Shown here: positions 1 through 64,000 of the stretch, in pieces | How positions within the stretch are numbered: the first letter of the stretch is position 1 | Layout of the letters: every line of letters begins with the position of its first letter | IMG/VR virus record: IMGVR_UViG_3300047292_000147 | Location: 6,378 to 70,377 of that record | Length of the DNA stretch: 64,000 bases | Reading direction: 5' to 3' (one strand) | Source of the DNA: a virus | Lineage: Duplodnaviria > Caudoviricetes | Position numbers and translations under genes: made by a program | Notes under the pieces: model-generated | Databases searched by the model: none | Told to the model about the DNA's origin: nothing | Seen by the model: the letters and a program-made list of their open reading frames with translations, nothing else

Positions 1-1
1 T

Positions 2-157
2 CAGTTGGCCTTCCAAAAAGACTCGTTTAACAAGCAGTACGCTGCCAACCAGTCTTTGACCAATTCCCGTCTGGAAGATCGTCAAGCACGCCGTGTGCTT
101 GAAAATCCAAACGCTACGGGCGTGGCTGAGTACATGTCCAAATGGGGAGTCAAGTAA
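2..157 (+). CDS. 3' end of N4 gp52-like structural protein (partial)
   Basis: Open frame from base 2 (QLAFQKDSFNKQYAANQSLTNSRLEDRQARR...KWGVK*). Its TAA overlaps the next ATG (TAATG). It lies two genes upstream of vRNAP, as gp52 does in N4. Confidence 0.6.
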   Translation, partial: QLAFQKDSFNKQYAANQSLTNSRLEDRQARRVLENPNATGVAEYMSKWGVK

Positions 158-1413
158 TGGCCCAACCCATCACCTGGCAGAACATTACCGCTCCCAGCTT
201 CGGTGAAGCCAACCGCCTCATGGGCTTGGCTCAGCAGTCAATCCTTGGTGCCTTTGATGGTGCCAAGACTGCACTGGCTGACACCGACAAGTTCAACCAA
301 GAGCTCTGGAAGCGTCAGGACCAAGATGCTACTCAGGACGCCCTGGGCAAGGTCTACCAGGCTCAGACCGTAGATCAGATGAACGCATTGAACCAGTCAG
401 GAGTACTGGATCAAGCCACTGCTGCAAACGGTGCTCGAATTGATCGTGCTGCTGTCAACGCTTTGCGTGACGGCCGTGTCAATACGCTTCAGCAACGCGA
501 GCTTCAAGGCTTAAAGTTTGGTGAAGAAAAACTTGGCATCGAGCAAGCTGGTGCCACTGCCGAAGGTCTGGCATTGGCTCAGAAGCAAGATCCTGTTGCG
601 TTTAACGCTTGGCTTGCTGCCAATCCACAGAACCGCAAAATGGCTGAAGTGCTTGGCTTGAATCGTACTGTTCAGCAAAGCGTTGAAGACCAGACGTTCC
701 AGCGCAATACCGACACCCGTGCTGGCAATGCCGAAACACGCGCTGCTGAAACCCAGCCGCTTACTTTGGACAAACTGCGATCCGACCTCCTTACAGCAGA
801 AAGCCAAAGAAACGCTCAAGCAGCACAGGCTGCTCTTGCTACTGCTCAGGCCGAAAAAGTTCGTGCAGATGCAAAAGCTGCTGCAGCTGCAGGAACTCCA
901 GGCAGTCTGATTGACGCTCGCTACAAGGAGCTGGTTGCCAACGGTCCATGGGACAAAGGCACGCTTGATACTGCAGAAGGCAAGAACGCTTTTCTGGACG
1001 GGCTCAAAAAAATGGGCCTTCCTTCTGCTGCAGTTGATGACGTTGTTTCTCAGGTGTACAAGTACTACGGCAAAGGTGCTGTAGTTGGCTTTGATGAAAA
1101 AGGTCAGCCGATCCGTGCACCTCTGGGTGTATCGACTGCGTTGCAAGCAGTGGGCGAGGCTGGTAGCAACACGATGGTTGACAGTCTCTTTGGCTGGAGC
1201 CGTCGGGGCGATCAGACTGCCAATGCGTTGGACAGGATGTTTGGTACTTACTCGACTGGCGAGAAGAATCCTGCTTGGCAAGCCACCAAAGACAACGAGC
1301 TTATTCAAAAGATGCAAGCCACGCTGGCTTTGCGGAATCAGCGTGAACAGCTTCTGGCTACTCCTCCTGAGCAAGTCAACTACAACGGCAAGAACCCAAA
1401 AAAGCAGAAGTGA
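157..1413 (+). CDS. N4 gp51-position internal virion/ejection protein (418 aa; start reassigned to ATG 157)
   Basis: Ala/Gln-rich, Cys-free and helical; begins MAQPITWQN; syntenic with N4 gp51 just upstream of vRNAP; start coupled to the upstream stop. Confidence 0.7.
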   Translation: MAQPITWQNITAPSFGEANRLMGLAQQSILGAFDGAKTALADTDKFNQELWKRQDQDATQDALGKVYQAQTVDQMNALNQSGVLDQATAANGARIDRAAVNALRDGRVNTLQQRELQGLKFGEEKLGIEQAGATAEGLALAQKQDPVAFNAWLAANPQNRKMAEVLGLNRTVQQSVEDQTFQRNTDTRAGNAETRAAETQPLTLDKLRSDLLTAESQRNAQAAQAALATAQAEKVRADAKAAAAAGTPGSLIDARYKELVANGPWDKGTLDTAEGKNAFLDGLKKMGLPSAAVDDVVSQVYKYYGKGAVVGFDEKGQPIRAPLGVSTALQAVGEAGSNTMVDSLFGWSRRGDQTANALDRMFGTYSTGEKNPAWQATKDNELIQKMQATLALRNQREQLLATPPEQVNYNGKNPKKQK

Positions 1414-1463
1414 CGGCACAACCACCGGCCCCAGTTGAGTCTGGGGCGGTGCCGTCAACTCAG
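1398..1463 (+). other. Candidate -1 programmed ribosomal frameshift signal
   Basis: A_AAA_AAG at 1398-1404 is in the zero frame, followed by the spacer CAGAAG. TGACGGCAC (1411-1419) pairs with GTGCCGTCA (1449-1457), and GCCCCAG (1428-1434) pairs with CTGGGGC (1441-1447). The -1 frame is open into the 1410..2129 ORF. Confidence 0.75.
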
Positions 1464-2129
1464 GTGAACGGTGCTCCTGCGCCGATCAAGCCAATTGCGC
1501 AGACACCAGAAGGCACTTTTGTTACATCGAAGGGTGTTCTTGTCAAAGCCAATGCCACGTTGGCAATCGATGGTTCAAGCGGTGCTCCAGTCGGTGTGAC
1601 TCGGAATCTTCAAGTCCCGAAGGAACTGAGCAACAGCAAGCCAACCACTTTGGTTCAAGCCGATCCGAAGAACCTGAAGAGTGGTGATGCGTTCAAAGCC
1701 ACGATGACTTGGGTCAAAGACGGAGACACGTTGGATCTGTCAAATGGTGTGGTTTGCCGAGTCAATGGCATCGATGCTCCAGAGACAGCCAAGCCTAAAA
1801 AAGGTCAGCCTGCTCAGGCGTACTCCGCTGAAGCAACGAAAACACTTGAGCAGATGGTTCGGAACAAGGAACTGACCATTCGCATTGTTGAACCACCAAG
1901 TGGTAAGAACTACGATCGTGCCTCTTGCATCATTGAAGTCGAAGGCAAAGACGTTAACGTCGCCATGCTTCAACAGGGAGCTGCCTGGTTCTGGGGTTCG
2001 TTTGTCAAAGACTCGTTTCAGTACCAGAAAATGCAGGCTGCAGAATCGAAAGCGAAAAAGAACAAGGTTGGATTGTGGAAAGATCCAGATCCAGTCTTTC
2101 CAAACACTTACCAACGACAATACCGGTAA
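1410..2129 (+). CDS. Thermonuclease (SNase-like) domain preceded by a Pro/Ala-rich linker
   Basis: Staphylococcal nuclease motifs KDGDT, RVNGIDAPE, NYDR, DVNVAMLQQGAAW and AESKAKKNKVGLW. The GTG start has no strong Shine-Dalgarno. Confidence 0.85.
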   Translation: MTAQPPAPVESGAVPSTQVNGAPAPIKPIAQTPEGTFVTSKGVLVKANATLAIDGSSGAPVGVTRNLQVPKELSNSKPTTLVQADPKNLKSGDAFKATMTWVKDGDTLDLSNGVVCRVNGIDAPETAKPKKGQPAQAYSAEATKTLEQMVRNKELTIRIVEPPSGKNYDRASCIIEVEGKDVNVAMLQQGAAWFWGSFVKDSFQYQKMQAAESKAKKNKVGLWKDPDPVFPNTYQRQYR

Positions 2130-2143
2130 CGGTACACATCAAG

Positions 2144-2172
2144 AAAGCCGGGGTAACTCCCGGCTTTTTCTT
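2144..2172 (+). terminator. Rho-independent terminator
   Basis: AAAGCCGGGG-TAA-CTCCCGGCTTT followed by TTCTTT. Confidence 0.75.
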
Positions 2173-2207
2173 TAGAATAGTCGCAATCCCCCAGACAGAA
2201 AGTCAAT

Positions 2208-5200
2208 ATGGCTGAATTCGACCTCAATAGCTATTTCTCCAAGCGCCAACAACTGTTTGGGCAAGACAAGGTAGATGCTTTGCAGAAGGCTTCTGCAGAG
2301 AAAGTTCAAGCTCTCCAAGAAAGCCGAGCCCGAGATCAGGCTTACCTAAACAGCCCTCAAGCACAGATCGATCGAGCTGTTGCGGAAGGCCGTACCTGGG
2401 GCGAGTTTGGTCAAGACGTTGGTTTGTCTGCCATTCAAGGCGTTGATGCCTTGGCCAAGTTGCCGGCAATGGTTTACGACAAAGCCACGGAAGGAAACTT
2501 CTATGGCACGGAGACTCAGAGGATCAGTGCAATGTCCGATGAGCGTGAAAAGCTCAAGTCGGCATTTGCACAGGCCAACAACAAGCAGAAAGCCGATGCG
2601 GCCAAAGCTGCTGGTGAAGCGGCCAAAGAGTACTTTGGTGACGGTGCCCTTGGAACTGGTGCGCAGGTTGCTGCCGAGTTTGGTACTGCTTTCTGGGAAG
2701 CTGCCAAAGATCCAGGCAGCATTCCTGAGTTCTTGGCTCAACAAGCTGCTCAGCTGGGCGTCATGGGCAAGGTTGGCCGAGCATCGGAGCTCGCAGCTAA
2801 AGCTGCTGTCAAAGCAGCTCCAGTCCTTGCGGCTACCAAGGCTGGCCAGGCCGCAGTGAACCGTGTCGGTACGGCCGGTGCAGTAGGCACTGGTGCTGTG
2901 CTTCAGGGTACAGACGTTGGTTCGGACACCATGACTCGCCTTATGGAGCTTCCACAGGCAGTCTGGGATCAGAACCCTCAGTACAAAGTCCGAGCCGCTG
3001 AAATCGGTGCGGATGCTGCCAAGCAGGAGATTGCATCTCGTTTGGCTTCGGAAGCTACGGTGCAAGGTGCTGCAACTTCGTTGCTGTCCGCTGCCTTGCC
3101 TGGTGGTTCGTCTGTTGAGAAGGCCCTGGTCGGCAAGTCCCTGGGAGGCTTCAAAGCTGTTCCCAAAGCCTTTGTCGGAGAGTCGGGCCAGGAAGGTATC
3201 GAAGAGGGTACTGGCAAGTTCTTTGGCAATGCTGGGGTCAAGCAAATCGATCCAACCCAGTCACTGTCCGAGGATGTGGGTGCTGCAGCTGGCCAAGGCG
3301 CTTACATGGGTGGCTTGCTGGGTGCCGGCATCAGCGGTGTGCAGACTGCCGGAAACGCAGCTGCCATTGCTGCCGCTGAACGTGCGGCCAAGGTTCAGGA
3401 GGAAGTGGCCAAGAAGCAGGATCTGAGCGCTGCAATCGCCTCAGGTGATGTCTCGGCTTACCTGGATCCCAAGAGCCCTTCCTTTGCCCCCGAGAAGGCC
3501 GTGCAAGGACTGTTTGGCAACAGCCAAAAGGAAGACACCACACCGGAAGCCAAGCAGACCAACTTCGTCAAAGCCGAATCGATCGTTGCTGACCTCAAGA
3601 GCGAACGAGAGAAGCTTCAGCTTGAGCTTGATTGGACCAATCCAGACAAGCTTCAGGCGCGTCTTGATGCTGGCAGGGACGGCTTTAGTCCTGAGCTTAT
3701 TGCAGCGACAGAAGAAACCATTGCAACGCTTCGTACTACCCCTGCTGATCCGAATGAGATTGCAGCGCTTGAAGCCAAAGCAAAAAGCATGGATCGAAAG
3801 ATCCAGCTGTCCGAAACCATTCTCAAAGACTTCAACAGGGAAGGCCAAAACCAGCAAGTTGATGTTGAGGCTGAAGTAGCCAAGCTGAAGGACGCTGATC
3901 CTGTGGTGTCACAGGGTGCGGCCGACAACATCATCAACCTGTCCATGAAGTCTCCAGAGCTCGTGGATCGGAAGTTGGCTGCATCACTGGTCAACGACAC
4001 CACGAACAACCTGACGGACTCTCAGCGGGATTACCTGCGTGCGTTCTCCGAGGCTCGAGTTGCTGAAAACACCCTGAAGACCATGGGTGACGTTTCCAAA
4101 GAGATCTTCTTTGGATCGGCCAAAGACAAGCAGGGAATCAAGTACACCGGTCTGGCCGAGTACCGAGCCAATGTAGCTGTGACGCTGGCTGCTGGAAACC
4201 AGAAGTCTGCTGACCGTGAACTGGCTTTGCTGACCAATTTTGAAACCAGCCATCAAGCCAAAGCAAAAGCTGCTTCTGAGGCCTATGCCGCATTCCTGAA
4301 AGATGGAATCGAACGTCGTGTCGTCAGAAACAAAGACGGCAGTTGGAAAGTTGAACAGGGTTTGTTTGAAAGCCCTGCTGCTCGTGTTGAAAACGGTGGC
4401 TTGGATATTAAGGAGAATTCTCCAAAGATCGTCGCTGAAACCAAAACAGAAGCAGATGCAATTTCCAAGACTGCTGTCGAATTGAAGGCTGCTTATGCAG
4501 TAAAGTTTGGTTCAGGTAATACCGGTGGAGCCAGTAATGTCCAGAACGTACCGCAAGCACTCGAAGGAATTCAAAGCGCCGAAACGCAGCTTCGACCCGA
4601 AGCCTCGACGCAAGATGGAGCCGCTGAGGGAGTTGCGACTACCGGAGGAGGAGCCGCTGCCGACGTTCAGGCCGATGCAACAGCTGGAACTGATGCTGTA
4701 GCTCCTGCAAGCAAAAAAACAAACAGCCTTGAATTTGCTCGTTCTCTTGACAAGCAACTAAGTGACAGGCTTACACCAATTAGTCGCGCTCAGAAAGATG
4801 GAAAGATCTCACTGGAAGACGCTCGTGCACGTTTTCAAGAAGAAAAAACAAAGCTCATTGCTGAGAATGCTGAAGCTTTGGTGGCTGCTGCTTTTGAAGG
4901 GATCGCCCCTCGCACGTTGGCTGTTGCTAAGTCGTTTGCCAAAGATGGAAATGCTGCAATGGCTGCAGCACAAGCCCTTGGAGAGGTAGGAATCGCTTCT
5001 AGGCTGTACCCAGAAAACGATGCCTTGGTGCAACAGCTTGTGCTTGCTCGCTTGGCTCAGGAAACCCCGGCCGCTGCTCCAACAACTCAGGAGGCTCCGT
5101 CCTCTGCTGCGAGCACTGTAAAAGCTAAGACAGATCAAGCTCAACTGCAGTCTACTGAGCAGGCTACCACTTCGACTGAAGCGGTCGTTCCGGTTCCTGA

Positions 5201-8200
5201 AGCGGTCGCAGAAGCTGTGGAGTCTCAAGGGCTTACCGCACTCCAACAGAAGTCCCCGGAGGGGAAGTCCTACGTTGAACGTAACCTGCTGGCTGATCAC
5301 CTGAAGCAGACAGGCAAGCGTCCGTTGGTGATGGTCAAGAACTTTGTGACTGCTCTGAAGCAGCAGACTGCAAAGGTCATGGACTACCTGGATGTGAAGG
5401 AGCCTACGGACAAGCAGAAGGCTGCGGTGCAGCTGCTGGCTCGCAAGGTTGCAGAGTGGGGTCCGGTCATCAAGGGAAGCCTGGTAAAGGGCTACTGGAA
5501 CAACACCGAGAAGAAAGCCAAGGACGCCACCGAGTACCGCTACGCCGACCTGATGCAGTTCCTGATCGAAGGCACCAACAAGGATGGCCTGGATCTGGAA
5601 GAGAACATCAAGACGGCGATCGTCTACGCAGCCATGCGTGCGACGGTGGACGCTGCAGACAGCAACACGTTCAACTCGCCCGAAGACATCAACGCAATGT
5701 TCGGCCGATCGGATGAAGCCGAGGTCTCCGAGACCGAGCAGCGCATCCTGGCCAACGTCGGTGTGCGGGACAACAACTGGCGCAATCGTGCCGGTCAAGC
5801 CGCTGTTCAAGCCCTTGGTTTGAAGGCTGCTGACGAGAACACGCCGATTGATCTGCTGCCCCGACTGGAGAGCGCTTTTGGTGCGTACATCCAGAAGCTG
5901 CTGATGGACCGGGGCATCATGGTTCGGGAGACCCTGAGCCGCAAGGAGATGGAAGAGCTGTTCCCCGTTAATCCAGCTGATCCGAGCAGCAAGGTGCCGC
6001 CTTCATGGCAGTTTATGAAGCTGGCTCGAGATGCGGAAGGCAATCCCGTGCCTGCTGCTCAGCAGATCATCGAAGGACTCCAAGGCACAGGCAACGTGCT
6101 GGACAAGCTGTTTGATGTGGAGACCTTGGTTCGATTCCCGGTGCTGCAAGCGGCCGAGTTCAAGGACAAGAGCCAGAAGGGCGTCAACGAAGGCATCCCG
6201 GAGAACCTGCTTGAAGCAGTGAACCAGAAGCAGCAGGAAGCAGGCTACCTGCGTGAAGACTCTTGGGCTGTGCTCAGTGCATTGCCTGAGAAGGCCTTTC
6301 TGATGATGCACGGCTGGGTGGATCTGGAAAACACGACCGTCCACGCAATGGACATGCTGTCGGTGCAAGCCAAGAACGAAGGCATCGTGCGTGAGTACAA
6401 CCGCATCAAGCAATTCGTGTCCGAGGTGATTCAGCCGGCTGCAACTGAAGCCGACACTGAGTTGGGTGCTGTGCCGTTCTACGCTGAGATGTTCGTTGCC
6501 AAGCAGCAGCGTGTCTTCCAGAAGACCAATGGCTTCAATCAGCAGACCAGCAAGATGCACAGAAACGTGTATCGCAAGGGCTCATGGTCTCTGGACATCA
6601 AGCTCTCCGACGAAGCAGCCATGAACAACTTCAAGCTGCGTGTGCTCGAAGCCTTGGGAACCAAGACCGATGCACAGACCAACGACAGAACGCTGGACCA
6701 GTTCGATGCTGCCTTTGATCCCGAGATGCAATCGAGCACCAAGGGCAAAGAGAAAGCCGCTGCATTGCGCGATGCCGTGAAGACACTGCAGAAGATCATC
6801 TACGAAGGCACCACTTTGAGTGATGCCGAAGTTGATGCTTTGGTCAATGGTGTGGCCAAGGGTGGTGAAAAGGGTTTGACGCTGGCTGCACTTCAGGACA
6901 TGGCTCACTACATGCAAGCCATGGAGACTGGAACCGAGACATTCCCGGTGCAGTTCCAGGGTGAGATCGATGGCAAGACCAACGGCGTGATCATCAGCCA
7001 GTTGCTTTTCGGTGGTGCCGAGAGCCTGGAAGACATGCAGAACCGCATGCGTCGTGGTGGTCTGTTCTTTGAAGGCGATCAGGACAGCCAGTTCAACTCC
7101 TGGAAGCAAGAGGGCAACCTCGACCAGTACGAGTCCCTGGCCAAGCGACTGAATGAGATCGCTCAGCTGACTTTAGCCAGCGATCCTGAGGTGTATGCAG
7201 CCATCGAAGGCTTCACCAAGCCGCTGTCTACTGCTGATGGCCAGGTAGCCAAAGAAGGCCGGGACTTCACCAAGAATCCGCTGACCACTTTGATGTTTGG
7301 TTCCACGCTGTACTCGGCTGTGGACAAGATGGGTGACAAGCTAATTGCTCAGATCAGCAAGCGCATTGTTGATGTCGTGGACGGCAAGACACCTTCGACC
7401 ATGAAGGAAGTTCTGCAAGACCTGAACACGCTGATCACCCGAGGCGGTGGCAAGCCGATCAACGTCAACATGACAAACGCTCAGGCGATGAGTTCAGAGC
7501 TCAGCTCTGACCAGACTGCAGCCATCAAGCGGGCATTCCACAATTCGCTAGGCGATGCTGCAAAGCAAGCCTTTGAAGAAGAGTTCGGCACCTACCTGCA
7601 GCAGCGCAGCATTGCTGATGAAGCAGCCAACTTGACGTTTGCTCTGTCCAATGCCGTGATCTCCGGCATGCGTGTGGATTACGTCAGCAAGCTGATTGCT
7701 GATGAAGTCATGCCTGTCAACCCGACTACTGGCCAGCCACTGCGTGCACTGACCAAGCAAGAAGAGCGTGAGTTCCAAAAGCAAGTCAGCAAGCTGATTC
7801 CCCGTGTGCACACTGCTGGCTCGAAGAAAGACGGCAAGCAGTCGTCTGGCATTGGCTTGTTCAAGACCAAGCAGACGCTCAGCACCAACCCTGTCTACCA
7901 AGGCAAGGCCAGCTTCGGGACTCCGTTTGCAGACACCGTTGGCAAGACCGGCCGTCAAGGTCAGTCGATCGAGTCGTTCAGCGCAAAACTGAACAGCAAC
8001 GAGGTGGTTCAGGAAGAGCCAGGGATCAGCACTTCATCAAAGCAGGTGCACTCCTTCGACAGTACGGTTGCTCGTGGTGCTGAAACGCTGTTGGCTGCAC
8101 AGGGCATCGAGACTGATAACAACCACGATGCTTTGACTTCTGGTTTGAATGGCTTCAACAAAGTTGGTCAAGCACTGAACCAAAGCTTCTACAGTGAGCT

Positions 8201-11200
8201 GTCCCAGTACTCGCCTCTGGGTGAGTTGTCTGCGTCGCTCAATGGGATGGTTCAGGCCATCATCGGTTTTGCTGTCACTGGAGAAGGCAACAACCTGACC
8301 CCCACTGCACAGAAGAACCTTGCTGCAGTGCTCAACGAGCTGGTCAGCACCTATGGTTTGGATGCTGCTGCATCCCTGAATCTGGTGATCAGAAACACTG
8401 CTGATGCTGCCTACCGTGCAGACAAGATGAAGCTGGAGACGCTGGCCGGTGTCGTGTCTGTGGATCAGTACACCTTGGAAGGCGGCAACTACGAAGTCAC
8501 TCCAAAAGATCGTGACGCCATCACCGCTCAACTTGCTGCTCTGAGCCCAGAGGTCAAGTTGGGTGTATTCGAGGCTGTGGATTCGTTGGTGACGCTGATG
8601 GGTGACACGCTCACCGTGCCTCAGGCTCGCCAGACAAAGACCAAAGGTGCCACTGAGTTTGGCAACCTGGGTGCGTCTTCCGTCCGACACGATGCAGATC
8701 TGGTCAGCGTCTTCGAGAAGCGCGGTCAGTTGAATGCCAAACAGTTGGTTCAAGTGCTGCGCAAGAAGTTTGCCGAGAACACTGTCAACCGGGAGATCCT
8801 GGAGAAGCTGGTTCCTCTTCTGAACGCTGGTTTGGTGGTGAAGTACATCACCCCCGACTCCACTTCGGCCGATGTGCTGGAGAAAGCCAAAGAACCTTCC
8901 CGTGGTTGGTTCGTGTCCAAGGATGGCCAGCAGGAGATCTACGTTCTGGGTACCCAGTTCAAGGACTCTGGCCTGACTCCCGAGCTGCTGTTGCACGAAA
9001 CCTTGCACGCTGTGCTGGCGCAGGTGATCAACGGTCCGAAGAGTGCGGATGCTCAGGCTCTGGTGGCCGAGCTCGAGACGCTGCTTGCCGAGGCCAAGGC
9101 CATCGTGGCAAGCGACGCGTCGTTGTCTGCCTTTGCGCCGGCCGTCACCAATGTGGATGAACTGGTGTCTTGGGGCCTGACCAACAAGAACTTTCAGGTC
9201 AAGGTGCTAAGCAAGGTCCGGATGCAGTCCCAGACCACTCAGAACCGTTTGGTTTCGGGCATAAAGGCATTCGTGGATGCGGTGGCTTCGTTGCTCTTCC
9301 GCCGTCCTGACAAAAACCAGAACCACGGTGTGTTCGTCTTGATGTCGAACGTCTCCGGTCTGTTGACTGAAGCTGCCAATTCCAAACCCGGCGTGGATGT
9401 GAACCTGAGCATGGCCAGCCAGGTCGAGCGGATCAACAGCTTTACGACCCTGCAGATCCACGAGGCATTGGATACAGGGGCCGTAGACCCCGCTTTCCAG
9501 TCTCAGCTGGCCAATCTCCTCACCGGCATCGTTGACGCGCTCCACGGCCCGTTTGGTGCGTTTGCGCAGGCATTGCGGGGGACCGAAGCCAAGACGCCTA
9601 TGGATGCGTGGGCCAAGGCCAAGGAACTGGGTGTCGCCCCGTTCGGTTCCAGCGTGCTGGCCCGGATGGGTGCAAGCGAGCAGGAAGCCTTTGTGATCGA
9701 GCAGGTGGAAGCGACGGTCAAGGCCGCTTTGGAAGGCAACAACGCACAGGCCAAGATCGCCTACCGCGAGCTCTACAACCTGTACACGGAGATGTACAAC
9801 AAGTTCAACAAGGACGGTTCCGACTTCTTCAAGGGTGATTGGGCTTTGGCCACTCCTTCGGAGAAGGCTCATGCCAAGAGCCAGTACGACTTCGTGTTTG
9901 AGCTAAAAAGCGACAACGGGAACCGTTCCGATTATCTGGCTCGGTTTGCTGCATTGGGTCTGGCCCATCAGGGTTTCAACCAGATGCTGCAAGTGGCGAC
10001 CGAGAGTGATGTTGGAAAGCTTCGTGGGAAAGAATCCTTTGAGCAACGTCTGCGCCGTTGGTTCTCCAACGTGCTGGGTATGTTCCGTCAGCGTGTGACC
10101 AAGACTTACGCCGGTCAGCTTGCGGATGTGAAGCTGCAGACCTTGGTTGGCCAGCTGGTAGACATCGAGGCCAAGAAGCGTTCTTTGATCCAAGCCAAGA
10201 AAGGGCTGATCAACACCGCCATGGTGGAAGACGGTGCACGGGAAGTCACCGAAGGGCTTCGTAAGACGATTGCCAAAGTTGCTGATTCGGATTTCATGCG
10301 CAACCAGAAGAACACTGCAGTGCAGGTGGTTCGCAGTGCGGTCAGCACCATCACCAACGATCGCACCGAGAAGTACATCGAGGGCATGCAGAAGTTCGTC
10401 GAACGCAATATGCAGGCTCAAGGCAGCGTGCTTGTCAGCGTTCTGAAGGAATTGACTGGGCACAAAGAAAAGCTGCAAGCAGCGTTCCGTGTAGTGAAGA
10501 AGTTCGAAGGCGATCGTCAGGATCAGATTGCTGGCTGGGCCAAAGATGCTCGCAAGGCATTTGGCAAGAAGCTGTCGAGAGAGAGCAGCGCCAGCATCAC
10601 TTCAGTGATCATGCGTACTGGCTTGCACTATCTGAGTAACACGATGTCAATGGCCGAGTTGGAGCGCTTGGTCGACAACCCGGTTGCTCAGAACCTGGCC
10701 ATTGCTGAACTGGAAGCCAAGCTGGGCCACATGAAAGCCGAGTACGTTACTCAGATTAAAGGACTGGGCTACTACAAGGCAACAGAGGAGGTGAAGGTTG
10801 AAGTGCTGATGATGAACTCGCACTTGATCTCCAAGCTGGCTGATACGGTTTATGAGAAGCAGATCAGCGATGCACAAGCCAAAGCAGCAGAACCGATCAT
10901 CAAACAGCTGGTGTCGCTCTACGCACTGAAGTACACCTCACGAACCGAGCAGGCTTTGGCCAAGCAGGTGTTCCGTGATGAGAACGCTCGTGGCGAGTCT
11001 GTTGGCAACGGCATCGACTTCGTGATGAAGACACAGAAGGCTCTGGAAGCAGAAGCCTTCGAGCGTCAGTTCAAGAACAACTCTGCATTGATGGTGCATG
11101 GCTTTACGCCTGAGATCGTGAACCCACACACCGAGTTTGATGTGCTAGACGAAGTAACCGGCAAAGAGCTGGAAGACTATGGCTACAAGAAAGGCGCTTC

Positions 11201-12974
11201 TGTTACCAAAGACAGCGTGGACCCTGACAAGAGCCGCAAGCACATCTACGTGCTCAAAGGCGCTGGCTTGGCTCCTCATGTGTCCGGTGCACTGCAGTTC
11301 CAGACAGATGCTGCCAAGGGCACAAAGATCAACAGCGGGTACACCAACGTCAACACCCAGGAAGGTCTTGAGAACGCACAGGTTCAGGCAGAGTTCAATC
11401 AGAAGCTTGGCTCGAAGATCGAAACAGATCCCAACTGGGATCCTTCGATGGAAACCAACAACTACACAGCGCCGCTCTACAACGAGAACGGCAAGGTTGT
11501 GAACTGGCGTTACCTGATGAATAAGCAGACCAAGGATGAGCTGCTTGAGCGCAACAACAGCTTTGATCGTGTGCTAGGTGTTCTGGGCGGTACGGTGTTC
11601 AGCAAGCCAAAGATCAAAGAGCAGAACCGTGCGGTGCTTGAAGCACTGAGGGAGATCTACAAGGACGACTACGCACTGAACGCAGAATCGTATGTCGAGA
11701 TTGGTCCTAACAGCAGCGACCCAGAGCTTCGTAGCTTTTGGGATCGTTTGCCTGAGCAGACCAAACAAGACGTTCGTGATGTCTGGGGCAGAGACAACCT
11801 CAAGGTGACGGCCGACAGCCTGGATCTGGTGTTTGGTTACCGCAAGCGTTCACTGGCTGAACCTTTCCGCCAAAAGCAGAAAAACATAGCCAAGCTGGAA
11901 GCAGGTGGTGCATTGTCTGAGGCTGACAAGCAAGGGCTGATTGCTCAGAACTTTGTGGCATCGGTTGAGTGGGCTCTGACAACCTTTGCTCGAGTAAAGC
12001 TTGGCAAGCCACAAGACGAAGCAGAGCGCTACGCCAAACGAGCTGCGGCTTACATGACTCGCAGTGAGCGTGCATGGCAAGAAGTGGTGCGCGAGATCAA
12101 GACGATCTACGTCATCAAGAACGTCTCAACCATGGTAGGCAACAACCTCAGCAACATCTCTCAGCTCTTGGCTTCGGGTGTGTCTTTGAAGTCTATCCGT
12201 GAGCATCTGCCTGTGGCCATGAAAGGTGTTACGGCATACATGGCTGATACCGAAGAGCTGCGTGAATTAGAGAACCAGCTGGCGACGGGCTACACCCAAG
12301 GCAACGACGCAGAAATTGAACGCAAGATTGTTCGTCTGCGTGATGCCATCGCACGCAACCCTGCACGGGAGATGATCGAAGCTGGCTTGATGCCGTCTAT
12401 CGTGGAAGACATCGGGGAAGCGGATGATCCGTTCTCGTACAAGACGGAGCTGGCCAAGAAAACGGAGCGCTTCACCGACAAGCTGAACCCGAAGGTCAAG
12501 GAAGCGGCAAAGTTTGTGTACATGACCCGAGACGGCAAGCTGTACAAAGCATTGCACCAGGCCACACAGGTCAGTGACTTCGTGGCTCGATACGTCATGT
12601 ACCAACACCGCATCAGCCGAGAGCAGAACCCTCTGAGCAAAGCAGCTGCGATCCAGGAAGTGTCTGAAGCGTTCGTGAACTACGACATTGCGATGCACCG
12701 GAACATTCAGTTCATGGACGACATGGGCTTCTTCAACTTCACGAAGTATTTCCTGCGGATGCAGAAGGTGCTGTTGAAGATGGGTCGTGAGAATCCTGCA
12801 AGAGTGTTGGCTTTGGCAGCAGCAGATTCGTACCTGAACTTGGGATCCATCGTTCTGGATAGCTCAGCTTTGGCCAAGATAGGCAACAACCCATTTGGTA
12901 TTGGTGCTCTTGGCTTCCCAGGTGCACTGGATGACCTGGCTACGGTGAAGGCAGCAATGGCCTTGGTGAAGTAA
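2208..12974 (+). CDS. Virion-encapsidated RNA polymerase (N4 gp50-like, 3588 aa)
   Basis: Size; single-subunit RNAP motifs A (GEIDGKTNG), B (RDFTKNPLTTLMFGS) and C (NNHDAL); no Cys seen in the translation; N4 synteny. Confidence 0.95.
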   Translation: MAEFDLNSYFSKRQQLFGQDKVDALQKASAEKVQALQESRARDQAYLNSPQAQIDRAVAEGRTWGEFGQDVGLSAIQGVDALAKLPAMVYDKATEGNFYGTETQRISAMSDEREKLKSAFAQANNKQKADAAKAAGEAAKEYFGDGALGTGAQVAAEFGTAFWEAAKDPGSIPEFLAQQAAQLGVMGKVGRASELAAKAAVKAAPVLAATKAGQAAVNRVGTAGAVGTGAVLQGTDVGSDTMTRLMELPQAVWDQNPQYKVRAAEIGADAAKQEIASRLASEATVQGAATSLLSAALPGGSSVEKALVGKSLGGFKAVPKAFVGESGQEGIEEGTGKFFGNAGVKQIDPTQSLSEDVGAAAGQGAYMGGLLGAGISGVQTAGNAAAIAAAERAAKVQEEVAKKQDLSAAIASGDVSAYLDPKSPSFAPEKAVQGLFGNSQKEDTTPEAKQTNFVKAESIVADLKSEREKLQLELDWTNPDKLQARLDAGRDGFSPELIAATEETIATLRTTPADPNEIAALEAKAKSMDRKIQLSETILKDFNREGQNQQVDVEAEVAKLKDADPVVSQGAADNIINLSMKSPELVDRKLAASLVNDTTNNLTDSQRDYLRAFSEARVAENTLKTMGDVSKEIFFGSAKDKQGIKYTGLAEYRANVAVTLAAGNQKSADRELALLTNFETSHQAKAKAASEAYAAFLKDGIERRVVRNKDGSWKVEQGLFESPAARVENGGLDIKENSPKIVAETKTEADAISKTAVELKAAYAVKFGSGNTGGASNVQNVPQALEGIQSAETQLRPEASTQDGAAEGVATTGGGAAADVQADATAGTDAVAPASKKTNSLEFARSLDKQLSDRLTPISRAQKDGKISLEDARARFQEEKTKLIAENAEALVAAAFEGIAPRTLAVAKSFAKDGNAAMAAAQALGEVGIASRLYPENDALVQQLVLARLAQETPAAAPTTQEAPSSAASTVKAKTDQAQLQSTEQATTSTEAVVPVPEAVAEAVESQGLTALQQKSPEGKSYVERNLLADHLKQTGKRPLVMVKNFVTALKQQTAKVMDYLDVKEPTDKQKAAVQLLARKVAEWGPVIKGSLVKGYWNNTEKKAKDATEYRYADLMQFLIEGTNKDGLDLEENIKTAIVYAAMRATVDAADSNTFNSPEDINAMFGRSDEAEVSETEQRILANVGVRDNNWRNRAGQAAVQALGLKAADENTPIDLLPRLESAFGAYIQKLLMDRGIMVRETLSRKEMEELFPVNPADPSSKVPPSWQFMKLARDAEGNPVPAAQQIIEGLQGTGNVLDKLFDVETLVRFPVLQAAEFKDKSQKGVNEGIPENLLEAVNQKQQEAGYLREDSWAVLSALPEKAFLMMHGWVDLENTTVHAMDMLSVQAKNEGIVREYNRIKQFVSEVIQPAATEADTELGAVPFYAEMFVAKQQRVFQKTNGFNQQTSKMHRNVYRKGSWSLDIKLSDEAAMNNFKLRVLEALGTKTDAQTNDRTLDQFDAAFDPEMQSSTKGKEKAAALRDAVKTLQKIIYEGTTLSDAEVDALVNGVAKGGEKGLTLAALQDMAHYMQAMETGTETFPVQFQGEIDGKTNGVIISQLLFGGAESLEDMQNRMRRGGLFFEGDQDSQFNSWKQEGNLDQYESLAKRLNEIAQLTLASDPEVYAAIEGFTKPLSTADGQVAKEGRDFTKNPLTTLMFGSTLYSAVDKMGDKLIAQISKRIVDVVDGKTPSTMKEVLQDLNTLITRGGGKPINVNMTNAQAMSSELSSDQTAAIKRAFHNSLGDAAKQAFEEEFGTYLQQRSIADEAANLTFALSNAVISGMRVDYVSKLIADEVMPVNPTTGQPLRALTKQEEREFQKQVSKLIPRVHTAGSKKDGKQSSGIGLFKTKQTLSTNPVYQGKASFGTPFADTVGKTGRQGQSIESFSAKLNSNEVVQEEPGISTSSKQVHSFDSTVARGAETLLAAQGIETDNNHDALTSGLNGFNKVGQALNQSFYSELSQYSPLGELSASLNGMVQAIIGFAVTGEGNNLTPTAQKNLAAVLNELVSTYGLDAAASLNLVIRNTADAAYRADKMKLETLAGVVSVDQYTLEGGNYEVTPKDRDAITAQLAALSPEVKLGVFEAVDSLVTLMGDTLTVPQARQTKTKGATEFGNLGASSVRHDADLVSVFEKRGQLNAKQLVQVLRKKFAENTVNREILEKLVPLLNAGLVVKYITPDSTSADVLEKAKEPSRGWFVSKDGQQEIYVLGTQFKDSGLTPELLLHETLHAVLAQVINGPKSADAQALVAELETLLAEAKAIVASDASLSAFAPAVTNVDELVSWGLTNKNFQVKVLSKVRMQSQTTQNRLVSGIKAFVDAVASLLFRRPDKNQNHGVFVLMSNVSGLLTEAANSKPGVDVNLSMASQVERINSFTTLQIHEALDTGAVDPAFQSQLANLLTGIVDALHGPFGAFAQALRGTEAKTPMDAWAKAKELGVAPFGSSVLARMGASEQEAFVIEQVEATVKAALEGNNAQAKIAYRELYNLYTEMYNKFNKDGSDFFKGDWALATPSEKAHAKSQYDFVFELKSDNGNRSDYLARFAALGLAHQGFNQMLQVATESDVGKLRGKESFEQRLRRWFSNVLGMFRQRVTKTYAGQLADVKLQTLVGQLVDIEAKKRSLIQAKKGLINTAMVEDGAREVTEGLRKTIAKVADSDFMRNQKNTAVQVVRSAVSTITNDRTEKYIEGMQKFVERNMQAQGSVLVSVLKELTGHKEKLQAAFRVVKKFEGDRQDQIAGWAKDARKAFGKKLSRESSASITSVIMRTGLHYLSNTMSMAELERLVDNPVAQNLAIAELEAKLGHMKAEYVTQIKGLGYYKATEEVKVEVLMMNSHLISKLADTVYEKQISDAQAKAAEPIIKQLVSLYALKYTSRTEQALAKQVFRDENARGESVGNGIDFVMKTQKALEAEAFERQFKNNSALMVHGFTPEIVNPHTEFDVLDEVTGKELEDYGYKKGASVTKDSVDPDKSRKHIYVLKGAGLAPHVSGALQFQTDAAKGTKINSGYTNVNTQEGLENAQVQAEFNQKLGSKIETDPNWDPSMETNNYTAPLYNENGKVVNWRYLMNKQTKDELLERNNSFDRVLGVLGGTVFSKPKIKEQNRAVLEALREIYKDDYALNAESYVEIGPNSSDPELRSFWDRLPEQTKQDVRDVWGRDNLKVTADSLDLVFGYRKRSLAEPFRQKQKNIAKLEAGGALSEADKQGLIAQNFVASVEWALTTFARVKLGKPQDEAERYAKRAAAYMTRSERAWQEVVREIKTIYVIKNVSTMVGNNLSNISQLLASGVSLKSIREHLPVAMKGVTAYMADTEELRELENQLATGYTQGNDAEIERKIVRLRDAIARNPAREMIEAGLMPSIVEDIGEADDPFSYKTELAKKTERFTDKLNPKVKEAAKFVYMTRDGKLYKALHQATQVSDFVARYVMYQHRISREQNPLSKAAAIQEVSEAFVNYDIAMHRNIQFMDDMGFFNFTKYFLRMQKVLLKMGRENPARVLALAAADSYLNLGSIVLDSSALAKIGNNPFGIGALGFPGALDDLATVKAAMALVK

Positions 12975-12978
12975 CGCT

Positions 12979-13033
12979 TAAGGGTGGGGACTGCAAAGTC
13001 TTCACTCTTAAGAGTCATCCCTTACGGGGATGA
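12979..13033. terminator. Two hairpins between the convergent vRNAP and hns genes
   Basis: TAAGGGTGGGGACT-GCAA-AGTCTTCACTCTTA and TCATCCC-TTACG-GGGATGA. Confidence 0.5.
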
Positions 13034-13081
13034 GTCGGTCTGCCGGATTTTATAGCCCTCCTGCAGACAATGCCGGGCTCG

Positions 13082-13387
13082 TTACTTGATGAGGATTTCC
13101 TCAAGCTTTCCACCCTTCGCCAGGTGTGCTTCAACCCATTTGGGTTTACGTCCTCGACCGGACCAGAAGTTGGTGCCGGATTGATACTTCATAGCCACCT
13201 TTGCTCGACCAGTAGCAGTGATCTTGACTGGCTCACCGAAGTTCAAGTCTCTTACACGGATGCCGTAGAACTTGATCTTTTCGTTGATGTCCTCGATCGC
13301 AGCAGATCTTTCTTTTGAAAGAAGAGCGTCTCTTTCTTTCTGGAGGGTTTCGATCTGTTTTTGCAGATCATCGAGCTTGTTGGCCAT
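13082..13387 (-). CDS. hns: H-NS family nucleoid-associated protein (101 aa, BpH3/Bv3F type)
   Basis: N-terminal coiled coil (LDDLQKQIETLQKERDALL) and C-terminal KYQ..TNFWSGRGRKPKW signature; AGGA Shine-Dalgarno before the ATG at 13387. Confidence 0.9.
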   Translation of the reverse strand: MANKLDDLQKQIETLQKERDALLSKERSAAIEDINEKIKFYGIRVRDLNFGEPVKITATGRAKVAMKYQSGTNFWSGRGRKPKWVEAHLAKGGKLEEILIK

Positions 13388-13427
13388 CGGTATTCCTTTC
13401 GATTTGGGCGGTTCGTGGAAGAGGTTT

Positions 13428-13658
13428 TCAAGAGCCTTCTTGGGTTCCTCTTCCTTCGCCTTTTGACGGGCGAGATGGTACTGATTCGTGCTCACAGTAT
13501 TCCTTGATACAGAGGGCAATGATCGCTATGACAGCTGCGCCCAACAGGACTGCTCCTGCTACGGCAACGAGTGCTGAAATGAGCGCACCTCCAACCAATA
13601 GTACAGTGAGAACGAGGATTGCGGCTAGGGTATAGCCAATCCCTTTGAGTACGCCCAT
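13428..13658 (-). CDS. Small membrane protein
   Basis: Long hydrophobic stretch (1-2 TM segments); lies in the operon. Confidence 0.6.
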   Translation of the reverse strand: MGVLKGIGYTLAAILVLTVLLVGGALISALVAVAGAVLLGAAVIAIIALCIKEYCEHESVPSRPSKGEGRGTQEGS

Positions 13659-13670
13659 TCCTACGACCTG

Positions 13671-14006
13671 TTAGTTGAACAGGCTAGTAGGGGTCTTTGC
13701 AACAGCAGGTTCGTCCGTAGCAAACGGAGGTTCTTCAACCGCAGGAGCTTGTTCTTCAGCTGCTTTGGCTTCAGGGGGTGTAGGCACCACAGTCAGTACA
13801 GGCTTGACTGCATCTTCAGGGCTGTCTTCGAAACCAGGGATCGGCTGACCAGCATCTTCGATCGAGATGTCGGCAGTGATACCCGCTTCTTTGCGGCCAG
13901 CAGTGAACGAGATGTCCACGGACTTGCCGCTCAAGCTGATGCCTTGAATGGTGATGTACTGCTTCAGTGCAGCGATGATTTCAGTCTGTTTGAGCTGAAT
14001 TTGCAT
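13671..14006 (-). CDS. Conserved N4-like hypothetical protein
   Basis: MQIQLKQTEIIAALKQYI..VDISFTAGRK N-terminus with an acidic/Pro tail; operon-coupled. Confidence 0.6.
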   Translation of the reverse strand: MQIQLKQTEIIAALKQYITIQGISLSGKSVDISFTAGRKEAGITADISIEDAGQPIPGFEDSPEDAVKPVLTVVPTPPEAKAAEEQAPAVEEPPFATDEPAVAKTPTSLFN

Positions 14007-14604
14007 GAGTTTCTTTCTTAGTTTGTGCCTTCATAAAAGGCAGCATTTGTTGAAATGCGTTGCAGGATATGCCCGCGTAGATGGCAGCAACGGCATCGGC
14101 CATGTGCTCGGCTTTGGCCTCACTCACGACGCTTGCACCGTTCTGCTTGTACATAGGCCAATTGGCTTCGGGATGCTTGGCCATGGCCCATCGAATCATG
14201 TCTTGCTTTGAGGCTGTCTTGTTGCCTACAGAAGCAAGCTTTACTTCGTTTGGGGTGACTTCGAAGAAGGGAATGCCGTTCGCTCTCAGTGCCCCCAGGA
14301 CGCCCACACAGACCCCGTAGGAAGCCATGGCACGGGCAGACTGGCTACCGACCGGAACTTCTACAAAGACTGCGTGAGCGCCCTCTGCTGCGGTGACAGC
14401 ACCTTTGTACAGCTGGAATGCTGACTCGAGATCGGTGCTGTTTTGACGAACTTGCTTGCCGGTAGGCAGGACAGGATTGGTCAGGTTTAGCAGCTCGATC
14501 GTGAGCTTTCTGGTTTCCAGGTTCAAGGTGCCGACCGCCAGACCCCAGTTACGGAGGCTGGGATCTTGACCCACGACCTTGATGATGTCAGTGGACTGGC
14601 TCAT
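13981..14604 (-). CDS. RuvC-like Holliday junction resolvase
   Basis: VVGQDPSLRNWGLA, VFVEVPVGSQ and EHMADAVAA RNase H-fold acidic motifs. Confidence 0.75.
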   Translation of the reverse strand: MSQSTDIIKVVGQDPSLRNWGLAVGTLNLETRKLTIELLNLTNPVLPTGKQVRQNSTDLESAFQLYKGAVTAAEGAHAVFVEVPVGSQSARAMASYGVCVGVLGALRANGIPFFEVTPNEVKLASVGNKTASKQDMIRWAMAKHPEANWPMYKQNGASVVSEAKAEHMADAVAAIYAGISCNAFQQMLPFMKAQTKKETHANSAQTD

Positions 14605-14869
14605 TAGGTGCTGCGGGTGAATCGTCAATCTCTACACCAAAGGGCAGAGTACCCAGTTCCATCAGGGCCAGTGACAGACCCATCAGGAAGCCCTTGTGCA
14701 GATCGCCCGACAGGATTTGTGGGGCTTCGTTGTTGAAGGTGACTTCAACGCCTTCAGGCATGGACAGGAAGTGTTCCAGTGTCTTGACCTTGCTTTCATG
14801 CCAGCCACTCAACAGCTGGATGAATTGGTCAATGTCCGCAACGACTACGGTTTCAGCGTTCTTGTTCAT
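14588..14869 (-). CDS. Hypothetical protein
   Basis: ATG start, overlap-coupled within the operon. Confidence 0.6.
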   Translation of the reverse strand: MNKNAETVVVADIDQFIQLLSGWHESKVKTLEHFLSMPEGVEVTFNNEAPQILSGDLHKGFLMGLSLALMELGTLPFGVEIDDSPAAPNEPVH

Positions 14870-15153
14870 GCCAACCCCGCTTCAAAGCGACGCTGCTTGA
14901 GCAGGTAGCCTTCCAGATCCCAGAGCTTCTCGAATGCGTTGTCATACGCAATCTTCTCGCCAATGGCTTGGTTGAAGTTGGCTGGGTCAACGCAAGCGCT
15001 TGTGCCAACCAAGGTGTAGCCGTTCTCCAGAGTGATCTGGCAAACGGTTGTAGTGCTGTCAGGCAAGCGTGTGTAGGTAGAGGATTTCACCTTGGCTTGC
15101 ATGTCGGCAACAGTGATCCGGTTAGGGATCACGTTTTCTTGGTTCTCAGTCAT
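14866..15153 (-). CDS. Phage Gp49/gp66-family protein
   Basis: TTVCQITLENGYTLVGTSACVDPANFNQAIGEKIAYDNAFEKLWDLEGYLL motif. Confidence 0.75.
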   Translation of the reverse strand: MTENQENVIPNRITVADMQAKVKSSTYTRLPDSTTTVCQITLENGYTLVGTSACVDPANFNQAIGEKIAYDNAFEKLWDLEGYLLKQRRFEAGLA

Positions 15154-15171
15154 GTGATCTTTCTTGACTGA

Positions 15172-15366
15172 TTACTCAACAGCGGGAGCAGGCTCTTGTG
15201 CAACGGGGGCTTCAGCAGGCTGCAGTTGTGGAGCAGCTTGTTGCTGGATAGCACCGATGAGACCGGCAACCTTGTCATAGGGCTGAGCGCTCAGAGCACC
15301 CAGAATGATGTTGGTCGCCTCGACGTTCAGCGTCAGAGTGATGGGAGTTTGTGGATTGATTTGCAT
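15172..15366 (-). CDS. Small hypothetical protein (64 aa)
   Basis: MQINPQTPITLTLNVEATNIILGALSAQPYDKVAGLIGAIQQQA with an AGGA Shine-Dalgarno. Confidence 0.6.
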   Translation of the reverse strand: MQINPQTPITLTLNVEATNIILGALSAQPYDKVAGLIGAIQQQAAPQLQPAEAPVAQEPAPAVE

Positions 15367-15387
15367 TTTCTTTCCTGGTGGTTGATG

Positions 15388-15426
15388 AAAAAATGAGCCC
15401 GTCTGAAGAATGTTCAGAACGGGCTT
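15388..15426 (-). terminator. Terminator downstream of SSB
   Basis: AAGCCCGT..TCTGAA stem-loop followed by a T run on the minus strand. Confidence 0.55.
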
Positions 15427-15446
15427 GGGCCTACCTCCTGCAGGAG

Positions 15447-16181
15447 TCAAGCAAACAGGCTGGTAGTAGGCTTCTTGGCTGCAGCTGCAGGAGCACCTGC
15501 GGCTTTGGGTGCACCAGGCGTGCCGGAAGCACCCTTGGCCTTCATCTTCACGGTGCCGCTGTGCTTGGCATCCCAAGTGTCGATGAACGTAGCGGTCTCG
15601 GCTTGAGCACGGATCTCGGCAGTCGTCATGCGATCTTTCGCACGGAACAGCTTGTCGATCTCGTTCTCGTCACGAGTCTCACCAGTGGGCTCGTACACAC
15701 CGGCATCGTTCTTCTTGGTCTTGTCGACCGTTTGACGAAGCACGCCGACGATGATTTCCTTGCCCAGCAAGTCCATCAGCATCTCGACCTTGGTCGGCAC
15801 TTCAGACTTGGCTTCGGCCGAGTACACGTTGACCACCTTGGTTTCGGTGTCGAGCTCGGAGATCTCCTTGCCGCAAGTCAACAGAGCCAAGCTGTTGGCG
15901 TGGTTGAAGCCAGGCAGGTAGAACTTCTCGCCGTCCTTCTCGTAGTAGTTCTTGCCACCCTTGGCAGTACCAGAGGTCATCCAGAGGGTTTGACGGAGCT
16001 CACGACCAGCTTCGGTCTTGAGGTTCAGCACCAGACCCATGGCACCACCAGCGGACTTGGTGACGTAAGCCAGGGCTACGGTGGATTTGTACAGACCGGA
16101 GTCCAGAGGACCGCTGGAGCCTACCGAGTCTTTTTCTTCGGTGACGGACGCATCGGTGGAGAGGGTTGAGAGCAGAGACAT
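15447..16181 (-). CDS. ssb: Single-stranded DNA-binding protein (N4 gp45-like)
   Basis: LDSGLY..VALAY..KSAGGA, LRQTLWMTSG, YYEKDGEKFYLPGF and C-terminal SLFA; syntenic with N4 gp45. Confidence 0.8.
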   Translation of the reverse strand: MSLLSTLSTDASVTEEKDSVGSSGPLDSGLYKSTVALAYVTKSAGGAMGLVLNLKTEAGRELRQTLWMTSGTAKGGKNYYEKDGEKFYLPGFNHANSLALLTCGKEISELDTETKVVNVYSAEAKSEVPTKVEMLMDLLGKEIIVGVLRQTVDKTKKNDAGVYEPTGETRDENEIDKLFRAKDRMTTAEIRAQAETATFIDTWDAKHSGTVKMKAKGASGTPGAPKAAGAPAAAAKKPTTSLFA

Positions 16182-16230
16182 AATGTTTTCTTTCAGGATT
16201 GGTTAAAGGTTGGTTTTGGTTTTACTGTGC

Positions 16231-16956
16231 TCACGCATAGTATTCTTTCAGCCGGTCCAAGACCAACTGGATATTGTTGTCGATAAAAGTTTCCTTTGTA
16301 TCGAACAACCCGAGTGGACCACGAAGACGTTCATTGACCGTCTCTTTGGTGATCTTGGTTTGGAAGACATACTTGAATCCAAGTGCTTCCTCTTCAGGAG
16401 TAATGGTCAGCATGTCTGAGCCATAGTCCTTCAGCGCTTTGAGTGCCACTTTCTTGCTGGCAATGACAACGGTGAAGTAGGACTCCAGACCGTTGTTCTT
16501 CAAGGAGCCCTTCACAGGAACCTTGGTCTCCATCAGCATCTCCGATTCGTTCAGCGTGTCAGAGGTGTGCGCAGTGAAGATGATCCGCTTGGTAGAGCGA
16601 GCCACGTACTGCTGCATCAGCGCTTTGAAGTACTGAGCAAATTGACCCCAGGCCTGCATGCCGTTGCTGGAATTCAGCACGTACAGGCTCTCGTACATGT
16701 CGAGCAGGTACGTCAGGGAGTCGATGATGATGGTGTGGATCTGAGGTTGAGTCTCAGCCCAGTCGAATGCCTCGTTGATCTGAAGCGGATCGGTGACCGT
16801 CTTCTGGATGAACTTGGCTCTGAATGGAAGCCGCTTGCCGGCCTCACAGTTCAGGTACAGAACGCCTTCAGGATCTTTGAGACCCATCAGCGAGGATGAT
16901 TTGCCGGTGGCTGACTTACCACACAGCAGGACCAGATGGTCGTTGGTGTCGGACAT
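16231..16956 (-). CDS. AAA_24/Sak4-like ATPase (N4 gp44-like)
   Basis: Walker A GKSATGKS, IIIDSLT Walker B, IIFTAH. Confidence 0.8.
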   Translation of the reverse strand: MSDTNDHLVLLCGKSATGKSSSLMGLKDPEGVLYLNCEAGKRLPFRAKFIQKTVTDPLQINEAFDWAETQPQIHTIIIDSLTYLLDMYESLYVLNSSNGMQAWGQFAQYFKALMQQYVARSTKRIIFTAHTSDTLNESEMLMETKVPVKGSLKNNGLESYFTVVIASKKVALKALKDYGSDMLTITPEEEALGFKYVFQTKITKETVNERLRGPLGLFDTKETFIDNNIQLVLDRLKEYYA

Positions 16957-17010
16957 AGTTTTCCTTGTTTGGTTTTTCGCAGAAGCGCCGGAGAGCGCCC
17001 CATCGGTGGA

Positions 17011-17484
17011 TCAGTTGTCGAAGCAGAAGACAATCCGCTGATCGGAGTCAGGGACGTCTGAGGTCAGATGGGTCAGGCAGTTTTCCAGTTTGGTAACGTG
17101 GTGCTCGACAACTTCTGATTTGTCAGTCGGTCGAATCAAGTGCTGAACACGAAGAGGCTTGAGTTCTTCGAGCTTGGCTTTGATTTCTTCCCGAGTGACG
17201 TACCCATGGCTGTGGCCATCAGTGCTCCAACGATCCCAGATCGTTTTGATTTCCTTGGACAGGTCATCAGGAATAACCTCTCGCTCAGGAAACGACCAAT
17301 CCCAACGGGAACGAACACCAGGCTGCAGCAAGCCAAAGAACCAATAATCTCGATCACGCCCAGGAAAGTTGGCCATGTCGGGATAGTTGTCTTCGTCTTC
17401 CAACAGTTCAAAAGTGTCTGCTTGATCGCACACCCATTGACCATTGCGTTTGGTTTCGGAGTGCCAGTGAATATCGCAGCCCAT
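17011..17484 (-). CDS. Conserved phage hypothetical protein
   Basis: MGCDIH...RDYWFFGLL...DGHSHGYVT...RIVFCFDN family pattern. Confidence 0.65.
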   Translation of the reverse strand: MGCDIHWHSETKRNGQWVCDQADTFELLEDEDNYPDMANFPGRDRDYWFFGLLQPGVRSRWDWSFPEREVIPDDLSKEIKTIWDRWSTDGHSHGYVTREEIKAKLEELKPLRVQHLIRPTDKSEVVEHHVTKLENCLTHLTSDVPDSDQRIVFCFDN

Positions 17485-17498
17485 TTGGGCTCCTTTCT

Positions 17499-19640
17499 TT
17501 ATCGTTTGGAAATGGTCTTGGCCACTGTGATCATGATGGTGCTCATGACCTCGGCTTCGTCCAGCTTGTCAGCGATCTTGTTGTTCAGCGTCATGACTCG
17601 CTGGCGGATGTTTTCGAAGTCAAAACCACCATCCAGAAGAATCATTGCGTAGCGCAACAGCATGTTGTTGCGGTTGCCGTCACCGATGTTGTTGATCACC
17701 CAGCGCTCCAGGTTGTCCATGGATTGCTGTGAGTTCATCAGCTCTTTGCGCTCTTCGTTCTTGCTGGTTTTTGGAATGAAGGGCAGAGCGTCGAGCACTT
17801 CACCTTCGTTGTACTCATAGGTGCCGTCATGAGACAGCCACTTGCGTGCACGTTGGTTGGTTGCTGTGTCCACTTCGAATGGGAGCCATTCGTAGATGTT
17901 GGACATGAACTCTTTGTAGTCCTTGGCATCCATGGCCAACTCGTAGTTGATTGGCAGGATGATGCGGAACCGGTTCTCTTCTTCAGTGTGACGCTTGGTC
18001 GTGTAGATCAGAAACTTGTAGTTCTTCATCAACAGCTTGACCGTGCTCATGCTGACACCGCCATCAACGTCGATCACCACCAGGTTAAAGCCTGGAATGC
18101 AGTTGTCTTCGTTGCGATAGCCGCCGTTCAAGTGGTGCGCAACCCAATGCAAGCCAGGAGCCTGAGTGAGTTGATGCAGCTTCTCGAAAGGTGCGTGCTC
18201 GTTGCGGTAGTCGGTCGTGATGTCGGTGCTGTAGCTCAACACCATCTTGGAGAGATCAGTCTCTTTCAGCGTCTCGCCTCGAAGGAACTCGATGCCGTCC
18301 GAGAAGGACTTCTTGATGATGATGTTGTTCTTGTAGCCATAGGCAATGGCCAGAGACAGCATCTCCGACTTTTGACCTGTGGCTCCACGGTAGAACGGCA
18401 AGTCCTCGACCAGATCAGCCTGGGTCACATCACGCTTGCAAGTAGCGATGTACTTGGCCAGCTTCACGTAAGGACGATCACGGGTCAGCAGCTTGTTGAA
18501 AGCGTTGCCTGACTCCTCGGCCAGCTTGATGGCTTGATACAGATGCTCCTGGGTCAACTCGGGAGAGTCGTCAATGAAGGCATAGGCACCAGCCAACTTG
18601 AGGGCCTTGAAGTAGCGGTGAGAGATCTCGGCTTTTTTGATCTCTTCGTGCTCTGGGTAGAGCTCGGCTTCACGCTCACACTTCAAGCGGTACTCGATCA
18701 ACAGCAGACTGGTTTCTTTGCTGACGATCAGACGCTTGTTGACGTTGATGATGTCGGCCAGCGCTTCCAGCTTGTCCGACAGCTCGTCCAGGTAGGTGTT
18801 GCTGTCCTGGTTCGTCAGCTGGACGTACACCTCTTCAGGTGTCATCTCAGTGGACTTGTTGGATGCTCGGCTGTAGCCGAAGAAGCAGCGGCGTGCGTAA
18901 CCGGTCTCGAGCATGGAGTACAGCTCTTCCTCGGTCTTGCTGCCGTTGAGCAGTTTGGCTGGGGTGCCGAACAGCATCATGTTGGTCGGAGTGCGGCCAA
19001 CGATCTCTTCGTTGCGAACGCTGTCAGCTGTGTTCTTGATCAGCTTCTGCTTGACCAGACCTACGTCGTACAGCTCCAGGAACGTGTTGAGGATCTCGAC
19101 GTTGCCAACCAAGTTGGAACCGATCTCGTCAATCTGCAGGTTCATGGAGCCTGCATCGGCCATCAGCAGCTTGTGGCGCATCTGCTTGACCGCAGGTGCA
19201 GTGCCTGAGTCGAAGCTGAACATCAGCGAGCCAAGGCTGTCGAATTCCTTCTGCACGCGCACCAGCTCCTCATCAGGGTCAGTGCTCTTGCGGTTGGCTC
19301 GTTTGAGCGCCAGCTTCGGCAGGTTGTTCTCAGCCAGGATCGGAAACGTCTCTTCGAGGAAACGCCCACGGAACTGATTGATCACCTGGTTCTCCATGAT
19401 GTTTGTGGAGAAGCCTTTGCCGGAACCTGATGTGCTCAGGTTCAAGGCATACATGTTCACAGGGATGTCCCCACGATCATGAGTGGCGATCGTGGTTCGC
19501 ATCATCGAAGCCACCAGGCTGAAGTAGTAGCCCACCAGCACACGGAAGAACAACGGGTTGCTGTTCTGGGTCTTGCTGCACAGAATCTGTACCAGTTTTT
19601 CTGAGGCTGGGTGGTACTCCATCTCGTCAAAAGTTTTCAT
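17499..19640 (-). CDS. N4 gp43-like DNA primase
   Basis: LSTSGSGKGFS, QIDEIGSN, VVIDVDGG, YTTKRH and C-terminal GNRNNMLLRYA (PriCT-like); N4 synteny. Confidence 0.8.
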   Translation of the reverse strand: MKTFDEMEYHPASEKLVQILCSKTQNSNPLFFRVLVGYYFSLVASMMRTTIATHDRGDIPVNMYALNLSTSGSGKGFSTNIMENQVINQFRGRFLEETFPILAENNLPKLALKRANRKSTDPDEELVRVQKEFDSLGSLMFSFDSGTAPAVKQMRHKLLMADAGSMNLQIDEIGSNLVGNVEILNTFLELYDVGLVKQKLIKNTADSVRNEEIVGRTPTNMMLFGTPAKLLNGSKTEEELYSMLETGYARRCFFGYSRASNKSTEMTPEEVYVQLTNQDSNTYLDELSDKLEALADIINVNKRLIVSKETSLLLIEYRLKCEREAELYPEHEEIKKAEISHRYFKALKLAGAYAFIDDSPELTQEHLYQAIKLAEESGNAFNKLLTRDRPYVKLAKYIATCKRDVTQADLVEDLPFYRGATGQKSEMLSLAIAYGYKNNIIIKKSFSDGIEFLRGETLKETDLSKMVLSYSTDITTDYRNEHAPFEKLHQLTQAPGLHWVAHHLNGGYRNEDNCIPGFNLVVIDVDGGVSMSTVKLLMKNYKFLIYTTKRHTEEENRFRIILPINYELAMDAKDYKEFMSNIYEWLPFEVDTATNQRARKWLSHDGTYEYNEGEVLDALPFIPKTSKNEERKELMNSQQSMDNLERWVINNIGDGNRNNMLLRYAMILLDGGFDFENIRQRVMTLNNKIADKLDEAEVMSTIMITVAKTISKR

Positions 19641-19656
19641 GAGTTTCTTTCTTGGT

Positions 19657-20658
19657 TCAAAGGATGAGATCACCCGCTGCGATCAGTTGATCTTTCTGGG
19701 TGCATGCTGCAAATGCAGGGCAGTACTTGCATGCGGTGACTTGGCCAGGAACCTCTTTGACGACGCCTACGTTGCCGTCTTCTGAAAGGCGGATCATTGC
19801 GTCTTGCATCGTGTCGAAGTTCTTGGTGCTGCGAGCAGTCTTGTCGGGGTTCTTGTAGTACTTGAACACCGGCTCACTGCGCCACAGCTCTGTGTCGTCA
19901 CACTGAGGAATCTCTTCTTCAGGTGCATTCCAGTACTGTTCGATCAAAGCCAGCTTCTTGCGGATGTAGGCTTCGGTCTCGTTGAGTGACAGCAGATCAA
20001 ACGATTGCTTGTGGAACCGACGAGGTGGGTAGCCTGGATCGGTTTTGACCATTGCACCCTTCCAGTCGGTAAAGATGTAATGGATGTCCATCTGATCCTG
20101 GTGGATCTTCTTAGGATCAAGCCAGCGGTAAATGCTGCCTTGCAGTGGGTACTTGTCTGAGCCGGTCTGGTTCTTGTAAGTAAACACTGAGGTGGACTTG
20201 AAGTCCTGCACTCGGCCTTCACCGATGAAGTCGAACTTGCCAGTGATCTTCCACTTGCCTAGTTGACGGCTGAGACGCTGCTCCAGGTAGATGGGAATCA
20301 AATCGACGCCATCAGCTGCAAGGTCTTGCAAGTGTTCGTCAGTCGGATTGATTCGGATCTTGTCGATGACTCGCTGAGGCAAACCAATGGCTTGCATGGC
20401 TTGCTTGTAGTTCGTCATCCACGCACGTTCGATGCCGTCGTGAATGGCAGTACCCATCCGACTGTTCATCATGTCGGCCAGGTTGACCAGGCCTTCACCT
20501 GGAGGAACTCGGCTGGGCAGAATGATTTGTCGGAGTGGTTTCAGCAGTGTGGTGGCGCTGATGGTATTGGGATCATTGTCATGATCGTAGTGATCGGTGG
20601 CCAGGAATACTGCTAGGGCCAAAGGAACTTCGGATACGTTTGCGTAGATGGCGGACAT
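19657..20658 (-). CDS. N4 gp42-like PD-(D/E)XK nuclease
   Basis: ITGKFDFIGEGRVQDFKSTS motif and C-terminal CKYCPAFAAC; start reassigned to MSAIYAN. Confidence 0.75.
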   Translation of the reverse strand: MSAIYANVSEVPLALAVFLATDHYDHDNDPNTISATTLLKPLRQIILPSRVPPGEGLVNLADMMNSRMGTAIHDGIERAWMTNYKQAMQAIGLPQRVIDKIRINPTDEHLQDLAADGVDLIPIYLEQRLSRQLGKWKITGKFDFIGEGRVQDFKSTSVFTYKNQTGSDKYPLQGSIYRWLDPKKIHQDQMDIHYIFTDWKGAMVKTDPGYPPRRFHKQSFDLLSLNETEAYIRKKLALIEQYWNAPEEEIPQCDDTELWRSEPVFKYYKNPDKTARSTKNFDTMQDAMIRLSEDGNVGVVKEVPGQVTACKYCPAFAACTQKDQLIAAGDLIL

Positions 20659-20707
20659 AGGGGCCTTTGTTGGTTTATCGAAGAAGCGGACGGAGCCGCG
20701 TGCTTGC

Positions 20708-21073
20708 TTACGGGGCAGACTCGTGAAGTTGGATGTAGCGGGTAAGCGTGTCCCGCGCTTCTTTGATGTCTTTGAGAGCTGACTTGCCACCAGTGCGAAC
20801 ACCGGAGAGCAACAGCTTCTTGCTGGCATGTTGAATGCAGCCAGATGGGTCTTGGATGTCAAAGAGGTGATGAACCGCATAGACATCGATCTCTTTCAGA
20901 TCACCGACTGGCTTGTAGTACTGAGGGTATTTCTGAGCCATGGTTGGCTCATTGGCACTGGTAGTTTTAGATCCCAGTACTGTTTGAAGTTGTAGCTGGC
21001 AGTGGTTACAGAAGTCGGTTCCTTTGGTTGCAGTGTTTTGGCAACCGACCGATCTACAGGTTTCGCGCTCCAT
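20708..21073 (-). CDS. Hypothetical protein with N-terminal Cys4 motif
   Basis: C-x4-C...C-x2-C, then IDVYAVHHLF...HASKKLLLSGVRTGGK...KDIKEARDTL, a common phage domain. Confidence 0.6.
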   Translation of the reverse strand: MERETCRSVGCQNTATKGTDFCNHCQLQLQTVLGSKTTSANEPTMAQKYPQYYKPVGDLKEIDVYAVHHLFDIQDPSGCIQHASKKLLLSGVRTGGKSALKDIKEARDTLTRYIQLHESAP

Positions 21074-21090
21074 GTGTTTTCCTTTCTTGT

Positions 21091-21123
21091 AAAGAAGAAG
21101 AGCCCCAGGATTTGGGGCTCTTC
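21091..21123 (-). terminator. Terminator after nrdJ
   Basis: GAAGAGCCCCA-AATCC-TGGGGCTCTTC followed by TTCTTT on the minus strand. Confidence 0.75.
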
Positions 21124-21152
21124 ACAAAACCCCCGGAGGGGTCTGACGCTGC

Positions 21153-23093
21153 TTACAAAACTTCGCAGACGCCAGCCGTACAGGCCAGCTCTTTGGTGTT
21201 CACAGTGGCATCGTCTTTCTCGAACATGGCCAGTTGGCTCCAGTCGAGAGCAGGCATGCGTGCCAGCAATGCTTCGTACTCTGCTTGAGTGCATTCGGTG
21301 TACGGAGCCTGTTGGTACGTGTGATCGCTGTGAGGCAGGAAGCTCACACCAGCCAGCTGGTCGAAGTTCTGATACACCCAGTCACCCACACCCATCCACT
21401 CGTGATCCTTGACGTAGACCGTCACCGACACGTTGTGCTCAGTCCATTCGGTCTGCAGCATCAGGTAGTGATCCAGCTGCTCAAGAGCAGTGCGATCGTT
21501 CCTGAACACTGCATGGCTTGGGCCTTGCACTGGGAAGCTGAAGATGTCTGTGCTGTCTGGCTTCATCACGCAGTCTTCGACAGGGAAGCCTTGTGCACGC
21601 ATCAGCAATGCCAAAGGATCTTTCTTGTCTGCACGGACGGTGCGGATGTAGTACTCGGAGTAACGAGGGTGAATGCCAGATGCAGAGTCCACCAATTGGC
21701 TGACTGTTCCGCTTGGCTTCACGGTGGTGATGGCCACCGATTGATTGATGCCCAGCTTCTCGGACCATTCTTTGTTGGTGGCAATAGCGGCCTTTTTCAT
21801 CTGACGCAGCCAATCGCGTGCTTCCTGGCTTGTGTGGCTCAGGATCGGGTGATCCATGATGCCGGTCAGTGACACACCCAGCAGACGCTCTTCGATCTGG
21901 TTGTCTTTCCAGATGTCGCGCACGTAGCGGAACTCGGTCAGCAACGACTGGTAAGTGCCGATGATGGTGGCGATCTGAACCTTGTCGATCAGGTCTTTGA
22001 GCGTGTCTTCCTTGCGGATCACCACTTCAGACAGGTTGCAGACACCAGCGCTGCGAAGCGTGATCTCGGCACATGGATTGACACCCACGATCTTGGAAGG
22101 ATCACGACGGCCTGAGTCGATGGCCTTCTTGATGGCGGCTTCACGGTTGAAGATGCCACGCTCACCGGACTTGGATTCGATGAGGCTCAGCCACTCCTTC
22201 ATGAAAAGCTCCATACCTGGGCGCTCTGTATAGGCTGCTGAGTTGTTGGCCAAAGCACGTTGTGGCTCGATTGCCCACCACTGGCCGCTCTTGGCTGTAC
22301 GCATGCGATCGTCAGACAGGTTGCTCAGAGAGATCAGAGCACTGCGACGAACACCGCCTACGACCACGATGTCAGCGATCTTGCACACCAGGTCATGGCA
22401 TTCGATCGATGTCAGCTTGCGGCCGGCTGCACCCTTGAAGGTTTGGACGGCGAACTTGAAGAGATCGACCAAAGGCTGAGGACCACTAGCTCGGCCACCG
22501 AAGACCTTGAGCTTGGCTCCAGCTGGACGGACCAGGCTGGTGTCCCAGTTAGGGATGTAACCTGCGTACAGATGGGTCAGCAGCTCACGGAAAGCAGAAG
22601 CCCAGCCACGTTTGCTGTCCTGAACCACGATCGTGTGATCGATCGGAGTCAGGTGATCCACGGTCTCGATGTGCAGCTTGCCTTCTGAATCAACCACGGC
22701 CTTGGCACCGATGATTGGTAGCTTGGCAATGAACTGACGCTCGACAGAAAAGCCCATGCCAGTGCCGCACATCAGGATGTACAGGATCTCGTCAAAAGCT
22801 CGGGGGTCTTCAACTGCAACGAATGCGCAGTTGTAGCCAGCCATCGGGTCACGTTCCAGTGCAGGGCCAGCTGTCATCAAGGCACGCATGGAAGGCATGG
22901 TGCGCAGACTCAGAATGCTGTTGAAGATCTGGTCTTTGGGGTAGTGAGGAAATTTCTCAGCGAAGTAGTTGACGTACCGTTTGACGGTTTCATCCCAGTT
23001 TTCACGGCGCTGTTCAGCGTCGATCCATCGGGCATACCGACTTTTGTGCACGTATTCTTGAAGCGGGGTAGGGAGTTGGTTTGCTGGTTGCAT
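21153..23093 (-). CDS. nrdJ: Class II (adenosylcobalamin-dependent) ribonucleotide reductase
   Basis: PSMRALMTAG, YNCAF, GGVRRSALISL, GVNPCAEI, TTVKPSGT and C-terminal CTAGVCEV. Confidence 0.9.
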   Translation of the reverse strand: MQPANQLPTPLQEYVHKSRYARWIDAEQRRENWDETVKRYVNYFAEKFPHYPKDQIFNSILSLRTMPSMRALMTAGPALERDPMAGYNCAFVAVEDPRAFDEILYILMCGTGMGFSVERQFIAKLPIIGAKAVVDSEGKLHIETVDHLTPIDHTIVVQDSKRGWASAFRELLTHLYAGYIPNWDTSLVRPAGAKLKVFGGRASGPQPLVDLFKFAVQTFKGAAGRKLTSIECHDLVCKIADIVVVGGVRRSALISLSNLSDDRMRTAKSGQWWAIEPQRALANNSAAYTERPGMELFMKEWLSLIESKSGERGIFNREAAIKKAIDSGRRDPSKIVGVNPCAEITLRSAGVCNLSEVVIRKEDTLKDLIDKVQIATIIGTYQSLLTEFRYVRDIWKDNQIEERLLGVSLTGIMDHPILSHTSQEARDWLRQMKKAAIATNKEWSEKLGINQSVAITTVKPSGTVSQLVDSASGIHPRYSEYYIRTVRADKKDPLALLMRAQGFPVEDCVMKPDSTDIFSFPVQGPSHAVFRNDRTALEQLDHYLMLQTEWTEHNVSVTVYVKDHEWMGVGDWVYQNFDQLAGVSFLPHSDHTYQQAPYTECTQAEYEALLARMPALDWSQLAMFEKDDATVNTKELACTAGVCEVL

Positions 23094-23118
23094 TGGGTCT
23101 TTCTGGTTCCTGGAATGA

Positions 23119-23162
23119 AAAAGAGCCAAAGTCTCCCCAGGAAAACTGGAAACCTTGGCCCT
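23119..23162 (-). terminator. Terminator-like hairpin between thyX and nrdJ
   Basis: GGGCCAAGG...CTTTGGCTC followed by TTTTT on the minus strand. Confidence 0.45.
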
Positions 23163-23197
23163 TTGATTGGGGGATCTAAGTTTACTGGTTTTGCATC

Positions 23198-23938
23198 TCA
23201 GTAGTTACCCTGAGTCAATGCCGACCAAGAAACAGGGAATAGAGGTTGAATGATTTGGTTTACTTGTTCAGCCAGATCCTGGATCTCTTTCTGAGCATGA
23301 GAATCAGACCGCTGGTTGTAGAAGTTGGCATAGGCGTACAGAGAACCTGTCCAGACCCAGTTGACCTCTACCCCTTGGGGCAGCATGAAACGGGCTTGCT
23401 CGGGGCAAATACCGTCATCAATGGCCTTCTCGTAGCGACGGATCAGGTGCTCGCAGTCTTCTCTGTAGACATGGAGCCACATATCACTGCGGGGATGCTT
23501 GCCGGCGCTGCCCTGTTTCACCGATGCGGCCGACTCCCGGAAGTGGTCCGGCAGGTAGAACTGGGGTTTGGTCGAGATGTACCGGCGAGACTCTTCGGAC
23601 TCCACGAAACCGATCTTGTGCTTGAAGCACTGGACTCGGATGGGAATGGGGGCCTGCATCCGGAGAGTGATCTGGGGATGGCCAAATGGCACCCAGTGAC
23701 AGGGAATGCTTCGAAGGTAGGTGGCTTGACGTTTGACCTCTTCGGTGGTCATGCCTTCAGCACCCAGCTCCTTGATCAGCTTTTCCCAGTCTCCAGAGGC
23801 CATACCTCGAGCTAGGAACCTGACCAGATTGTTGTTCTGGGCTTCAGTGAACTTGTCAGCCAGGCTGGCAAAGGACTGTCGAGCGTAGTTGGCTACGTCT
23901 GTGTCTGTCAGGTAATGGTTTTCGTAAACAGCTTTCAT
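23198..23938 (-). CDS. thyX: FAD-dependent thymidylate synthase
   Basis: HWVPFGH, ESEESRRY, EQARFMLPQ and QRSDSHAQKEI ThyX motifs. Confidence 0.9.
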   Translation of the reverse strand: MKAVYENHYLTDTDVANYARQSFASLADKFTEAQNNNLVRFLARGMASGDWEKLIKELGAEGMTTEEVKRQATYLRSIPCHWVPFGHPQITLRMQAPIPIRVQCFKHKIGFVESEESRRYISTKPQFYLPDHFRESAASVKQGSAGKHPRSDMWLHVYREDCEHLIRRYEKAIDDGICPEQARFMLPQGVEVNWVWTGSLYAYANFYNQRSDSHAQKEIQDLAEQVNQIIQPLFPVSWSALTQGNY

Positions 23939-24002
23939 TGGTTCTTTCAGTTGGTTTAAAGGGAATGGGGGATAATCGATCGCATTCATTGGAGATGTCT
24001 TT

Positions 24003-27000
24003 ATGACAAGCTGCTCAACAAATACGTGTGGAGTCGGAGGTTGGGGTGGTCCCCTGCCTGGAGATCCAGACAATAACTCTGTCCTGACGGCAACTCCCGC
24101 TTTTGGCGGGATTGATGTCTCGTGGTCTTACCCTGCAGTCAATCCGTTTGCAGTGGCTCACACCCTGTTGTTCAGGGGATTGACCAATAACTTCAATTCA
24201 GCAATTCAAATTGCCGTGGTATCGGGAAGCCAATACTACGACAAGACAGAAAACGATCAGCTGACAGTGTATTTTTACTGGATCAAGATTGTTTCTGTGA
24301 ATGGAACTGTTGGTGAGTTGATTGGCCCTGCATCAGCCAGTGCCAAGCCAACCATCGAGCAGATGATTGATTTGCTGAGTGGCAATATCGATGCAGGTGT
24401 TCTGGCTCAATCGTTGAGAACAGACATAGAGCGGATTCAGCTGGTGAGTGCCAAGCTCCAGGAAGAGATCGACAACCGCAATGCTGCCAACTCTTCAATG
24501 AGTCTTTTGCTTGGTGAGATGCAGGCAGAGATCAATGCCAGCTTAGGCATCATCACCGACGAAATCACCGGTCGCCAGGTAGGCGAGTCGGCATTGCTTG
24601 CCCAAGTGAATGCAGCAGCTGCGGCTATTGCACTGGAAGCCACGACCAGAGCAGCAGAGATTCAGAATGAAGCTTCTGAAAGAGCTGCAGAGATTCTTGT
24701 AGAGCGAAGTGCTCGCCTGACTGCAATCGGCGCAGAATCGGCTGCTCGAATTCAAGCGGTCTTGAATGAAGCCAACGCCAGGCAAACAGCTATTGGTACT
24801 TTGAATGCTGCGGTGTTGGCTGAGCAGAACAGCCGCATTACGGCTGTTTCTGCCGAAGCCAGTTCACGAGAAGTCTTGGCGACACAGCTGCGAGGCAACT
24901 ACACCGGTACGGACTTGACCCAGGTTTCTTCTGGCTTGATCTTTTCGGAGCGTACTTCTCGAATCACTGCTGTAGAAAACCTGCAGAGCCAGATCAACAC
25001 ACTGAGTGCTGCAAGCTCTGGTGACTTTGGTGAGCTGCTTGCTGCGGTTCAGTCTGAACAGACTGCTCGTGTTGCAGGTGATACCGCCAACGCTACGAGC
25101 ATTACGACGTTGGGTTCTCGACTCAGCAACGTCAAGGACAAGAATGGCGTGAACACCAACAAGTCGCTGGAAGCGACCTTGGTGGACGATCGGCAGTCGA
25201 GGGTGGATGGTGATTCGGCTTTGTCGAGCCAGATCAGTACGTTGAATACGTCCGTCACCAACAACTACAACACCCTGAACTCAGCGATCCAGACTGAAGC
25301 ATCGAGTCGAACGACTGCGCTTAGCACTGAGGCTACAGCCCGAGAGACCTTGGCTTCTCAGATCCGTGGCAACTACACAGGATCGAACCCAGCGCTGCTG
25401 AGCTCCGGCATTCTGTACAACGAGAGGCAGGCTCGCATCACGGCTGACGAAGCCATTGTGACCTCTGTGACGGCATTGACTGCGACGGTCAATGCGAACA
25501 CTGCTGCCTTGACTACCGAGTCGTCTACGCGAGCCACAGCAGACACAGCGCTGACGAACCAGTTCACGACTCTGAGTGCACAGGTCAACAACGCTACGAC
25601 TGGTCTGCCGGCTACTCGAGCAACGCTGCTCAACAACTACTACACCAAGACAGCAACCGACTCTGCGATCTCTGCGGCCACGTTGAACTTGGTTTCCAGC
25701 ACTGGTTTGAACACGGCTCTGGCCAGCTATCCGACCACGGCTTCGTTGACCCAGAACTACTACACCAAGGCTGCAACGGATGCGGCCATCAGCAGTGCAA
25801 CGACAACGCTGAGCAGCAGCTTCACAACGACCCTGGGCACCTACGTTCCCACGGCCACGTTGACGAACAACTACTACACAAAGACTGCGACGGATCTGGC
25901 GATCTCGACAGCTTCGACCACGCTGTCTTCTACGTTTGATACGAAGCTTGGGCTGTACACGCCTACGGCAACGCTGACGAACCTGTACTACACCAAGACT
26001 CAGGCAGACAGCGCGATCACTGCAGCGACTCAGAACCTTGTTTCGACAACGGCTCTGAACACTGCGTTGAGTGGTTACAGCACTACTGCTGTTCTCAACA
26101 CCAATTACTACACCAAGACGGATGCAAATGCTGCGATCTCAGCAGCAGTTCAGAACTTGGTTTCGACCACAGCGTTGAACACTGCGCTCAGCAGCTACCC
26201 AACGACTGCCACGCTGACCACGAATTACTACACCAAGACGGCTGTCGACTCAGCGATCAGCTCTGCGACTCAGAGTCTTGTTTCGAACGCTGGTTTGGCA
26301 ACGACGCTGGCTGCGTACCCTACGACGGCAACGCTGACCAACAGCTACTTCACCCAGGCGCAGACCAACTCTGCGATCAGTCTGGCAACCCAGAACCTGG
26401 TGTCAAACACAGGGCTGGCTACAACCTTGGGTGGGTACGCCACCAACGCTTCGTTGACGACGAACTACTACACGAAGACCCAGACAGATTCCGCGATCAG
26501 TGCTGCCACATTGACCTTGGTTTCGAATGCTGGCCTGACCACTGCCTTGGGTGCATATACGTCGACTGCAGCTTTGCAGACGAACTACTACACCAAGACT
26601 CAAGCCAACAGCGCAATCAGCGCTGCGATCACGACTTCTCAGACAACGCTGAACGGAAACATCGCTTCAGCCCAGTCTACGCTGCAGACCAACATCAACA
26701 CGGTCGATGGCAAGGTCACAGCTATCGGTGCGAGATACACGGCTGTGGTGTCTGCCAACGGTCTGGTGGGTGGCTTTGGGGTCTACAACAACGGTTCGGT
26801 GATTCAGGCTGGCTTTGATGTCAACGAGTTTTGGGTGGGCTCAAGCCAAGCCAACAAACGCAAGCCGTTCATCATCAGCGATGGAGTGACCTACATCGAT
26901 GATGCGGCCATCAACAAGCTGACGTTTACCAAGCTGCGTGATGAATCTGGCTCGGTATTGATCGAGAACGGCAAAATTAAAGCCAACTACCTGCAGGTAA

Positions 27001-27812
27001 CCTCGATCAGTGGTGGCAACTATTTAGGGTACAACTGGCCATCAAGCGGAACAGGTTTCCATCTTGGACCCAGTGGCTTGCTGCTTGGAAGGTATGACCC
27101 TAACGATCCTACCAGTGGGTATTTTCAGTTTGATACTGCGACCAAAGCCATCTACATGAATGGCATGAGCATCACCAACGGACAGATTGCATTCTCCGGT
27201 ACGGTCATCAATACGAACAACATCAACAACGAGTCGGTCAACATTTTCAAGTTGGCTCGAGGTGCTGCGCTTCCTGATTACGTGCGTACCTACAAAGGAG
27301 CCACATCTCCTGCAGTAACGGTCAACAGCTGGATGCCCTTGCAGCTTGATACAAACGCTTTGAACAACAAGCTAGGGGCTGTTGATACGGATGCGTTCAG
27401 GATTTTGTTGCCGGCAGGTACGTATTTCTACGAGCTGTCAGTGCCTGTTAAATGCCAAGGCTCGGATACAAATGATGCTGCATACACTGCAATCATCATC
27501 AATCCTCCTGGTACTGCAGCAAGCACAACTACGCAGGTTTGTGACGAGGGTTACGACAAGAACGGAAACTACTCTTATTCTTGCTACAACGTGGTGGTGC
27601 CTACACAGTTCACGGTGCTTAGCACCGCAGGTGTAAACGTGGTGGGTGACTGGCAAACCGCCACAATCTTTGGTGTGGGTCGATTTACCGTCAACGGTAC
27701 GACCCACATTTCTGCTGCAGTGATGACCACTGACGGCTTTCCTAGATTGAACGTGGTGGCTCGAAACGGATACTCGACCACTATTCTTCGCATCTGGCGT
27801 GATGCCTCTTAA
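24003..27812 (+). CDS. Tail fibre / host-specificity protein (1269 aa)
   Basis: N-terminal FN3-like region (GIDVSWSYP..YFYWIKIVS), coiled-coil stretch, nine internal repeats, DUF1983-like segment (VSANGLVGGFGV..KPFII). Confidence 0.75.
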   Translation: MTSCSTNTCGVGGWGGPLPGDPDNNSVLTATPAFGGIDVSWSYPAVNPFAVAHTLLFRGLTNNFNSAIQIAVVSGSQYYDKTENDQLTVYFYWIKIVSVNGTVGELIGPASASAKPTIEQMIDLLSGNIDAGVLAQSLRTDIERIQLVSAKLQEEIDNRNAANSSMSLLLGEMQAEINASLGIITDEITGRQVGESALLAQVNAAAAAIALEATTRAAEIQNEASERAAEILVERSARLTAIGAESAARIQAVLNEANARQTAIGTLNAAVLAEQNSRITAVSAEASSREVLATQLRGNYTGTDLTQVSSGLIFSERTSRITAVENLQSQINTLSAASSGDFGELLAAVQSEQTARVAGDTANATSITTLGSRLSNVKDKNGVNTNKSLEATLVDDRQSRVDGDSALSSQISTLNTSVTNNYNTLNSAIQTEASSRTTALSTEATARETLASQIRGNYTGSNPALLSSGILYNERQARITADEAIVTSVTALTATVNANTAALTTESSTRATADTALTNQFTTLSAQVNNATTGLPATRATLLNNYYTKTATDSAISAATLNLVSSTGLNTALASYPTTASLTQNYYTKAATDAAISSATTTLSSSFTTTLGTYVPTATLTNNYYTKTATDLAISTASTTLSSTFDTKLGLYTPTATLTNLYYTKTQADSAITAATQNLVSTTALNTALSGYSTTAVLNTNYYTKTDANAAISAAVQNLVSTTALNTALSSYPTTATLTTNYYTKTAVDSAISSATQSLVSNAGLATTLAAYPTTATLTNSYFTQAQTNSAISLATQNLVSNTGLATTLGGYATNASLTTNYYTKTQTDSAISAATLTLVSNAGLTTALGAYTSTAALQTNYYTKTQANSAISAAITTSQTTLNGNIASAQSTLQTNINTVDGKVTAIGARYTAVVSANGLVGGFGVYNNGSVIQAGFDVNEFWVGSSQANKRKPFIISDGVTYIDDAAINKLTFTKLRDESGSVLIENGKIKANYLQVTSISGGNYLGYNWPSSGTGFHLGPSGLLLGRYDPNDPTSGYFQFDTATKAIYMNGMSITNGQIAFSGTVINTNNINNESVNIFKLARGAALPDYVRTYKGATSPAVTVNSWMPLQLDTNALNNKLGAVDTDAFRILLPAGTYFYELSVPVKCQGSDTNDAAYTAIIINPPGTAASTTTQVCDEGYDKNGNYSYSCYNVVVPTQFTVLSTAGVNVVGDWQTATIFGVGRFTVNGTTHISAAVMTTDGFPRLNVVARNGYSTTILRIWRDAS
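25638..26640 (+). repeat. Nine tandem 38-40 aa coding repeats (NYYTKT..DSAISAAT..LVS...)
   Basis: YY/YF codons at 25638, 25758, 25872, 25986, 26106, 26226, 26346, 26466 and 26586 (spacing 120 or 114 bp). Confidence 0.9.
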
Positions 27813-27818
27813 GGACTT

Positions 27819-28268
27819 TTGATGTTCACGATTTACGACTCATTCACCGGAAGAATCAAACGACAGTCCTTGTCCAATGATGCAAGGCATGGAGAGGGTG
27901 CACTGGAAGGAAACTTCAGTGCATCGACTCATTACGTCAAGAGAGGAGAGGCTGTCGAGCTTCCTCCCAAGATGGCCAATGAGCCCCATTTCGACTATCT
28001 GCTTGAACGCTGGGTCGATGTCGTAGGGGTTGATCCTCGGAGTGTGCTTGAGCATAGAAACAAGCTCCTGTCTCAATCCGACTGGACTCAGCTGGCTGAT
28101 GTGCCTTTGGAAACCAAGGCTCAATGGGTTGCCTACCGACAAGCACTGAGAGACATCACAACCCAGCCTGGCTATCCCATTGATGTGGTGTGGCCTGAGA
28201 AGCCAGAAAGCACCAAGCCACTGTTTGCTCCAATCATTGTTCAGCAACCACAAGCCAAGGAGCTGTAA
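27819..28268 (+). CDS. Tail fibre assembly chaperone-like protein
   Basis: RNKLLSQSDWTQLADVP...WVAYRQALRDITTQPGYP..VVWPEKP motif. Confidence 0.75.
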   Translation: MMFTIYDSFTGRIKRQSLSNDARHGEGALEGNFSASTHYVKRGEAVELPPKMANEPHFDYLLERWVDVVGVDPRSVLEHRNKLLSQSDWTQLADVPLETKAQWVAYRQALRDITTQPGYPIDVVWPEKPESTKPLFAPIIVQQPQAKEL

Positions 28269-28816
28269 TGCAAAGCAGTTTCAAAATCGTTTCCGAGAAT
28301 CGTGACCGTAGATTTGTCACGGTCAGAGAGATTGCTGGTCTGAAGATCAGCAAAAGTCTTTACCAACCAGGTTATTGGTTTGTGACCGAGTTCCATGAAC
28401 CCACGCCGGTCAATAACCTGTCCAGCAAGCACTTCATCACCTCAGGCAAGATCACCGACAAGTCAGGATTGCTGCCTGATCGAGTGGCTGGCTGGCGCAC
28501 ATGGGAAGACACTGGCGTGGTTCCAGCAGGAACCATTGAACGGGAATCCTTGAAGGGTTGCGAGATCTGGTGCGTCTGGAATTCGGCTGTGCCTGGTGGC
28601 AGGGTGGATCATGTGGAAGTGGTTTTCCTTACTGCTGGAGAGGAATACACCGTGCCGGACCAGAGCAACATGTTTCCTGCATTTGGTTTGCTGTCGCTTA
28701 ATGGCCAGCCATTGGAAGATGAAACTCCTTATGTACTGAAGAATGGGGAAAGAGTTGTTTCTGCTGAAACAGATGCTTATTTCATGCACTGGCCGATAAA
28801 CGAAGCAACAGGTTAA
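28268..28816 (+). CDS. Hypothetical protein (tail module)
   Basis: TAATG coupling to the upstream gene. Confidence 0.6.
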   Translation: MQSSFKIVSENRDRRFVTVREIAGLKISKSLYQPGYWFVTEFHEPTPVNNLSSKHFITSGKITDKSGLLPDRVAGWRTWEDTGVVPAGTIERESLKGCEIWCVWNSAVPGGRVDHVEVVFLTAGEEYTVPDQSNMFPAFGLLSLNGQPLEDETPYVLKNGERVVSAETDAYFMHWPINEATG

Positions 28817-28927
28817 ACATGCTCTTTGTGGTCTAATACCCTCCAATCACCGGATGTCTGACTGAAGCAGGAACTTCCGACACGCAAATTTTGGATGCCT
28901 TGCATCCATAGTCGGAGATCCTGCAAG

Positions 28928-29263
28928 ATGACTGAACGAATCAAGCTGGTTCGAGGCGATACAGCTCCACAAATTCGCCTTACGTTGACTGATGAAGTCA
29001 GCGGCAATCCCATAGATCTGGTTGGCACAACCGTCACCCTGCACTTTCGTGCTGTAGGTGCTGACACCGTGCTGTTTTCTCGCCCCGCATTCATCAACCA
29101 GGATCTTGCCGCATCAGGTGTTTGCGTCATTTCCTGGGAAGAAGACGACCTGGATGTCGAAGCAGGGGATTACGAGGGCGAGATCGAAATCGTCAGGGCA
29201 ACCGGTAGCCGCGAAACGATCTACGACATCCTCAAGTTCCGAGTGCGAGAGCAGTTCGCGTGA
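28928..29263 (+). CDS. BppU-like baseplate/adaptor domain protein
   Basis: IKLVRGDTAPQIRLTLTD..PIDLVGTTV...GDYEGEIEI pattern. Confidence 0.6.
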   Translation: MTERIKLVRGDTAPQIRLTLTDEVSGNPIDLVGTTVTLHFRAVGADTVLFSRPAFINQDLAASGVCVISWEEDDLDVEAGDYEGEIEIVRATGSRETIYDILKFRVREQFA

Positions 29264-30393
29264 GCGTCAGGGGAGTAGCCAATGCAGTCCGCATTGCAGC
29301 CGTAAGGCTGAGTGCGGATGTTTCTGTTCGTCCTCTCAAGACCCTTCTGGGGGCTCAGGACGAGCGCATTGCTGCTTCCTACACCGCAAGCAACATCCTG
29401 GCTGGTATCGTTCCAGCACACACCCATGCAGCGATCGTAATATCGCCTGCTCAGTTGGCTTATGACCTGGGTGTCTGGCTGAAGCATCTGCGCTTCCAAG
29501 AGCATTTTGGTGCCATGGATCAGGCGCTGTTGGTCTTCTACAAAATCAAGACAGAAGACCTGCAGCTGACCGAGGACGTCAACTATCAGTTCTACAAGAA
29601 CTTGAATGAATCGCCTGTCTTGACCGACAAGCAGATCTCTTCAATCTCCAAGAAGTTTTCTGATGAAACTGGTGCGGTTGATCTGTACCAGATGAGCTTT
29701 GCACGCAGCCGCTTTGAGCAGGCTGGTGCACAGGATGCGTACAAGCACATCCTGAACAAGCAGCCCAACGACTTTGCCGGTGTACGAGATCTGCAAGGGT
29801 TTACCCTATACAAGGGTTTTGACGAAGCCAATGCAGTAGCTGAAAACTCACTTAGGGTTTTTACCAAGAACAACTATGAGCTGGGTGTTCTGTTCGACAC
29901 AAAGCGACTCAGCGTTTCGAAAGAACTCAACGACACTCTGAACGTCACTGATGACGTTGATGGTGCTGCATCGATTCTGGATGACCAGGAGATGCAGTTC
30001 ATCAAGCAGCGCACTGATCTTGGTTCAGTGGAAGACTCGTTTGCTTTTGCCATGTCCTACAGCCGTGCATACGCCGACTTGTATGGGGCACAGGAAAAGA
30101 TCGTTGTTGGGTTTGGTAAGTCTTTGAACGAATACGGAAGCTTTTTCGACTCGAAAAACTTCGCAGTCAGCAAAGTGATTGCTGATTCTTTTGGCTCGAC
30201 GGATCTTTTAGCCAAGATACTGAGTCGGTCAGTATCCGATAATGCTCAAATTGCAGATTCCAGATCCATTGGTTTTGGTTCTGCAAGAACAGACTCGGCC
30301 TCATTCACCGACAGTGGGTCGGTGAGAAGTCAAGGTTACTGCGACTTCACTTATTTTGCGGAAGATTTCGTCGGGGCTTCCAGAACTTTCTAA
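29260..30393 (+). CDS. Tail-associated structural protein
   Basis: Long ORF with repetitive D/S/F beta pattern, GTG start overlapping the previous stop. Confidence 0.55.
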   Translation: MSVRGVANAVRIAAVRLSADVSVRPLKTLLGAQDERIAASYTASNILAGIVPAHTHAAIVISPAQLAYDLGVWLKHLRFQEHFGAMDQALLVFYKIKTEDLQLTEDVNYQFYKNLNESPVLTDKQISSISKKFSDETGAVDLYQMSFARSRFEQAGAQDAYKHILNKQPNDFAGVRDLQGFTLYKGFDEANAVAENSLRVFTKNNYELGVLFDTKRLSVSKELNDTLNVTDDVDGAASILDDQEMQFIKQRTDLGSVEDSFAFAMSYSRAYADLYGAQEKIVVGFGKSLNEYGSFFDSKNFAVSKVIADSFGSTDLLAKILSRSVSDNAQIADSRSIGFGSARTDSASFTDSGSVRSQGYCDFTYFAEDFVGASRTF

Positions 30394-30403
30394 AGGAAAA
30401 ATC

Positions 30404-30862
30404 ATGATCAACGAAAAACTCAAACTCTCTGGTGCCTTGAGCATCGTTTTGACTGACAAAGACGGCAACGTCAAGGATTCCCGCGAGGTGAAGAACCTGG
30501 TGGTGAACACTGGCTTGGCCTACATCATCAGCCGCATGGTGGGCACTTCCAAGAGCGTCATGAGCCACATGGCTCTGGGTGCTGGTACCAGTGCTGCAGC
30601 TGCTGCTCAGACCGATCTGGTGTCGATGCTGGGCTCTCGTGAGCCTTTGGACAGCACCACGATCACAGGAACCAACCTGGAGAAGGTGCAGTACATCGCC
30701 ACGTTTGAACCTGGTGATGCCACAGGTGCTGTGACTGAGGCTGGTTTGTTTAACGCTGCTTCGGCCGGCGACATGCTGTGCCGCACTGTGTTCCCGGTGG
30801 TCAACAAGGCTGCTGACGACCAGATGGCAATCACTTGGACCATCACTCTGAGCGCCATCTAA
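30404..30862 (+). CDS. Conserved tail protein
   Basis: KNLVVNTGL...HMALGAG...GAVTEAGLFNA...MLCRTVFPVVNK pattern; AGGA Shine-Dalgarno. Confidence 0.7.
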   Translation: MINEKLKLSGALSIVLTDKDGNVKDSREVKNLVVNTGLAYIISRMVGTSKSVMSHMALGAGTSAAAAAQTDLVSMLGSREPLDSTTITGTNLEKVQYIATFEPGDATGAVTEAGLFNAASAGDMLCRTVFPVVNKAADDQMAITWTITLSAI

Positions 30863-30875
30863 GTAAGGGGATCAC

Positions 30876-33800
30876 ATGGCTACTCTCGTCCTTCGCGCTG
30901 GCAAAGGGTCTCCGCTGACCAACGCGGAGGTCGATGCCAACTTCACGAACCTGAACACAGAAGTCGCTGCAGCTGCTCTGACGGCTTCTTGGACAGGTGT
31001 CACTGGCAAGCCAGCAACGCTGGCTGGCTATGGCATCACTGATGCCCAACCTCTCGATGCTGATCTGACGGCCATTGCAGGCTTGGCTGGTACGTCTGGC
31101 TTCCTCAAGAAGACTGCAGCCAACACCTGGGCACTCGATACAGCTACTTACCTGACTGGAATCACTTCGGGTCAGGTCACAACGGCTCTTGGTTTCACGC
31201 CTTACAACGCAACCAACCCATCTGGCTACATCACAGCCAGTGCCAGCATTACTGGCAACGCAGCCACTGCAACCAGTGCAAACCAGCTTAGCGGAATCAG
31301 CGTAACTGACGCCAACGCTGATAGAGGGGTTGGGCTTGAGGTGTTGATTTCTACCACCGGGGCTACCAATTTCCCGGTCGCCGCTGGCATCACACTGGAA
31401 GCGCGGCGCAATAGCGGGTCTGGCTCAGATACAGGCACGTTCCAGCTGTTTTCGACGAATGACACCAGTGAAACTTACTCGATACGCAAAGTAACCGGGT
31501 ACACAACAGCAAACACTTGGAGCTCTTGGAGAACTTTGCTGCACAGCGGTAACTTCAATAGCTACTCACCTACTTTGACTGGGACGGGCGCTTCAGGAAC
31601 CTGGGGTATTGGTATTACGGGAAATGCTGCCACTGTCACCAATGGTTTGGTTTCAACAGGCAGTTACGCCGATCCTGCATGGTTGACTAGCGTTAACTAC
31701 ACAAAGCTGACGGGCACTGTTCCTACTTGGAACCAAAGCACCACTGGTAACTCAGCAACTGCAACGGTGCTGCAAACTGCTAGAAACATCAACGGTGTTT
31801 CGTTCAACGGTTCAGCAGACATTACGGTAGCTGACGCTACCAAGCTGCCTCTTGCAGGCGGCACGATGACTGGTGCAATTACGTTTGCTGGTGCTCAGAC
31901 ATGGCCTACGTTCAATCAAAGTACGACTGGCAGCGCAGCTACTTTGACTACTGGCCGAACCATTGCCATGACTGGCGATGTGTCATGGACAAGCGGCTCG
32001 TTCAACGGCAGTGCAAACGTAACTGGTACGGCCACTCTTGCGAACAGCGGTGTCACTGCTGGCACCTACGGCAGCGCAACCAACATTCCGCAGTTTGCTG
32101 TAGACGCAAAAGGCCGGGTCACTTCAGTTTCAAACGTCGCTGTAAGCATCCCATCTGGCTCGTTGACGTTTACCGGTGATGTAACTGGGTCCGGCTCTAC
32201 CGGATCGAGTACAGCTTTGACTCTGGCGAACTCTGGGGTGACCGCAGGCACCTACACCAAGGTGACGGTGGATGCGAAGGGTAGGGTGACTGCTGGCGCT
32301 TCTTTGGCTTCTGCAGATCTGCCTACCTACACCGGCACGATTACCTCTGCACAGATTACGACTGGCTTGGGCTTTACTCCATACAACGCGACGAACCCTA
32401 GTGGGTACATAACGAGCGCCGCTCTTTCACCTTATGCCGCTTTGTCGGGCGCTACTTTTACCGGGGCAATCGTCGTCCCCGGAGAATCGCGTTTCTACAG
32501 CGGGACTTACGTTGACCCTGATTCTGGCGTTGGTCGCGCTATTAAGATTGGAGCGCTTGGTATTGCAGTTCTTGGTGGCGTCAAAACTGACACCCTTAAC
32601 TCTACTGGCGCGATCACTCAGAACGGAAGCCAGGTTCTCACCGCAGGCAATTACAACTCGTACAGCCCAACGCTAACAGGCACGGGCGCATCGGGTAGTT
32701 GGGGTATTTCGGTTACTGGCTCATCGGCTTCGACGACAGGCAACGCAGCTACAGCTACTGCTCTTCAAACCGCTCGCACGATTGGTGGCGTGTCGTTCAA
32801 CGGCACCGCGAACATCAACTTGCCGGGTGTCAATGCCGCTGGGAACCAGAACACGACAGGCACCGCAGCCGGACTGACCGATAACAGTTCTTGGATGTTG
32901 AACCGTGGCAGCGTCGCCGCTGCAAGCATTGATACTGCAACGCTGAACGGGTTCTACACCCAAACCAACGCAAGCGACAGTCAGGGCGTTTTGGTCTTCA
33001 ACTCCGGAGGTTCTCTTGGGCCTCTGCAGATGACGTTCACCTATGGTGGACTCATGCAGTTTCGAGGTAAGACCGATTCAACCACATGGACCCCATGGAA
33101 GACGGTCGTTACAAGCGCGAACGTCAGCACTTATGCGCTACCAATTAGCGGCGGCACGCTGACTGGCGCTTACCTTGATTTCAGCAACACCAGCCCGTCG
33201 CTGCGGATCACATCCGGCCCTGGCACGTTCTATATCGGTGACGATGACATCGTGAACCTTGGCAGTGGCGCTGTTGTGGCCACACCTTCGTCAAGAATCA
33301 GCTCCGGTGTGTCAATTTTTAGTACGCACGCTTACGCTACCGGGCAAGGGGATAACAAAACACATTTTGGCTACTACAACGGCAGTAGCTATGTGAACTA
33401 CATCCGTGGTGCTGCAACGTACTTTGACTCCGGTACGCTTCAAATTGCTGGCAACCAGGCTCTCCACGCTGGAAACTACAACAGCTATTCGCCTACCCTG
33501 ACCGGCACCGGAGCTTCTGGCACTTGGGGCATCTCTATTACCGGCAACTCGACATACGCTGCCAACTCATCAAAGCTGTACTCGACTGACAGCAGCTACG
33601 CATATGGCGGAAGCAACCCCTACTACGGCTATTTGACGTTCGATGGCTCGCGGTGGCTTTTCCAGGTGTCGCCTGGAACGCCTGCTGCTGTTCGAGTTGC
33701 TTACGCAGATTCTGCTGGTTCAGTATCTGGCGGACTTACCACAAGCAACTACAGCTCTTACGCTCTGCCCTTGAGTGGCGGCACTTTGAGTGGAGACGTC

Positions 33801-35924
33801 ACATTCGGTAGCAGCAACACGTACTTTGGCGGCTCTGTCTACCTGCGAGCAAACACAGCATTTAGCTTCTTGACCAACAGTGGTAGCGCTCAGAACGGAC
33901 GATTCAATGGAATTCAGGTAAGCGACTCGTACTCCGGGACCATACCAGCAAACGGCATTCTGTTTGGAACAGACACACAGCTTGCGCGCAGCGGTGCAAA
34001 CGCCCTGACTCTTGGTGGAAGCCTCACATCCACTGGGATGGTGTCGTCGGGTGGCTTTGGCAATACTGACGCTGGCATCCGCATTGCCAACCCTGGCGGT
34101 GCCGCTTACTCGACGCAATCTGGCACGGTAACTGGTGCCATCAAGATTCGCTTGCCTGTCGCGGCTCTTGGCAGCAATACGATGCTGAGCTTCCGTGTTC
34201 GCGTGTACCAATACACAGCCGGACTGACCCAAGAATTCATCATTGCTGGATACAACTACGGCGATAGCGCAGCTACTTGGTACAACGTCTCAGCAATTGG
34301 CATTTCCGACAACGCAAGTGATTTTCTTGTTCGCTTCGGAAAAGACGGCTCTTCTCAATGCGTCTATATTGGCGAACTGAACAGCTCCTGGTCATACCCG
34401 CAAGTCCACGTTACCGATTTTACAGGCGGCTACTCGAGTACGGCTTACTCCACGTGGGCAACCGGATGGAGCATTTCGTTCGAGTCATCCACGTTTGCAG
34501 GCGTGACGAACTCTCGCACTGCTTACCGGGGGATTTCACCGTCAAACATTGGCAGCTACGCTCTGCCACTGAGCGGTGGAACAGTCAACGGTGTTGTCCG
34601 CGTCAACAACCAGCTTCAGGTCGGCCAAAACACCAACGGCACGGCGTACATCGACGCGTTTGGCGGGATTGCTCGATTTAGCAGAGACAACACCGCATAC
34701 GGCTTGCATCTTGACGGCAACAACTATGCGTCGCTTGTTAACGCAAATGGCTATGTGACTATCGGCCCCCTGAACACGTCGCACAGCCACTTTCAAACGG
34801 ACCGACCTTCGTTCTACTTCAATAAAGATGTATTGGTAGACGGCCAGTTGTATCGGTACAGCGGCAACCTTCCGTACCTGCACAGCGGCAACTACACCAG
34901 CTACAGCTCGTTTATTGGTGCAGTGACATCGGGCGGGAACAACGGCTTTCGCAACGACGTCTACTACGGTGGGGTACGCAACCCAATCTGGTCGTTTGGA
35001 AACGCAACTACATACGGCATCAGCTACTTTCAAGGTGGTGCTGGTATTGGTGGCGCAGATACATTTGGTGTTTCCGTAAACGGATCAACTTCTGCGACGG
35101 GCGTTAACTTTGCGGTTACACCATCAGCTTCATACGTCAACAACAACGTAGTACTCCACGCAGGAAACTACAGCAGCTACAGCCCATCCCTGACTGGCTC
35201 GGGTGCCTCTGGTACCTGGGGGATCAGCATTACTGGAAGTTCAGGCGCAACTCCCCTGGTAACCAGCCGCGACGGTGATCGTATTGCAGGAAACAAATTA
35301 CCCACATCCAGTCCAAGTGCGGTTCGATTCGATTTTGCGAACGCAAGCAGTGTGGCTGGGGCGGCAGGCAACTTCGCTGGGGTGATGACCTATGCTCCGT
35401 GGGATGGAACGTCTGGAAGCACTGGTGATTCTTCATATCAACTGGCGTTTACAAACCAAAGCGGCGTCAACGCCTCTGGCCCTGCACAGTTGTTGCTTCG
35501 GAACGGCATTAACTCAACCTGGAATGGCTGGCAGACAATTCTTTCGTCGAGCAACTACAGCTCCTACGGCATCACCAGGACTACTGGCTCACCTGCTTAT
35601 TACGGTGCCCGTGCTTGGGTGAACTTCAACGGTACGGGTACGGTAGCTATTCGTGCAAGTGCCAACGTGTCGAGCATCACTGATAACGGCACTGGTAATT
35701 ACACGGTGAACTTCTCAACTGCAATGCCTGATCAAAACTACGCAGCCTCAGTTGGCATTGGTAGTGCAAGTACGACAGAGGTTTCGAGGGTTGGTGCGGT
35801 ACAAGGAACTACAAGTGGTGGCGCTTCTGCCAAAGTTGCCGGAAGCGTCACAATCATTACTGGATATGGTTGGGCTGGTGGTACCCAAGACAATGCCGAA
35901 GTAAATGTCTCAATCTTCCGCTGA
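30876..35924 (+). CDS. Long tail fibre (1682 aa)
   Basis: N-terminal KGSPLTNAEVDANF, QPLDADLTAIAGL and ANSGVTAGTY fibre repeats; C-terminal ARAWVNFNGTGTVAIRAS.NVSSITDNGTGNYTVNF domain. Confidence 0.85.
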   Translation: MATLVLRAGKGSPLTNAEVDANFTNLNTEVAAAALTASWTGVTGKPATLAGYGITDAQPLDADLTAIAGLAGTSGFLKKTAANTWALDTATYLTGITSGQVTTALGFTPYNATNPSGYITASASITGNAATATSANQLSGISVTDANADRGVGLEVLISTTGATNFPVAAGITLEARRNSGSGSDTGTFQLFSTNDTSETYSIRKVTGYTTANTWSSWRTLLHSGNFNSYSPTLTGTGASGTWGIGITGNAATVTNGLVSTGSYADPAWLTSVNYTKLTGTVPTWNQSTTGNSATATVLQTARNINGVSFNGSADITVADATKLPLAGGTMTGAITFAGAQTWPTFNQSTTGSAATLTTGRTIAMTGDVSWTSGSFNGSANVTGTATLANSGVTAGTYGSATNIPQFAVDAKGRVTSVSNVAVSIPSGSLTFTGDVTGSGSTGSSTALTLANSGVTAGTYTKVTVDAKGRVTAGASLASADLPTYTGTITSAQITTGLGFTPYNATNPSGYITSAALSPYAALSGATFTGAIVVPGESRFYSGTYVDPDSGVGRAIKIGALGIAVLGGVKTDTLNSTGAITQNGSQVLTAGNYNSYSPTLTGTGASGSWGISVTGSSASTTGNAATATALQTARTIGGVSFNGTANINLPGVNAAGNQNTTGTAAGLTDNSSWMLNRGSVAAASIDTATLNGFYTQTNASDSQGVLVFNSGGSLGPLQMTFTYGGLMQFRGKTDSTTWTPWKTVVTSANVSTYALPISGGTLTGAYLDFSNTSPSLRITSGPGTFYIGDDDIVNLGSGAVVATPSSRISSGVSIFSTHAYATGQGDNKTHFGYYNGSSYVNYIRGAATYFDSGTLQIAGNQALHAGNYNSYSPTLTGTGASGTWGISITGNSTYAANSSKLYSTDSSYAYGGSNPYYGYLTFDGSRWLFQVSPGTPAAVRVAYADSAGSVSGGLTTSNYSSYALPLSGGTLSGDVTFGSSNTYFGGSVYLRANTAFSFLTNSGSAQNGRFNGIQVSDSYSGTIPANGILFGTDTQLARSGANALTLGGSLTSTGMVSSGGFGNTDAGIRIANPGGAAYSTQSGTVTGAIKIRLPVAALGSNTMLSFRVRVYQYTAGLTQEFIIAGYNYGDSAATWYNVSAIGISDNASDFLVRFGKDGSSQCVYIGELNSSWSYPQVHVTDFTGGYSSTAYSTWATGWSISFESSTFAGVTNSRTAYRGISPSNIGSYALPLSGGTVNGVVRVNNQLQVGQNTNGTAYIDAFGGIARFSRDNTAYGLHLDGNNYASLVNANGYVTIGPLNTSHSHFQTDRPSFYFNKDVLVDGQLYRYSGNLPYLHSGNYTSYSSFIGAVTSGGNNGFRNDVYYGGVRNPIWSFGNATTYGISYFQGGAGIGGADTFGVSVNGSTSATGVNFAVTPSASYVNNNVVLHAGNYSSYSPSLTGSGASGTWGISITGSSGATPLVTSRDGDRIAGNKLPTSSPSAVRFDFANASSVAGAAGNFAGVMTYAPWDGTSGSTGDSSYQLAFTNQSGVNASGPAQLLLRNGINSTWNGWQTILSSSNYSSYGITRTTGSPAYYGARAWVNFNGTGTVAIRASANVSSITDNGTGNYTVNFSTAMPDQNYAASVGIGSASTTEVSRVGAVQGTTSGGASAKVAGSVTIITGYGWAGGTQDNAEVNVSIFR

Positions 35925-35933
35925 AAGAAAACC

Positions 35934-36188
35934 ATGACTCAACGCATCATTTATCAAACAGACGAAGGCGGTGTGGCCGTCATCATCCCTGCACCAGAAG
36001 CTCTTGGTCAGTACGACATACAGGCCATCGCACTCAAAGATGTGCCTGCTGGTAAGCCATTTAAAATCGTGGATGTCTCTGACATTCCAAGCGACCGCAC
36101 GTTCCGATCCGCATGGGAGGTTGACGCCGCAGTGCTCACTGATGGCGTTGGCTCGGAGTCAGACCAGTTCCCTGAGGAGACTCCATGA
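35934..36188 (+). CDS. Tail fibre-associated small protein
   Basis: RIIYQTDEGGVAVIIP...KDVPAGKPFKIVD.SDIPSDRTFRSAWE. Confidence 0.65.
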   Translation: MTQRIIYQTDEGGVAVIIPAPEALGQYDIQAIALKDVPAGKPFKIVDVSDIPSDRTFRSAWEVDAAVLTDGVGSESDQFPEETP

Positions 36189-36418
36189 TCAGCGTTAACA
36201 TCACCAAAGCCAAAGCAATGGCCCATGACATGCGTCGTGCAGCCAGAGCAGAAGAGTTCAAGCCTCACGATGAGGTCATTGCAAAACGCATTCCGGGCTC
36301 TGCTGAGCAAGAAGCAGAGGCAGCTCGTCAAGCCATTCGCACCAAGTACGAAGGCGTGCAAGTGCAGATTGACCAAGCAGCAACACCGGATGAAATCAAG
36401 GCTGCTCTCGGCCTGTAA
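36185..36418 (+). CDS. Tail fibre-associated small protein
   Basis: ATGA overlap; ISVNITKAK..AHDMRRAARAEEF..D..IAK pattern. Confidence 0.65.
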   Translation: MISVNITKAKAMAHDMRRAARAEEFKPHDEVIAKRIPGSAEQEAEAARQAIRTKYEGVQVQIDQAATPDEIKAALGL

Positions 36419-36436
36419 ACCAACCAAGGAACCATT

Positions 36437-36793
36437 ATGACCGCAACATTTCAAATCATCGTCAACGGCATCCGCACTGCAAACGAGGGTGGCCTCACCA
36501 ACGTCATAAAGCAGGTGAGCTGGACCCTCAAGGGCACCCAGGAAGGCCAGTCGTTTGAGCTGCCTCAGGAGACCAACCTGAACCCTGTGGACCCAGAAAA
36601 CTTCACCGAGCTGTCGGCAATGACTGGCCCTGGCTTGATCGAGTCATGGCTCGAGACCGCAGAGGTCAACATGGATTCCATTAAGGCTCACATCCAGCAG
36701 GTGCTGGACAAAGAGTGTGCCAAGGCTAGTTTGACCGCCGCAGCCATGCCTTGGGCTCCTGCACCTGAGCCTGCACCAACACCCGCTCCTTGA
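36437..36793 (+). CDS. Tail fibre-associated hypothetical protein
   Basis: AGGA Shine-Dalgarno; lies in the operon. Confidence 0.6.
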   Translation: MTATFQIIVNGIRTANEGGLTNVIKQVSWTLKGTQEGQSFELPQETNLNPVDPENFTELSAMTGPGLIESWLETAEVNMDSIKAHIQQVLDKECAKASLTAAAMPWAPAPEPAPTPAP

Positions 36794-36812
36794 TTCATAG
36801 AAAGCAAGAACC

Positions 36813-37043
36813 ATGGATCAGGTTGATGTATCCCACCGGGAAATTTATGACAGGCTGATAGCTGTCGAGCAAAAAGTCGACAAGATCGACAAGGCCACTG
36901 CTGATGTGGTGGCCGCATTTAGTGCCGCACAAGGCGCTTTCGTTGTTCTCGAATGGTTCGGCAAGATTGCAAAACCAATCCTCTGGGTTGGCGCAACAAT
37001 CACCGCGATCGGAGTGATATGGCAAAACATCCGCATTAAGTAA
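36813..37043 (+). CDS. Holin-like small membrane protein
   Basis: N-terminal coiled coil with C-terminal hydrophobic helices. Confidence 0.5.
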   Translation: MDQVDVSHREIYDRLIAVEQKVDKIDKATADVVAAFSAAQGAFVVLEWFGKIAKPILWVGATITAIGVIWQNIRIK

Positions 37044-37057
37044 GAAAGGGGGTTTCT

Positions 37058-37540
37058 ATGGAACCCATCACCATGGCCCTGACTGCCATGGCTGCTGTCC
37101 AAAAGACGGTATCCATGATCAAGCAGGCATCTAAAACCGCTGACGATGTACGAAGCCTTGGCCCTTTGCTGGGTCGGTACTTCGAACAGAAACACGAAGT
37201 CTCCAAAGCGCTGAACCAAGCCAAAAGCAAGGGCGGCTCCAACATGAGCAAGGCGGTCCAGATCGAACTGGATCTCAAAGCCCAGCGTGACTTCGAAGAA
37301 CAGGTCAAAGGCCTCTTCTTCCCCAACAACATGGATGTCTGGAACTCCATCATGGTCCGTGTGGCCGAGATGGATAAGCAGGACAAGATCGACATCCAGA
37401 TTGCTCGAGACAGGGCGCGTCGAGCCAAGCAGGATCAGGAAGAACTCGTTGAGATCCTGATTGTCGTTGGTGGCATCGTTGTCATCTTTGCGCTTGTTGG
37501 TTTCGGTGTTTATCTCGTCATGTACGGGATGCAGCGATGA
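37058..37540 (+). CDS. Coiled-coil membrane protein (lysis module)
   Basis: C-terminal TM segment ILIVVGGIVVIFALVGFGVYLVM. Confidence 0.55.
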   Translation: MEPITMALTAMAAVQKTVSMIKQASKTADDVRSLGPLLGRYFEQKHEVSKALNQAKSKGGSNMSKAVQIELDLKAQRDFEEQVKGLFFPNNMDVWNSIMVRVAEMDKQDKIDIQIARDRARRAKQDQEELVEILIVVGGIVVIFALVGFGVYLVMYGMQR

Positions 37541-37722
37541 ACAAGCTCTTACTCATCATCTGCGTTATCGGTCTGACTGGATGTCAGGACCGATTCAGGT
37601 ACGCCTGCCAGGACTCAGCCAACTGGGAGAAGGAGTTCTGCCAGAAGCCAAAATGTGTGGTCACTCAGACTTGCCCTGAGCATGTCATGAAGATCGAAGA
37701 CATGAAAGGGGAAGTGAGATGA
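37537..37722 (+). CDS. Cys-rich lipoprotein (o-spanin-like candidate)
   Basis: Signal peptide with lipobox LTGC and four further Cys. Confidence 0.55.
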   Translation: MNKLLLIICVIGLTGCQDRFRYACQDSANWEKEFCQKPKCVVTQTCPEHVMKIEDMKGEVR

Positions 37723-38009
37723 ACTGGACTCCAGAACACATTGAAGCAAAGATCAAGCTGACCATTGCAGTGACGTTCTGTCTGACCATCATCACGATGG
37801 TTTTTCTGTCGATGTATTCACTGGTCTTTGTACCGCAACCCATGAATGGTATTGCTCCAGCTGACAAGCAGTTCTTTTTCTTGCTGTCGGACATGAGTAA
37901 ATATATTCTGGGCTCCTTGGGAACTTTGCTTGCCATTAAAGGCAAGGAAGCACTCTCTGAACTAAAGCCAAAGGCACCACCGCCTATCGAAGAAAAGAAA
38001 GAGGATTGA
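37719..38009 (+). CDS. Two-TM membrane protein (lysis module)
   Basis: Two hydrophobic helices and a charged C-terminus. Confidence 0.55.
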   Translation: MNWTPEHIEAKIKLTIAVTFCLTIITMVFLSMYSLVFVPQPMNGIAPADKQFFFLLSDMSKYILGSLGTLLAIKGKEALSELKPKAPPPIEEKKED

Positions 38010-38010
38010 T

Positions 38011-38493
38011 ATGTTGCCCATCATTGCTTCCATTGTTTCCGGCCTGATCTCCAACGGTCTGCCCAAAGTGGCAGACGCTGTTCTTGAGAAAGGCGTGGAT
38101 TACGTTCAGGACAAGATGGGCATCGAGCTCAAACCTGAAGGTCAAGCCACCAAGGAGGACTACGCCAAGATCCAGGCTGAAGCCATGAAGCACGAAGAAT
38201 TCATGGCCGAGATTGATCTGAAGAACATGCAGGGCGCACGAGACATGCAGCTCAAGGCCATGGACTCTGATGATCCACTGGTCCGTCGCTTCGTCTATTT
38301 CTTCATTGGCTTCTGGTCTTTGCTGTCTGCTCTGTACATTGGCTTCATCACCTTCGGCTACATCCCAGAGCAGAACATCCGATTTGCTGACACGATCCTT
38401 GGTTTTGTCCTGGGAACGATGGTCGCATCGATGTTTCAGTTCCTGCTGGGCTCTTCGCTGGGTAGCCGAAACAAGGACGGGGCCAAGAAATGA
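38011..38493 (+). CDS. Putative holin
   Basis: Coiled N-terminal part, two TM helices and FLLGSSLGSRNKD end; directly upstream of the endolysin. Confidence 0.6.
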   Translation: MLPIIASIVSGLISNGLPKVADAVLEKGVDYVQDKMGIELKPEGQATKEDYAKIQAEAMKHEEFMAEIDLKNMQGARDMQLKAMDSDDPLVRRFVYFFIGFWSLLSALYIGFITFGYIPEQNIRFADTILGFVLGTMVASMFQFLLGSSLGSRNKDGAKK

Positions 38494-39149
38494 TTCCTAC
38501 TCACCAACATCTGATCGCTGCAGGGGTCAAGCCAGCTCTTGCTGACCAGTGGACCAAAGCCGTGCAGGTAGCCTGTGCGGAGTTTGGGATCAACACTGCC
38601 AAAAGCATTGCTGCGTTCCTGGGCCAGTGTGCACATGAGACCGGTGGTTTTACCACGCTCGAGGAAAACCTCAACTATTCAGCCGACACCATGGCTGCAG
38701 TCTGGCCGAACCGCTTTGCGGTTCTAGGCCCAGACAAGAAGCCGGTGAAGGTCAAAGGAAAGAACCAGCCCAACAAGTTTGCGCTGGCCTTGCATCGTCA
38801 GCCTGAAGCCATTGCCAATGTGGTTTACAGCAACCGCATGGGGAATGGCTCGATCGAGTCTGGGGAAGGGTGGCTGTTCAGAGGCAGGGGTCTGAAGCAG
38901 CTGACCGGCCAGGACAACTACAAACGCTGTGGCCAGGCCTTGGGCATCGAGTTGGTTTACTCGCCTGATTTGTTGCTGTCTCCAGCACAAGCTGCACGCT
39001 CTGCTGCTTGGTTCTATAGGAACAACAAGATCAGTGAGTTTGCTGACAAGTGGGACTTGGAAGGCATGACCAAGAAGATCAACGGTGGCCTGATTGGATT
39101 CGAAGACCGCAAGAAGCGCTGCAATGCAGTGCTGTCTTGCATGGCTTAG
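38490..39149 (+). CDS. Glycoside hydrolase family 19 endolysin
   Basis: FLGQCAHETGGF..LEENLNYS, FRGRGLKQLTG..NY, TKKINGG..G.EDR. Confidence 0.9.
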   Translation: MIPTHQHLIAAGVKPALADQWTKAVQVACAEFGINTAKSIAAFLGQCAHETGGFTTLEENLNYSADTMAAVWPNRFAVLGPDKKPVKVKGKNQPNKFALALHRQPEAIANVVYSNRMGNGSIESGEGWLFRGRGLKQLTGQDNYKRCGQALGIELVYSPDLLLSPAQAARSAAWFYRNNKISEFADKWDLEGMTKKINGGLIGFEDRKKRCNAVLSCMA

Positions 39150-39337
39150 ATCTCAGGCAAGCTGATCCTCTGATAGACCTCTGTCAGGGTCGGTTCATTG
39201 AACTTGGGGTTCAGGGTTTGATGGACATCTTCAGACGGCTGGTTCAACACCGGCCGTTTGTATTTTCGGTCCCGGTAATCGATGGCGATCTTGGGCACGT
39301 AGTCCTTGCTGAACGGGTTGACGATTGGCTTGGTCAT
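39146..39337 (-). CDS. Small hypothetical protein
   Basis: ATG coupled to the upstream stop; convergent with the endolysin. Confidence 0.45.
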   Translation of the reverse strand: MTKPIVNPFSKDYVPKIAIDYRDRKYKRPVLNQPSEDVHQTLNPKFNEPTLTEVYQRISLPEI

Positions 39338-39549
39338 CGAGGGATCTCTCCGTGGAAGTACTTCATGGGTTGTGGGATCAGCTCGTTGCAGAAAACCTTG
39401 GAGATCTTGCTGACCCAGGGCTGTTCAGGGTCGAAGTACAGAACCCTTACCCGCTGGCCGGATTCGAGCGCCAGGACGTTCTTTCCGTTGAGGTGGTACC
39501 GATGCCCCTGCTGAGCCTTTTTCGTGCCTTGTGGGCTGTTCTGGCTCAT
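39334..39549 (-). CDS. Small hypothetical protein (71 aa)
   Basis: Start at MSQNSPQ with ATGA overlap. Confidence 0.5.
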   Translation of the reverse strand: MSQNSPQGTKKAQQGHRYHLNGKNVLALESGQRVRVLYFDPEQPWVSKISKVFCNELIPQPMKYFHGEIPR

Positions 39550-39653
39550 GCGTAGGCTTTCATGAAGTCCATGGTCACGTTGACCCAGAAGGCCAGACCA
39601 GTGAAGGCGCAGAAATGCCAGCAGGCCTGCATCCAGTGAGGGGTTTTGTTCAT
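39546..39653 (-). CDS. 35-aa hydrophobic peptide (MNKTPHWMQACWHFCAFTGLAFWVNVTMDFMKAYA)
   Basis: Read manually; overlap-coupled to both neighbours. Confidence 0.4.
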   Translation of the reverse strand: MNKTPHWMQACWHFCAFTGLAFWVNVTMDFMKAYA

Positions 39654-39862
39654 TTGTGGTCTTTCCAGATGGCATCCACCGTTCTCTGGGCCACGTTGTC
39701 ACTGCTGCACATGCCGAAGATGATCGAGCAGCAGCGTTTGCGTTCGGCTTCTTGGGCTAGGGAGATGGCCTTTGTGACGGCTTCACGGGCGTAGCTGTCG
39801 AGCTGATCCCAGCAGCCTTGGGCTGTCAGACCAGAGTGGTAGAGGATGTCATCGGTGGTCAT
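39650..39862 (-). CDS. Small hypothetical protein
   Basis: MTTDDILYHSG...; coupled to the downstream ORF. Confidence 0.45.
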   Translation of the reverse strand: MTTDDILYHSGLTAQGCWDQLDSYAREAVTKAISLAQEAERKRCCSIIFGMCSSDNVAQRTVDAIWKDHK

Positions 39863-39864
39863 GA

Positions 39865-40128
39865 ATAGTACAAAGCTGGTTCGATAGTACAAAGCAAAGA
39901 AAAAGGGCCTGAGTCGTTAGACCCAAGCCCTTGAATTTACTACCTTTTTTGGCGCGCCCGGCAGGATTCGAACCCACGACCCCTTGGTTCGTAGCCAGCT
40001 GGTCCCGGAGCCAGATTCATCCAAGAAATCAAGACCTTGGGTTGGCCAAGCTGTACTACCCAAGGGACTTAGGCTTAGGAGGTAAGTCATTGATTTTTTG
40101 GAAGGTCTCTTCTGGCGATAGTACAAGC
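39865..40128. mobile_element. attP site (core, arm-type repeats, IHF sites)
   Basis: Core 39950-39997 is the 3' 48 nt of a tRNA-Arg(ACG) on the minus strand (TGGCTACGAACC...GGTTCGAATCC...CGCCA) with no 5' half. TAGTACA repeats flank it, and WATCAANNNNTTR matches at 40027-40039 (+) and 40083-40095 (-). Confidence 0.85.
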
Positions 40129-40132
40129 CAAG

Positions 40133-40375
40133 CTACCTTCGGGCGATCCAGCCGACAGGCTCTTCCTCACCCGTCTGCAGCTTCTTGAACTCAGCATCAG
40201 CCAAGGCACGATCCTGGAAGCAGAAGCGTTTGCCCCAGCCGTACAGGTTCAGGTCCATGTAGATGGCCTTGGTGAAAAGCAAGTTGCCTATGCCAACCAG
40301 GGTGCCGTCATCCAGTGCACGGACATCCAGGTAGTCACCCAGAGCCTTGATCTCTTCGAGCAGCTTGTCAGTCAC
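40133..40375 (-). CDS. Small conserved phage protein
   Basis: ATG start, operon-coupled downstream of the integrase. Confidence 0.55.
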   Translation of the reverse strand: MTDKLLEEIKALGDYLDVRALDDGTLVGIGNLLFTKAIYMDLNLYGWGKRFCFQDRALADAEFKKLQTGEEEPVGWIARR

Positions 40376-40515
40376 CGCATGGCCCTCAGCTTAAGCATGT
40401 AGCCCTCAGTGTAGACCTTGGCCCAGTCTTCCAGCTTGTTGAAAGCCAGAGCCAAGGGAAGGTACTGCATCAGCTCTTTGAGATTGGCATCAACTCTTTG
40501 GACTTGTTGGTTCAT
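40372..40515 (-). CDS. 47-aa hypothetical protein (MNQQVQRVDANLKELMQYLP...)
   Basis: Read manually; GGAG Shine-Dalgarno; stop overlaps the next start. Confidence 0.45.
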   Translation of the reverse strand: MNQQVQRVDANLKELMQYLPLALAFNKLEDWAKVYTEGYMLKLRAMR

Positions 40516-40516
40516 G

Positions 40517-40843
40517 TCAGTCTCCTTTGGCTTTGTATTCTTTGATGAGTCGATTCATCCACTTGAGTCGGTGTTTTTGCACACGCTCTGTTGTTAGTTC
40601 TGTTCCGGGTATGCCGGCTCCATATTGAAGCCAAACATTCAAGTTGTTCCAAGGAAACAATCGAGCCTCAATGACATCACGGCATCTTTGGTGCATGTTC
40701 AGAACATATTGTTTTTGTTGATTTTTTGCTGCATACAGAATGGCATAGCAGATGTACTCGGACTTATCACAGTCAAGTTCATAATCGTCTTTGCCATCCC
40801 ATAGGTATTTTTTGCCTTTGGCAATCAGTTCTGATGTTTTCAC
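40517..40843 (-). CDS. Hypothetical protein
   Basis: AGGA Shine-Dalgarno; follows the integrase. Confidence 0.55.
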   Translation of the reverse strand: MKTSELIAKGKKYLWDGKDDYELDCDKSEYICYAILYAAKNQQKQYVLNMHQRCRDVIEARLFPWNNLNVWLQYGAGIPGTELTTERVQKHRLKWMNRLIKEYKAKGD

Positions 40844-40849
40844 ATGTTC

Positions 40850-41938
40850 CTATCTGAGGGGCTTTACCACCTCTGCTTTGCGTCTGTAGATCCGATCGGT
40901 GGTTCTGCTATCCGCATGAGCCAACAGCGATCGAGCGTGTTCAAGTGTTCCAGCGTCACTGGCTACCTTGGCTCTCAAGTCATGTTCGGTGAAGTGATTC
41001 TCCACTTTGGTTTCCTTGATCACCCGTTCCATGTAGCGTTGCCACATTGATTTCCAGCCAGGTGCTTTGCCTGTCTCATCATTGATGTAGCACTGTCCTT
41101 CACGATTGCAGAACAGAAAGATCGATGGAAACGATCGAGATTGCTTGGCCATTGCGACAGCAGCACGCAGCTCAGGAGTCCATTGATAGATGGTCCTCTT
41201 GCCGGTAGTGGCTGCAGTCTTGTGGCGTTGATTGTGGATGCCGTCTTCTTTGAGTTGGTTCTCTTGAAGGCGAAGCAAGTCACCTTGCGACATGCCAGTC
41301 AGCAGCTTTAATCTCAGGTAAGCCTGGATCATCAGCACGCTGCCTTTCTTTCTCTTTGAATCCAGAGAAAGCGCTTCAACGATTTCCCAATCTTCAACGT
41401 AGCGATCTCTCGGAGTTTCTCCCTTCAGACGCACTTCGTTCTTGAATGGATGGCGATCGATGTATCCCCATTCCACGGCTTTGGTGTAGGCATGGGACAG
41501 CAGCTCGATTTCACGATGAGCCGCAATGCGACCACCCGTCACCTTGCCTGTCTTGGGATCTTTCTTTTTTACACTCCTGCGATCCACATACTGGTAGACC
41601 AGCTGAGGAGCAAAAAGAAGAAGGGGTTGGTTACCAAACACCCGGCGAAGCACGACCATCTGAACGAGATTGCTTTGCTGGCTTGCTGCAGCTTTGGCAG
41701 GGATAACTTCGAGTGCATAGCGATCGAGTAGCTCACCAACCGTTTTTGCTTGAGTTGGTTTTTGAAGCCGATCCGACCAGACTTTGTAGGCTTCATTGAG
41801 TTTCTCTCCCAGACGGAATGTTTTCTTGCCTTCCCACAGGTGCTCAAGACCAGGCGGAACCTGGTAGTAGTAGGCACCGTGAGTATGTCTCCAGCGAGCC
41901 GGAAGACCTTGATTCTCTTTGCTGCGCTTGCGAGCCAT
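40850..41938 (-). CDS. int: Tyrosine recombinase (phage integrase, 362 aa)
   Basis: N-terminal arm-binding-like region; HKT, HDLR and LLAH..RTTDRIY motifs; the first catalytic Arg position reads TGMS; coupled to an excisionase and near an att core. Confidence 0.9.
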   Translation of the reverse strand: MARKRSKENQGLPARWRHTHGAYYYQVPPGLEHLWEGKKTFRLGEKLNEAYKVWSDRLQKPTQAKTVGELLDRYALEVIPAKAAASQQSNLVQMVVLRRVFGNQPLLLFAPQLVYQYVDRRSVKKKDPKTGKVTGGRIAAHREIELLSHAYTKAVEWGYIDRHPFKNEVRLKGETPRDRYVEDWEIVEALSLDSKRKKGSVLMIQAYLRLKLLTGMSQGDLLRLQENQLKEDGIHNQRHKTAATTGKRTIYQWTPELRAAVAMAKQSRSFPSIFLFCNREGQCYINDETGKAPGWKSMWQRYMERVIKETKVENHFTEHDLRAKVASDAGTLEHARSLLAHADSRTTDRIYRRKAEVVKPLR

Positions 41939-42159
41939 TACATTGCTTCCCAGTTAGGTTCAGCGTGTTTGGTTTGCTTCTTGGTTTCAGTGGAGCCATC
42001 AAACACCTTGGTGATGTGAGCACGCAGTATTGCGACGCTTCCATCTGGCCGTACACGGTGTTCGATGCCCATGGCTTTCAAGACCCTGACCTGTGCAGTG
42101 CGTACCTTGCGTTGGGTCAGAGCTTGGATTTCTTCAAAACTCAGAAAGGTGTCAGTCAC
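41938..42159 (-). CDS. xis: Excisionase-like winged HTH (DUF4224 type)
   Basis: FLSFEEIQALT.RK...QVRVLKAMGI.HRVRPDGSV pattern; TAATG-coupled to int. Confidence 0.75.
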   Translation of the reverse strand: MTDTFLSFEEIQALTQRKVRTAQVRVLKAMGIEHRVRPDGSVAILRAHITKVFDGSTETKKQTKHAEPNWEAM

Positions 42160-42472
42160 AGCCGATGTCTGCGTGTTTGTCGATCATGTAGTCAGCCCAA
42201 GCATCAGCCATCTGCTGCTCGACTTCATTGGTGTTGTCGTAGATCCGCTCGTCGATGTCTGAACCATCAAACAAGTTGGTAACGTCAACTCCTTTGTAGA
42301 AGCATTGAGCGCCTTCTGCAACAAGCCATTCATCAGGAGAGTCACTACCTTCAACGGAAAAGTAGACGGTGAAGTCTTCAATACCGCCCATGTTGAGACT
42401 CAGGCTGTACGGATGCTTGGTGGCTGCTTCAGATTCTTCAGTCAGGTTGTGGGGAAGGGTAGGTGCGTTCAT
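42152..42472 (-). CDS. Acidic hypothetical protein
   Basis: Operon-coupled. Confidence 0.5.
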   Translation of the reverse strand: MNAPTLPHNLTEESEAATKHPYSLSLNMGGIEDFTVYFSVEGSDSPDEWLVAEGAQCFYKGVDVTNLFDGSDIDERIYDNTNEVEQQMADAWADYMIDKHADIGCD

Positions 42473-42987
42473 GGTGTGACTTTGGGCATCTTGGGTTGGT
42501 TCTTGGGCCAGCCTGCCTTCACGAAGTCAGACAGGACATTGGCCACTGCAGGCAGTGAAGCAACAGCTTTGGATTCATCGGCCGGCAGATACTTCTCAAA
42601 CTCAGGCAGCAGATCCACGAGTGCTTTTCGAGTGGTGACAGCATCAGCTGCAGCAGTCAGTTTGATTTTCAGAGAGTTCATGCGTTCTGTTTGGTTGGAA
42701 AAGTCAACCAGCAATGCTTCCACTTGAGTATTCACGTTGGGAGAACGCACGTATTCAGGGTGCATTACACGCACGTTGCTGATGTGATAGCCCTGGATGT
42801 AGTGACTCTCTGTCTTCAAAAAGTGGCGCAGCTCTTTGTCTTGAGCAATGGCTTTGATCTTGGGTGGCAGCTTGGATATGGCATCGTCTTGGATTAGCTT
42901 GTGGATCTTGGCCTGGTAGTCTTCTTTGGGCACATCGTCCATGGCTGCACGGACAAAGGCTTCTCGGATTGTTTTGGTCAAACGCAT
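42469..42987 (-). CDS. Nmad5-like protein (nucleotide-modification-associated domain 5)
   Basis: MRLTK.IREAFVRAAMDDVPK...TTRKAL..LLPEFEKYLP pattern, recognised from memory. Confidence 0.55.
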   Translation of the reverse strand: MRLTKTIREAFVRAAMDDVPKEDYQAKIHKLIQDDAISKLPPKIKAIAQDKELRHFLKTESHYIQGYHISNVRVMHPEYVRSPNVNTQVEALLVDFSNQTERMNSLKIKLTAAADAVTTRKALVDLLPEFEKYLPADESKAVASLPAVANVLSDFVKAGWPKNQPKMPKVTP

Positions 42988-43007
42988 GGGATTCTTTCTG
43001 TAGAAAT

Positions 43008-43031
43008 AAAAAAGCCCTCCGAAGAGGGCTT
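43008..43031 (-). terminator. UUCG-loop terminator
   Basis: AAGCCCTC-TTCG-GAGGGCTT followed by TTTT on the minus strand. Confidence 0.85.
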
Positions 43032-43049
43032 GGTTAAGGTTGGAACGGA

Positions 43050-43409
43050 TCAACCCATTCGAAGGATCTCGACACCGGCATCAGTGCTGTTGGTAACGTA
43101 TGTCTCTTTGCCCCATTCACGACTGAGAGTCGAGCACACACCGGCACGAATATCGTCCGCTGGATACTTTCCAAAAGGAACAACTTGCACTGAACCAATG
43201 TTAGCATTGAAGTCGATAAACGGCCGGTAATAAGAAGAAAGCTCCCCGTAGGGATACTTGCGGGGAGCACGCTGTCGTTCTTGCTTGACAGCAACCTCTA
43301 AGCCGTTGCTTATGGTTTCGCCTTGTTCGGTAACGATGGCGTATTGAACACCAGAAGCCACAAGTAACTTGATGGCTTTGTTCAATGCGATAACTTGTAC
43401 CTCAGTCAT
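43050..43409 (-). CDS. Hypothetical protein
   Basis: ATGA overlap with the DNA polymerase stop. Confidence 0.6.
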   Translation of the reverse strand: MTEVQVIALNKAIKLLVASGVQYAIVTEQGETISNGLEVAVKQERQRAPRKYPYGELSSYYRPFIDFNANIGSVQVVPFGKYPADDIRAGVCSTLSREWGKETYVTNSTDAGVEILRMG

Positions 43410-46033
43410 GATGATTCTTTCTTGGAGCACAACTCCATAATGGTTTTTTGATCTGCGTTATTGGGCAGGGTGATTGCATGAGCCCAGTCGGGATAGAAGA
43501 TGTCCAAGGCAGCACCCAGCTTCACAGTCGGGTGTTGGATCTCAGGCAGCTCTTGCCACTGCATGGACTTGATTAGCTCACGATTGGCAAACTCGACTAC
43601 CTCCACATCGTTGCGGATGAGGATGTAGATTGCGTCGTGAATCAGAGCTACTGGTTTGATGTCGTAGCGGTATTTCGATGCCCAGACTTTGCGCATGAAG
43701 TCCACTGCAGCACGGTTGTTGAGCAAGCCATAGGATTGACCCAGAGCATTGCCGGCAGTCCTGCCTTCAGCCGAAGCTTCGTAGGGCATGCCACGGGTGC
43801 CATAGATCACCTGCTTGAGCAGAGGAGTCCTGACACGCAGTCCAAAAGCCACTTCCACATAGCCGTCCATTGAGGCCTGCTTCAGGCGCTCTTGAACGTA
43901 GGCATCTGACACCTGGTAGAGATCGTGGTATCCCTTCTCGATGGCTTTGGATTTCTCCTCGGACCAACCCAGGTTGCTCATCATCCCGTGGTAGGTACCG
44001 CCGTAGGTGAGCAGGAAGGTTGGAGCTTTGGAGTCCTGACGCAGCTCTGGATACTTCTTCTTGATTGTGTTGACCGAAGAAGGATCGTCAAGATCGATCT
44101 CGGGACACTGATCACGGAAGTAATAGGCTGCACGCAGTGAGTGGCCGTCGAAGCCACGCTCATAAACCGCAAGCTTGTTGGGATCCTTGGTGGTCAGTGC
44201 AGAGATGTAGTCTTCAAGCGAGTTGAAGTCTGCACCTGCAAATAGCCAACCAGGTGGAGCCTGGAAGCATGTCTTGATCACCTTGCCGAAGTCAGACCCA
44301 GCAGGCAGGTTCTGCATGTTGGGATCACTCGAGCTTAGTCGGCCGGAGACCGTACCACCCAGATTGAAGCTGCCATGCAGGTATCGCATGCCGTCTTCTT
44401 TGAGGATGCCTCGCTCGAAAGCAGGGATGAACGTAGAGAGGATTTTCGTGACCTTGCCGTAGCCGATCAGCGCATTGAGTAGCTCCTTGTAGGCAGGCTC
44501 CTCAGTGTGGTTGATCAGCTTCTCGATCGTCTCGGCACCAGTGGCAGGTTGCTTGGTGTCGGTGAGATCGAGCACTGGCAAGCCCATCAGCTCATAGAGC
44601 AAACGCTGCAGCTGAGGACCAGAGTTCGGATTGAACTCCATGTCTTCGAATGCAGCCTTGTTCTTGGGCAGGATCTTCCCAGGGTTCTTGGCTTTGGCTT
44701 TCCGGTCTTCGTAGTCTTTATTCCAGGCAGTCTCCTGAAGCAGCAGTTCCAGCATTTTGATGACGCCGCTGGTTTTGATCTTTGTGAGGTGGGACTGCTG
44801 CTCTTCATGGAGCGCATGCTTCACTTCTACGATCTTGCTGTCGTTCATGGGCATGCCACTCAACTCGATCTGCATGATCAGCTTTAGGCTTGGCAGCATC
44901 AGCGATCGGTACAGGTCCAGCTGGTTGTCTCTGACCATCACAGGCCAGAATTTCTCTTTGACGTAGTGAGTGGACAGGGCATCGACCAAGTTGTACTCGA
45001 GCAGCTCCTTCAGAGGAATCTTGCGGATGTCTTTGATGTCGTCCTTGGCCCAGTTGCCTGCGAACTCATGAGCCAGTGGCTTCAATCCCAGCACGTTGCC
45101 GGCAGTGGAATTGGTGGCCAGGTAGGCGATGATCTTGGTGTCATTCATCCTGGCGGCCATGATGTCCAGACCTTCCAACAGACCCACGGTGTCCAGTAGG
45201 TCAGTCATCCACAGTGCATGGATGATGGCTTTCACATCGTAGGGTGCGTTGTGGAAAGTCAGCTCACCTTTGTAGTCCATGAAGAACTGCAGCAGTACTG
45301 CACGCACCTCACGGTTTGTACCTTGCCAACCGTAAAAGCCATCAGCAGGCCGTAGTGCATAGGTCTTGTAATCGCACGCAAAGGCAATGCCGTTGTGCTT
45401 GTCCCATGCAAAGGCAATGGTGCCGATCCCCGCCTCATTGAAAGCTAGCGAGAAGCCCTCGATGTCACAGGTGAGGTCTGGGTACTGATGCAGCGATTGA
45501 AGGGCTGCAGCGATCTCTGTGACCGTCTCAGGGTACTGAGCCGAGTGAATGATGTTGGAACCAATGGCTTGGTAGTTGCCAGCCACACCTGAAGCCAGGG
45601 TGTATAGACTCAGGTCTAGCTTGGCTTGCAGCTGCGGGTTGTAGATCAGCTGCTGGTAGTTCAGACCCAGCACAACGGACATGTGCTCGTAGCCCTTGAT
45701 CTTGCAAGGGAGCACATAGCCGAAGTGAGGGTCTGCCTTACCTTGACCTGTGAGGGTCTTGAAGTAGTTTGCGTCTGCAACATACAGATGCTTGACACCC
45801 AGGCTGTCCAAGGCAGGCAAGAGCTTGCTCAGATAGTCCTTGATGAACTGAGCTGGCGCTTTGCCTTCCGAGTTGTAGTCCAGGGTGAAAGCAATCATCT
45901 CTTCTTCAGCGATGCCACGTTTGATCAGAGGATCAACGTAATTGATTCGGAGCTCGTGCTTGCTGAAAGAAGTGCCTTTCGACAGAAGAGCAATGCTGTA
46001 AGTGTTGGCTTCTTTGAAGATGATGTGACGCAT
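43406..46033 (-). CDS. Family A DNA polymerase (N4 gp39-like)
   Basis: ExoI CDIEG, ExoIII YNLVDA, TVSGRLSSSDPNMQNLP, motif A GADFNSLE, motif B RQDSKAPTFLLTYGG, motif C IHDAIY. Confidence 0.95.
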   Translation of the reverse strand: MRHIIFKEANTYSIALLSKGTSFSKHELRINYVDPLIKRGIAEEEMIAFTLDYNSEGKAPAQFIKDYLSKLLPALDSLGVKHLYVADANYFKTLTGQGKADPHFGYVLPCKIKGYEHMSVVLGLNYQQLIYNPQLQAKLDLSLYTLASGVAGNYQAIGSNIIHSAQYPETVTEIAAALQSLHQYPDLTCDIEGFSLAFNEAGIGTIAFAWDKHNGIAFACDYKTYALRPADGFYGWQGTNREVRAVLLQFFMDYKGELTFHNAPYDVKAIIHALWMTDLLDTVGLLEGLDIMAARMNDTKIIAYLATNSTAGNVLGLKPLAHEFAGNWAKDDIKDIRKIPLKELLEYNLVDALSTHYVKEKFWPVMVRDNQLDLYRSLMLPSLKLIMQIELSGMPMNDSKIVEVKHALHEEQQSHLTKIKTSGVIKMLELLLQETAWNKDYEDRKAKAKNPGKILPKNKAAFEDMEFNPNSGPQLQRLLYELMGLPVLDLTDTKQPATGAETIEKLINHTEEPAYKELLNALIGYGKVTKILSTFIPAFERGILKEDGMRYLHGSFNLGGTVSGRLSSSDPNMQNLPAGSDFGKVIKTCFQAPPGWLFAGADFNSLEDYISALTTKDPNKLAVYERGFDGHSLRAAYYFRDQCPEIDLDDPSSVNTIKKKYPELRQDSKAPTFLLTYGGTYHGMMSNLGWSEEKSKAIEKGYHDLYQVSDAYVQERLKQASMDGYVEVAFGLRVRTPLLKQVIYGTRGMPYEASAEGRTAGNALGQSYGLLNNRAAVDFMRKVWASKYRYDIKPVALIHDAIYILIRNDVEVVEFANRELIKSMQWQELPEIQHPTVKLGAALDIFYPDWAHAITLPNNADQKTIMELCSKKESS

Positions 46034-46041
46034 GTAGTTCC

Positions 46042-46557
46042 TTAAATGAGCAAGTTTGTGACCATCCTTGCTTTCATCATGTTGATCGGTGCCTGATTCT
46101 TTTCACGCAGTTCAAGGATTTTCTCATCGGTGAGCTGCTTGGCTTGGCACGGGCAGGTGGCAATCAGTTTTTCCAGAGGCTGATGAATGGACTCGGGGAA
46201 GATGTGCAGATAGTCCTGCAGATCATTCGAGGCATTCAGCACCTGGTTGATGAAGCCAATGACGAATGGCAGCTCTCTCTCATTGAGTTGCTTGAGATCG
46301 AAGAGATACTCATCCATGGCGGGTTTCAACTGAGGGATCAGTCGATTCCACTTGCGGGGAGCAGACCCGCTGTCACAGCTGTAGTGCACACCCTTGTAGT
46401 TGAAAGACTTGTGGGAGTAGCCCCCCAGCAGGGTGTTGCGAACGATCAGTACTTCCAGCCGACTCTTGAACTGATTCTCTACCGGGCGGTAGAGGAAGTC
46501 GTAAAGCGTGTCCTTGATCAGCTGCTTGGTGCGCGGATCATGTTGAAGCTGTTCCAT
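46042..46557 (-). CDS. N4 gp38-position hypothetical protein
   Basis: Lies between helicase and polymerase, as in N4. Confidence 0.6.
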   Translation of the reverse strand: MEQLQHDPRTKQLIKDTLYDFLYRPVENQFKSRLEVLIVRNTLLGGYSHKSFNYKGVHYSCDSGSAPRKWNRLIPQLKPAMDEYLFDLKQLNERELPFVIGFINQVLNASNDLQDYLHIFPESIHQPLEKLIATCPCQAKQLTDEKILELREKNQAPINMMKARMVTNLLI

Positions 46558-46574
46558 GGTTTTCTCATTGAGGT

Positions 46575-47822
46575 TTAGACCAGATCTCCGGTGAGGAAGA
46601 CTTGGGTACGTGCACGGCTGACGCCGACATAAAGCATTCGTGCAATTTGATCTCCTGAGTTACAGCGACGGATGTCATCGAGATCTACGAACACACGATC
46701 GAACGTGGAGCCTTGTGCCTTGTTGATGGTGCAGGCATAGGCAGCACGAAGATCGATCCACTGGGATTCCATTTCAGAGACAGCACCGAAGTTGTCTGCA
46801 GCACGCATCTTCTTGATGCCTGCGTTCCACTCCTGAAGACTTCTGGGGTGGAACAACCAGATGCCGTCGATGCACATCATGTTGCCTGGCACTTCGTATC
46901 GAACCGAAGGGCTTTCGATAGCAGTAATCTGGACCATCTGATCGGTCTTGATCGAGCTACGGCCGACGGTGACAAACGAGTTGCAAACTGCGTAATCGTC
47001 AACCTGAAAGTCGGGATCTCCCTTCACATGGTTTTGGACAAAGTGGTTGTAGCCGATCACGCACTTGTTGGTCCAAGCCAGGATCTTGGAGTCCTGGTAA
47101 CGCCAGTCAGGCCGCGTGAACTCAGCCTTGATGGCTTCGTTGAACGCATCCCGCTGCAAGTACTGAACGTGGTGCCCGTCAGGTGTGAAGCTGAAGAACT
47201 CACCTGTGTTGACCGTGTGACGGAACTTGGTGGAGAGGTCAACGATCGGATTGCCTTCAGCCTGACGAACCACGGTGGTCAGCGCAGCACCTGAGAAGTT
47301 GGCATCGAACACTGGAGTGCCGGTTGCCTTGACGGGTGTGAGCTGAGCCGGATCACCGATGAACACCACCTTGCAGTTCTTGGTCATCTTGAAGATGAAG
47401 CTCAGCAGCTGCTTGTCCACATAGCTCGCCTCATCGATGAAGAGCAGGTAGCCCTGCTTCTGATCCGAAGTGCGAGGAATGAGGGTGGTGGTGTTGCTGC
47501 GGTAGTCCGTCTGGACACGCAAGCCAAGGAAGGAATGGATCGTCACTGCACCTTGGCCAGTGATGCTGCCCAGGTTCTCTGCAGCCTTGTTGGTGGTTGC
47601 AGTCAGAGCGACTTCGTATTCCTTGTGCTCTGGGTTGATCAGCCGTGCCGTCTTGTTGAAGGCAGGCATGCGATCGATCAGTGTGCGAACCAGAGTGGAC
47701 TTGCCACAACCTGAATATCCACGGAGCACAAACACCGTTTCAATTGGGTCCATCAGAAAGTTGTGGAAGGCTCCCAGGGCATTCTGCTGGTCTTCGGTGA
47801 GTGTGATTTCTTGGGTGGTCAT
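46575..47822 (-). CDS. Dda-like SF1 DNA helicase (N4 gp37-like)
   Basis: GYSGCGKST, LFIDEAS, FIGDPAQL, CTINKAQGSTF, YVGVSRA. Confidence 0.9.
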   Translation of the reverse strand: MTTQEITLTEDQQNALGAFHNFLMDPIETVFVLRGYSGCGKSTLVRTLIDRMPAFNKTARLINPEHKEYEVALTATTNKAAENLGSITGQGAVTIHSFLGLRVQTDYRSNTTTLIPRTSDQKQGYLLFIDEASYVDKQLLSFIFKMTKNCKVVFIGDPAQLTPVKATGTPVFDANFSGAALTTVVRQAEGNPIVDLSTKFRHTVNTGEFFSFTPDGHHVQYLQRDAFNEAIKAEFTRPDWRYQDSKILAWTNKCVIGYNHFVQNHVKGDPDFQVDDYAVCNSFVTVGRSSIKTDQMVQITAIESPSVRYEVPGNMMCIDGIWLFHPRSLQEWNAGIKKMRAADNFGAVSEMESQWIDLRAAYACTINKAQGSTFDRVFVDLDDIRRCNSGDQIARMLYVGVSRARTQVFLTGDLV

Positions 47823-48187
47823 CAATAGTCTGCGGGTAGTTCCTCTTCCGTATTGAGCTCTTCGACGGTGATTCCCAGCAGAGCGGCAATCTTGATGTCT
47901 TCGTAGTCTTTACGGGAAAGGATGCGGGTTTTGAAATAGTTCGATTGAAACGAAGTGATCGTTTTTGGTTTGTTGTACTGCTCTTCGAGCACTTCGGCAT
48001 TCTTCAGGCAAGCAACAAACCTCAAGCCTTCGTCATATGGAAGAACGATGCTTTTGTTGTAGTCGTATTCGACAGCCAAGAAATTTTCCTTGGGTATCTT
48101 GTTGTACAGCTCAGCACGGGCTTGTGCGACAGCTGCTTTCTTAGAAAGCTTCTTCAAGCTTTCGGGAACTGTGGTGGTAATAGCCAT
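47822..48187 (-). CDS. Hypothetical protein
   Basis: Coupled to both neighbours. Confidence 0.55.
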   Translation of the reverse strand: MAITTTVPESLKKLSKKAAVAQARAELYNKIPKENFLAVEYDYNKSIVLPYDEGLRFVACLKNAEVLEEQYNKPKTITSFQSNYFKTRILSRKDYEDIKIAALLGITVEELNTEEELPADY

Positions 48188-48188
48188 G

Positions 48189-49310
48189 TCATACCTCATA
48201 GTGAATTACTTTGCCGAATGGAGCTTCGAACTTGGGGTTATCGTGGATTAACCACAGTGTCTTGGCTTTGGTTTCGGGGCCGTAGAAATGAAAGTAACCG
48301 TCCGTGAACACCAGCAATAGCTGGGGTTTGTTGGTATCGGCCCATTCCAATACTGGCTCAATGCGAGTACCACCTCGGCCGGTGAAACTAACGTGCATCA
48401 GATCGTGCATGCTGTGCACCTTGTCTACTGACTTAAGCTCGGTGTCGAACTGAATGATCGTGATGGTTTCTGGCTTCATCATCTTCATGATGGAAGCCGT
48501 CTCGGACACGAAGCGGTTGAATTCCTCATCGGACACTGAGCCCGAGGTATCTACTGCAACGGCGATGTTGATCAGGTTTTCACCGAACAACCGTGGCATG
48601 TGGAACTGAGGAAAGAACCTGCGATTGGGCTTCTTGAAGCTGTAGTCGTTCTTGGCAAACGTCTGCAGGTATTTCTGGAGGATGCGGTTCCAGGGCAGCT
48701 TGGGATTCAGCAACCGGTCCAGGAAGATTTGGATCTCACCAGGTATGCTTCCTGGCTTGTCGCCGGCCATCTTTGACTGGATCGATGCTCGAACCAAAAT
48801 GTCCTGGATGTCATTGGCCAGGGCCTCAGCAGCTGCAGAAGAGCTGTCATCTGGGGCTTGTAGGTCTTCTCCGAAGCCTGGCATGGGTTGGTCTGCAGGA
48901 GACGCAGGAAGGAGGTTGTAGACCTCTTCCGTAGACAGTTGCTTGTACTGGTCATCAGCCAGACCATCCTTGGGCATCTTGAAGCCACGCTCGATCAGCT
49001 GCAGGTTGATTACATGGTCAGCTGCCATGTTGAACTTGCGGTGATCACGATCGCCTTTGCGCTCCATGTGCAGGTAAGCACAGTGCATGGCCTCATGCAA
49101 GATCAGAAACACTCGTTCTTCATGGCTCAAGGACATGAAAAACTCGGGGTTGTACATGATCTTCTTGCCATTGGTGGCAGCAGTACGCACCTTGTCGCTG
49201 AACTCATGGATCAAGCTGAAGGCGAGGGTGGTGAAGAAAGCCGAGTCAGGTTTGCCCATCAAGGCAATCTTTGCCTTGTTCAAGGCGATTTCGTGAGGTG
49301 TTTGTTCCAT
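48189..49310 (-). CDS. vWA domain / metallopeptidase-like protein (N4 gp25-like)
   Basis: TAATNG, ILHEAMH (HExxH), AVDTSGS MIDAS motif, GRGGT, VFTDG. Confidence 0.85.
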   Translation of the reverse strand: MEQTPHEIALNKAKIALMGKPDSAFFTTLAFSLIHEFSDKVRTAATNGKKIMYNPEFFMSLSHEERVFLILHEAMHCAYLHMERKGDRDHRKFNMAADHVINLQLIERGFKMPKDGLADDQYKQLSTEEVYNLLPASPADQPMPGFGEDLQAPDDSSSAAAEALANDIQDILVRASIQSKMAGDKPGSIPGEIQIFLDRLLNPKLPWNRILQKYLQTFAKNDYSFKKPNRRFFPQFHMPRLFGENLINIAVAVDTSGSVSDEEFNRFVSETASIMKMMKPETITIIQFDTELKSVDKVHSMHDLMHVSFTGRGGTRIEPVLEWADTNKPQLLLVFTDGYFHFYGPETKAKTLWLIHDNPKFEAPFGKVIHYEV

Positions 49311-49347
49311 AGGGTCTTTAAATGAAAAGAGCCACTATGGGCTCGAG

Positions 49348-49797
49348 TTATGTGGAAATGAGCATTCTGGCTCGGTACAGCTTCCCGTACTCTTCCTGGT
49401 TGTCCCAGGGCAGGGGAGTGGTTTCTTTGTGGTGTTGCAGAATGTATTCTCGAAGAGCTACCGGATCGTCAATGAGCTTCATCAAGCAACCCATGCTTGG
49501 ATCAATGTCAGTTTCGTAACGTTCCAAACGAACGATTTCACCATCAGCAGTAAATCGGCCAAATAACGTACCAGCTCCGTATTGGTCACCCTCGGACCAG
49601 CTTGAATCATAAGCAATGCCTGCTTTTTCAAGCTCACTTAGAAAACCAAGCGTGCCGTAATTTACTTCGTGGAATTCGAACTCAACGAATTGATCCCCAT
49701 TTTGGCGAGCATGTTCGGGTTCGTAATCAAACAGCTTTTTTGCAGCATCAGCCTGTGAAGCCAGGAGATCAAGGTAGACAGTAGTTCTGTCTCCCAT
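49348..49797 (-). CDS. Hypothetical protein
   Basis: Start reassigned to MGDRTTVYL. Confidence 0.55.
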   Translation of the reverse strand: MGDRTTVYLDLLASQADAAKKLFDYEPEHARQNGDQFVEFEFHEVNYGTLGFLSELEKAGIAYDSSWSEGDQYGAGTLFGRFTADGEIVRLERYETDIDPSMGCLMKLIDDPVALREYILQHHKETTPLPWDNQEEYGKLYRARMLIST

Positions 49798-49798
49798 A

Positions 49799-49984
49799 TC
49801 ACTTGATCTGTTCTTGCAGCTCACCAATGACTGCATAGTAGTAATCGACCATGCGCTGGTGGTAGTGCATGGCAGCAATTTCCTTGATCAGGAGCCTGCG
49901 ATTTTCTTCGAGATCCGTGACTGCGATCTCTTTTGCCGTTGGTTTGGCGAAGAAGAATTGGTTGAGTTTTCTGAGGATTGACAT
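49799..49984 (-). CDS. Small hypothetical protein
   Basis: MSILRKLNQFFFAKPTAKEIA... Confidence 0.5.
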   Translation of the reverse strand: MSILRKLNQFFFAKPTAKEIAVTDLEENRRLLIKEIAAMHYHQRMVDYYYAVIGELQEQIK

Positions 49985-50015
49985 AAAAGAAAAGGCCACC
50001 AGTTACGGTGGCCTT
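49985..50015 (-). terminator. Terminator
   Basis: AAGGCCACC-GTAACT-GGTGGCCTT followed by TTCTTTT on the minus strand. Confidence 0.75.
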
Positions 50016-50034
50016 GGGTTTGTTGAAACGTAGA

Positions 50035-51048
50035 TCAAAACAGGCTTGTTGCTGAATCGGAAATCCATTTTTGCACCGCAGCGTGGGACATCATGGCTTT
50101 GTTACGGCGTATGGTTTCTCGCATGGTCACGACTTGGAACTCGACAGGCAGACGCTGGACGAACTCCATCAGCTTGCCGAAATTGTCCTGGCTTGCGTTG
50201 TGAGCAATGGAGCCAGTCAGAGCAAACAGGATCGATGGCTCGGTGGGAACTCGGATCTCCTTGGGATTCAAGATGATCTGAGCAGGCGTCGGCAGATCGT
50301 TGTAGATCCGCATGAAGGTCGTGAACTCTCGAGCCACACCTTCTGAAAGGGTGCCTGCGAGCATGGCAAGACGCTCCTTGTCACCATCGGCCGTCACACC
50401 CATCACACGGTTGGCAAACTCCCAGGTGCGTGGGCACGCATAGGTCTTGTCGGTGTGATCAGGGGTGAAGGTGTAGAGCTGACCGGGCTTGAACTTGATG
50501 TACGAAGTGATCCGGTGATCGATGTCGTTCTGCTCAGCCCAGTCGATCCATTCCTCTGCATCGACCACCAGCTCCATGTGCACCAGTCGAGACTGCAGGG
50601 CAGTGCTCATGGGTTGCACGATGGCGTTGTCTGTCTCCAGGTTGCCAGCAGCCACGATGGCCACGTTCTTGTGCAGATGGTGGCTACCCACCATGCGATC
50701 CAGGATCAGCTTGTAGGCTGCTGCCTGGATGGCTGGAGGTGCACTGGTGGCTTCGTCCAAGAACAAGAGCCAACCTGAATAGCCTGCAGGGATTGGATCA
50801 CCTTCGATGGGGAAGTGAGCCATGGGCACGTAGTCAGCCTTCTTGCCGGCAACCGTGGGAAAGCCAGCCAGATCAGTGGGGTCACACTGGCTCAGGCGAA
50901 GGTCGATGACTTTCAGGTTGTAGTCCTCAGCGATCTTGTAAATGATCTGGGACTTGCCGCAGCCAGGACTGCCAACCAGCATGGGAACCAGCTTGGCACG
51001 GATGTAGGAAGCCAGCATTGGAATGGCTTGGGAGATTTTGACTTGCAT
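50035..51048 (-). CDS. AAA+ ATPase (N4 gp24-like, MoxR-related)
   Basis: GSPGCGKS, LLFLDEA, VAAGN, CPRTWE. Confidence 0.85.
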   Translation of the reverse strand: MQVKISQAIPMLASYIRAKLVPMLVGSPGCGKSQIIYKIAEDYNLKVIDLRLSQCDPTDLAGFPTVAGKKADYVPMAHFPIEGDPIPAGYSGWLLFLDEATSAPPAIQAAAYKLILDRMVGSHHLHKNVAIVAAGNLETDNAIVQPMSTALQSRLVHMELVVDAEEWIDWAEQNDIDHRITSYIKFKPGQLYTFTPDHTDKTYACPRTWEFANRVMGVTADGDKERLAMLAGTLSEGVAREFTTFMRIYNDLPTPAQIILNPKEIRVPTEPSILFALTGSIAHNASQDNFGKLMEFVQRLPVEFQVVTMRETIRRNKAMMSHAAVQKWISDSATSLF

Positions 51049-51051
51049 GAA

Positions 51052-51462
51052 TTACCACCAGGAATCGTAAATAACAGCTTTGCCTTCAGAGAAGGCAATA
51101 CGTGATTTGGCGACGAACTCAAGCACTTCGGCTTTGTCTTCGTCACTAAAAGGTTCTCCACCACCAAAGAAAAAACCCTGCGTTGCAGGCAGGGCTTTGA
51201 GAGTGGCTAAAGACTCAAGGACATCTATGTCCTCTGACATCAACCGCACAGTGTTGCAGTTGAATGACTCACTGGTGCCGCCTTTCCTGTCATACAGTTG
51301 GTGCATCCAGCCGTGAAGATGGTTGAACTTGCGCCAGTAGGCGAATTCACGGTCCAGGTTGGCAACGGCATGACTGCCGTCTTCGTTGTAGATCTTGATG
51401 TCCACCTGCTGATCGCCAACGCTATCGGCTTCACAGGTGTAGGCGTACATATCGAGGCCCAT
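51052..51462 (-). CDS. Conserved phage hypothetical protein
   Basis: MGLDMY...AYWRKFNHLHGWM...FNC...GFFFG...IYDSWW family. Confidence 0.65.
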   Translation of the reverse strand: MGLDMYAYTCEADSVGDQQVDIKIYNEDGSHAVANLDREFAYWRKFNHLHGWMHQLYDRKGGTSESFNCNTVRLMSEDIDVLESLATLKALPATQGFFFGGGEPFSDEDKAEVLEFVAKSRIAFSEGKAVIYDSWW

Positions 51463-51472
51463 TGCATTTCCT

Positions 51473-51661
51473 TTATTGGTTTACTTGCTTGAGCAAAGTG
51501 TTGTGATAAGTCATCAGCAGACTGAACAGCTCGTTCTTGTCTGTGATGGGGAGTTTTGATTCAGAGAAGTCAACAACCTCTTGAAGGGAGCCCAGTGTAG
51601 GAAACAGGCCCATATGAACCGCACGGAGTGGCGGTTGTTGATTACTTGATTGCTTGGACAT
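51473..51661 (-). CDS. Small conserved N4-like protein
   Basis: FPTLGSLQEVV...LPITDKNELFSLLMTYHNTLL. Confidence 0.55.
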   Translation of the reverse strand: MSKQSSNQQPPLRAVHMGLFPTLGSLQEVVDFSESKLPITDKNELFSLLMTYHNTLLKQVNQ

Positions 51662-51944
51662 TGGTTTGTTGTTGCTTCTTGCCGAAGATTGATTTGAAGA
51701 ACCCGGATACTTTGTCCATCAAAGTAGGTTCAACCATGGTGATAGGCAGTTCAACTTGCTGTGTGTACAGCGGAACTGCTTTGGGTTTAGGGACTGGTGC
51801 GACACCCATCTCGACCAGAACACGATTGATTGTTCTGCGTGAGACTTTGTAGTCAGCAGCCAGGTCTTTGACTTTTACCTTCATGAAGGTGTACTGGTGA
51901 ACGATTACGTGTTTCTGAACGTCGGTGATGATTCGGACTGTCAT
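51642..51944 (-). CDS. HTH-containing small protein
   Basis: KDLAADYKVSRRTINRVLVE helix-turn-helix pattern. Confidence 0.55.
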   Translation of the reverse strand: MTVRIITDVQKHVIVHQYTFMKVKVKDLAADYKVSRRTINRVLVEMGVAPVPKPKAVPLYTQQVELPITMVEPTLMDKVSGFFKSIFGKKQQQTNVQAIK

Positions 51945-51966
51945 GATTGATCCTTGGTGGTGTTGG

Positions 51967-52161
51967 TCATAGTTTGCGAGTTCTTTCCATGCGGCACTGC
52001 TCTTTCATCTTGGGCGTGAAGTCAGGATGAAACTCAGCCATGCTGCAATCGAGTGGCTTTTCCTGGGAAGCATGGAACTGGAAAATGTAGGCAGTCATGA
52101 TCACTTGGCCAATCAAGAAGGCAACAAGCAACCATTCAGCAAGTTGTTTGGGTAGTTTCAC
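51967..52161 (-). CDS. Small membrane protein
   Basis: One N-terminal TM segment. Confidence 0.5.
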   Translation of the reverse strand: MKLPKQLAEWLLVAFLIGQVIMTAYIFQFHASQEKPLDCSMAEFHPDFTPKMKEQCRMERTRKL

Positions 52162-52269
52162 AGGGGTCTTTCTGAAGGTACTTAGACCCTCGGTGTCACA
52201 TAGTCAAAAATCAAAATTCTGAGAAGTCAGAATATCGGTAGGAAGTTTTGGAGAACTTTTCTGCTGAAC

Positions 52270-52306
52270 AAAAAAATGTGGACTCACCTTTTCGGATGAG
52301 CCCACG
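52270..52306 (-). terminator. Terminator after RNAP2
   Basis: GTGGGCTCA..TGAGTCCAC stem followed by a T7 run on the minus strand. Confidence 0.7.
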
Positions 52307-52349
52307 TTTCCCACTTCACCAAGCGTCCGTAGGACGCCTAACCCAGCTT

Positions 52350-53594
52350 TCAGCAGAGTCCGTATGCAGACTCCCTGATCTTGTCACCCAGGGTCTGGGA
52401 CAACTTCGGGAACATCCCTGGCTTGCCATGGAGTTGGCTCAAGATGTCGTCCAGAAGGTAGCTATCAGCCAGGTCAGCCAGGATCTCCTTGTACTGATAC
52501 CGAACCCAATTGATGTTGTTGGGGTGTGCTTTGAACTCGTCATGGATGGTGACGATCTCAAAGGGTTGGTACTGGAGCATGCCGTTGATGATCTTGGCCA
52601 AGTGCTCGAGGTGCTCTTGGCTCAGCTTCTGCAGGTTCTCTGGGGTCAGATGAGGCATGATCACGACATCCGGGACAGTACTTCTCTCGTACTGCTGGAC
52701 GTAGTAGCCGGCCTTGCCATAGGGCATAGAGACTTCTCTCTTGGCTCCCATGATGCGTTCCAGCATCTCGATCTCAATCCATGCTGCTGCTTGTTCTGCG
52801 ATCTCCCGATCGTAGTTGCAGCGACGGTGCATGCTCCTCAGCACGTAAGCATCGACACTGTGAGTGACGTTGGCTGCATTGCTGAGCCCTGACTTCGAGC
52901 CCTGGTTCTCGTAGAACTCGTAGCTGAAGGTGGCATGGTTTAGCTCATCGACCTCGATGCGTGCCTCGACCTTCTTCATGACCTTTATGCGAGCATCGAA
53001 GCCGTCAGGCATCACCCAGGCATGCTGCAAGGCATAGGGTTGCCAGCTGGCCAACAAGTCTTGCAGCAGCTCCCATGCACCTGGTGCGATGATTTGAGCA
53101 GCCTCGTAGAACGCAGCCAGCTCAGGAGTCTCGTCACCGAAGAGGTTCTTTGGCTCGGCCTTGGAACCGTAGAAACTGGTCATCAGGGCTTGCTTGGCAT
53201 CCTTGCGGTCTACGACCAGGTTGCCACCCAAGATGCCGTTCATCACCTCTGTGCAGGTGGTATAGGCATCGGCTCGAACATTGGGGTCAACCAAGCCTGT
53301 AGCCGTGGCACCAGCTTCGCAGCCAGTCAGGACAGACATCATCTGAATGCCTGAGCAGGTGCCATCCACACCAACCAGATGGCCAGTAGGAATGCCTTGC
53401 TGTGCTTTGCGGATGGCTTGAACAGCCTTGATGTACAGAGGCTTGGTTTCTGCCAGTGAAGCAAGGTGCTCCAGATCAAGCATGTGACAGTCGGTCCAGT
53501 GAATACGTTCTTCGAACGTCACCTTGTCCATACCGTACTGGGTAGCAGCATCAATGAGAAGCCACTGATACCCGGTGTAATGATTCATTGCCAT
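52350..53594 (-). CDS. N4 RNA polymerase II subunit 2 (gp16-like)
   Basis: WLLIDAATQYGMDK, VGVDGTCSGIQ, RKDAKQALMTSFYGS, IHDEF. Confidence 0.9.
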   Translation of the reverse strand: MAMNHYTGYQWLLIDAATQYGMDKVTFEERIHWTDCHMLDLEHLASLAETKPLYIKAVQAIRKAQQGIPTGHLVGVDGTCSGIQMMSVLTGCEAGATATGLVDPNVRADAYTTCTEVMNGILGGNLVVDRKDAKQALMTSFYGSKAEPKNLFGDETPELAAFYEAAQIIAPGAWELLQDLLASWQPYALQHAWVMPDGFDARIKVMKKVEARIEVDELNHATFSYEFYENQGSKSGLSNAANVTHSVDAYVLRSMHRRCNYDREIAEQAAAWIEIEMLERIMGAKREVSMPYGKAGYYVQQYERSTVPDVVIMPHLTPENLQKLSQEHLEHLAKIINGMLQYQPFEIVTIHDEFKAHPNNINWVRYQYKEILADLADSYLLDDILSQLHGKPGMFPKLSQTLGDKIRESAYGLC

Positions 53595-53613
53595 TTGTGG
53601 CTCCTTTGATTGG

Positions 53614-53841
53614 TTAGGTTAGAAGAAGGGCAAGAGCACGAAGCTCTTTGGGAACGTCGTCAACAATCACCGGAGTGAGATCATTGCAACGCCACCAAGT
53701 TTTCGTCATAAAAGGGCTGTAGATGTACGCACCGTCGTAGATCTCTTGCCCAAACTGGGCTTTGATGTCCTTCGATGTCAAATTTCGGCCGTTAAGTGAG
53801 GCCACCAACTGGGTGCCATAGAACAGGTGAACGATGCTCAT
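53614..53841 (-). CDS. Small hypothetical protein
   Basis: Ends VPKELRALALLLT; overlap-coupled. Confidence 0.55.
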   Translation of the reverse strand: MSIVHLFYGTQLVASLNGRNLTSKDIKAQFGQEIYDGAYIYSPFMTKTWWRCNDLTPVIVDDVPKELRALALLLT

Positions 53842-54053
53842 GGGACATCCAGTACCAGCAGATGAGCCCTGAATGCAGTGGGGAACTTGTTCAAAGACAA
53901 GTCTTTGAGCATGCCTCCTGCGATCATCCCGAAGTCTGGTGAGTTGCAATCTTCACCAAGATCAAGGCAGTAGTAGCCTTGGTATTTGGAGAAGTCGATC
54001 TCGTTGGCTTCCACGAAGGTGCCCATTCGATACAGGTAGTACCGTGATTTCAT
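53838..54053 (-). CDS. Small hypothetical protein
   Basis: Ends FPTAFRAHLLVLDVP; overlap-coupled to RNAP1. Confidence 0.55.
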   Translation of the reverse strand: MKSRYYLYRMGTFVEANEIDFSKYQGYYCLDLGEDCNSPDFGMIAGGMLKDLSLNKFPTAFRAHLLVLDVP

Positions 54054-54955
54054 GGGACACCTGTGACAAGTTCTTCGTTGGCCAGCTCGATCTGGGCTTT
54101 CTTGAAGGCAGTGCCCTGAGTGGTGATGTGATAGCCCATGGCATAGATCCGGCCACGTTTATCCACCTTGTGAGTGAGATAGAACTTGTTGCCTTGCTGT
54201 GCCATGAGGCTGTAGAACTCATAGCTCTGCCGCTTGAAGGCATTCCACTGATCGGTCTGATCCTGGTCTTTGAGCTCGAAAGTAGGATCTTCTTCAACAG
54301 TGCTGAGGAAATCTGTATCGAGCTTCAATGCTACCTTGTTCATCAGGTTCAGGACATCTAGGCAGATGTCTCCGTCATGATGGTTGCCGGTGCCAAGGAT
54401 CAAAGAATCATTGTGAGTCAGGTAGCCTGAGCTGTAGTTGTGGGTTAACTCCAGTGGTTCACACACCATGGGTGGCAGGTACTGAGAGTTCTCGATGAAG
54501 CTGATGAGGATCTCAGGAAGAGGTATTCGAGAAACCACCATCAGACTGGCCATCTTGTCCTCTTTGCTGATGTCGAAGGCATCGGTCAAGCAGAGCACTG
54601 CCAGTAACTCAGCCACCGTGGTGATGGCTTCTGTCCTGTCAGAGAACTGCAGTCGTGATGCAACCTGTGCTGATACTGAGGTAAACAGTTCAGGCTTCTG
54701 CGAGTAGGCAATACCCACAAAGATGTCCATGACCAAGGCCTGAACATCCAGGTTCTCCAGCTGGGCAATCCTTTTCATCTTGGATTCGTAGTACTGGCCA
54801 GCCTTGTACTTCTCGACCAGCTCGACACCATGCTTGAGCTTGGCTTGCATCTCAGGATGATCTTTTATAGCTGTCCTGATCTTGGCGTCAATGTGCTTGC
54901 GGTTGTATCTCTGTTCGTTCATTTCCTGGAGAACGATCTGTCTCATGGTTTCCAT
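54050..54955 (-). CDS. N4 RNA polymerase II subunit 1 (gp15-like)
   Basis: YLPPMVCEP, FYLTHKVDKRGRIY..GYHITTQGT.FKKA; GGAG Shine-Dalgarno before the ATG at 54955. Confidence 0.9.
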   Translation of the reverse strand: METMRQIVLQEMNEQRYNRKHIDAKIRTAIKDHPEMQAKLKHGVELVEKYKAGQYYESKMKRIAQLENLDVQALVMDIFVGIAYSQKPELFTSVSAQVASRLQFSDRTEAITTVAELLAVLCLTDAFDISKEDKMASLMVVSRIPLPEILISFIENSQYLPPMVCEPLELTHNYSSGYLTHNDSLILGTGNHHDGDICLDVLNLMNKVALKLDTDFLSTVEEDPTFELKDQDQTDQWNAFKRQSYEFYSLMAQQGNKFYLTHKVDKRGRIYAMGYHITTQGTAFKKAQIELANEELVTGVP

Positions 54956-54987
54956 TGGTTTCTCCATGTCCTGGCAACAGCGCCAGC

Positions 54988-55002
54988 CCATGGCCGGAGG
55001 CC
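54988..55002 (-). promoter_or_regulatory. Candidate vRNAP hairpin promoter upstream of RNAP1
   Basis: Template (+) strand CCAT-GGCC-GGA-GGCC. Confidence 0.6.
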
Positions 55003-55043
55003 GAGACCTGAGGGATGACTGTCTTTGCTGCGGTCTACGTGTG

Positions 55044-55080
55044 AAAAAAACAACCACCACTCCCGAAGGAGCAGTGGTTT
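55044..55080 (-). terminator. UUCG-loop terminator
   Basis: ACCACTGCTCC-TTCG-GGAGTGGTGGT followed by a T run on the minus strand. Confidence 0.75.
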
Positions 55081-55089
55081 TGGAGCGGA

Positions 55090-55362
55090 TCACTCCAGGG
55101 CGAAGCCCGAGGTATCAGCAGGAAGGGCCGACTGGTACTCGATCTCCAGCTTGGCAAGGATCTGAGCAGCGCGGCTCGGATCTTCGTTCAGCCAGGCGAG
55201 CAGTGCCTTCTCGTTGCCTTTGCTCTCTTTGAGAGGGATAGCACCGAGCTTCTTACGGCCGCCGTTCTTGGCAGGCAGGTAGAAGTTGAGGAAGCCCTGA
55301 GCCTTCCAGTTCTCGTTGGAAGGGGTAGCAGCAGCGTTGGTAACAGCGTTTTGAAAGGCCAT
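55090..55362 (-). CDS. Early protein, possible distant N4 gp2-like ssDNA-binding RNAP II activator
   Basis: KAQGFLNF..LGAIPL resembles the N4 gp2 motif as I recall it; early-region position upstream of RNAP1; GGAG Shine-Dalgarno. Confidence 0.45.
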   Translation of the reverse strand: MAFQNAVTNAAATPSNENWKAQGFLNFYLPAKNGGRKKLGAIPLKESKGNEKALLAWLNEDPSRAAQILAKLEIEYQSALPADTSGFALE

Positions 55363-55406
55363 GAGAGTTCTCCAGAGAGGATTGATTGACGGCAGGATTT
55401 GCCAGT

Positions 55407-55422
55407 CCATGGGCGAAGCCCA
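55407..55422 (-). promoter_or_regulatory. Candidate vRNAP hairpin promoter upstream of the gp2-like gene
   Basis: Template strand CCAT-GGGC-GAA-GCCC-A. Confidence 0.65.
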
Positions 55423-55546
55423 AGGAGCAGAGACGTAGGGGAGAAGTGCTACGGTCACTCGTCCAAGGGGAAGGTGACGCTACAGCAAAGCTTGGAAGTT
55501 GTGACAGAAAAGTGAAGACAGCTTTGTCGGTGGTAGTTCGTAAGAG

Positions 55547-55678
55547 TCAGCGTAGGTATGCCAGCACCAAGGCAGTGCTGATTGCCAAAGCAATGCACAC
55601 GACAACGATGACGATGCCATCCCAGTCTGTGGGTTGAGGATCGGTGCCAAAGGTCTGTTGGTACTTGTGATGTTTCAT
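55547..55678 (-). CDS. 43-aa early membrane peptide (MKHHKYQQTFGTDPQPTDWDGIVIVVVCIALAISTALVLAYLR)
   Basis: Read manually; AAGGA Shine-Dalgarno. Confidence 0.5.
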   Translation of the reverse strand: MKHHKYQQTFGTDPQPTDWDGIVIVVVCIALAISTALVLAYLR

Positions 55679-55687
55679 GTTGGTTCC

Positions 55688-55906
55688 TTAGGTTTGGGCA
55701 TGGACATGCCAATGAGTTTGGTTGAAATGCGATACAGGGTAGAAGACCGCACGAAGGCCATGAGCAATGAGAGCAGAGGTTGCAATGAGCGCAGCGTCAT
55801 GGTCATAGGCCTTGTAAGTAATCTGTAAGGGAGTTGCTTCGAGCACCTTGTCGATGTGATCTTCAAGGTAGTACTGGATGTGAAGAGGTGGATGGATCGA
55901 GGCCAT
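55688..55906 (-). CDS. Early hypothetical protein
   Basis: AGGAG Shine-Dalgarno. Confidence 0.55.
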   Translation of the reverse strand: MASIHPPLHIQYYLEDHIDKVLEATPLQITYKAYDHDAALIATSALIAHGLRAVFYPVSHFNQTHWHVHAQT

Positions 55907-55911
55907 GGTGA

Positions 55912-56067
55912 TTACTCCTGGTTTGGTTGAGAGATGCCATCAAGGCGGACGTATTCCGCAATGACAGTGGAAGGCACTAGCCGCAGCAAAGAAGCAGCAG
56001 CCAGTGGCGTGATGCCAGCGCGATAGCACTGGTAGATGTTGGACATTTGAAAGGGAGAAGGTTTCAT
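55912..56067 (-). CDS. Early small HTH-like protein (51 aa)
   Basis: GGAG Shine-Dalgarno before MKPSPF; GITPLAAASLLRLVPSTVIAEY pattern. Confidence 0.5.
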   Translation of the reverse strand: MKPSPFQMSNIYQCYRAGITPLAAASLLRLVPSTVIAEYVRLDGISQPNQE

Positions 56068-56107
56068 AGAAGTCTCCAAGTGAGATGGGACATCCATCTC
56101 TTCCACC

Positions 56108-56122
56108 CCATGAGCGAAGCTC
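56108..56122 (-). promoter_or_regulatory. Candidate vRNAP hairpin promoter
   Basis: Template strand CCAT-GAGC-GAA-GCTC. Confidence 0.65.
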
Positions 56123-56300
56123 GATATATAGGGTAAATATCGGAATGGGTAGTGACATGTATGGAGGTAATGGAGTGGAGACTATTAGTGATCTGTTACT
56201 TTTCTCCACCTAATCACCATTATCCTAATCATCAACAGTGCGAGGAGCGCACCTCTTTCTATCTAAGGACTGACTATCTCCATGTGTAATGTGTTTGTGT

Positions 56301-56332
56301 AAAGACCTAAGCTCCCCGAAGGGAGCCTAGGT
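56301..56332 (-). terminator. UUCG-loop terminator after the first early gene
   Basis: ACCTAGGCTCCC-TTCG-GGGAGCTTAGGT followed by CTTT on the minus strand. Confidence 0.7.
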
Positions 56333-56545
56333 TTAGTTGACAGCAGCGAGCTGCTTCTCGGTGACACGTTGCTCTTTGAGCATGAGGTTCATGCCAGCTT
56401 GACGCTTGATGCGAGCCTCATCGGCCATAGCACCAGCACCTTCCTCTGCCCAGGTAGCGAGGTGGACACCAGCATTACCGATCTTCTCAGCAGCGATGAA
56501 GTAAGCGGTGAGCATGGCAAAGAAACGAGTAAACATCGTGATCAT
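56333..56545 (-). CDS. First early gene, small protein
   Basis: AAGGAG Shine-Dalgarno; terminator immediately after. Confidence 0.6.
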   Translation of the reverse strand: MITMFTRFFAMLTAYFIAAEKIGNAGVHLATWAEEGAGAMADEARIKRQAGMNLMLKEQRVTEKQLAAVN

Positions 56546-56797
56546 GGGAAACTCCTTAAGGGTTGAATGAACGGATGGCGATCAACACATCCACCACACG
56601 CCCGAAGGGCAAGAGAGGATGGAACAACAGGTGGGGTAGAGTAGGCAGGGAAACGGTGGAACAAGAGATGGGGGGGGGGGGATACTTGAGACGATCGAGC
56701 TGGGAGTGATAGTCCTGAGTTCATACCCCTCTGCAAAAATTCCCAAAACCCCACTGCTTATTTTTTAAGCAGCATTTCCGCTATACTCCGATCCCAT

Positions 56798-56872
56798 TGG
56801 CATATAGCTCAGCGGTAGAGCAGTCGGCTGTTAACCGACCGGTCTGTGGTTCGATCCCACATTTGCCAGCCA
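56798..56872 (+). tRNA. tRNA-Asn (GTT)
   Basis: Cloverleaf: TGGCATA acceptor (one T-T mismatch), GTCGG-CTGTTAA-CCGAC anticodon arm, GGTTCGATCC T-loop, encoded CCA. Confidence 0.9.
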
Positions 56873-56877
56873 GATTT

Positions 56878-56962
56878 GGATGCGTAGACCCGTAAGGAGC
56901 GGGGGTTGCCTGTAAAGCAGCTGTCTATGGCCCACTAGGTTCGATACCTAGAGCATCCACCA
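56878..56962 (+). tRNA. tRNA-Tyr (GTA)
   Basis: GGATGCG acceptor, GTTGC-CTGTAAA-GCAGC anticodon arm, long variable arm, GGTTCGATAC T-loop, encoded CCA. Confidence 0.85.
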
Positions 56963-57086
56963 ATTCCCCAGTAAATATGAAGGGATTGGTTTCTCCATAA
57001 AATGCGGCTTGTCCGCTCCCCCCACCCCCGGTTCCCATGGCTTCGCCCCTTTATATATAAGGGTTCGACTCTTGTAAGTTTTATGT

Positions 57087-57112
57087 AAGGCTCCTTTATA
57101 GGGGCCTTTTTT
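57087..57112 (+). terminator. Terminator after the tRNAs
   Basis: AAGGCTCCT-TTAT-AGGGGCCTT followed by a T run. Confidence 0.7.
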
Positions 57113-57163
57113 ATTTGGTTCTACTATACTCAGCCTATAAGCTAACCATGAGGAAGCCAAAAG

Positions 57164-57859
57164 ATGAGTGCTTTGACTATTGACCAGTTCAAACAGGCTC
57201 TCCCTGAGAAGGTGAAGAAGAGCATCAACCAAGAGTTGATTGACCAGATCAATACGACTCTCTCTGATCCCGAGATGTTTGAGAGCTATCGGGAGAACCT
57301 GCTGAGCTACACCAAGGTGATGGCTGATGGCCGGTTCAAGGTGGATTCGTATATCCAGGCCGTGAAGTACGTGAGCCACAAGCTGATGGGCTGCACGAAT
57401 ATCGAGGCTTACACGAAGACGTTCCCGGATAAGTACGCCCGGTTTGTGGCTCAGGGTGTTCAAGCCAAGGACATTGCCAGCTATGTGACGGCGTACAACA
57501 AGAGCAAGCTGGTGAACCTGATCTTCGAGCAGACGCTGATTCCCAGCTATGTGCTGAACCAGGATCTGTATCAGAGGGCCTTGAATGTGCAGGCCGATCT
57601 GATGGTGAACAGTGGTTCAGACAAGGTGCGGTGTGATGCGGCGAATAGTCTGCTGACGCACTTGAAGATGCCCGAGACCCAGAAGGTGGAGCTCGAGATC
57701 GGGGTCAAAGAGGATTCCAGCATTGGTGCTTTGAGGCAGGCAACTTTGGAGTTGGCTCGTGCGCAGAGGCTTGCCATGGAAGCTGGACAGATGAGCGCAC
57801 AGGAGGTGGCTCACGCCAAGATCGTCATTGATGTCGATGCCACGGAGGTGAATCCATGA
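57164..57859 (+). CDS. N4 gp69-like protein
   Basis: Upstream of the terminase as in N4; AVKYVSHKLMG...AYNKSKLV pattern. Confidence 0.7.
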   Translation: MSALTIDQFKQALPEKVKKSINQELIDQINTTLSDPEMFESYRENLLSYTKVMADGRFKVDSYIQAVKYVSHKLMGCTNIEAYTKTFPDKYARFVAQGVQAKDIASYVTAYNKSKLVNLIFEQTLIPSYVLNQDLYQRALNVQADLMVNSGSDKVRCDAANSLLTHLKMPETQKVELEIGVKEDSSIGALRQATLELARAQRLAMEAGQMSAQEVAHAKIVIDVDATEVNP

Positions 57860-58062
57860 GCAAGCTCGAATACGCCTGGTGGTGCTTTGTCTGTGCTGCT
57901 GTTCTCGGTGGAACCTGGGGTGGTTTGCTCTTTTGGTTCAATGAAACTCTTGGCTTGGTTGTAGGTACTTCGCTCTGGCTTTTCTCTTGGGTTATGTTGA
58001 TCAACATGGACAACGAAGAGGAGGAAAAGCCTCAACAAAACAGGCGGTTCAATGACCTTTGA
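57856..58062 (+). CDS. Small membrane protein
   Basis: GGAGG Shine-Dalgarno, ATGA overlap, two hydrophobic segments. Confidence 0.5.
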   Translation: MSKLEYAWWCFVCAAVLGGTWGGLLFWFNETLGLVVGTSLWLFSWVMLINMDNEEEEKPQQNRRFNDL

Positions 58063-59665
58063 TCCAGTAGCAGAAGCACTTGCACCTTGGAAGGTTGAGG
58101 ACTACCTCAACAACACCAGCTACGAACTTGACCTGAACTACGTCCCCAGCGACTTTGCTCTGGAGTTCGTCACGTTTATCAAGCTGGTCAATGGCCAGCA
58201 AGGTGAGGAGCACAAGACTCCGCTGGTTCACTACCGCATGCTCGACACCCTCACCGAAGGTGGTAAGCGGGTGATCAACCTCTGTCACCGAGGCATTGCC
58301 AAGACGACGGTGATGGGTGAGTACCTGTTCCTCTACATCGCCACCTACGGTGAGATCCCTGGCTTCGGCCGAGTGGACCTGGCGCTTTACGTCTCCGACT
58401 CGATCGAAAACGGTGTCAAGAACATGCGGAAGAACTTGGAATTCCGCTGGGACAACAGCGACTTCCTGAAGCAGTACGTCCCCGAGATCCGGTTCACGGA
58501 CATCCGCTGGGAGTTCAAGAACGCAGACGGCAAGGTGTTCATCGTCAAGGGCTACGGTGCAAAGACCGGTGTCCGAGGTGCCAAGGAAATGGGCAAGCGT
58601 CCTCAGCTGGCGGTGCTCGATGACTTGATCTCTGATGAGGATGCCCGGTCGACCACCGTGATTGCTGCTGTGGAGGACACAGTTTACAAGGCAGTCAACT
58701 ACGCCTTGCACCCGACCAAGAACATGATCATTTGGTCTGGCACACCGTTCAATGCGAAGGATCCGCTGTACAAGGCCGTGGAGTCTGGAGCCTGGGCGGT
58801 AAACGTCTTCCCGGTGTGCGAGCAGTATCCGTGCGAACGATCTGAGTTCCGTGGTTCATGGCCTGATCGATTCACGTATGACTACGTGAAAGAGCAGTAC
58901 GACAACGCAGTGAAGCTGGGCAAGGTCGAGACATTCAACCAGGAATTGATGCTGCGAATCATGTCTGAAGAAGACAGAATGATTCAGGACGGAGACATTG
59001 GTTGGTACAAGATCGATGCTGTGCTTCGGAACAAGAGCAAGTTCAACTTCTACATCACCACCGACTTTGCTACTTCACTGAAAGACAAGGCCGACTTCTC
59101 GGTGATCAGTGTCTGGGCCTACAACAACGTGGGTGATTGGCTCTGGGTAGATGGCGTCTGCAAACGTCAATTGATGGACAAGAATATCGATGCACTCTTC
59201 AGACTTGCTCAGCTCTACAAACCGCAGTCCGTGGGTATTGAGGTTACTGGTCAGCAGGGTGGATTCATCCAGTGGATCCAAGGACAAATGCTGGACCGGA
59301 ACATTTACTTCCCTCTTGCATCGGAAGGCAATGACAGCAAGCCGGGAATCCGGCCCAACACCAACAAGATGGTGCGTTTTAACACCGTGGTTCCTTTGTT
59401 CAAGGCACGCAAAGTCTTCTTCCCAATAGAACGGAAGCAGGAAGATACAATGCTGGAAGCCATGAATGAACTGAGCCTGGTTTCTGTTTCTGGCTTCAGA
59501 AGTAAGCACGATGACTTCCTCGACACGATCTCGATGCTGTCGTCACTTAATCCATGGAAACCATCGGAAGAAGCTCCAATGGTCGAATCAGGAAAAGGTG
59601 AGGGGATGTGGGACATCGATGTCGATGACGCCCCCATCGATCGAATGGCGTCGTACATCGTTTAA
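58052..59665 (+). CDS. terL: Terminase large subunit (N4 gp68-like)
   Basis: CHRGIAKTT Walker A, AVLDDL Walker B, WSGTP, ITTDFA nuclease Asp, KHDDFLD. Confidence 0.92.
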   Translation: MTFDPVAEALAPWKVEDYLNNTSYELDLNYVPSDFALEFVTFIKLVNGQQGEEHKTPLVHYRMLDTLTEGGKRVINLCHRGIAKTTVMGEYLFLYIATYGEIPGFGRVDLALYVSDSIENGVKNMRKNLEFRWDNSDFLKQYVPEIRFTDIRWEFKNADGKVFIVKGYGAKTGVRGAKEMGKRPQLAVLDDLISDEDARSTTVIAAVEDTVYKAVNYALHPTKNMIIWSGTPFNAKDPLYKAVESGAWAVNVFPVCEQYPCERSEFRGSWPDRFTYDYVKEQYDNAVKLGKVETFNQELMLRIMSEEDRMIQDGDIGWYKIDAVLRNKSKFNFYITTDFATSLKDKADFSVISVWAYNNVGDWLWVDGVCKRQLMDKNIDALFRLAQLYKPQSVGIEVTGQQGGFIQWIQGQMLDRNIYFPLASEGNDSKPGIRPNTNKMVRFNTVVPLFKARKVFFPIERKQEDTMLEAMNELSLVSVSGFRSKHDDFLDTISMLSSLNPWKPSEEAPMVESGKGEGMWDIDVDDAPIDRMASYIV

Positions 59666-59674
59666 GGAATGCCC

Positions 59675-60421
59675 ATGAAACTTCAAGAAGTCTTTGACCA
59701 GCTCACCCATGGCGAGCTATCGCAACTCAGCATTGGCGGAAATGAGGCAGGACTCATCAACCCAGCCAACTACAACCGCCTGGTTCCGCATGTGAATCTT
59801 GGCTTGACGGCGCTGTACAAGCGCTTTCCTCTGAAAGAGGGTCGTCTGATCCTTGAGCTGCAGAGTGGTCGAACCACGTACCCGATTCACAGCAACTATG
59901 CGGTGAGCAGCAGGACTTCCAGAGAAGCGGTTCGCTACATCAAGGACAGCATTGCGGCTCCGTTCAAGGACGACATCCACAAGATCGAACGGGTGTACAC
60001 CAGCCTGGGCCATGAGTTTGGCTTGAACGACGAAGGTGATCCTTACGGGATGTTCACGCCCAGTGCAGCCGTCCTTCGTGTGCCGGCCGACGTAGCTGCT
60101 CAGGTGATTGGTTTGCCGGATGAGCTGAAGTCTCCCCGCGTGGAGCTCGTGTACCGAGCCAACCATCCGCTGATTCTGGCTGATGGTGCGGATCTGGAGC
60201 CTGATTCCATCGAGCTCGAGTTGCCCTACAGCCATCTGGAGCCGCTGTTGTTCTACATCGCCAGCCGTGTGCACACACCGACCGGCATGACCAACGAGAC
60301 GAACATGGGGAACACCTACTTCGCCAAGTACGAAGCGTCTTGCCAGCAGCTGGAAACCACCAATCTGCGAGTTGATCAAGGTGGTCAAAGCGATCGCCTG
60401 TATCGCAACGGCTGGGTCTAA
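59675..60421 (+). CDS. N4 gp67-like virion structural protein
   Basis: MKLQEVFDQLTHGELS...NLGLTALYKRF; follows the terminase as in N4. Confidence 0.7.
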   Translation: MKLQEVFDQLTHGELSQLSIGGNEAGLINPANYNRLVPHVNLGLTALYKRFPLKEGRLILELQSGRTTYPIHSNYAVSSRTSREAVRYIKDSIAAPFKDDIHKIERVYTSLGHEFGLNDEGDPYGMFTPSAAVLRVPADVAAQVIGLPDELKSPRVELVYRANHPLILADGADLEPDSIELELPYSHLEPLLFYIASRVHTPTGMTNETNMGNTYFAKYEASCQQLETTNLRVDQGGQSDRLYRNGWV

Positions 60422-60430
60422 GGAGAAGCT

Positions 60431-60715
60431 ATGGCCGAGCGTGATCCCCGTCTTGAGCGTGCTGGTGTTTCTGGTTTCAACAAGCCAAAGCGAACGCCTG
60501 GCCATCCGACCAAGAGCCACGTTGTCGTGGCCAAGTCAGGTGTTCAGGTAAAGACGATCCGCTTTGGCCAACAAGGTGTATCAGGCAGTCCCAAGAAAGA
60601 TGGGGAGTCTGATTCCTACCGCAAGCGCCGTGAATCTTTCAAAGCCCGACATGCCAGCAACATTGCCAAAGGCAAGATGAGTGCGGCCTACTGGGCTGAC
60701 AAAGTGAAGTGGTAA
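60431..60715 (+). CDS. Small basic conserved phage protein (DUF6321-like)
   Basis: KSHVVVAK...KTIRFGQQG...RRESFKARH...SAAYWADKVKW. Confidence 0.6.
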   Translation: MAERDPRLERAGVSGFNKPKRTPGHPTKSHVVVAKSGVQVKTIRFGQQGVSGSPKKDGESDSYRKRRESFKARHASNIAKGKMSAAYWADKVKW

Positions 60716-60719
60716 AAGA

Positions 60720-60743
60720 AAAGGCCCCTTGATTGGGGCCTTT
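60720..60743. terminator. Bidirectional terminator
   Basis: AAAGGCCCC-TTGATT-GGGGCCTTT between convergent genes, with A/T runs on both sides. Confidence 0.75.
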
Positions 60744-60745
60744 GT

Positions 60746-61165
60746 TTATTTTCCGGTGGATCCGAATCCACCCGCACCGCGATTCGTCTCATCCAGAGAA
60801 TCGACCAGCTTCAAGGTAACGTCTGCGATGGGAACGATCATGAACTGCAGGATTCGGTCGCCAGCTTCCCAGCTGAATGGAATTCCAGACTTGGTTCGCA
60901 AGGCTGCTTTCCATTCTCCGCGATAATCGGAGTCAATCACTCCGCAAGTGTTGTTCAGTTCCACCCCGTGTTTAGCTCCGGTACTGGAACGAGGAAGCAA
61001 TAGACCTATATGGCCATCGGGAACTGCTGCTGCAAACCCTAAGCCAACCATCTGGGTCGATCCTACTGCAGTACCTGCTTTGGGCATATAGATGTCGAAG
61101 GCTCCGGCTTTGTCGGAAGCCTTTGTTGGCATAATAAACGCCGGGTGAAGAGATTGAATGTGCAT
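60746..61165 (-). CDS. dut: Trimeric dUTPase
   Basis: AGAFDI, LLPRSS, GVIDSDYRGE, RILQF, RGAGGFGSTG (motifs I-V). Confidence 0.92.
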   Translation of the reverse strand: MHIQSLHPAFIMPTKASDKAGAFDIYMPKAGTAVGSTQMVGLGFAAAVPDGHIGLLLPRSSTGAKHGVELNNTCGVIDSDYRGEWKAALRTKSGIPFSWEAGDRILQFMIVPIADVTLKLVDSLDETNRGAGGFGSTGK

Positions 61166-61222
61166 TCTGTTGCTCTGTTGAGTTGATGGGATGTTTACCG
61201 CTATTCGGAGAACGATTGAATT

Positions 61223-63391
61223 ATGAACCAACTGAACAAGGCTTCGGAAGTGGAAACAGCCCCACTCACCAATTGGAAAAACGCTCCGACTCTCCAGAAC
61301 CTGAAACAGGATCTACTGGATGCACAGTCGGTGCACGATGCACAGGAAACCAAGATCAGCGAATGGCTGGACAACCTGAATGTCACAGGTAAAGCCAAGA
61401 TCCAGACAGCCAAGGGCAACTCTGCGATCGTTCCCAAGCTGATCCGTAAGCAAGCCGAGTGGCGCTATGCCTCTCTGAGCGAGCCGTTCCTCAGCACCGA
61501 CGACATCTTCAACGTCAAGCCTGTGACCTGGGAGGATCGGAATGCCGCTCACCAGAATCAGCTGGTTCTGAACCACCAGTTCAACACGGCGATCGACAAG
61601 GTTCGATTCATTGACGAGTACGTCCGTGCTGCGGTGGACGAGGGCACGGTCATCGTTCGGGTGGGCTGGGAGTTCATCGAAGAGGAGTACACCGGCACCT
61701 TCCCCAAGGTCGAGTTCAGGGTAAACCCTGAGCTGGCACCCCTGCATGAGCACCTCCACCAGATGATGGAGGAGTCTCCCAGCGAGTACGAGACGGATGT
61801 TCCCGAGGAACTGAAGCAGGCCCACGAGCTCACGATGGAGCAGGGTCAGCCGATCGAACCTGTGATTGTTGGCGAGGTCGAAGAGAAGCGCATCCGCACG
61901 GTGTCCAATCGGCCGACGCTGGAAGTCTGTGACTACCGCAACGTGATCATCGATCCCACCTGCATGGGTGACATCGAGAAGGCCAACTTTGTGGTTTACA
62001 GCTTCGAGTCTTCGCTCTCCCAGCTGGAGAAAGAAGGCAAGAAGTACAAGAACCTGGACAAGATCAACATCTCGAACAGCTCGATCCTGGGTGTTCCGGA
62101 CCACCATTCTTCGGATGGTTCCAAGACCTTCAACTTCAGCGACGAACCCCGCAAGAAGTTCGTGGTGTACGAGTACTGGGGCTACTGGGACATTGACGGC
62201 ACTGGCATCGTCAAGCCATTCGTTGCTGCCTGGGTTGGCAACACGATGATCCGCCTGGAAGAGACGCCTTTCCCAGACGGGAAGATCCCGTTCGTTGTCG
62301 AGCAGTACCTGCCTGTGCGCAAGAGCACGTATGGCGAGCCAGATGGCGCTCTGCTGGAAGACAACCAGAAGGTCATCGGTGCGGTCACTCGAGGAATGAT
62401 CGACATCATGGGCAAGTCGGCCAATGGCCAGACAGGTCTTCGCAAGGACATGCTGGACACGACCAACAAGCGCAAGTTCGACAAGGGCCAGGACTACGAG
62501 TTCAACGCCAACGTCGATCCTCGCCAGGGTGTGTTCATGCACACCTACCCCGAGATCCCTGCATCGGCTCAGTTCATGCTGGGTCTGCAGAACCAGGAAG
62601 CCGAATCGCTGACAGGTGTGAAGTCCTACTCCGCTGGAGTGTCTGGAGCATCCCTGGGAGATGTGGCTGCAGGGGTTCGTGGGGCTCTGGACGCTGCTTC
62701 CAAGCGTGAGCTTGGCATCCTGCGTCGGCTGTCAAACGGCATCATCAAGATCGGCCGCAAGATGATCAGCATGAACGCTGAGTTCTTGTCTGATTCTGAG
62801 GTGATCCGCATCACCAACGACGAGTTTGCTGTCGTCAAGAAGGACGATCTGGCTGGAAACTTCGATCTGCGCTTGTCGATCTCCACTGCGGAAGAGGACA
62901 ACAACAAAGCTGAGCAGCTGGCTTTCCTTCTTCAGACCGTGGGTCCGAATTCAGACCCGGAAATGATGAAGATGATCCTGTCGGACATTGCCAAGCTGCG
63001 CAAAATGCCTGATTTGGCCAAGCGAATCGAGTCGTACCAGCCTCAACCTGACCCATTGGCTCAGGAAGAAGCCCAATTACGCATCGAACTGCTCAAAGCA
63101 CAGATTGCCAAAGAGAATGCACAGGCAATGAGCTACCAATCCGGCGCTCAACTGGACATGGCCAAGGCTGGAACCGAGCAAGTTAAGCAAGGAAACATCC
63201 AATCCGACACCGACATCAAGAATCTGGACTTCGTTGAACAGGAGTCTGGAGTGAAACAGGAACGAGCCAAGGAATTGCACGGGGAACAGGCTAGAAGCCA
63301 GGCTCAACTGAAGCTTATGGACCGCCAATTTGCGATAGAAGACCAAGATCGTGATCTTCTTAAAGAATACATCATGAAAAATGGTCAATAA
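61223..63391 (+). CDS. Portal protein (N4 gp59-like)
   Basis: 722 aa; PKLIRKQAEWRY..LSEPFL, EDNQKVIGAVTRGMID, RELGILRRL; N4 synteny. Confidence 0.9.
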   Translation: MNQLNKASEVETAPLTNWKNAPTLQNLKQDLLDAQSVHDAQETKISEWLDNLNVTGKAKIQTAKGNSAIVPKLIRKQAEWRYASLSEPFLSTDDIFNVKPVTWEDRNAAHQNQLVLNHQFNTAIDKVRFIDEYVRAAVDEGTVIVRVGWEFIEEEYTGTFPKVEFRVNPELAPLHEHLHQMMEESPSEYETDVPEELKQAHELTMEQGQPIEPVIVGEVEEKRIRTVSNRPTLEVCDYRNVIIDPTCMGDIEKANFVVYSFESSLSQLEKEGKKYKNLDKINISNSSILGVPDHHSSDGSKTFNFSDEPRKKFVVYEYWGYWDIDGTGIVKPFVAAWVGNTMIRLEETPFPDGKIPFVVEQYLPVRKSTYGEPDGALLEDNQKVIGAVTRGMIDIMGKSANGQTGLRKDMLDTTNKRKFDKGQDYEFNANVDPRQGVFMHTYPEIPASAQFMLGLQNQEAESLTGVKSYSAGVSGASLGDVAAGVRGALDAASKRELGILRRLSNGIIKIGRKMISMNAEFLSDSEVIRITNDEFAVVKKDDLAGNFDLRLSISTAEEDNNKAEQLAFLLQTVGPNSDPEMMKMILSDIAKLRKMPDLAKRIESYQPQPDPLAQEEAQLRIELLKAQIAKENAQAMSYQSGAQLDMAKAGTEQVKQGNIQSDTDIKNLDFVEQESGVKQERAKELHGEQARSQAQLKLMDRQFAIEDQDRDLLKEYIMKNGQ

Positions 63392-63464
63392 ATGCTTTAC
63401 ATTACGGGCTTGAAGCACTTAGGTGCTTCAAACTCTATTAACTTCAGAAAGCACTGGTAGACCC

Positions 63465-63812
63465 ATGAGTAACGCAACAATCCAAGCGATTGAAGACAAC
63501 ATTCGGCAGGCACAAAAGATCGTTGAAGTTGGAGAGGCGCTTGAGCGACTCAAAGCCAACAAGGATTTCAAGAAGGTCATGCTCGAAGGCTACTTTGAAC
63601 AAGAAGCCATTCGACTGGTTCACTTGAAGTCGGATCAAAACGTCCAAAGCCCTGACATGCAGAAATCCATCAACGCTCAAATCGAGGCCATTGGTGCCGT
63701 GAGCCAGTATTTCAGCACCGTCCTTCACAAAGCCTCGATTGCCCGTAAAGCCATCACTTCGGATGAAGAAGCCCGTGACGAAATCCTCGAAGAGGAGCTG
63801 AACAATGGCTGA
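63465..63812 (+). CDS. N4 gp58-like protein
   Basis: ALERLKANKDFKKV..EGYF follows the portal. Confidence 0.7.
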   Translation: MSNATIQAIEDNIRQAQKIVEVGEALERLKANKDFKKVMLEGYFEQEAIRLVHLKSDQNVQSPDMQKSINAQIEAIGAVSQYFSTVLHKASIARKAITSDEEARDEILEEELNNG

Positions 63813-64000
63813 TCCAACCAACGAAGCCGTCCAGCCCTCCTACCTGGAGATGTCGGACGAGGAAGTCATGAACAGCTCTTTCCCTGCAGAAGTTCCTGCA
63901 GCCGCTGAGGAAAAGACTGTTGATGAGGCTGACGACGAGCCTGCGGAAACTCCAGCTGCTGAAGCTGATGCTACCGAGGCGACGGACGCTGACGATGAGG
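63805..64000 (+). CDS. N4 gp57-like acidic protein (5' part, runs off the window)
   Basis: MADPTNEAVQPSYLEMSDEEVMN... open to the window end. Confidence 0.6.
   Translation, partial: MADPTNEAVQPSYLEMSDEEVMNSSFPAEVPAAAEEKTVDEADDEPAETPAAEADATEATDADDE

Follow-up and report, generated by a model that had tools for sequence, protein, structure and literature searches.

A probable, conserved -1 frameshift site joins a tunnel-type ejection protein to a nuclease domain in an uncultured N4-like phage

Are the ejection-protein gene and the overlapping staphylococcal nuclease (SNase) reading frame of an uncultured, freshwater, N4-like phage two separate genes, or are they one gene that ribosomes read in two ways? 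The question arises near the left end of the window, that is, the whole 64,000-nucleotide stretch of IMG/VR record IMGVR_UViG_3300047292_000147 that was analysed; all the features described here lie on the + strand. The window opens within the 3' end of a gene in the gp52 position (2..157), an open frame that runs off the window start, matches phrog_2646 (function unknown) and has a stop codon overlapping the ATG at 157. This ATG, preceded by a strong Shine-Dalgarno (SD) sequence (-8.1 kcal/mol), starts ORF1 (157..1413), whose zero-frame product of 418 aa would be the short form of the protein. Downstream of the SNase frame lies the giant virion RNA polymerase (vRNAP) gene (2208..12974; 3588 aa), recognized from its ORF and from the vRNAP Pfam domains of its orthologues, which marks the source phage as N4-like (Schitoviridae). 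The order ejection protein, SNase extension and vRNAP ORF is the same in relatives with vRNAP Pfam domains, and the positions named here follow the gene order gp52-gp51-gp50 (PMC13434306). Past the SNase stop and upstream of the vRNAP gene, direct folding revealed a terminator-like element, a GC-rich hairpin with a T-run (2142..2172; -17.9 kcal/mol), which was absent from the list of a consensus terminator scan. The same element stands directly 3' of the ejection-protein gene in the SNase-less relative L004 (relatives are designated by L numbers) and 3' of the fusion in L006.

An earlier reading of the locus, made from the letters alone (hereafter the sequence-only reading), had called ORF1 a gp51-position ejection protein. 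This identification held: a family profile (A1) matched DEV gp72 (chain 8vxq_R) with E = 1.1e-8 over positions 1-304, and ORF1 lies directly upstream of the vRNAP gene, the place occupied by N4 gp51 and DEV gp72. To N4 delta-C gp51 the A1 profile gave only a weak match (E = 0.054, first 38 positions). DEV gp72 and N4 gp51 are ejection proteins of the periplasmic tunnel (PMC13434306, PMC11445570), and profile homology identifies ORF1 as their homologue. All 52 homologues of ORF1 start with MAxPITWQN, and family members have Lys/Arg-rich C-terminal tails whether or not an SNase lies downstream. Comparison with the cultured-phage collection gave no match for window DNA 1-2300 or for the ORF1 protein. 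More central family members matched cultured Schitoviridae over the N-terminal ~140 aa only, and no SNase adjoined these matches, leaving no annotated precedent there.

Counted from ATG 157, the codons at the end of ORF1 read AAC (1393) CCA AAA AAG CAG AAG TGA (1411-1413). The heptamer A_AAA_AAG at 1398-1404 is therefore in the X_XXY_YYZ register, as the sequence-only reading had it. Overlapping it is a further heptamer in register, C_CCA_AAA (1395-1401), which had escaped that reading and makes this a double slippery site, C_CCA_AAA_AAG (1395..1404); a slip on either heptamer would give the identical product. The -1 frame is open from 1371 and reaches its first stop with the TAA at 2127-2129, in agreement with the claim that it runs openly into the SNase ORF. 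Joined to ORF1 residues 1-416, the -1 frame extension (1404..2129), a linker followed by SNase, is predicted to yield a transframe product of 657 aa with the junction ...NPKK/AEVTAQPP..., so that the lengths computed for the two predicted products, 418 and 657 aa, match those first proposed. The heptamer alone is not above chance (8 copies of AAAAAAG in the window, with 9.8 expected); the weight lies in its register, its position, the 3' structure and conservation.

A spacer of 6 nt (CAGAAG, 1405..1410) separates the heptamer from a two-tier, putative stimulatory hairpin (1411..1457). The lower stem has 9 bp (1411-1419/1449-1457) and the upper stem 7 bp (1428-1434/1441-1447), with an internal loop of 8 nt (1420-1427) and an apical loop at 1435-1440; spacer and stems were found where they had first been placed. 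The window hairpin folds at -30.5 kcal/mol, with z = -3.1 against shuffled sequences. In 9 distinct relatives both stems are 100% paired, with compensatory double changes in 4 upper-stem pairs, and L102 has a wholly different upper-stem sequence in which pairing is kept. G-U wobbles among the stem variants are paired only as RNA of the + strand, and the stem changes come at the price of altered amino acids in the linker. Beyond the heptamer of other lineages, L012, L064 and L013 have strong hairpins at 3-9 nt (z = -2.5 to -3.4) and L054 a weaker one; no significant fold was found downstream of the heptamer in L104 and L111. The sequence-only reading had also suggested a pseudoknot between the loop TGAGT (1436-1440) and ACTCA (1458-1462). 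The two are indeed complementary in the window, but only 58% of the cells pair in relatives, and this interaction was rejected as a conserved feature. Another pairing, of CACC (1423-1426) with GGUG (1463-1466), is 100% paired in relatives and near-invariant, with a single A-U to G-U change in its 4 pairs; from this pairing, a pseudoknot spanning 1423..1466 is possible but unproven.

Whether homologous loci keep the heptamer, the -1 register and the 3' hairpin had been named as a check on the frameshift, and all three proved to be kept across deeply diverged lineages. Wherever SNase lies in the -1 frame, A_AAA_AAG or C_CCA_AAR occurs in register at most 3 codons before the ORF1 stop (14/14 distinct junctions, which amount to ~7 diverged lineages), whereas an in-register XXXYYYZ heptamer of any kind was found in 2 of the 47 distinct SNase-less relatives, TTTCCCA in both. 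The association between heptamer and SNase has a Fisher p of 5e-12, or 2e-7 if counted as 7 lineages. Identity between the -1 lineages is 29-60% in the N-domain and 26-51% in SNase, and heptamer type and stop distance differ between them. Among 10 close relatives AAAAAAG is invariant and follows a codon that always ends in A (CCA, GGA, TCA, GTA or GCA, for P, G, S, V and A); upstream of the site these relatives are non-homologous through swapped C-terminal modules. The transframe products predicted in relatives are mostly of 656-676 aa (763 aa in L054), and the junction peptide KK-x-EVT is common to the window, L006 (PEKKKEVT), L013 and L111. Two relatives offer no simple fit: the SNase of L017 lies in the +1 frame, and L056 has an intervening mini-ORF, which is not resolvable from the identical L055, as that sequence ends before the junction. 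L106, considered as an SNase-less relative ending in KKQK, was rejected, a scaffold gap of Ns spanning its SNase region.

The extension itself carries an SNase domain (PF00565) at residues 117-225 of the 239-aa ORF, about 1740-2126 in the window, with a score of 68.2 bits against a gathering cut-off of 21 (E = 1e-18). With the domain beginning at residue 117, the Pro/Ala/Val/Thr-rich linker is ~110 aa long, and the ~70 aa given by the sequence-only reading is too short. Alignment to PDB staphylococcal nuclease showed that the positions of R35, D40, E43 and R87 are kept (as R, D-x-P-E and R, T41 being Ala); together with D21, these are the residues that we take to be catalytic or Ca-binding (S. 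aureus numbering). DGD, R, E and R do not vary among 9 members of the family, and the SNase domain is predicted to be catalytically intact. In the cultured-phage collection, the SNase ORF matched unrelated phage thermonucleases only.

Fusions of the N-domain to SNase in a single ORF are found in five relatives: L006 (654 aa), L007, L028, L047 and L115. Judged from these reading frames, the fused architecture is genuine. Three of the five have a run of A9-A11 at the same junction, where the shifted frames stop 1-5 codons on; the run is A11 in L006 and A9 in L007 and L028, while L111 has A10 and the window A6. The 94 ORFs of the family (129 kb altogether) contain no further run of at least 8 As or Ts, and the probability of such placement of A runs at fusion junctions is p = 7e-5. 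The L007 and L028 fusions have in-register heptamers and 3' hairpins as well (z about -3); L047 and L115 are without a slippery site. We propose that this boundary may be a family-wide recoding hot-spot, at which a shift would extend the protein here and truncate it elsewhere.

Could the SNase instead be translated by itself? The GTG at 1410..1412 overlaps the ORF1 stop (GTGA) and is the rival start of a free 239-aa SNase. Were this a separate gene without frameshifting, translation would pass to GTG 1410 by termination-reinitiation, the hairpin would mask the start until translation of ORF1 opened it, and the heptamer would be a by-product of the Lys-rich tail. The group does use a GTGA-coupled start, at the L036 vRNAP (homologous N-terminus); a GTG or ATG lies over the ORF1 stop in 9 of 10 members of the close clade and in L013, L104 and L111; the GTG lies at the base of the lower stem, which contains it; and K/R-rich tails, found whatever lies downstream, raise the background of A-rich codons. 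However, the equivalent triplet is CTG in L100 (ATG in L101), L012 and L054 lack an SD and run for 17 and 40 codons without ATG, GTG or TTG, and the first candidate start in L064 is an ATG 18 codons downstream. The heptamer nucleotides, moreover, are kept while the preceding amino acid varies, the 47 SNase-less relatives have equally basic tails and essentially no in-register heptamers, and single-ORF fusions of the same domains exist. The sequence-only reading was right that GTG 1410 has a poor ribosome-binding site (no SD match, duplex -0.6 kcal/mol), but the missing SD is weak evidence because the vRNAP ATG at 2208 also has an SD score of about zero, in a comparison that used crude first-start ORF calls. 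Taken together, these data make a separate gene improbable. Both routes might also operate side by side, with the free SNase from GTG 1410 as the main nuclease and the frameshift fusion as a minor product. Heptamer, hairpin and overlapping GTG or ATG are all mostly conserved in the close clade, and further in-frame GTGs are present, one at 1449 and another, which has an SD-like match, at 1464; yet the SNase ORF stays open from the heptamer onwards in lineages without any nearby start, and the in-frame fusions show selection on the covalently linked form. We regard such a dual arrangement as rather unlikely.

Slippage is known at runs of about 9 or more As (Thermus dnaX, IS elements), and RNA polymerase stuttering on the A run could also give rise to the fusion, encoded by mRNAs with one extra A. 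Long A runs do occur at the same place in L006, L111, L007 and L028, but the A6 of the window is below the lengths that slip efficiently, runs of ~9 or more A or T being found only in relatives, and a conserved hairpin at 6 nt is the hallmark of slippage by ribosomes and not by RNA polymerase. RNA-library contigs X17-X19, which are contigs of a near relative that may derive from DNA and are silent on expression level and on rare slipped transcripts, cover 1391-1793 without an indel; over 1391-1536 such a contig speaks against stuttering, with the limit that contigs hide minor variants. We consider transcriptional slippage in the window very improbable. As to a homopolymer indel introduced by sequencing or assembly, or a recently broken in-frame fusion (a pseudogene), the sequence-only reading had named plain in-frame fusions in relatives as the sign of a sequencing indel. 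Such fusions exist, but the A6 and the frameshifted arrangement recur in at least 10 assemblies that are independent and come from different samples, and no indel is present in a riverine DNA contig (word depth 20.6), itself independent; because these agree, a sequencing indel is excluded. As diverged lineages with other heptamers share the arrangement and the SNase catalytic residues are intact, we give this explanation as a whole almost no credence.

A -1 frameshift site is thus preferred, a mechanism that is already known; what is new is this locus. In E. coli dnaX (tau/gamma), the same A_AAA_AAG in the same register is followed by a stable hairpin ~6 nt downstream, and the isoforms share their N-terminus. 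Slippage on A_AAA_AAG is favoured in hosts that lack a tRNA-Lys(CUU). The dnaX topology is copied by L007 and L028, where the long form is in frame and a shift meets a stop after 1-5 codons. In the window, by contrast, the shift would extend rather than truncate, and the protein is a phage ejection protein rather than a replication factor; inspection by eye of the upstream sequence, moreover, found no GGAG-like element corresponding to the SD-like stimulator, optional in this subtype, of dnaX. The tail assembly chaperones of long-tailed phages (lambda G/GT type) also have a conserved -1 frameshift. Here too a site that is conserved in position and variable in sequence lies in a virion-module gene, gives a longer form and is kept across diverged phages; however, the window phage is a podovirus, its protein belongs to another family with another role, what the shift would add is an enzyme domain, and there are ejection-protein lineages with the reverse topology or with a plain fusion. 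With orfA-orfB of the IS3 family and IS1, where A_AAA_AAG is followed by a hairpin or pseudoknot, the locus shares the heptamer, the spacer, a structured stimulator and a fusion that adds a catalytic domain, whereas it encodes no transposase and no pseudoknot counts as supported in the window. For a T7-supergroup podovirus, a slippery-sequence frameshift has been predicted in an internal (ejected) virion protein, as here; that case has other domains and another gene order, and is a one-line prediction in a genome announcement, without comparative support. The predicted long form comes close in length to N4 gp51 (644 aa), and the main text of the N4 paper (PMC13434306) uses neither the word 'frameshift' nor the word 'nuclease'. 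The N4 ejection proteins appear to be without peptidoglycan hydrolase activity (PMC13434306), whereas some relatives of the window phage carry glucosaminidase or SLT domains in addition to SNase.

Taken together, these results make it probable that the locus holds a conserved -1 frameshift site giving products of 418 and 657 aa. Most ribosomes would terminate at the TGA (1411-1413) and release the 418-aa protein. The two-tier hairpin, 6 nt downstream, would make a fraction of the ribosomes pause, their P- and A-site tRNAs would move back by one base on either C_CCA_AAA or A_AAA_AAG, and the slipped ribosomes would read the -1 frame through the ~110-aa linker into SNase, to give 657 aa. The long form would be sub-stoichiometric in an ejection tunnel of ~9-10 subunits and would enter the host with the genome. 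We infer from this arrangement the slippage itself, its efficiency, the incorporation of the long form into the tunnel and its entry into the host; the 'fixed ratio' and virion location that the sequence-only reading gave to the two products are likewise presumptive.

A structural description of the Schitoviridae ejectosome (gp52, gp51, vRNAP) became available only recently, and it includes neither recoding nor a nuclease cargo. If the proposed frameshift is true, gene callers systematically mis-annotate the locus as two genes; in the annotations of L100 and L101, arbitrary internal starts were picked for SNase. The locus would also provide a compact natural cassette of A_AAA_AAG and hairpin, with natural compensatory variants, and a rare case in which both frameshift topologies are met within one protein family. 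It is quite possible, if not yet probable, that two isoforms of the tunnel protein are a family-wide design rule in a large uncultured N4-like group: minority subunits would bear an injected C-terminal nuclease (in some lineages a peptidoglycan hydrolase as well), repeated switching between extension, truncation and transcriptional slippage would set the ratio, and the frameshift cassette and SNase would form one recombination module with the heptamer as its left boundary. For the phage itself, a true frameshift would mean that the ejection tunnel is built from two isoforms and that an active, Ca-dependent nuclease may reach the cell envelope or the cytoplasm at infection, where attack on host nucleic acid or on competing DNA would be its plausible roles.

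The window, which belongs to an N4-like (Schitoviridae) phage of a freshwater metagenome, opens within the ejection cassette. On the + strand, a truncated upstream gene, seen as an open frame, ends at 157 and is followed by a 418-aa frame translated from the ATG at 157 (ORF1, 157..1413), by an open frame encoding a staphylococcal nuclease domain (SNase ORF, 1410..2129), which lies in the -1 frame relative to ORF1, and by the open frame of a giant virion RNA polymerase (vRNAP, 3588 aa, 2208..12974). A profile of ORF1 homologues matched DEV gp72 (8vxq_R; E = 1.1e-8, positions 1-304), a periplasmic-tunnel ejection protein whose N4 counterpart, gp51 (644 aa), has a T7 gp15-like leg fold and assembles into a decameric channel (PMC13434306). 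The SNase ORF encodes a ~110-aa Pro/Ala/Val/Thr-rich linker followed by the SNase domain (PF00565, 68 bits), in which the catalytic Arg, Asp, Glu and Arg positions are retained. Its 1410-2126 region also matches positions 1077-1244 of phrog_8809, a 2317-position PHROG profile of unknown function (E = 6e-21), which suggests that elsewhere SNase domains sit inside phage proteins of very large size. For the stretch from the SNase stop to the vRNAP start, direct folding of the + strand yields a GC-rich hairpin with a T-run (~2142-2172; -17.9 kcal/mol). This A-tract/GC hairpin/T-tract element, not listed by a consensus terminator scan, is kept in relatives, and in L004, a relative without SNase, an element of this type lies directly 3' of the ejection-protein gene; a terminator-like element within the ejection cassette, right ahead of the vRNAP gene, was unexpected.

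A sequence-only reading had proposed a -1 frameshift from ORF1 into the SNase ORF at A_AAA_AAG (1398-1404). The X_XXY_YYZ register of this heptamer was borne out by the ORF1 codons read from ATG 157, the last of which are AAC CCA AAA AAG CAG AAG TGA, and a second in-register heptamer, C_CCA_AAA (1395-1401), overlaps it. The -1 frame is open from 1371, and a slip on either heptamer would give the same predicted product (...NPKK|AEVTAQPP..., 657 aa in total). On the + strand, a 6-nt spacer (CAGAAG) separates the heptamer from a two-tier hairpin made of a 9-bp lower stem (1411-1419/1449-1457), an 8-nt internal loop, a 7-bp upper stem (1428-1434/1441-1447) and a 6-nt terminal loop, with a fold energy of -30.5 kcal/mol (z = -3.1 versus dinucleotide shuffles). 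The loop-to-3' pseudoknot also envisaged from the sequence can indeed form in the window, but only 58% of the cells are paired among relatives; another 4-bp interaction, CACC 1423-1426 with GGUG 1463-1466, is pairable in all relatives but stays a mere candidate because it is almost invariant. As AAAAAAG occurs 8 times within the window for 9.8 expected and is not unusual alone, a single sequence cannot carry the claim, and the test must be comparative.

ORF1 homologues are common in freshwater metagenomes (52 matches); their N-terminal ~200 aa are conserved, but at least three unrelated types of module make up their C-terminal halves. The DNA sequences of ten members of the close clade are non-homologous upstream of the heptamer and align near base-for-base from AAAAAAG onward. 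AAAAAAG is invariant, and the third base of the preceding codon is always A (CCA, GGA, TCA, GTA, GCA), whichever of P, G, S, V or A the codon specifies, so that A_AAA_AAG is preserved. Both stems are paired in 100% of the cells of this alignment. Four pairs of the upper stem are altered on both sides: C:G is replaced by U:A in three relatives (L098, L100 and L105), with a U:G intermediate in L103, and the upper stem of L102 is wholly different (GCUUUGG/CCGAAGC), its lower stem containing two G-U wobbles that pair only in RNA of the + strand. These changes alter linker residues (Ala to Val paired with Ala to Thr), so it is the RNA pairing that is maintained. At the position of GTG 1410, L100 has CTG and L101 has ATG, the ORF1 stop of the latter being shifted to a TAG directly after the heptamer; on these alignments, the candidate start GTG 1410 is not essential. 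Automatic gene calls set the SNase start of these two loci at differing internal GTGs (L100:5129 and L101:4389; 226-227 aa); as the calls differ where the overlapping GTG is absent or the stop has shifted, public annotations of the locus are inconsistent. Comparison of window 157-2129 with L003:703-2696 revealed 72% identity in ORF1 and 97% in the SNase ORF, with a mosaic boundary at the heptamer, and across the clade three unrelated ORF1 C-terminal modules are joined to the same frameshift/SNase cassette. In such comparisons, SNase and the putative frameshift cassette act as a single recombination module, bounded on its left by the heptamer.

HMMs for the N-domain and the SNase domain served to classify about 100 loci drawn from IMG/VR and JGI metagenomes. 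About seven diverged lineages (N-domain identity 29-60%, SNase identity 26-51%) have the SNase in the -1 frame, each with a top-class in-register heptamer at most 3 codons from the ORF1 stop. Conservation of the heptamer and of the -1 register, which the earlier reading had named as a check, was found at 14/14 distinct junctions, including C_CCA_AAA_AAG TGA (L104), C_CCA_AAG GTG AGG TGA (L013), C_CCA_AAA CGG TAA (L012, L064), A_AAA_AAG TAG (L053/L054) and, in L111, an A10 run containing A_AAA_AAG, then AAG TGA. Among distinct SNase-less relatives, which likewise have Lys/Arg-rich C-terminal tails, an in-register XXXYYYZ is present in only 2/47, both TTTCCCA (Fisher p = 5e-12 for the heptamer-SNase association; 2e-7 with the 14 junctions counted as 7 lineages). 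Start codons near the L012, L054 and L064 junctions are poor or missing: the first SNase-frame ATG/GTG/TTG is 17 codons past the heptamer in L012 and 40 in L054, both without a Shine-Dalgarno sequence (SD), and in L064 the first start, an ATG, comes 18 codons downstream. The heptamer is followed at 3-9 nt by a hairpin in L012 (z = -2.6), L064 (z = -3.4), L013 (z = -2.5) and, weaker, L054 (z = -1.2); folding of the downstream sequence of L104 and L111 gave no significant structure.

Two loci do not readily fit -1 frameshifting. The SNase frame of L017 (6230-6669) is +1 relative to ORF1, not -1, and a nearby start codon is absent; GGAGG-TCA-CTT-C stands immediately 5' of the ORF1 stop, spaced as SD-3 nt-CUU, as at the +1 frameshift site of prfB. 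Alternatively, L017 carries a 1-nt assembly error after a GGAGG-N7-ATGA coupled start. In L056 (1690-1800), the ORF1 stop TAG is followed by a 28-codon mini-ORF starting from an overlapping GTG, with a Lys-rich tail and an in-register A_AAA_AAA, whose -1 frame is the SNase frame; the junction (...KKSQGEVAPVT...) resembles that of the window. Either the gene is split in L056 or the assembly has an indel there, the identical L055 being too short to tell.

The N-domain and SNase constitute a single ORF in five lineages, L006 (654 aa), L047 (591 aa), L115 (817 aa), L007 (L007:5001-7421; 807 aa) and L028 (L028:5001-7931; 977 aa), which indicates that covalent fusion is a selected architecture. Between the two domains, L007 has a Glucosaminidase (PF01832) and L028 an SLT domain (PF01464); these tunnel-protein homologues therefore carry a peptidoglycan hydrolase domain, whereas N4 ejection proteins appear to be without such activity according to the 2026 N4 paper (PMC13434306). 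The predicted transframe products are mostly 656-676 aa, near L006 (763 aa for L054), and share a common junction peptide (window NPKK|AEVT, L013 FPK|GEVT, L111 KKK|EVT, L006 PEKKKEVT). A long A run is located exactly at the junction in 3/5 in-frame genes: A11 in L006, where the -1 frame after the run stops after 3-4 codons, A9 in L007 (CA_A_AAA_AAA AGT; -1 frame K K K TAG TGA) and A9 in L028 (A_AAA_AAG; stop after 4-5 codons), the last two with 3' hairpins as well (z about -3). No other A or T run of at least 8 was found across the 129 kb of 94 distinct family ORFs (p = 7e-5). These three genes resemble E. coli dnaX, in that the long form is in frame and slippage, which could be ribosomal or, given the run length, transcriptional, would yield the short form. 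From these gene structures, a short and a long isoform both seem to be required in the family, with lineages getting there by opposite topologies, the reverse one being drawn from only five in-frame lineages; the plain fusions L047 and L115 lack a slippery site, and the two-isoform rule is thus not universal.

The serious rival is independent initiation at GTG 1410 by GTGA coupling. GTGA-coupled starts are used in this phage group, as in L036 (6600-6640), where the GTG start of the vRNAP gene overlaps the stop of the ejection-protein gene (the encoded N-terminus is MSEFDLNAYL, homologous to MAEFDLNSYF in the window), and a GTG or ATG is usually present at the junction. Coupled initiation and frameshifting may well operate side by side; taken alone, coupled initiation is a poor fit and improbable, since it leaves unaccounted for the start-less lineages, the nucleotide-level conservation of the heptamer under varying amino acids, the control statistics (2/47) and the in-frame fusions. 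Transcriptional slippage is unlikely at the window's junction, where the run is only A6. In-frame relatives had been considered a possible sign of a sequencing indel; assembly error is excluded, as the shifted arrangement recurs in at least 10 independent assemblies, and a riverine DNA contig, likewise independent, spans 1100-1795 with no indel (word depth 20.6).

A hairpin-stimulated -1 programmed ribosomal frameshift at 1395-1404, giving 418-aa and 657-aa products, is the best explanation of these sequences, and a very probable one. The anatomy of the signal, its conservation, its covariation and the homology of the fusions are established by the comparisons. From them we infer slippage, its efficiency and the presence of the long form in virion and ejectosome: the 1411-1457 hairpin would stimulate the -1 slip at 1395-1404, the 418-aa tunnel protein would be the major product and the 657-aa nuclease-tipped form the minor one. 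Keeping a bulky C-terminus sub-stoichiometric on a 9-10-mer channel would be a reasonable rationale.

Full-text literature searches returned no description of recoding in Schitoviridae ejection proteins, and the 2026 paper on N4 ejection proteins (PMC13434306) has neither 'frameshift' nor 'nuclease' in its main text. Cultured Schitoviridae of the phage collection matched the N-terminal domain only, with no SNase adjoining. A slippery heptamer followed by a 3' structure is a textbook signal of the dnaX or IS3 type. The window signal is of this type in kind and its setting is a phage ejection protein: a known type of signal, with unusually good comparative support, in an interesting biological setting.

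What the first reader, a model, noticed from the sequence alone, without database searches (positions are those of the whole stretch)
7260..7301. Natural Tyr-to-Phe substitution at the rNTP/dNTP gate of the virion RNA polymerase
Seen: motif B reads R1685-D-F-T-K1689-NPLTTLM-F1697-GS (TTT at 7296-7298), so Phe sits at K+8. The phage's own RNAP2 keeps Tyr there (RKDAKQALMTSFYGS). Established: this position is Y639 in T7 RNAP (Y678 in N4 mini-vRNAP numbering, from memory), and Y639F relaxes discrimination against 2'-deoxy and 2'-modified NTPs. Inference: the enzyme may incorporate dNTPs, for example making DNA or chimeric primers at hairpin sites, or may use a different sugar-selection residue. 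This could be of biotechnological interest.
Basis: partly seen in the sequence, partly recalled or inferred. Interest (0 to 1): 0.7.

Follow-up and report, generated by a model that had tools for sequence, protein, structure and literature searches.

The report
Phe in vRNAP motif B: lineage-typical
The phenylalanine at the sugar-sensing position of this phage's giant virion RNA polymerase is real, but it is the usual residue in this branch of N4-like phages and was noted in 2010; it almost always comes with a conserved histidine that may take over part of the sugar check.

Summary
Observation confirmed. TTT at 7296-7298 encodes F1697 in motif B (RDFTKNPLTTLMFGS, 7260-7304) of a 3588-aa Schitoviridae virion RNA polymerase (2208-12974, +). 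It aligns with N4 mini-vRNAP Y678 and T7 Y639.

Phe sits there in 150 of 172 sampled homologs, including all ten relatives at 83-91% identity, so it is not a sequencing error. It is also present in cultured Pseudomonas phages (DEV, PJNP053, phCDa). Ceyssens et al. 2010 already reported a 'Y678F substitution' in LUZ7, LIT1 and PEV2. On trees, one large, mostly Phe clade holds the window, and Phe/Tyr has switched at least 13 times.

New here: the residue matching T7 H784, which a review says hydrogen-bonds the ribose 2'-OH, is His in 151 of 153 Phe-type enzymes (window H1948, 8049-8051). It is His in only 11 of 29 Tyr-type enzymes; N4 has Ile. His losses cluster on Tyr lineages (P about 1e-3).

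Most likely this is an ordinary early-gene RNA polymerase, in which His may keep part of the ribose contact (inferred). Its sugar selectivity may be lower than N4's. Nothing supports DNA or primer synthesis. Low interest as posed; the Phe/His coupling is a modest, testable lead.

The parts
2208..12974 (+). Virion RNA polymerase gene (3588 aa, no cysteine)
   Evidence: ORF list; phrog_2206, E = 0; a 30-row profile hits N4 vRNAP structures at E = 1e-157 (full length) and 4e-44 (mini-vRNAP); 0 Cys
5208..8807 (+). Central T7-like polymerase module (residues 1001-2200), the modelled region
   Evidence: AlphaFold2 model: pLDDT 88.6, pTM 0.85. Foldseek top hits are N4 mini-vRNAP 3c3l/3c2p/2po4 (E about 1e-33, TM 0.68-0.75), then T7 and mitochondrial RNAPs (about 1e-13)
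6510..6512 (+). R1435, equivalent of T7 R425 and N4 R424 (T/DxxGR motif)
   Evidence: hhalign; column conserved in 99% of Phe-type and 21/21 Tyr-type rows of the large clade and invariant in the 30-row alignment; coordinates
6963..6986 (+). Motif A, EIDGKTNG: catalytic D1588 (T7 D537, N4 D559) and G1593 (T7 G542)
   Evidence: BLASTP to N4; hhalign to T7; both columns invariant
7260..7304 (+). Motif B, RDFTKNPLTTLMFGS: R1685, K1689, F1697
   Evidence: In the model the helix spans 682-696 and F697 sits at its C-terminal end
7296..7298 (+). TTT codon for F1697, homolog of T7 Y639 and N4 Y678
   Evidence: Phe in 150/172 homologs
8046..8060 (+). VHSFD motif holding H1948 (CAC, 8049-8051), proposed equivalent of T7 H784 (VHSQD); N4 has Ile925 here
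   Evidence: T7 sequence; hhalign; 25 residues upstream of motif C, against 27 in T7 and 25 in N4; the same THSxD motif is in the window's RNAP2 and in N4 gp16; coupling with Phe
8124..8129 (+). Motif C, H1973-D1974 (T7 H811-D812; N4 F950-D951)
52350..53594 (-). RNAP2 large subunit. It keeps Tyr in motif B (53207-53163) and also has His in THSVD and H-D in motif C
   Evidence: phrog_2051, E = 1.3e-144; motifs

Best explanation
F1697 is the lineage-typical residue at the C-terminal end of the O-helix (motif B) of the T7-like polymerase module of a Schitoviridae virion RNA polymerase. It is homologous to T7 Y639 and N4 Y678. It is not a private mutation. The window's enzyme lies inside a large vRNAP clade that also holds the Pseudomonas Litunavirus, Luzseptimavirus and Shizishanvirus phages. 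In that clade Phe is the predominant and probably ancestral state, and Tyr has reappeared many times. In Phe-type enzymes a second ribose-contact residue, the equivalent of T7 H784 (window H1948, in VHSFD 25 residues before motif C H1973-D1974), is almost invariant. In Tyr-type enzymes it is often Gln, Met, Leu or Ile (N4: Ile925). The most likely working model has three parts. (1) The enzyme is an ordinary, injected, DNA-dependent RNA polymerase for early genes. (2) The ribose 2'-OH is sensed by either of two hydrogen-bond donors, the Tyr hydroxyl or the His imidazole, and at least one is needed; here His does it alone, with G1593 (T7 G542) leaving room for the 2'-OH. (3) Its intrinsic rNTP/dNTP selectivity may still be lower than N4's, which would be tolerated because cellular rNTP pools far exceed dNTP pools. 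Shown: the homology of the residues, the distribution of Phe, and the Phe/His association. Inferred: that His compensates, and the actual selectivity.
For: Position and homology: (five motifs collinear with T7). Phe is common: 150 Phe against 22 Tyr among 172 homologs (31, 150 representatives at 50% identity; tally). Cultured DEV, PJNP053 and phCDa have Phe; N4, Gamaleyavirus, Zuri, Erwinia, Rhizobium/Agrobacterium, roseophage, Vibrio and Klebsiella phages have Tyr. In the tree a node of 174 rows with support 99 is almost all Phe and holds the window; there are at least 13 Phe/Tyr changes on both FastTree and IQ-TREE trees. Not an error: ten relatives at 83-91% identity all have Phe. Prior report: PMC3715699, legend of Fig. 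[quoted passage not shown] Coupling: (Phe,His) 151, (Phe,non-His) 2, (Tyr,His) 11, (Tyr,non-His) 18. Of 52 columns at least 93% conserved in Phe-type enzymes, only H1948 is widely lost in Tyr-type ones (kept in 8/21). Parsimony places 5 of 7 His losses on Tyr-background branches, which are 14.9% of branch length (P = 1.2e-3). On a second tree it is 7 of 9 on 24.8% (P = 1.3e-3). All 120 close N4 relatives are (Tyr,Ile), and five more basal cultured genera are (Tyr,Ile). Role of T7 H784 and G542: the review PMC11617373 states that H784 hydrogen-bonds the 2'-OH and G542 avoids a clash.
Against: T7 Y639F still has H784 yet uses dNTPs nearly as well as rNTPs (PMC6535458). So His alone may not restore discrimination, and the constraint on His may concern catalysis or initiation instead. 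The profile-profile alignment to T7 has low overall probability (10.9%); the H1948 = H784 equivalence rests on collinear motifs, local similarity and spacing. The phylogenetically independent sign test is weak (about 4 of 9 pairs change together, none the opposite way; median p = 0.125). The sample is biased towards the query's relatives: only the best 150 of 594 representatives were seen. No biochemistry exists for any Phe-type vRNAP that I could find.
Confidence: 0.8

Rival explanations
1. Phe makes this vRNAP a relaxed-specificity polymerase that incorporates dNTPs in vivo, for example making DNA or chimeric primers at hairpin sites.
For: T7 Y639F uses dNTPs about as efficiently as rNTPs (PMC6535458). 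N4 Y678F was reported to do the same (Kazmierczak 2002; from my memory and as cited; the paper could not be read). F1697 is the homologous residue.
Against: Phe is the normal state of a large clade of phages that grow lytically, such as DEV and the Luzseptimavirus and Litunavirus phages. It therefore marks no special function of this phage. The His that a review says contacts the 2'-OH in T7 is kept under strong constraint precisely in Phe-type enzymes. The phage has its own family-A DNA polymerase. A primase was not looked for in the window; N4 has one. Nothing in the sequence points to a priming role.
Confidence: 0.1
2. Phe and Tyr are functionally interchangeable here (near-neutral toggling by a single TTY/TAY change), and the association with His is an artefact of phylogeny, sampling or alignment.
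For: At least 13 switches on the trees. Eight Tyr-type members of the large clade keep His. The independent-pairs sign test is not significant.
Against: H1948 is the single clear outlier among 52 conserved columns. His losses are enriched about four- to five-fold on Tyr lineages on two trees (P about 1e-3). (Phe,non-His) occurs in only 2 of 153. One regain of Phe coincides with a regain of His (P0068).
Confidence: 0.2
3. Sequencing or assembly error: the true codon is TAT.
For: A single A-to-T change would do it. Reads could not be inspected.
Against: Ten independently assembled relatives at 83-91% identity, and 150 of 172 homologs, have Phe at the same position.
Confidence: 0.01

Closest known systems
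vRNAPs of Pseudomonas N4-like phages LUZ7, LIT1 and PEV2 (Ceyssens et al. 2010, Virology 405:26; PMC3715699)
   Same: Natural Phe at the N4 Y678 position of motif B, noted in that paper's Fig. S2 legend. Current Litunavirus and Luzseptimavirus representatives (DEV, PJNP053) read ...MMFGS and carry His at the H784-equivalent. They are in the same large clade as the window.
   Different: Only about 30% identity to the window's polymerase domain, so this is a different, uncultured lineage. The 2010 note did not mention the His and gave no biochemistry.
N4 mini-vRNAP (gp50 residues 998-2103; PDB 2po4, 3c2p, 3q0a) and its Y678F mutant
   Same: Same fold (Foldseek E about 1e-33, TM about 0.7). Same family (profile E = 4e-44). 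Same motifs T/DxxGR, A, B and C.
   Different: N4 has Tyr678, Ile925 at the H784-equivalent and F-D in motif C. The window has Phe, His and H-D. The engineered N4 Y678F is therefore (Phe,Ile), a combination not seen in the 153 natural Phe-type sequences sampled; the two exceptions have Gln.
T7 RNA polymerase Y639F and Y639F/H784A
   Same: Homologous residues: Y639 = F1697, H784 = H1948, G542 = G1593, D537 and D812 = D1588 and D1974. The window's enzyme has the T7 Y639F configuration (Phe plus His).
   Different: In T7 the change is engineered, and Tyr was described as highly conserved in phage-like RNAPs (PMC11617373). In vRNAPs Phe is a natural, widespread state. Overall sequence similarity to T7 is marginal (hhalign probability 10.9%).
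N4-type RNAPII (gp15/gp16 heterodimer), present in the same phage
   Same: T7-like motifs B and C and the THSxD His.
   Different: It keeps Tyr together with His. It is a two-subunit middle-gene enzyme and is not packaged.

Membership tests
Schitoviridae virion RNA polymerase (N4 gp50-like) | Giant single polypeptide of about 3500 aa matching the family profile over its whole length | tested here: met
   3588 aa. phrog_2206, E = 0, covering residues 28-3584. A 30-row profile hits full-length N4 vRNAP cryo-EM chains at E = 1e-157.
Schitoviridae virion RNA polymerase (N4 gp50-like) | Central polymerase domain with the mini-vRNAP fold | tested here: met
   AF2 model with pLDDT 88.6. Foldseek top ten hits are all N4 vRNAP entries: mini-vRNAP crystals and gp50 cryo-EM models (E = 1e-33 to 1e-29; TM by query 0.67-0.69).
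Schitoviridae virion RNA polymerase (N4 gp50-like) | No cysteine residues (noted for N4, roseophage and DEV vRNAPs) | tested here: met
   0 Cys in 3588 aa; 159 of 171 homologs also have none. Literature.
Schitoviridae virion RNA polymerase (N4 gp50-like) | Genome context of an N4-like phage (RNAPII subunits, family-A DNA polymerase) | tested here: met
   phrog_2051 and phrog_2166 (RNAPII large and small subunits) and phrog_17 (DNA polymerase) are in the window.
Schitoviridae virion RNA polymerase (N4 gp50-like) | Packaged in the virion and injected; transcribes early genes from hairpin promoters | not testable with these tools
   Needs virion proteomics and transcription assays.
T7-like single-subunit RNA polymerase catalytic core | Motif A and motif C catalytic aspartates | tested here: met
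   D1588 and D1974 are invariant and align to N4 D559/D951 and T7 D537/D812.
T7-like single-subunit RNA polymerase catalytic core | Motif B Rx3Kx7YG with Tyr as the ribose discriminator | tested here: not met
   R1685 and K1689 are present, but the Tyr position is Phe. This holds for 150 of 172 sampled vRNAP homologs, so Tyr is not a defining feature within vRNAPs.
T7-like single-subunit RNA polymerase catalytic core | His equivalent to T7 H784 and small residue equivalent to G542 near the ribose 2'-OH | tested here: met
   H1948 in VHSFD and G1593. The equivalence is by profile alignment, local motif and spacing, not by a residue-level structural superposition.
Relaxed sugar-selectivity polymerase (behaves like T7 Y639F or N4 Y678F) | Measured loss of rNTP/dNTP discrimination | not testable with these tools
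   Needs an enzyme assay. No published assay of a natural Phe-type vRNAP was found.

The most novel reading that the evidence does not exclude
vRNAPs sense the ribose 2'-OH through an either/or pair of hydrogen-bond donors: the motif-B Tyr and the T7-H784-equivalent His. Phe-type enzymes such as this one rely on His alone. As natural 'Y639F-like' polymerases they would then have measurably relaxed sugar selectivity. That would make them ready-made enzymes for 2'-modified RNA synthesis on single-stranded hairpin templates. It would also predict that adding I925H to N4 Y678F restores discrimination.
Probability: 0.3. Interest if true: 0.5.

Novelty: new member of a known kind. Interest (0 to 1): 0.3.

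Why it matters
As posed, it matters little. A natural Tyr-to-Phe change at this position is widespread in one large branch of N4-like phages and has been in the literature since 2010, so this phage is not special. The survey has two uses. First, it corrects the assumption, taken from N4 and T7, that Tyr is the rule in virion RNA polymerases: among this phage's relatives Phe is the rule. Second, it shows that Phe is tied to a conserved His at the T7 H784-equivalent position. That gives a concrete two-residue hypothesis for how single-subunit RNA polymerases check the sugar, testable with a handful of point mutants. If Phe-type enzymes do have relaxed selectivity, many natural variants are already available for making 2'-modified RNA.

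Tried and rejected
1. A single-sequence phmmer search of the 1201-aa polymerase region against PDB sequences found nothing. A 30-row profile later found N4 vRNAP, so the blank was a sensitivity limit.
2. Megablast against cultured phages gave no match. The phage has no close cultured relative; the best tblastn identity is about 30%.
3. Pfam gave only sub-threshold hits to the N4 vRNAP domain families.
5. Kazmierczak et al. 2002 is not held in the library. What I say about N4 Y678F rests on memory and on how Ceyssens 2010 cites it.
6. Searching with N4 gp50 to widen the Tyr-type sample returned only close N4 relatives, all (Tyr,Ile). That adds little diversity.
7. Global hhalign against T7 failed; only the local mode gave the collinear alignment.
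8. Columns 1777 (Phe/Tyr) and 1800 (Arg) also differ between Phe- and Tyr-type enzymes. The differences trace to few lineages, so I set them aside as phylogenetic.
9. Recent N4 and DEV structure papers were searched for any comment on this residue; none was found.
10. Residue-level distances in the model could not be obtained, because the tool returns no coordinates.

Full report
**The observation**

The window has a 3588-codon ORF at 2208..12974 on the + strand. Its translation reads RDFTKNPLTTLMFGS at residues 1685-1699, encoded by 7260-7304. TTT at 7296-7298 encodes F1697. The protein is a Schitoviridae virion RNA polymerase:
- phrog_2206, E = 0, matched over residues 28-3584.
- A 30-sequence profile hits full-length N4 vRNAP cryo-EM chains at E = 1e-157 and the mini-vRNAP crystal chains (2po4, 3c2p, 3q0a) at 4e-44.
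- An AlphaFold2 model of residues 1001-2200 (pLDDT 88.6, pTM 0.85) has N4 mini-vRNAP as its best structural matches (E about 1e-33, TM 0.68-0.75). T7 and mitochondrial RNA polymerases follow at about 1e-13.
- It has no cysteine, like N4 gp50 and 159 of 171 homologs.

**Is F1697 really the Y639/Y678 position?**

Yes. N4 gp50 from the public record reads RGIAKNPLTITIYGS at R1663/K1667/Y1675. In mini-vRNAP numbering this is R666/K670/Y678. BLASTP of the window's domain against N4 mini-vRNAP (E = 2e-12) aligns motif A (EIDG against EADG, D559) and motif B column for column.

A local profile-profile alignment to a T7-family profile has low overall probability (10.9%; E = 0.0028 for the single comparison). 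It nonetheless lines up five motifs in order:

| Window | T7 |
|---|---|
| R1435 | R425 |
| D1588 | D537 |
| G1593 | G542 |
| R1685 / K1689 / F1697 | R627 / K631 / Y639 |
| H1948 | H784 |
| H1973-D1974 | H811-D812 |

In the model F1697 sits at the C-terminal end of a helix spanning model residues 682-696, as expected for the O-helix. ORF 52350..53594 (minus strand; phrog_2051, E = 1e-144) reads RKDAKQALMTSFYGS.

**Is Phe unusual?**

No. I collected 31 homologs from the 90%-identity collection and the best 150 of 594 representatives at 50% identity. I then read the aligned residue in each. The tally is 150 Phe and 22 Tyr. The ten closest relatives, at 83-91% identity and from separate assemblies, all read ...MFGS, so a base-call error is excluded even though reads could not be checked.

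Among cultured phages:
- Phe: Litunavirus DEV, Luzseptimavirus PJNP053 and Shizishanvirus phCDa.
- Tyr: N4, Gamaleyavirus, Zurivirus, Erwinia, Rhizobium/Agrobacterium, roseophage, Vibrio/Pseudoalteromonas, Klebsiella and Salmonella phages.

A tree of 193 polymerase segments puts the Tyr-type cultured groups at the base. A node of 174 rows with support 99 is almost all Phe and holds the window. Within it, the window lies in an all-Phe group of 15 whose sister, P0016, is Tyr. The fewest Phe/Tyr changes is 13 on this tree and 13 on an IQ-TREE tree of a thinned set.

The literature already has this. One caveat: my sample is the part of the family nearest the query, so 87% Phe is not a family-wide frequency.

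**What else goes with Phe?**

I scanned the alignment for columns that behave differently in Phe-type and Tyr-type enzymes, and one stood out. Window H1948 (VHSFD, 8046-8060) is His in 151 of 153 Phe-type sequences. Among 29 Tyr-type sequences it is His in 11, Gln in 14, Met in 2, Leu in 1 and Ile in 1.

Within the large clade, 52 columns are at least 93% conserved in Phe-type enzymes. Apart from position 1697 itself, H1948 is the clear outlier, kept in only 8 of 21 Tyr-type members. Nearly all the others are kept in 80-100%.

This position is not motif C. N4 D951 lies 25 residues further on (KIFD951G), and the window's motif C is NNH1973-D1974-A. The stretch instead matches T7 VH784SQDGSH, which lies 27 residues before H811-D812, and hhalign pairs H1948 with H784. 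The same THSxD motif is present in the window's RNAP2 and in N4 gp16.

N4 has Ile925 at this site, as do all 120 of its close relatives. So do Zuri, OLIVR3, RHph_X2_28B, Fifi450 and Ruegeria phage V13; KpCHEMY26 has Gln. Those N4-type enzymes also read F-D rather than H-D in motif C.

**Is the coupling more than shared ancestry?**

Parsimony on the FastTree tree gives seven losses of His inside the large clade. Five fall on Tyr-background branches, which make up 14.9% of the branch length (binomial P = 1.2e-3). On the IQ-TREE tree it is seven of nine on 24.8% of the length (P = 1.3e-3). One regain of Phe (P0068) coincides with a regain of His.

The stricter independent-pairs sign test lacks power. 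Of nine well-supported pairs, about four change together and none goes the other way (median p = 0.125). I regard the association as probable but not proven.

**Mechanism**

A review of phage RNA polymerases states that in T7 Y639 discriminates ribose from deoxyribose. [quoted passage not shown] The pattern seen here is (Tyr, anything), (Phe, His), and almost never (Phe, non-His). This is what one expects if at least one of the two hydrogen-bond donors must be present.

My best reading is that this vRNAP is an ordinary early-gene RNA polymerase. In it H1948, with G1593, keeps contact with the 2'-OH in the absence of the Tyr hydroxyl.

This step is inferred, and there is a real objection. T7 Y639F retains H784 and yet takes dNTPs about as well as rNTPs (PMC6535458). 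Phe-type vRNAPs may therefore discriminate less well than N4, and the constraint on His may serve catalysis or initiation rather than selectivity. High rNTP:dNTP ratios in cells (general knowledge) would make a lower selectivity tolerable.

Nothing supports DNA or chimeric-primer synthesis. The trait is shared by many lytic phages, and the phage has its own family-A DNA polymerase.

**Comparison with what is known, and novelty**

The enzyme is a member of the N4 gp50-like vRNAP family, and every feature I could test is met. Its active-site configuration is that of T7 Y639F (Phe plus His). The engineered N4 Y678F is (Phe, Ile), a combination absent from the natural Phe-type sequences sampled.

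The natural Phe has been known since 2010 for Pseudomonas N4-like phages, so this is a new member of a known kind. I found no paper that links vRNAPs to H784 or that assays a Phe-type vRNAP. The Phe/His coupling may therefore be a new, modest observation.

**Verdict**

Interest is low as posed (0.3). The coupling gives a cheap, decisive mutant experiment.

Noticed in passing
window 8124-8129 (H1973-D1974); N4 L001 gp50 F950-D951 (mini-vRNAP numbering): Motif C reads H-D in the Phe clade (98.6% of Phe-type rows and 21/21 Tyr-type rows of that clade), as in T7 H811-D812. N4-type Tyr enzymes read F-D (N4, Zuri, OLIVR3, RHph_X2_28B, Fifi450, V13, KpCHEMY26). At two active-site positions the window's clade is more T7-like than N4 is.
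   Followed up: partly
P0058 and P0134 (homologs): These are the only two Phe-type vRNAPs without His at the H784-equivalent; both have Gln (IQSTES, TQASDS). They are natural tests of whether (Phe, non-His) enzymes work. P0058 is an 1131-aa fragment.
   Followed up: no
L020 (PQ898399.1, Enterobacter phage SonariX, 235599-246470): A 248.7-kb record labelled 'partial genome' carries a full-length N4-type vRNAP homolog (Tyr, Gln type) that groups with Klebsiella phage HS106. Either a jumbo phage has an N4-type vRNAP, or the assembly is chimeric.
   Followed up: no
window 2208-12974: The 3588-aa vRNAP has no cysteine at all, like N4 gp50 and 159 of 171 homologs. One homolog has 11.
   Followed up: partly
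window 52350-55093 (minus strand): The RNAPII large (52350-53594) and small (54050-55093) subunit genes are separated by a 111-aa ORF (53614-53949) with no PHROG match. In N4, gp15 and gp16 are adjacent.
   Followed up: no
window residue F1777 (about nt 7536-7538) and R1800: Two further columns conserved in Phe-type enzymes differ in some Tyr-type ones (F1777 to Tyr in 9/21; R1800 to Thr/Lys/Ser in 8/21). The changes trace to few lineages and look phylogenetic.
   Followed up: partly
window 1393-2129, 13082-13387 and 39865-42159: Other first-stage notes on this window propose a -1 frameshift upstream of the vRNAP gene, a virion nuclease, a phage H-NS, and an integrase with attP (a temperate N4-like phage). 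None bears on this finding, and none was checked here.
   Followed up: no

What the first reader, a model, noticed from the sequence alone, without database searches (positions are those of the whole stretch)
39865..42159. Temperate N4-like phage: integrase, excisionase and tRNA-Arg attP
Seen: a coupled xis-int pair and, about 850 bp downstream, 48 bp matching the 3' part of a tRNA-Arg(ACG) from the anticodon stem through CCA. Phage genes lie on both sides, so this is attP of a non-integrated genome. Established: characterised N4-like phages are almost all strictly lytic and depend on an injected vRNAP for early transcription, and tyrosine integrases often target tRNA 3' ends. Inference: this lineage lysogenises a Burkholderiales-like host. 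That poses a puzzle: an induced prophage has no injected vRNAP, so it needs another way to start early transcription.
Basis: partly seen in the sequence, partly recalled or inferred. Interest (0 to 1): 0.85.

Follow-up and report, generated by a model that had tools for sequence, protein, structure and literature searches.

The report
Integration cassette in N4-like phage
A freshwater phage of the N4 type, a group long treated as purely lytic, carries a well-kept set of genes and DNA sites for inserting itself into a host arginine-tRNA gene, but such integrase-bearing N4-like phages were already reported in 2023 and no inserted copy of this lineage was found.

Summary
The coupled xis (41938-42159) and int (40850-41938) genes are real. 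So is the 48-nt 3' part of tRNA-Arg(ACG), at 39950-39997 on the minus strand, two bases from where I first placed it. All lie in a 70.4-kb non-integrated N4-like genome with a 3588-aa virion RNA polymerase.

The site is a complete lambda-style attP: arm-type repeats, IHF-like motifs, a core starting at the anticodon loop, and a terminator.

At least 25 related N4-like contigs from many metagenomes carry the same cassette.
- Their integrases form one clade and diverge in step with the DNA polymerase.
- int and xis are under strong purifying selection (dN/dS 0.06-0.13).
- Arm repeats co-vary within each phage.
- Core alleles match host tRNA alleles: this phage's 48-mer is in 133/190 Nitrosomonadaceae-family genomes and 0/241 Polynucleobacter genomes, while a sister phage's allele is in 195/241 Polynucleobacter.

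A 39-kb element in Nitrosospira sp. Nsp11, with a 65%-identical integrase, is flanked by exactly this 48-mer.

Caveats:
- No integrated N4-like copy of this lineage was found.
- No repressor was recognised.
- The integrase lacks the canonical first arginine, a clade-wide trait.

Integrase-bearing N4-like phages were reported by Zheng et al. 2023, and this scan has noted the same kind on other DNA. I file it as a new member of a known kind.

The parts
41938..42159 (-). xis-like gene (73 aa, DUF4224), translationally coupled to int
   Evidence: PF13986 2.3e-14 and phrog_1266 excisionase 4.2e-12. It sits directly upstream of int in 54 of 66 bacterial homologous loci. dN/dS is 0.08-0.13.
40850..41938 (-). 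tyrosine integrase (362 aa) with a lambda-like N-terminal arm-binding region; residues K240, H319, R322, H341, Y351 present, S217 at the Arg-I position, R238 two residues before K240
   Evidence: phrog_1 1.5e-25 and PF00589 26.7 bits. BLASTP to lambda Int aligns from residue 1 and puts S217 opposite R212. The family alignment is, the clade motif counts. dN/dS is 0.06-0.09.
40133..40843 (-). three small ORFs (108, 47 and 80 aa) between int and attP, function unknown
   Evidence: Only PHROGs of unknown function match. Their number and content vary among relatives, from 0 to 6 ORFs. They are absent from the bacterial int loci.
40116..40127 (-). P-arm arm-type site (CTTGTACTATCG), direct copy
   Evidence: The same position holds each relative's own arm word.
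40083..40095 (-). IHF-consensus-like motif AATCAATGACTTA (H1)
   Evidence: It matches WATCAANNNNTTR. It is conserved in all 13 aligned attP regions and in the P arm of the integrated Nitrosospira element.
40050..40058 (+). inverted copy of the arm word (TAGTACAGC)
   Evidence: An inverted copy of each phage's own word lies at this place in most of the 13 attP regions; it is only approximate in L118, L069 and L071.
40027..40039 (+). second IHF-consensus-like motif AATCAAGACCTTG (H2)
   Evidence: The TTGATT part is conserved in most relatives.
39950..39997 (-). attP core: 48 nt identical to the 3' part of tRNA-Arg(ACG); the anticodon loop CTACGAA (39988-39994) is the presumed crossover region
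   Evidence: The 48-mer is in 133/190 genomes of the Nitrosospira family and in 0/241 Polynucleobacter genomes. It is duplicated 39,457 bp apart around an integrated element in Nitrosospira sp. Nsp11.
39903..39932 (-). hairpin plus T-run (13-bp stem), a terminator for the regenerated tRNA
   Evidence: The same element follows the core in the relatives and follows the tRNA in the bacterial integrated elements.
39863..39893 (-). P'-arm: two tandem arm-type sites (TTTGTACTATCG, then TTTGTACTATTC)
   Evidence: Relatives have tandem pairs of their own word here.
2208..12974 (+). virion RNA polymerase (3588 aa), the N4-like hallmark
   Evidence: phrog_2206 E=0, 1666.7 bits, full length. Homologous ORFs of 3461-3581 aa occur in the int-bearing relatives.
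43406..46033 (-). family A DNA polymerase of N4-like type
   Evidence: 53-56% identical to Schitoviridae phages phCDa, Littlefix, Pylas and FSL SP-058.
52350..55093 (-). two-subunit N4-like RNA polymerase II genes (52350-53594 and 54050-55093)
   Evidence: phrog_2051 1.3e-144 and phrog_2166 'N4-like RNA polymerase' 9.1e-104.

Best explanation
This is a working-type lambda-style integration module on an N4-like (Schitoviridae) genome. Inferred mechanism: Int binds the four arm-type words through its N-terminal domain and binds the anticodon stem-loop core through its core-binding and catalytic domains. IHF-like bending sites help assemble the complex. Int then exchanges strands within the anticodon loop of the host tRNA-Arg(ACG) gene. 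The 48 phage nucleotides plus the phage terminator rebuild an intact tRNA at one junction. xis-int-(small ORFs)-P arm-core ends up at the other junction. The DUF4224 protein acts as the excision directionality factor. The most likely hosts carry exactly this tRNA allele, for example Nitrosomonadaceae. Shown here: the sequence features, their conservation, their co-variation and their host matching. Inferred: recombination activity, stable lysogeny and every regulatory step.
For: 1. The attP has the same layout as integrated betaproteobacterial elements: tRNA 3' end, hairpin, then tandem arm words. Each element has its own word.
2. In 13 N4-like relatives the direct, inverted and tandem arm words co-vary, and the IHF-like motifs stay constant.
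3. Core alleles track host tRNA alleles. The window's 48-mer is in 133/190 genomes of the Nitrosospira family (one of them, G408, unpublished) and in 0/241 Polynucleobacter genomes. The L074/L075/L120 allele is in 195/241 Polynucleobacter genomes.
4. Nitrosospira sp. Nsp11 holds a 39.4-kb element flanked by this exact 48-mer. Its Int is 65% identical and its P arm resembles the window's.
5. The 25 N4-lineage Ints form one clade with SH-like support 97.
6. Int and PolA pairwise identities correlate at r=0.93, Mantel 0/5000.
7. dN/dS is 0.06-0.09 for int and 0.08-0.13 for xis, against 0.12-0.13 for PolA.
8. K240, H319, R322, H341 and Y351 are present.
9. Relatives L068 and L197 keep only the anticodon stem-loop core but carry a whole tRNA-Arg(ACG) gene beside attP. 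That fits crossover in the anticodon loop and selection to keep the tRNA functional.
Against: 1. No integrated N4-like copy of this lineage was found.
- The vRNAP query hit 0/241 Polynucleobacter, 0/190 Nitrosomonadaceae-family and 0/401 sampled Burkholderiales genomes. The positive control worked.
- None of 66 bacterial int loci has N4 genes within 10 kb.
- The 120 closest Int clusters lie on contigs of at most 74,076 b.
2. The canonical first catalytic arginine is replaced: S217 aligns with lambda R212 and with the R of TGARWG in 5c6k.
3. No CI/Cro-like repressor was recognised among the ORFs screened, which were not all ORFs.
4. int lies on the P-arm side and points the same way as the tRNA piece. 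In all bacterial homologues it is convergent and lies on the P' side.
Confidence: 0.72

Rival explanations
1. Integration without stable lysogeny. The module works, but integration is transient or rare, alongside an essentially lytic cycle, as in the integrase-bearing T7-like pelagiphages. In that case prophages are practically never seen in host genomes.
For: No integrated copy was found in any genome or long contig searched. No repressor was recognised. HTVC019P-type pelagiphages integrate into tRNA genes, yet no SAR11 genome carries such a prophage (bioRxiv 10.1101/410191).
Against: Strong purifying selection on both int and xis and renewal of core alleles to match different hosts imply repeated productive integration and excision cycles. 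An excision factor is of little use without a resident prophage.
Confidence: 0.18
2. The integrase is catalytically dead or repurposed because it lacks Arg-I. On this reading the cassette is a relic or serves as a DNA-binding or regulatory device.
For: S217 sits at the Arg-I position. The PF00589 score is just below the curated cut-off. One close relative (L205) has lost int altogether.
Against: The substitution is clade-wide. 108 of the 120 closest clusters read TG[ML][AS]QGD, and 113 of 120 keep xRHK with an arginine two residues before the catalytic lysine. Bacterial homologues without the canonical arginine sit integrated next to tRNA-Arg (L002, L005, L006, L051). dN/dS is 0.06-0.09. IntDOT offers a precedent: its missing first arginine is functionally replaced by a downstream arginine (PMC8138268, citing Kim et al. 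2010).
Confidence: 0.07
3. The 48-nt piece is the decayed remnant of a phage-encoded tRNA-Arg gene and not an attachment site.
For: N4-like phages carry tRNA genes; this one has tRNA-Asn and tRNA-Tyr. Two relatives carry a whole tRNA-Arg(ACG) gene at this locus. The piece persists in the int-deleted L205.
Against: Identity starts at the anticodon loop in every relative. Arm words and IHF-like motifs flank it. The piece matches host alleles exactly and differs from the relatives' own whole tRNA genes in the T arm and anticodon stem. The same 48-mer bounds an integrated element in Nitrosospira.
Confidence: 0.03

Closest known systems
Integrase-bearing N4-like UViGs and integrated N4-like proviruses (Zheng et al. 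2023, mSystems 8:e00197-23, PMC10654107)
   Same: N4-like backbone with lysogeny hallmark genes, mined from IMG/VR, freshwater included. The integrase tends to be clade-specific.
   Different: That paper does not mention att sites, excisionase, tRNA targets or betaproteobacterial hosts: none of six such terms occurs in its text. Its integrated examples are mostly Moraxella. For this lineage no integrated copy was found.
Phage lambda Int / Xis / attP (heterobivalent tyrosine integrase with arm-type sites and IHF)
   Same: The N-terminal arm-binding region aligns from residue 1. Arm-type words lie on both sides of the core, there are IHF-consensus motifs, and a small coupled directionality factor sits upstream of int.
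   Different: Only 23% identity. The core lies in a tRNA gene. Arg-I is absent at the canonical place. Xis is a DUF4224 protein. In lambda, int lies beside one arm of attP, whereas here it lies on the P-arm side 853 bp away.
tRNA-Arg/tRNA-Ser-targeting prophages and islands of Betaproteobacteria, and Xanthomonas phage PBR31 (Int 59.8% identical)
   Same: Same Int-Xis family at 47-69% identity. Same layout after the tRNA. The Nitrosospira sp. Nsp11 element uses the identical 48-nt core.
   Different: These are about 40-kb non-N4 elements. Their int is convergent with the tRNA and lies about 100 bp from it. Many have the canonical TG[LM]RRGD arginine.
HTVC019P-type T7-like pelagiphages (bioRxiv 10.1101/410191)
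   Same: A 'lytic-type' podovirus lineage with its own RNA polymerase, carrying a tyrosine integrase that targets tRNA genes. No prophages are seen in host genomes.
   Different: A different virus family. Integration there was shown by PCR and sequencing. Here it is inferred only.
IntDOT of CTnDOT (Arg-I replaced by serine)
   Same: The first catalytic arginine is missing at its usual place, and another arginine is conserved elsewhere (PMC8138268).
   Different: A different subgroup and host phylum. That the substitute arginine here is R238 is my inference from co-variation. The exact IntDOT residue numbers I recall only from memory.

Membership tests
N4-like phages (Schitoviridae) | Giant virion-packaged RNA polymerase (about 3,500 aa) | tested here: met
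   The 3588-aa ORF at 2208-12974 matches phrog_2206 'virion RNA polymerase' at E=0, 1666.7 bits.
N4-like phages (Schitoviridae) | Two-subunit phage RNAP II and an N4-type replication module | tested here: met
   phrog_2166 and phrog_2051 match. PolA is 53-56% identical to Schitoviridae. Primase, SSB and helicase PHROGs match.
N4-like phages (Schitoviridae) | Hairpin early promoters read by vRNAP | not tested
   Proposed in a first-stage note (e1-5925438). I did not examine it.
Lambda-type heterobivalent tyrosine integrase | Catalytic Tyr, Lys, His-x-x-Arg and His | tested here: met
   K240, H319, R322, H341 and Y351 are conserved across 28 aligned homologues.
Lambda-type heterobivalent tyrosine integrase | First catalytic arginine (TGxR box) | tested here: not met
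   S217 aligns with lambda R212 and with the R of TGARWG in 5c6k. The change is clade-wide, with a conserved R238 two residues before K240.
Lambda-type heterobivalent tyrosine integrase | N-terminal arm-binding domain and arm-type sites in attP | tested here: met
   BLASTP aligns residues 1-58 with the lambda Int N-terminus. Four arm words co-vary across 13 phages.
Lambda-type heterobivalent tyrosine integrase | Site-specific recombination activity | not testable with these tools
   Needs an attP x attB assay.
tRNA-gene attachment site (identity block from the anticodon loop to CCA) | attP identical to the 3' part of a host tRNA gene, so that the gene is rebuilt on integration | tested here: met
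   48/48 identity to Nitrosospira tRNA-Arg(ACG). The 48-mer is in 133/190 genomes of that family. The left limit of identity lies at the anticodon loop in all relatives.
Temperate phage | Integrated copies flanked by attL/attR in host genomes | tested here: inconclusive
   None found for this lineage. The genomes searched are samples, and the short-read contigs break at the core. A non-N4 relative is integrated at the identical core.
Temperate phage | Repressor or other maintenance function | tested here: inconclusive
   No CI/Cro-type family hit among about 45 ORFs screened. Not all ORFs were screened, and many have no family. An H-NS-like protein is encoded.
DUF4224 excisionase-like directionality factor | Family match and coupling to int | tested here: met
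   PF13986 scores 53.5 bits against a cut-off of 22. The gene is coupled upstream of int here and in 54 of 66 bacterial loci. Excision activity is not testable here.

The most novel reading that the evidence does not exclude
This lineage keeps its prophage silent without a classical repressor. The early hairpin promoters can be read only by the vRNAP that comes in with the virion, so an integrated copy would be off by default. The lineage-specific H-NS-like protein would damp leaky host transcription of the late genes, vRNAP included. Induction would then have to start from host-polymerase transcription of the vRNAP or RNAP II genes. Such phages may lysogenise ammonia-oxidising Nitrosomonadaceae.
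Probability: 0.12. Interest if true: 0.8.

Novelty: new member of a known kind. Interest (0 to 1): 0.5.

Why it matters
N4-like phages are used as 'safe', strictly lytic therapy and biocontrol agents, and they are a model for virion-delivered transcription. This work shows a large freshwater clade that has kept a selected integration cassette. That confirms and sharpens the 2023 report that the family is not uniformly lytic.

It also gives concrete, testable parts: attP at 39860-40130, a candidate attB allele that 133 of 190 Nitrosomonadaceae-family genomes carry, and the residues S217, R238 and Y351.

It offers a system for asking how a vRNAP-dependent cascade is silenced and restarted. The candidate hosts include ammonia oxidisers, for which few phages, and to my knowledge hardly any temperate ones, are characterised. 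That last point rests on my own knowledge and was not checked here.

Tried and rejected
- **Reads.** I laid four public runs on 37000-44000. All are Logan contigs that break inside the 48-nt core, so attL/attR cannot be resolved. The loose ends at 39948-39997 belong to short contigs of community tRNA genes that do not reach phage-specific sequence. This is no evidence either way. It did show a roughly 92% relative with the same core-int-xis-PolA order in another study (X5).
- **attL-type pattern in IMG/VR.** An exact pattern of tRNA 5' side, core and phage P' motif gave 0 hits.
- **vRNAP fragment against genomes.** 0 hits in 241 Polynucleobacter, 190 Nitrosomonadaceae-family and 401 sampled Burkholderiales genomes. 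It found its relatives in the control.
- **Contig L119 (7.6 kb).** It looked like a possible attR junction, but its downstream genes are phage genes, with a lysozyme.
- **PDB sequence search.** Only a weak integrase hit (5c6k), used just for the Arg-I column.
- **Kim et al. 2010 on IntDOT.** The paper is not held.
- **Sigma-70 promoter scan of 39000-43600.** One weak site, fewer than in shuffles. No promoter for int could be named.
- **Structure prediction.** Not run, because the tools return no coordinates and the R238 geometry could not have been measured.
Full report
**What is there.** The window is bases 6378-70377 of a 70,377-b IMG/VR virus record, classed linear and 96% complete by CheckV. 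It is an N4-like (Schitoviridae) genome.
- A 3588-aa ORF at 2208-12974 matches the PHROG 'virion RNA polymerase' over its full length (1666.7 bits).
- The two RNAP II subunit genes, an ATPase, helicase, primase and SSB match N4-type PHROGs.
- The family A DNA polymerase (43406-46033) is 53-56% identical to those of cultured Schitoviridae.

At the end of the minus-strand replication block lie xis (41938-42159; DUF4224, phrog_1266 excisionase) and int (40850-41938; phrog_1 integrase 1.5e-25; PF00589 26.7 bits, cut-off 27.1), sharing one base. Three small ORFs of unknown function follow. Then comes a 240-bp intergenic region. In it, 39950-39997 on the minus strand is 48/48 identical to the 3' part of a tRNA-Arg(ACG) gene, from just before the anticodon loop to CCA. 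A 13-bp-stem terminator follows at 39903-39932. ARAGORN calls no whole tRNA there.

**The site is a full attP, not just a tRNA scrap.** I aligned the region with bacterial loci that encode Int homologues. They share one layout after the tRNA 3' end: a hairpin with a T-run, then two tandem copies of a 9-12-nt word. Each element has its own word (TTGTACTAT here; elsewhere TTGTCCTAT, TTGTGCTAT, TTGTGCAAT, CTGTATCAT, TTGGGTCAT). In the window the word occurs twice in tandem at 39863-39893, once more as a direct copy at 40116-40127 on the other side of the core, and once inverted at 40050-40058. Two IHF-consensus motifs lie between them, at 40083-40095 and 40027-40039. In 13 N4-like relatives these four positions carry that phage's own word (the inverted copy is only approximate in L118, L069 and L071), while the IHF-like motifs stay constant. 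Co-variation of this kind is what co-evolution with an arm-binding domain predicts. BLASTP aligns the Int N-terminus with that of lambda Int from residue 1.

**A whole clade carries it, by descent.**
- Int relatives at 71-94% identity lie on contigs of about 70-74 kb from many metagenomes. The gene order is always PolA, Nmad5-like gene, xis, int, 0-6 small ORFs, attP, lysis genes. Their records hold vRNAP genes of 3461-3581 aa.
- The 25 N4-lineage Ints form one clade (SH-like support 97) apart from 158 bacterial and other viral homologues.
- Int and PolA pairwise identities correlate at r=0.93 (Mantel 0/5000).
- PolA relatives at or below 69% identity have no int homologue within 6 kb.
- Against relatives L202 and L200, dN/dS is 0.06/0.09 for int and 0.08/0.13 for xis, against 0.12/0.13 for PolA.

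The cassette was thus acquired once, from the pool of betaproteobacterial prophages and islands. The closest bacterial Ints are 60-69% identical, in Nitrosospira, Gallionellaceae, Polynucleobacter, Paraburkholderia and Massilia. It has been kept under selection since.

**The core follows the hosts.** Four core alleles occur in the clade.
- The window's 48-mer is present, nearly always once per genome, in 133 of 190 genomes of the family of Nitrosospira sp. Nsp11. One of these, G408, is unpublished; without it the count is 132 of 189. The same 48-mer is in none of 241 Polynucleobacter genomes.
- The allele of L074, L075 and L120 is in 195 of 241 Polynucleobacter genomes.

A decaying relic would not track host alleles. 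Repeated integration and excision would.

Nitrosospira sp. Nsp11 carries the window's 48-mer twice, 39,457 bp apart. One copy is inside the intact tRNA next to a 65%-identical int. The other is a 3' fragment preceded by a P arm much like the window's (AAATCAATGACTTA, TAGTACAG, TTGATTT). That is a non-N4 element of this Int family integrated at the identical core.

**Where the crossover is.** The left limit of identity to the tRNA is the anticodon loop in all relatives. Two relatives, L068 and L197, keep only 15-16 nt, the anticodon stem-loop. They carry a complete tRNA-Arg(ACG) gene directly after the P' arm words. I read this as a second way to keep the host supplied with this tRNA after an insertion that would otherwise break it. 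This is inference.

**Points against.**
1. No integrated copy of this lineage was found.
   - None of the 66 bacterial int loci has N4 genes nearby.
   - The vRNAP query found nothing in 832 Burkholderiales genomes.
   - The 120 closest Int clusters lie on contigs of at most 74,076 b.
   - An attL pattern found nothing in IMG/VR.
   - Public contigs break at the core.

   The T7-like pelagiphages show that proven integrators can be absent from host genomes, so this weakens the case but does not refute it.
2. Int lacks the canonical first arginine. S217 aligns with lambda R212 and with the R of TGARWG in 5c6k. A first-stage note pointed me to this. It is not a private defect: 108 of the 120 closest clusters read TG[ML][AS]QGD, and 113 keep an arginine two residues before the catalytic lysine. 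The bacterial clade with the canonical arginine has proline-containing xPxKT there instead. Homologues without the canonical arginine sit integrated at tRNA-Arg. IntDOT is a precedent for a relocated first arginine (PMC8138268).
3. No CI/Cro-type regulator was recognised.
4. int lies on the P-arm side, co-directional with the tRNA piece, unlike in all bacterial homologues. This is a lineage-specific rearrangement that puts int in the replication operon's orientation.

**Loss happens.** L205, the closest relative by PolA (88%), has a 1.9-kb deletion from int codon 9 to the anticodon loop. The junction lies in a GAA(T/C)CAAGG microhomology. xis, the 3' tRNA piece, the terminator and the P' words remain. 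A tRNA scrap alone is therefore not proof of function. In the window, however, every part is intact.

**Comparison with what is known.** Zheng et al. 2023 (PMC10654107) mined IMG/VR and reported 54 N4-like genomes with lysogeny hallmark genes and 40 integrated N4-like proviruses, mostly in Moraxella. Their text mentions none of att sites, excisionases or betaproteobacterial hosts. This scan has also noted integrase-attP cassettes in N4-like phages on other DNA. One first-stage note describes a tRNA-Arg(ACG) attP with 'aattgcag' repeats. That is the arm word of L069, L071 and L118, so it is the same lineage. Follow-up agents on other lineages reported integrated relatives; I did not check those.

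The finding is therefore a new, well-documented member of a known kind. The details added here are the attP anatomy, host-allele tracking, the clade-wide relocated arginine, the two attP designs, and the candidate Nitrosomonadaceae hosts.

**The puzzle.** How a prophage that depends on injected vRNAP would be silenced and restarted cannot be settled from sequence. One speculative reading is that dependence on vRNAP itself keeps the prophage off. An H-NS-like gene (13082-13519) is present in 3 of 4 int-bearing relatives checked and in no GenBank N4-like phage. It may contribute. This is untested.

Noticed in passing
L068:11881-12054 and L197:12648-12822: Two int-bearing relatives have an attP core of only 15-16 nt (the anticodon stem-loop). 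A complete tRNA-Arg(ACG) gene lies immediately after their P' arm words. This may be an alternative way to compensate for disrupting the host tRNA on integration.
   Followed up: partly
L205:10540-10760 (corresponds to window 41906-39991 deleted): The closest relative by PolA (88%) is a natural int deletion. 1.9 kb is lost between int codon 9 and the anticodon loop of the core, at a GAA(T/C)CAAGG microhomology. xis, the 3' tRNA piece, the terminator and the P' words remain.
   Followed up: yes
window 13082-13519 (-): An H-NS-like protein (PF00816 C-terminal domain, 2.9e-10). Homologues occur in 3 of 4 int-bearing relatives checked (40-73% identity). No GenBank N4-like phage has one; the 10 phage hits are to EBPR podovirus 1, Acinetobacter and Ralstonia phages.
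   Followed up: partly
window 43012-43031 (-): A strong terminator-like hairpin (8-bp GC-rich stem plus T-run) lies between orf126 and the Nmad5-like gene. The block Nmad5-like, orf106, xis, int, small ORFs and attP therefore sits between two minus-strand terminators and may be a separate transcription unit. The listed start of ORF 42469-43053 is probably too early; the likely start is the ATG near 42986.
   Followed up: no
window 40850-41938, residues 214-240: There is co-variation inside the Int family. Members with TG[LM]RRGD (canonical Arg-I) have xPxKT before the catalytic lysine. Members with A, S or G at that position have (Q/L/K)RHKT. The N4 clade additionally has Q in place of the neighbouring R.
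   Followed up: yes
G002:C34:61842-101346 (Nitrosospira sp. Nsp11): A roughly 39.4-kb integrated element is bounded by 48-nt direct repeats identical to the window's attP core. Its Int is 65% identical to the window's.
   Followed up: partly
window 24003-39149 (+): A plus-strand block of tail-fibre-like (1269 and 1682 aa) and lysis genes interrupts the minus-strand replication genes. attP lies where this block and the PolA-int block converge.
   Followed up: no
L197:8592-9032, L202:4505-4939: Several relatives have an oppositely oriented DUF5856 gene (144-146 aa) just upstream of xis. That position is typical of a maintenance or repressor gene. The window has no counterpart.
   Followed up: no
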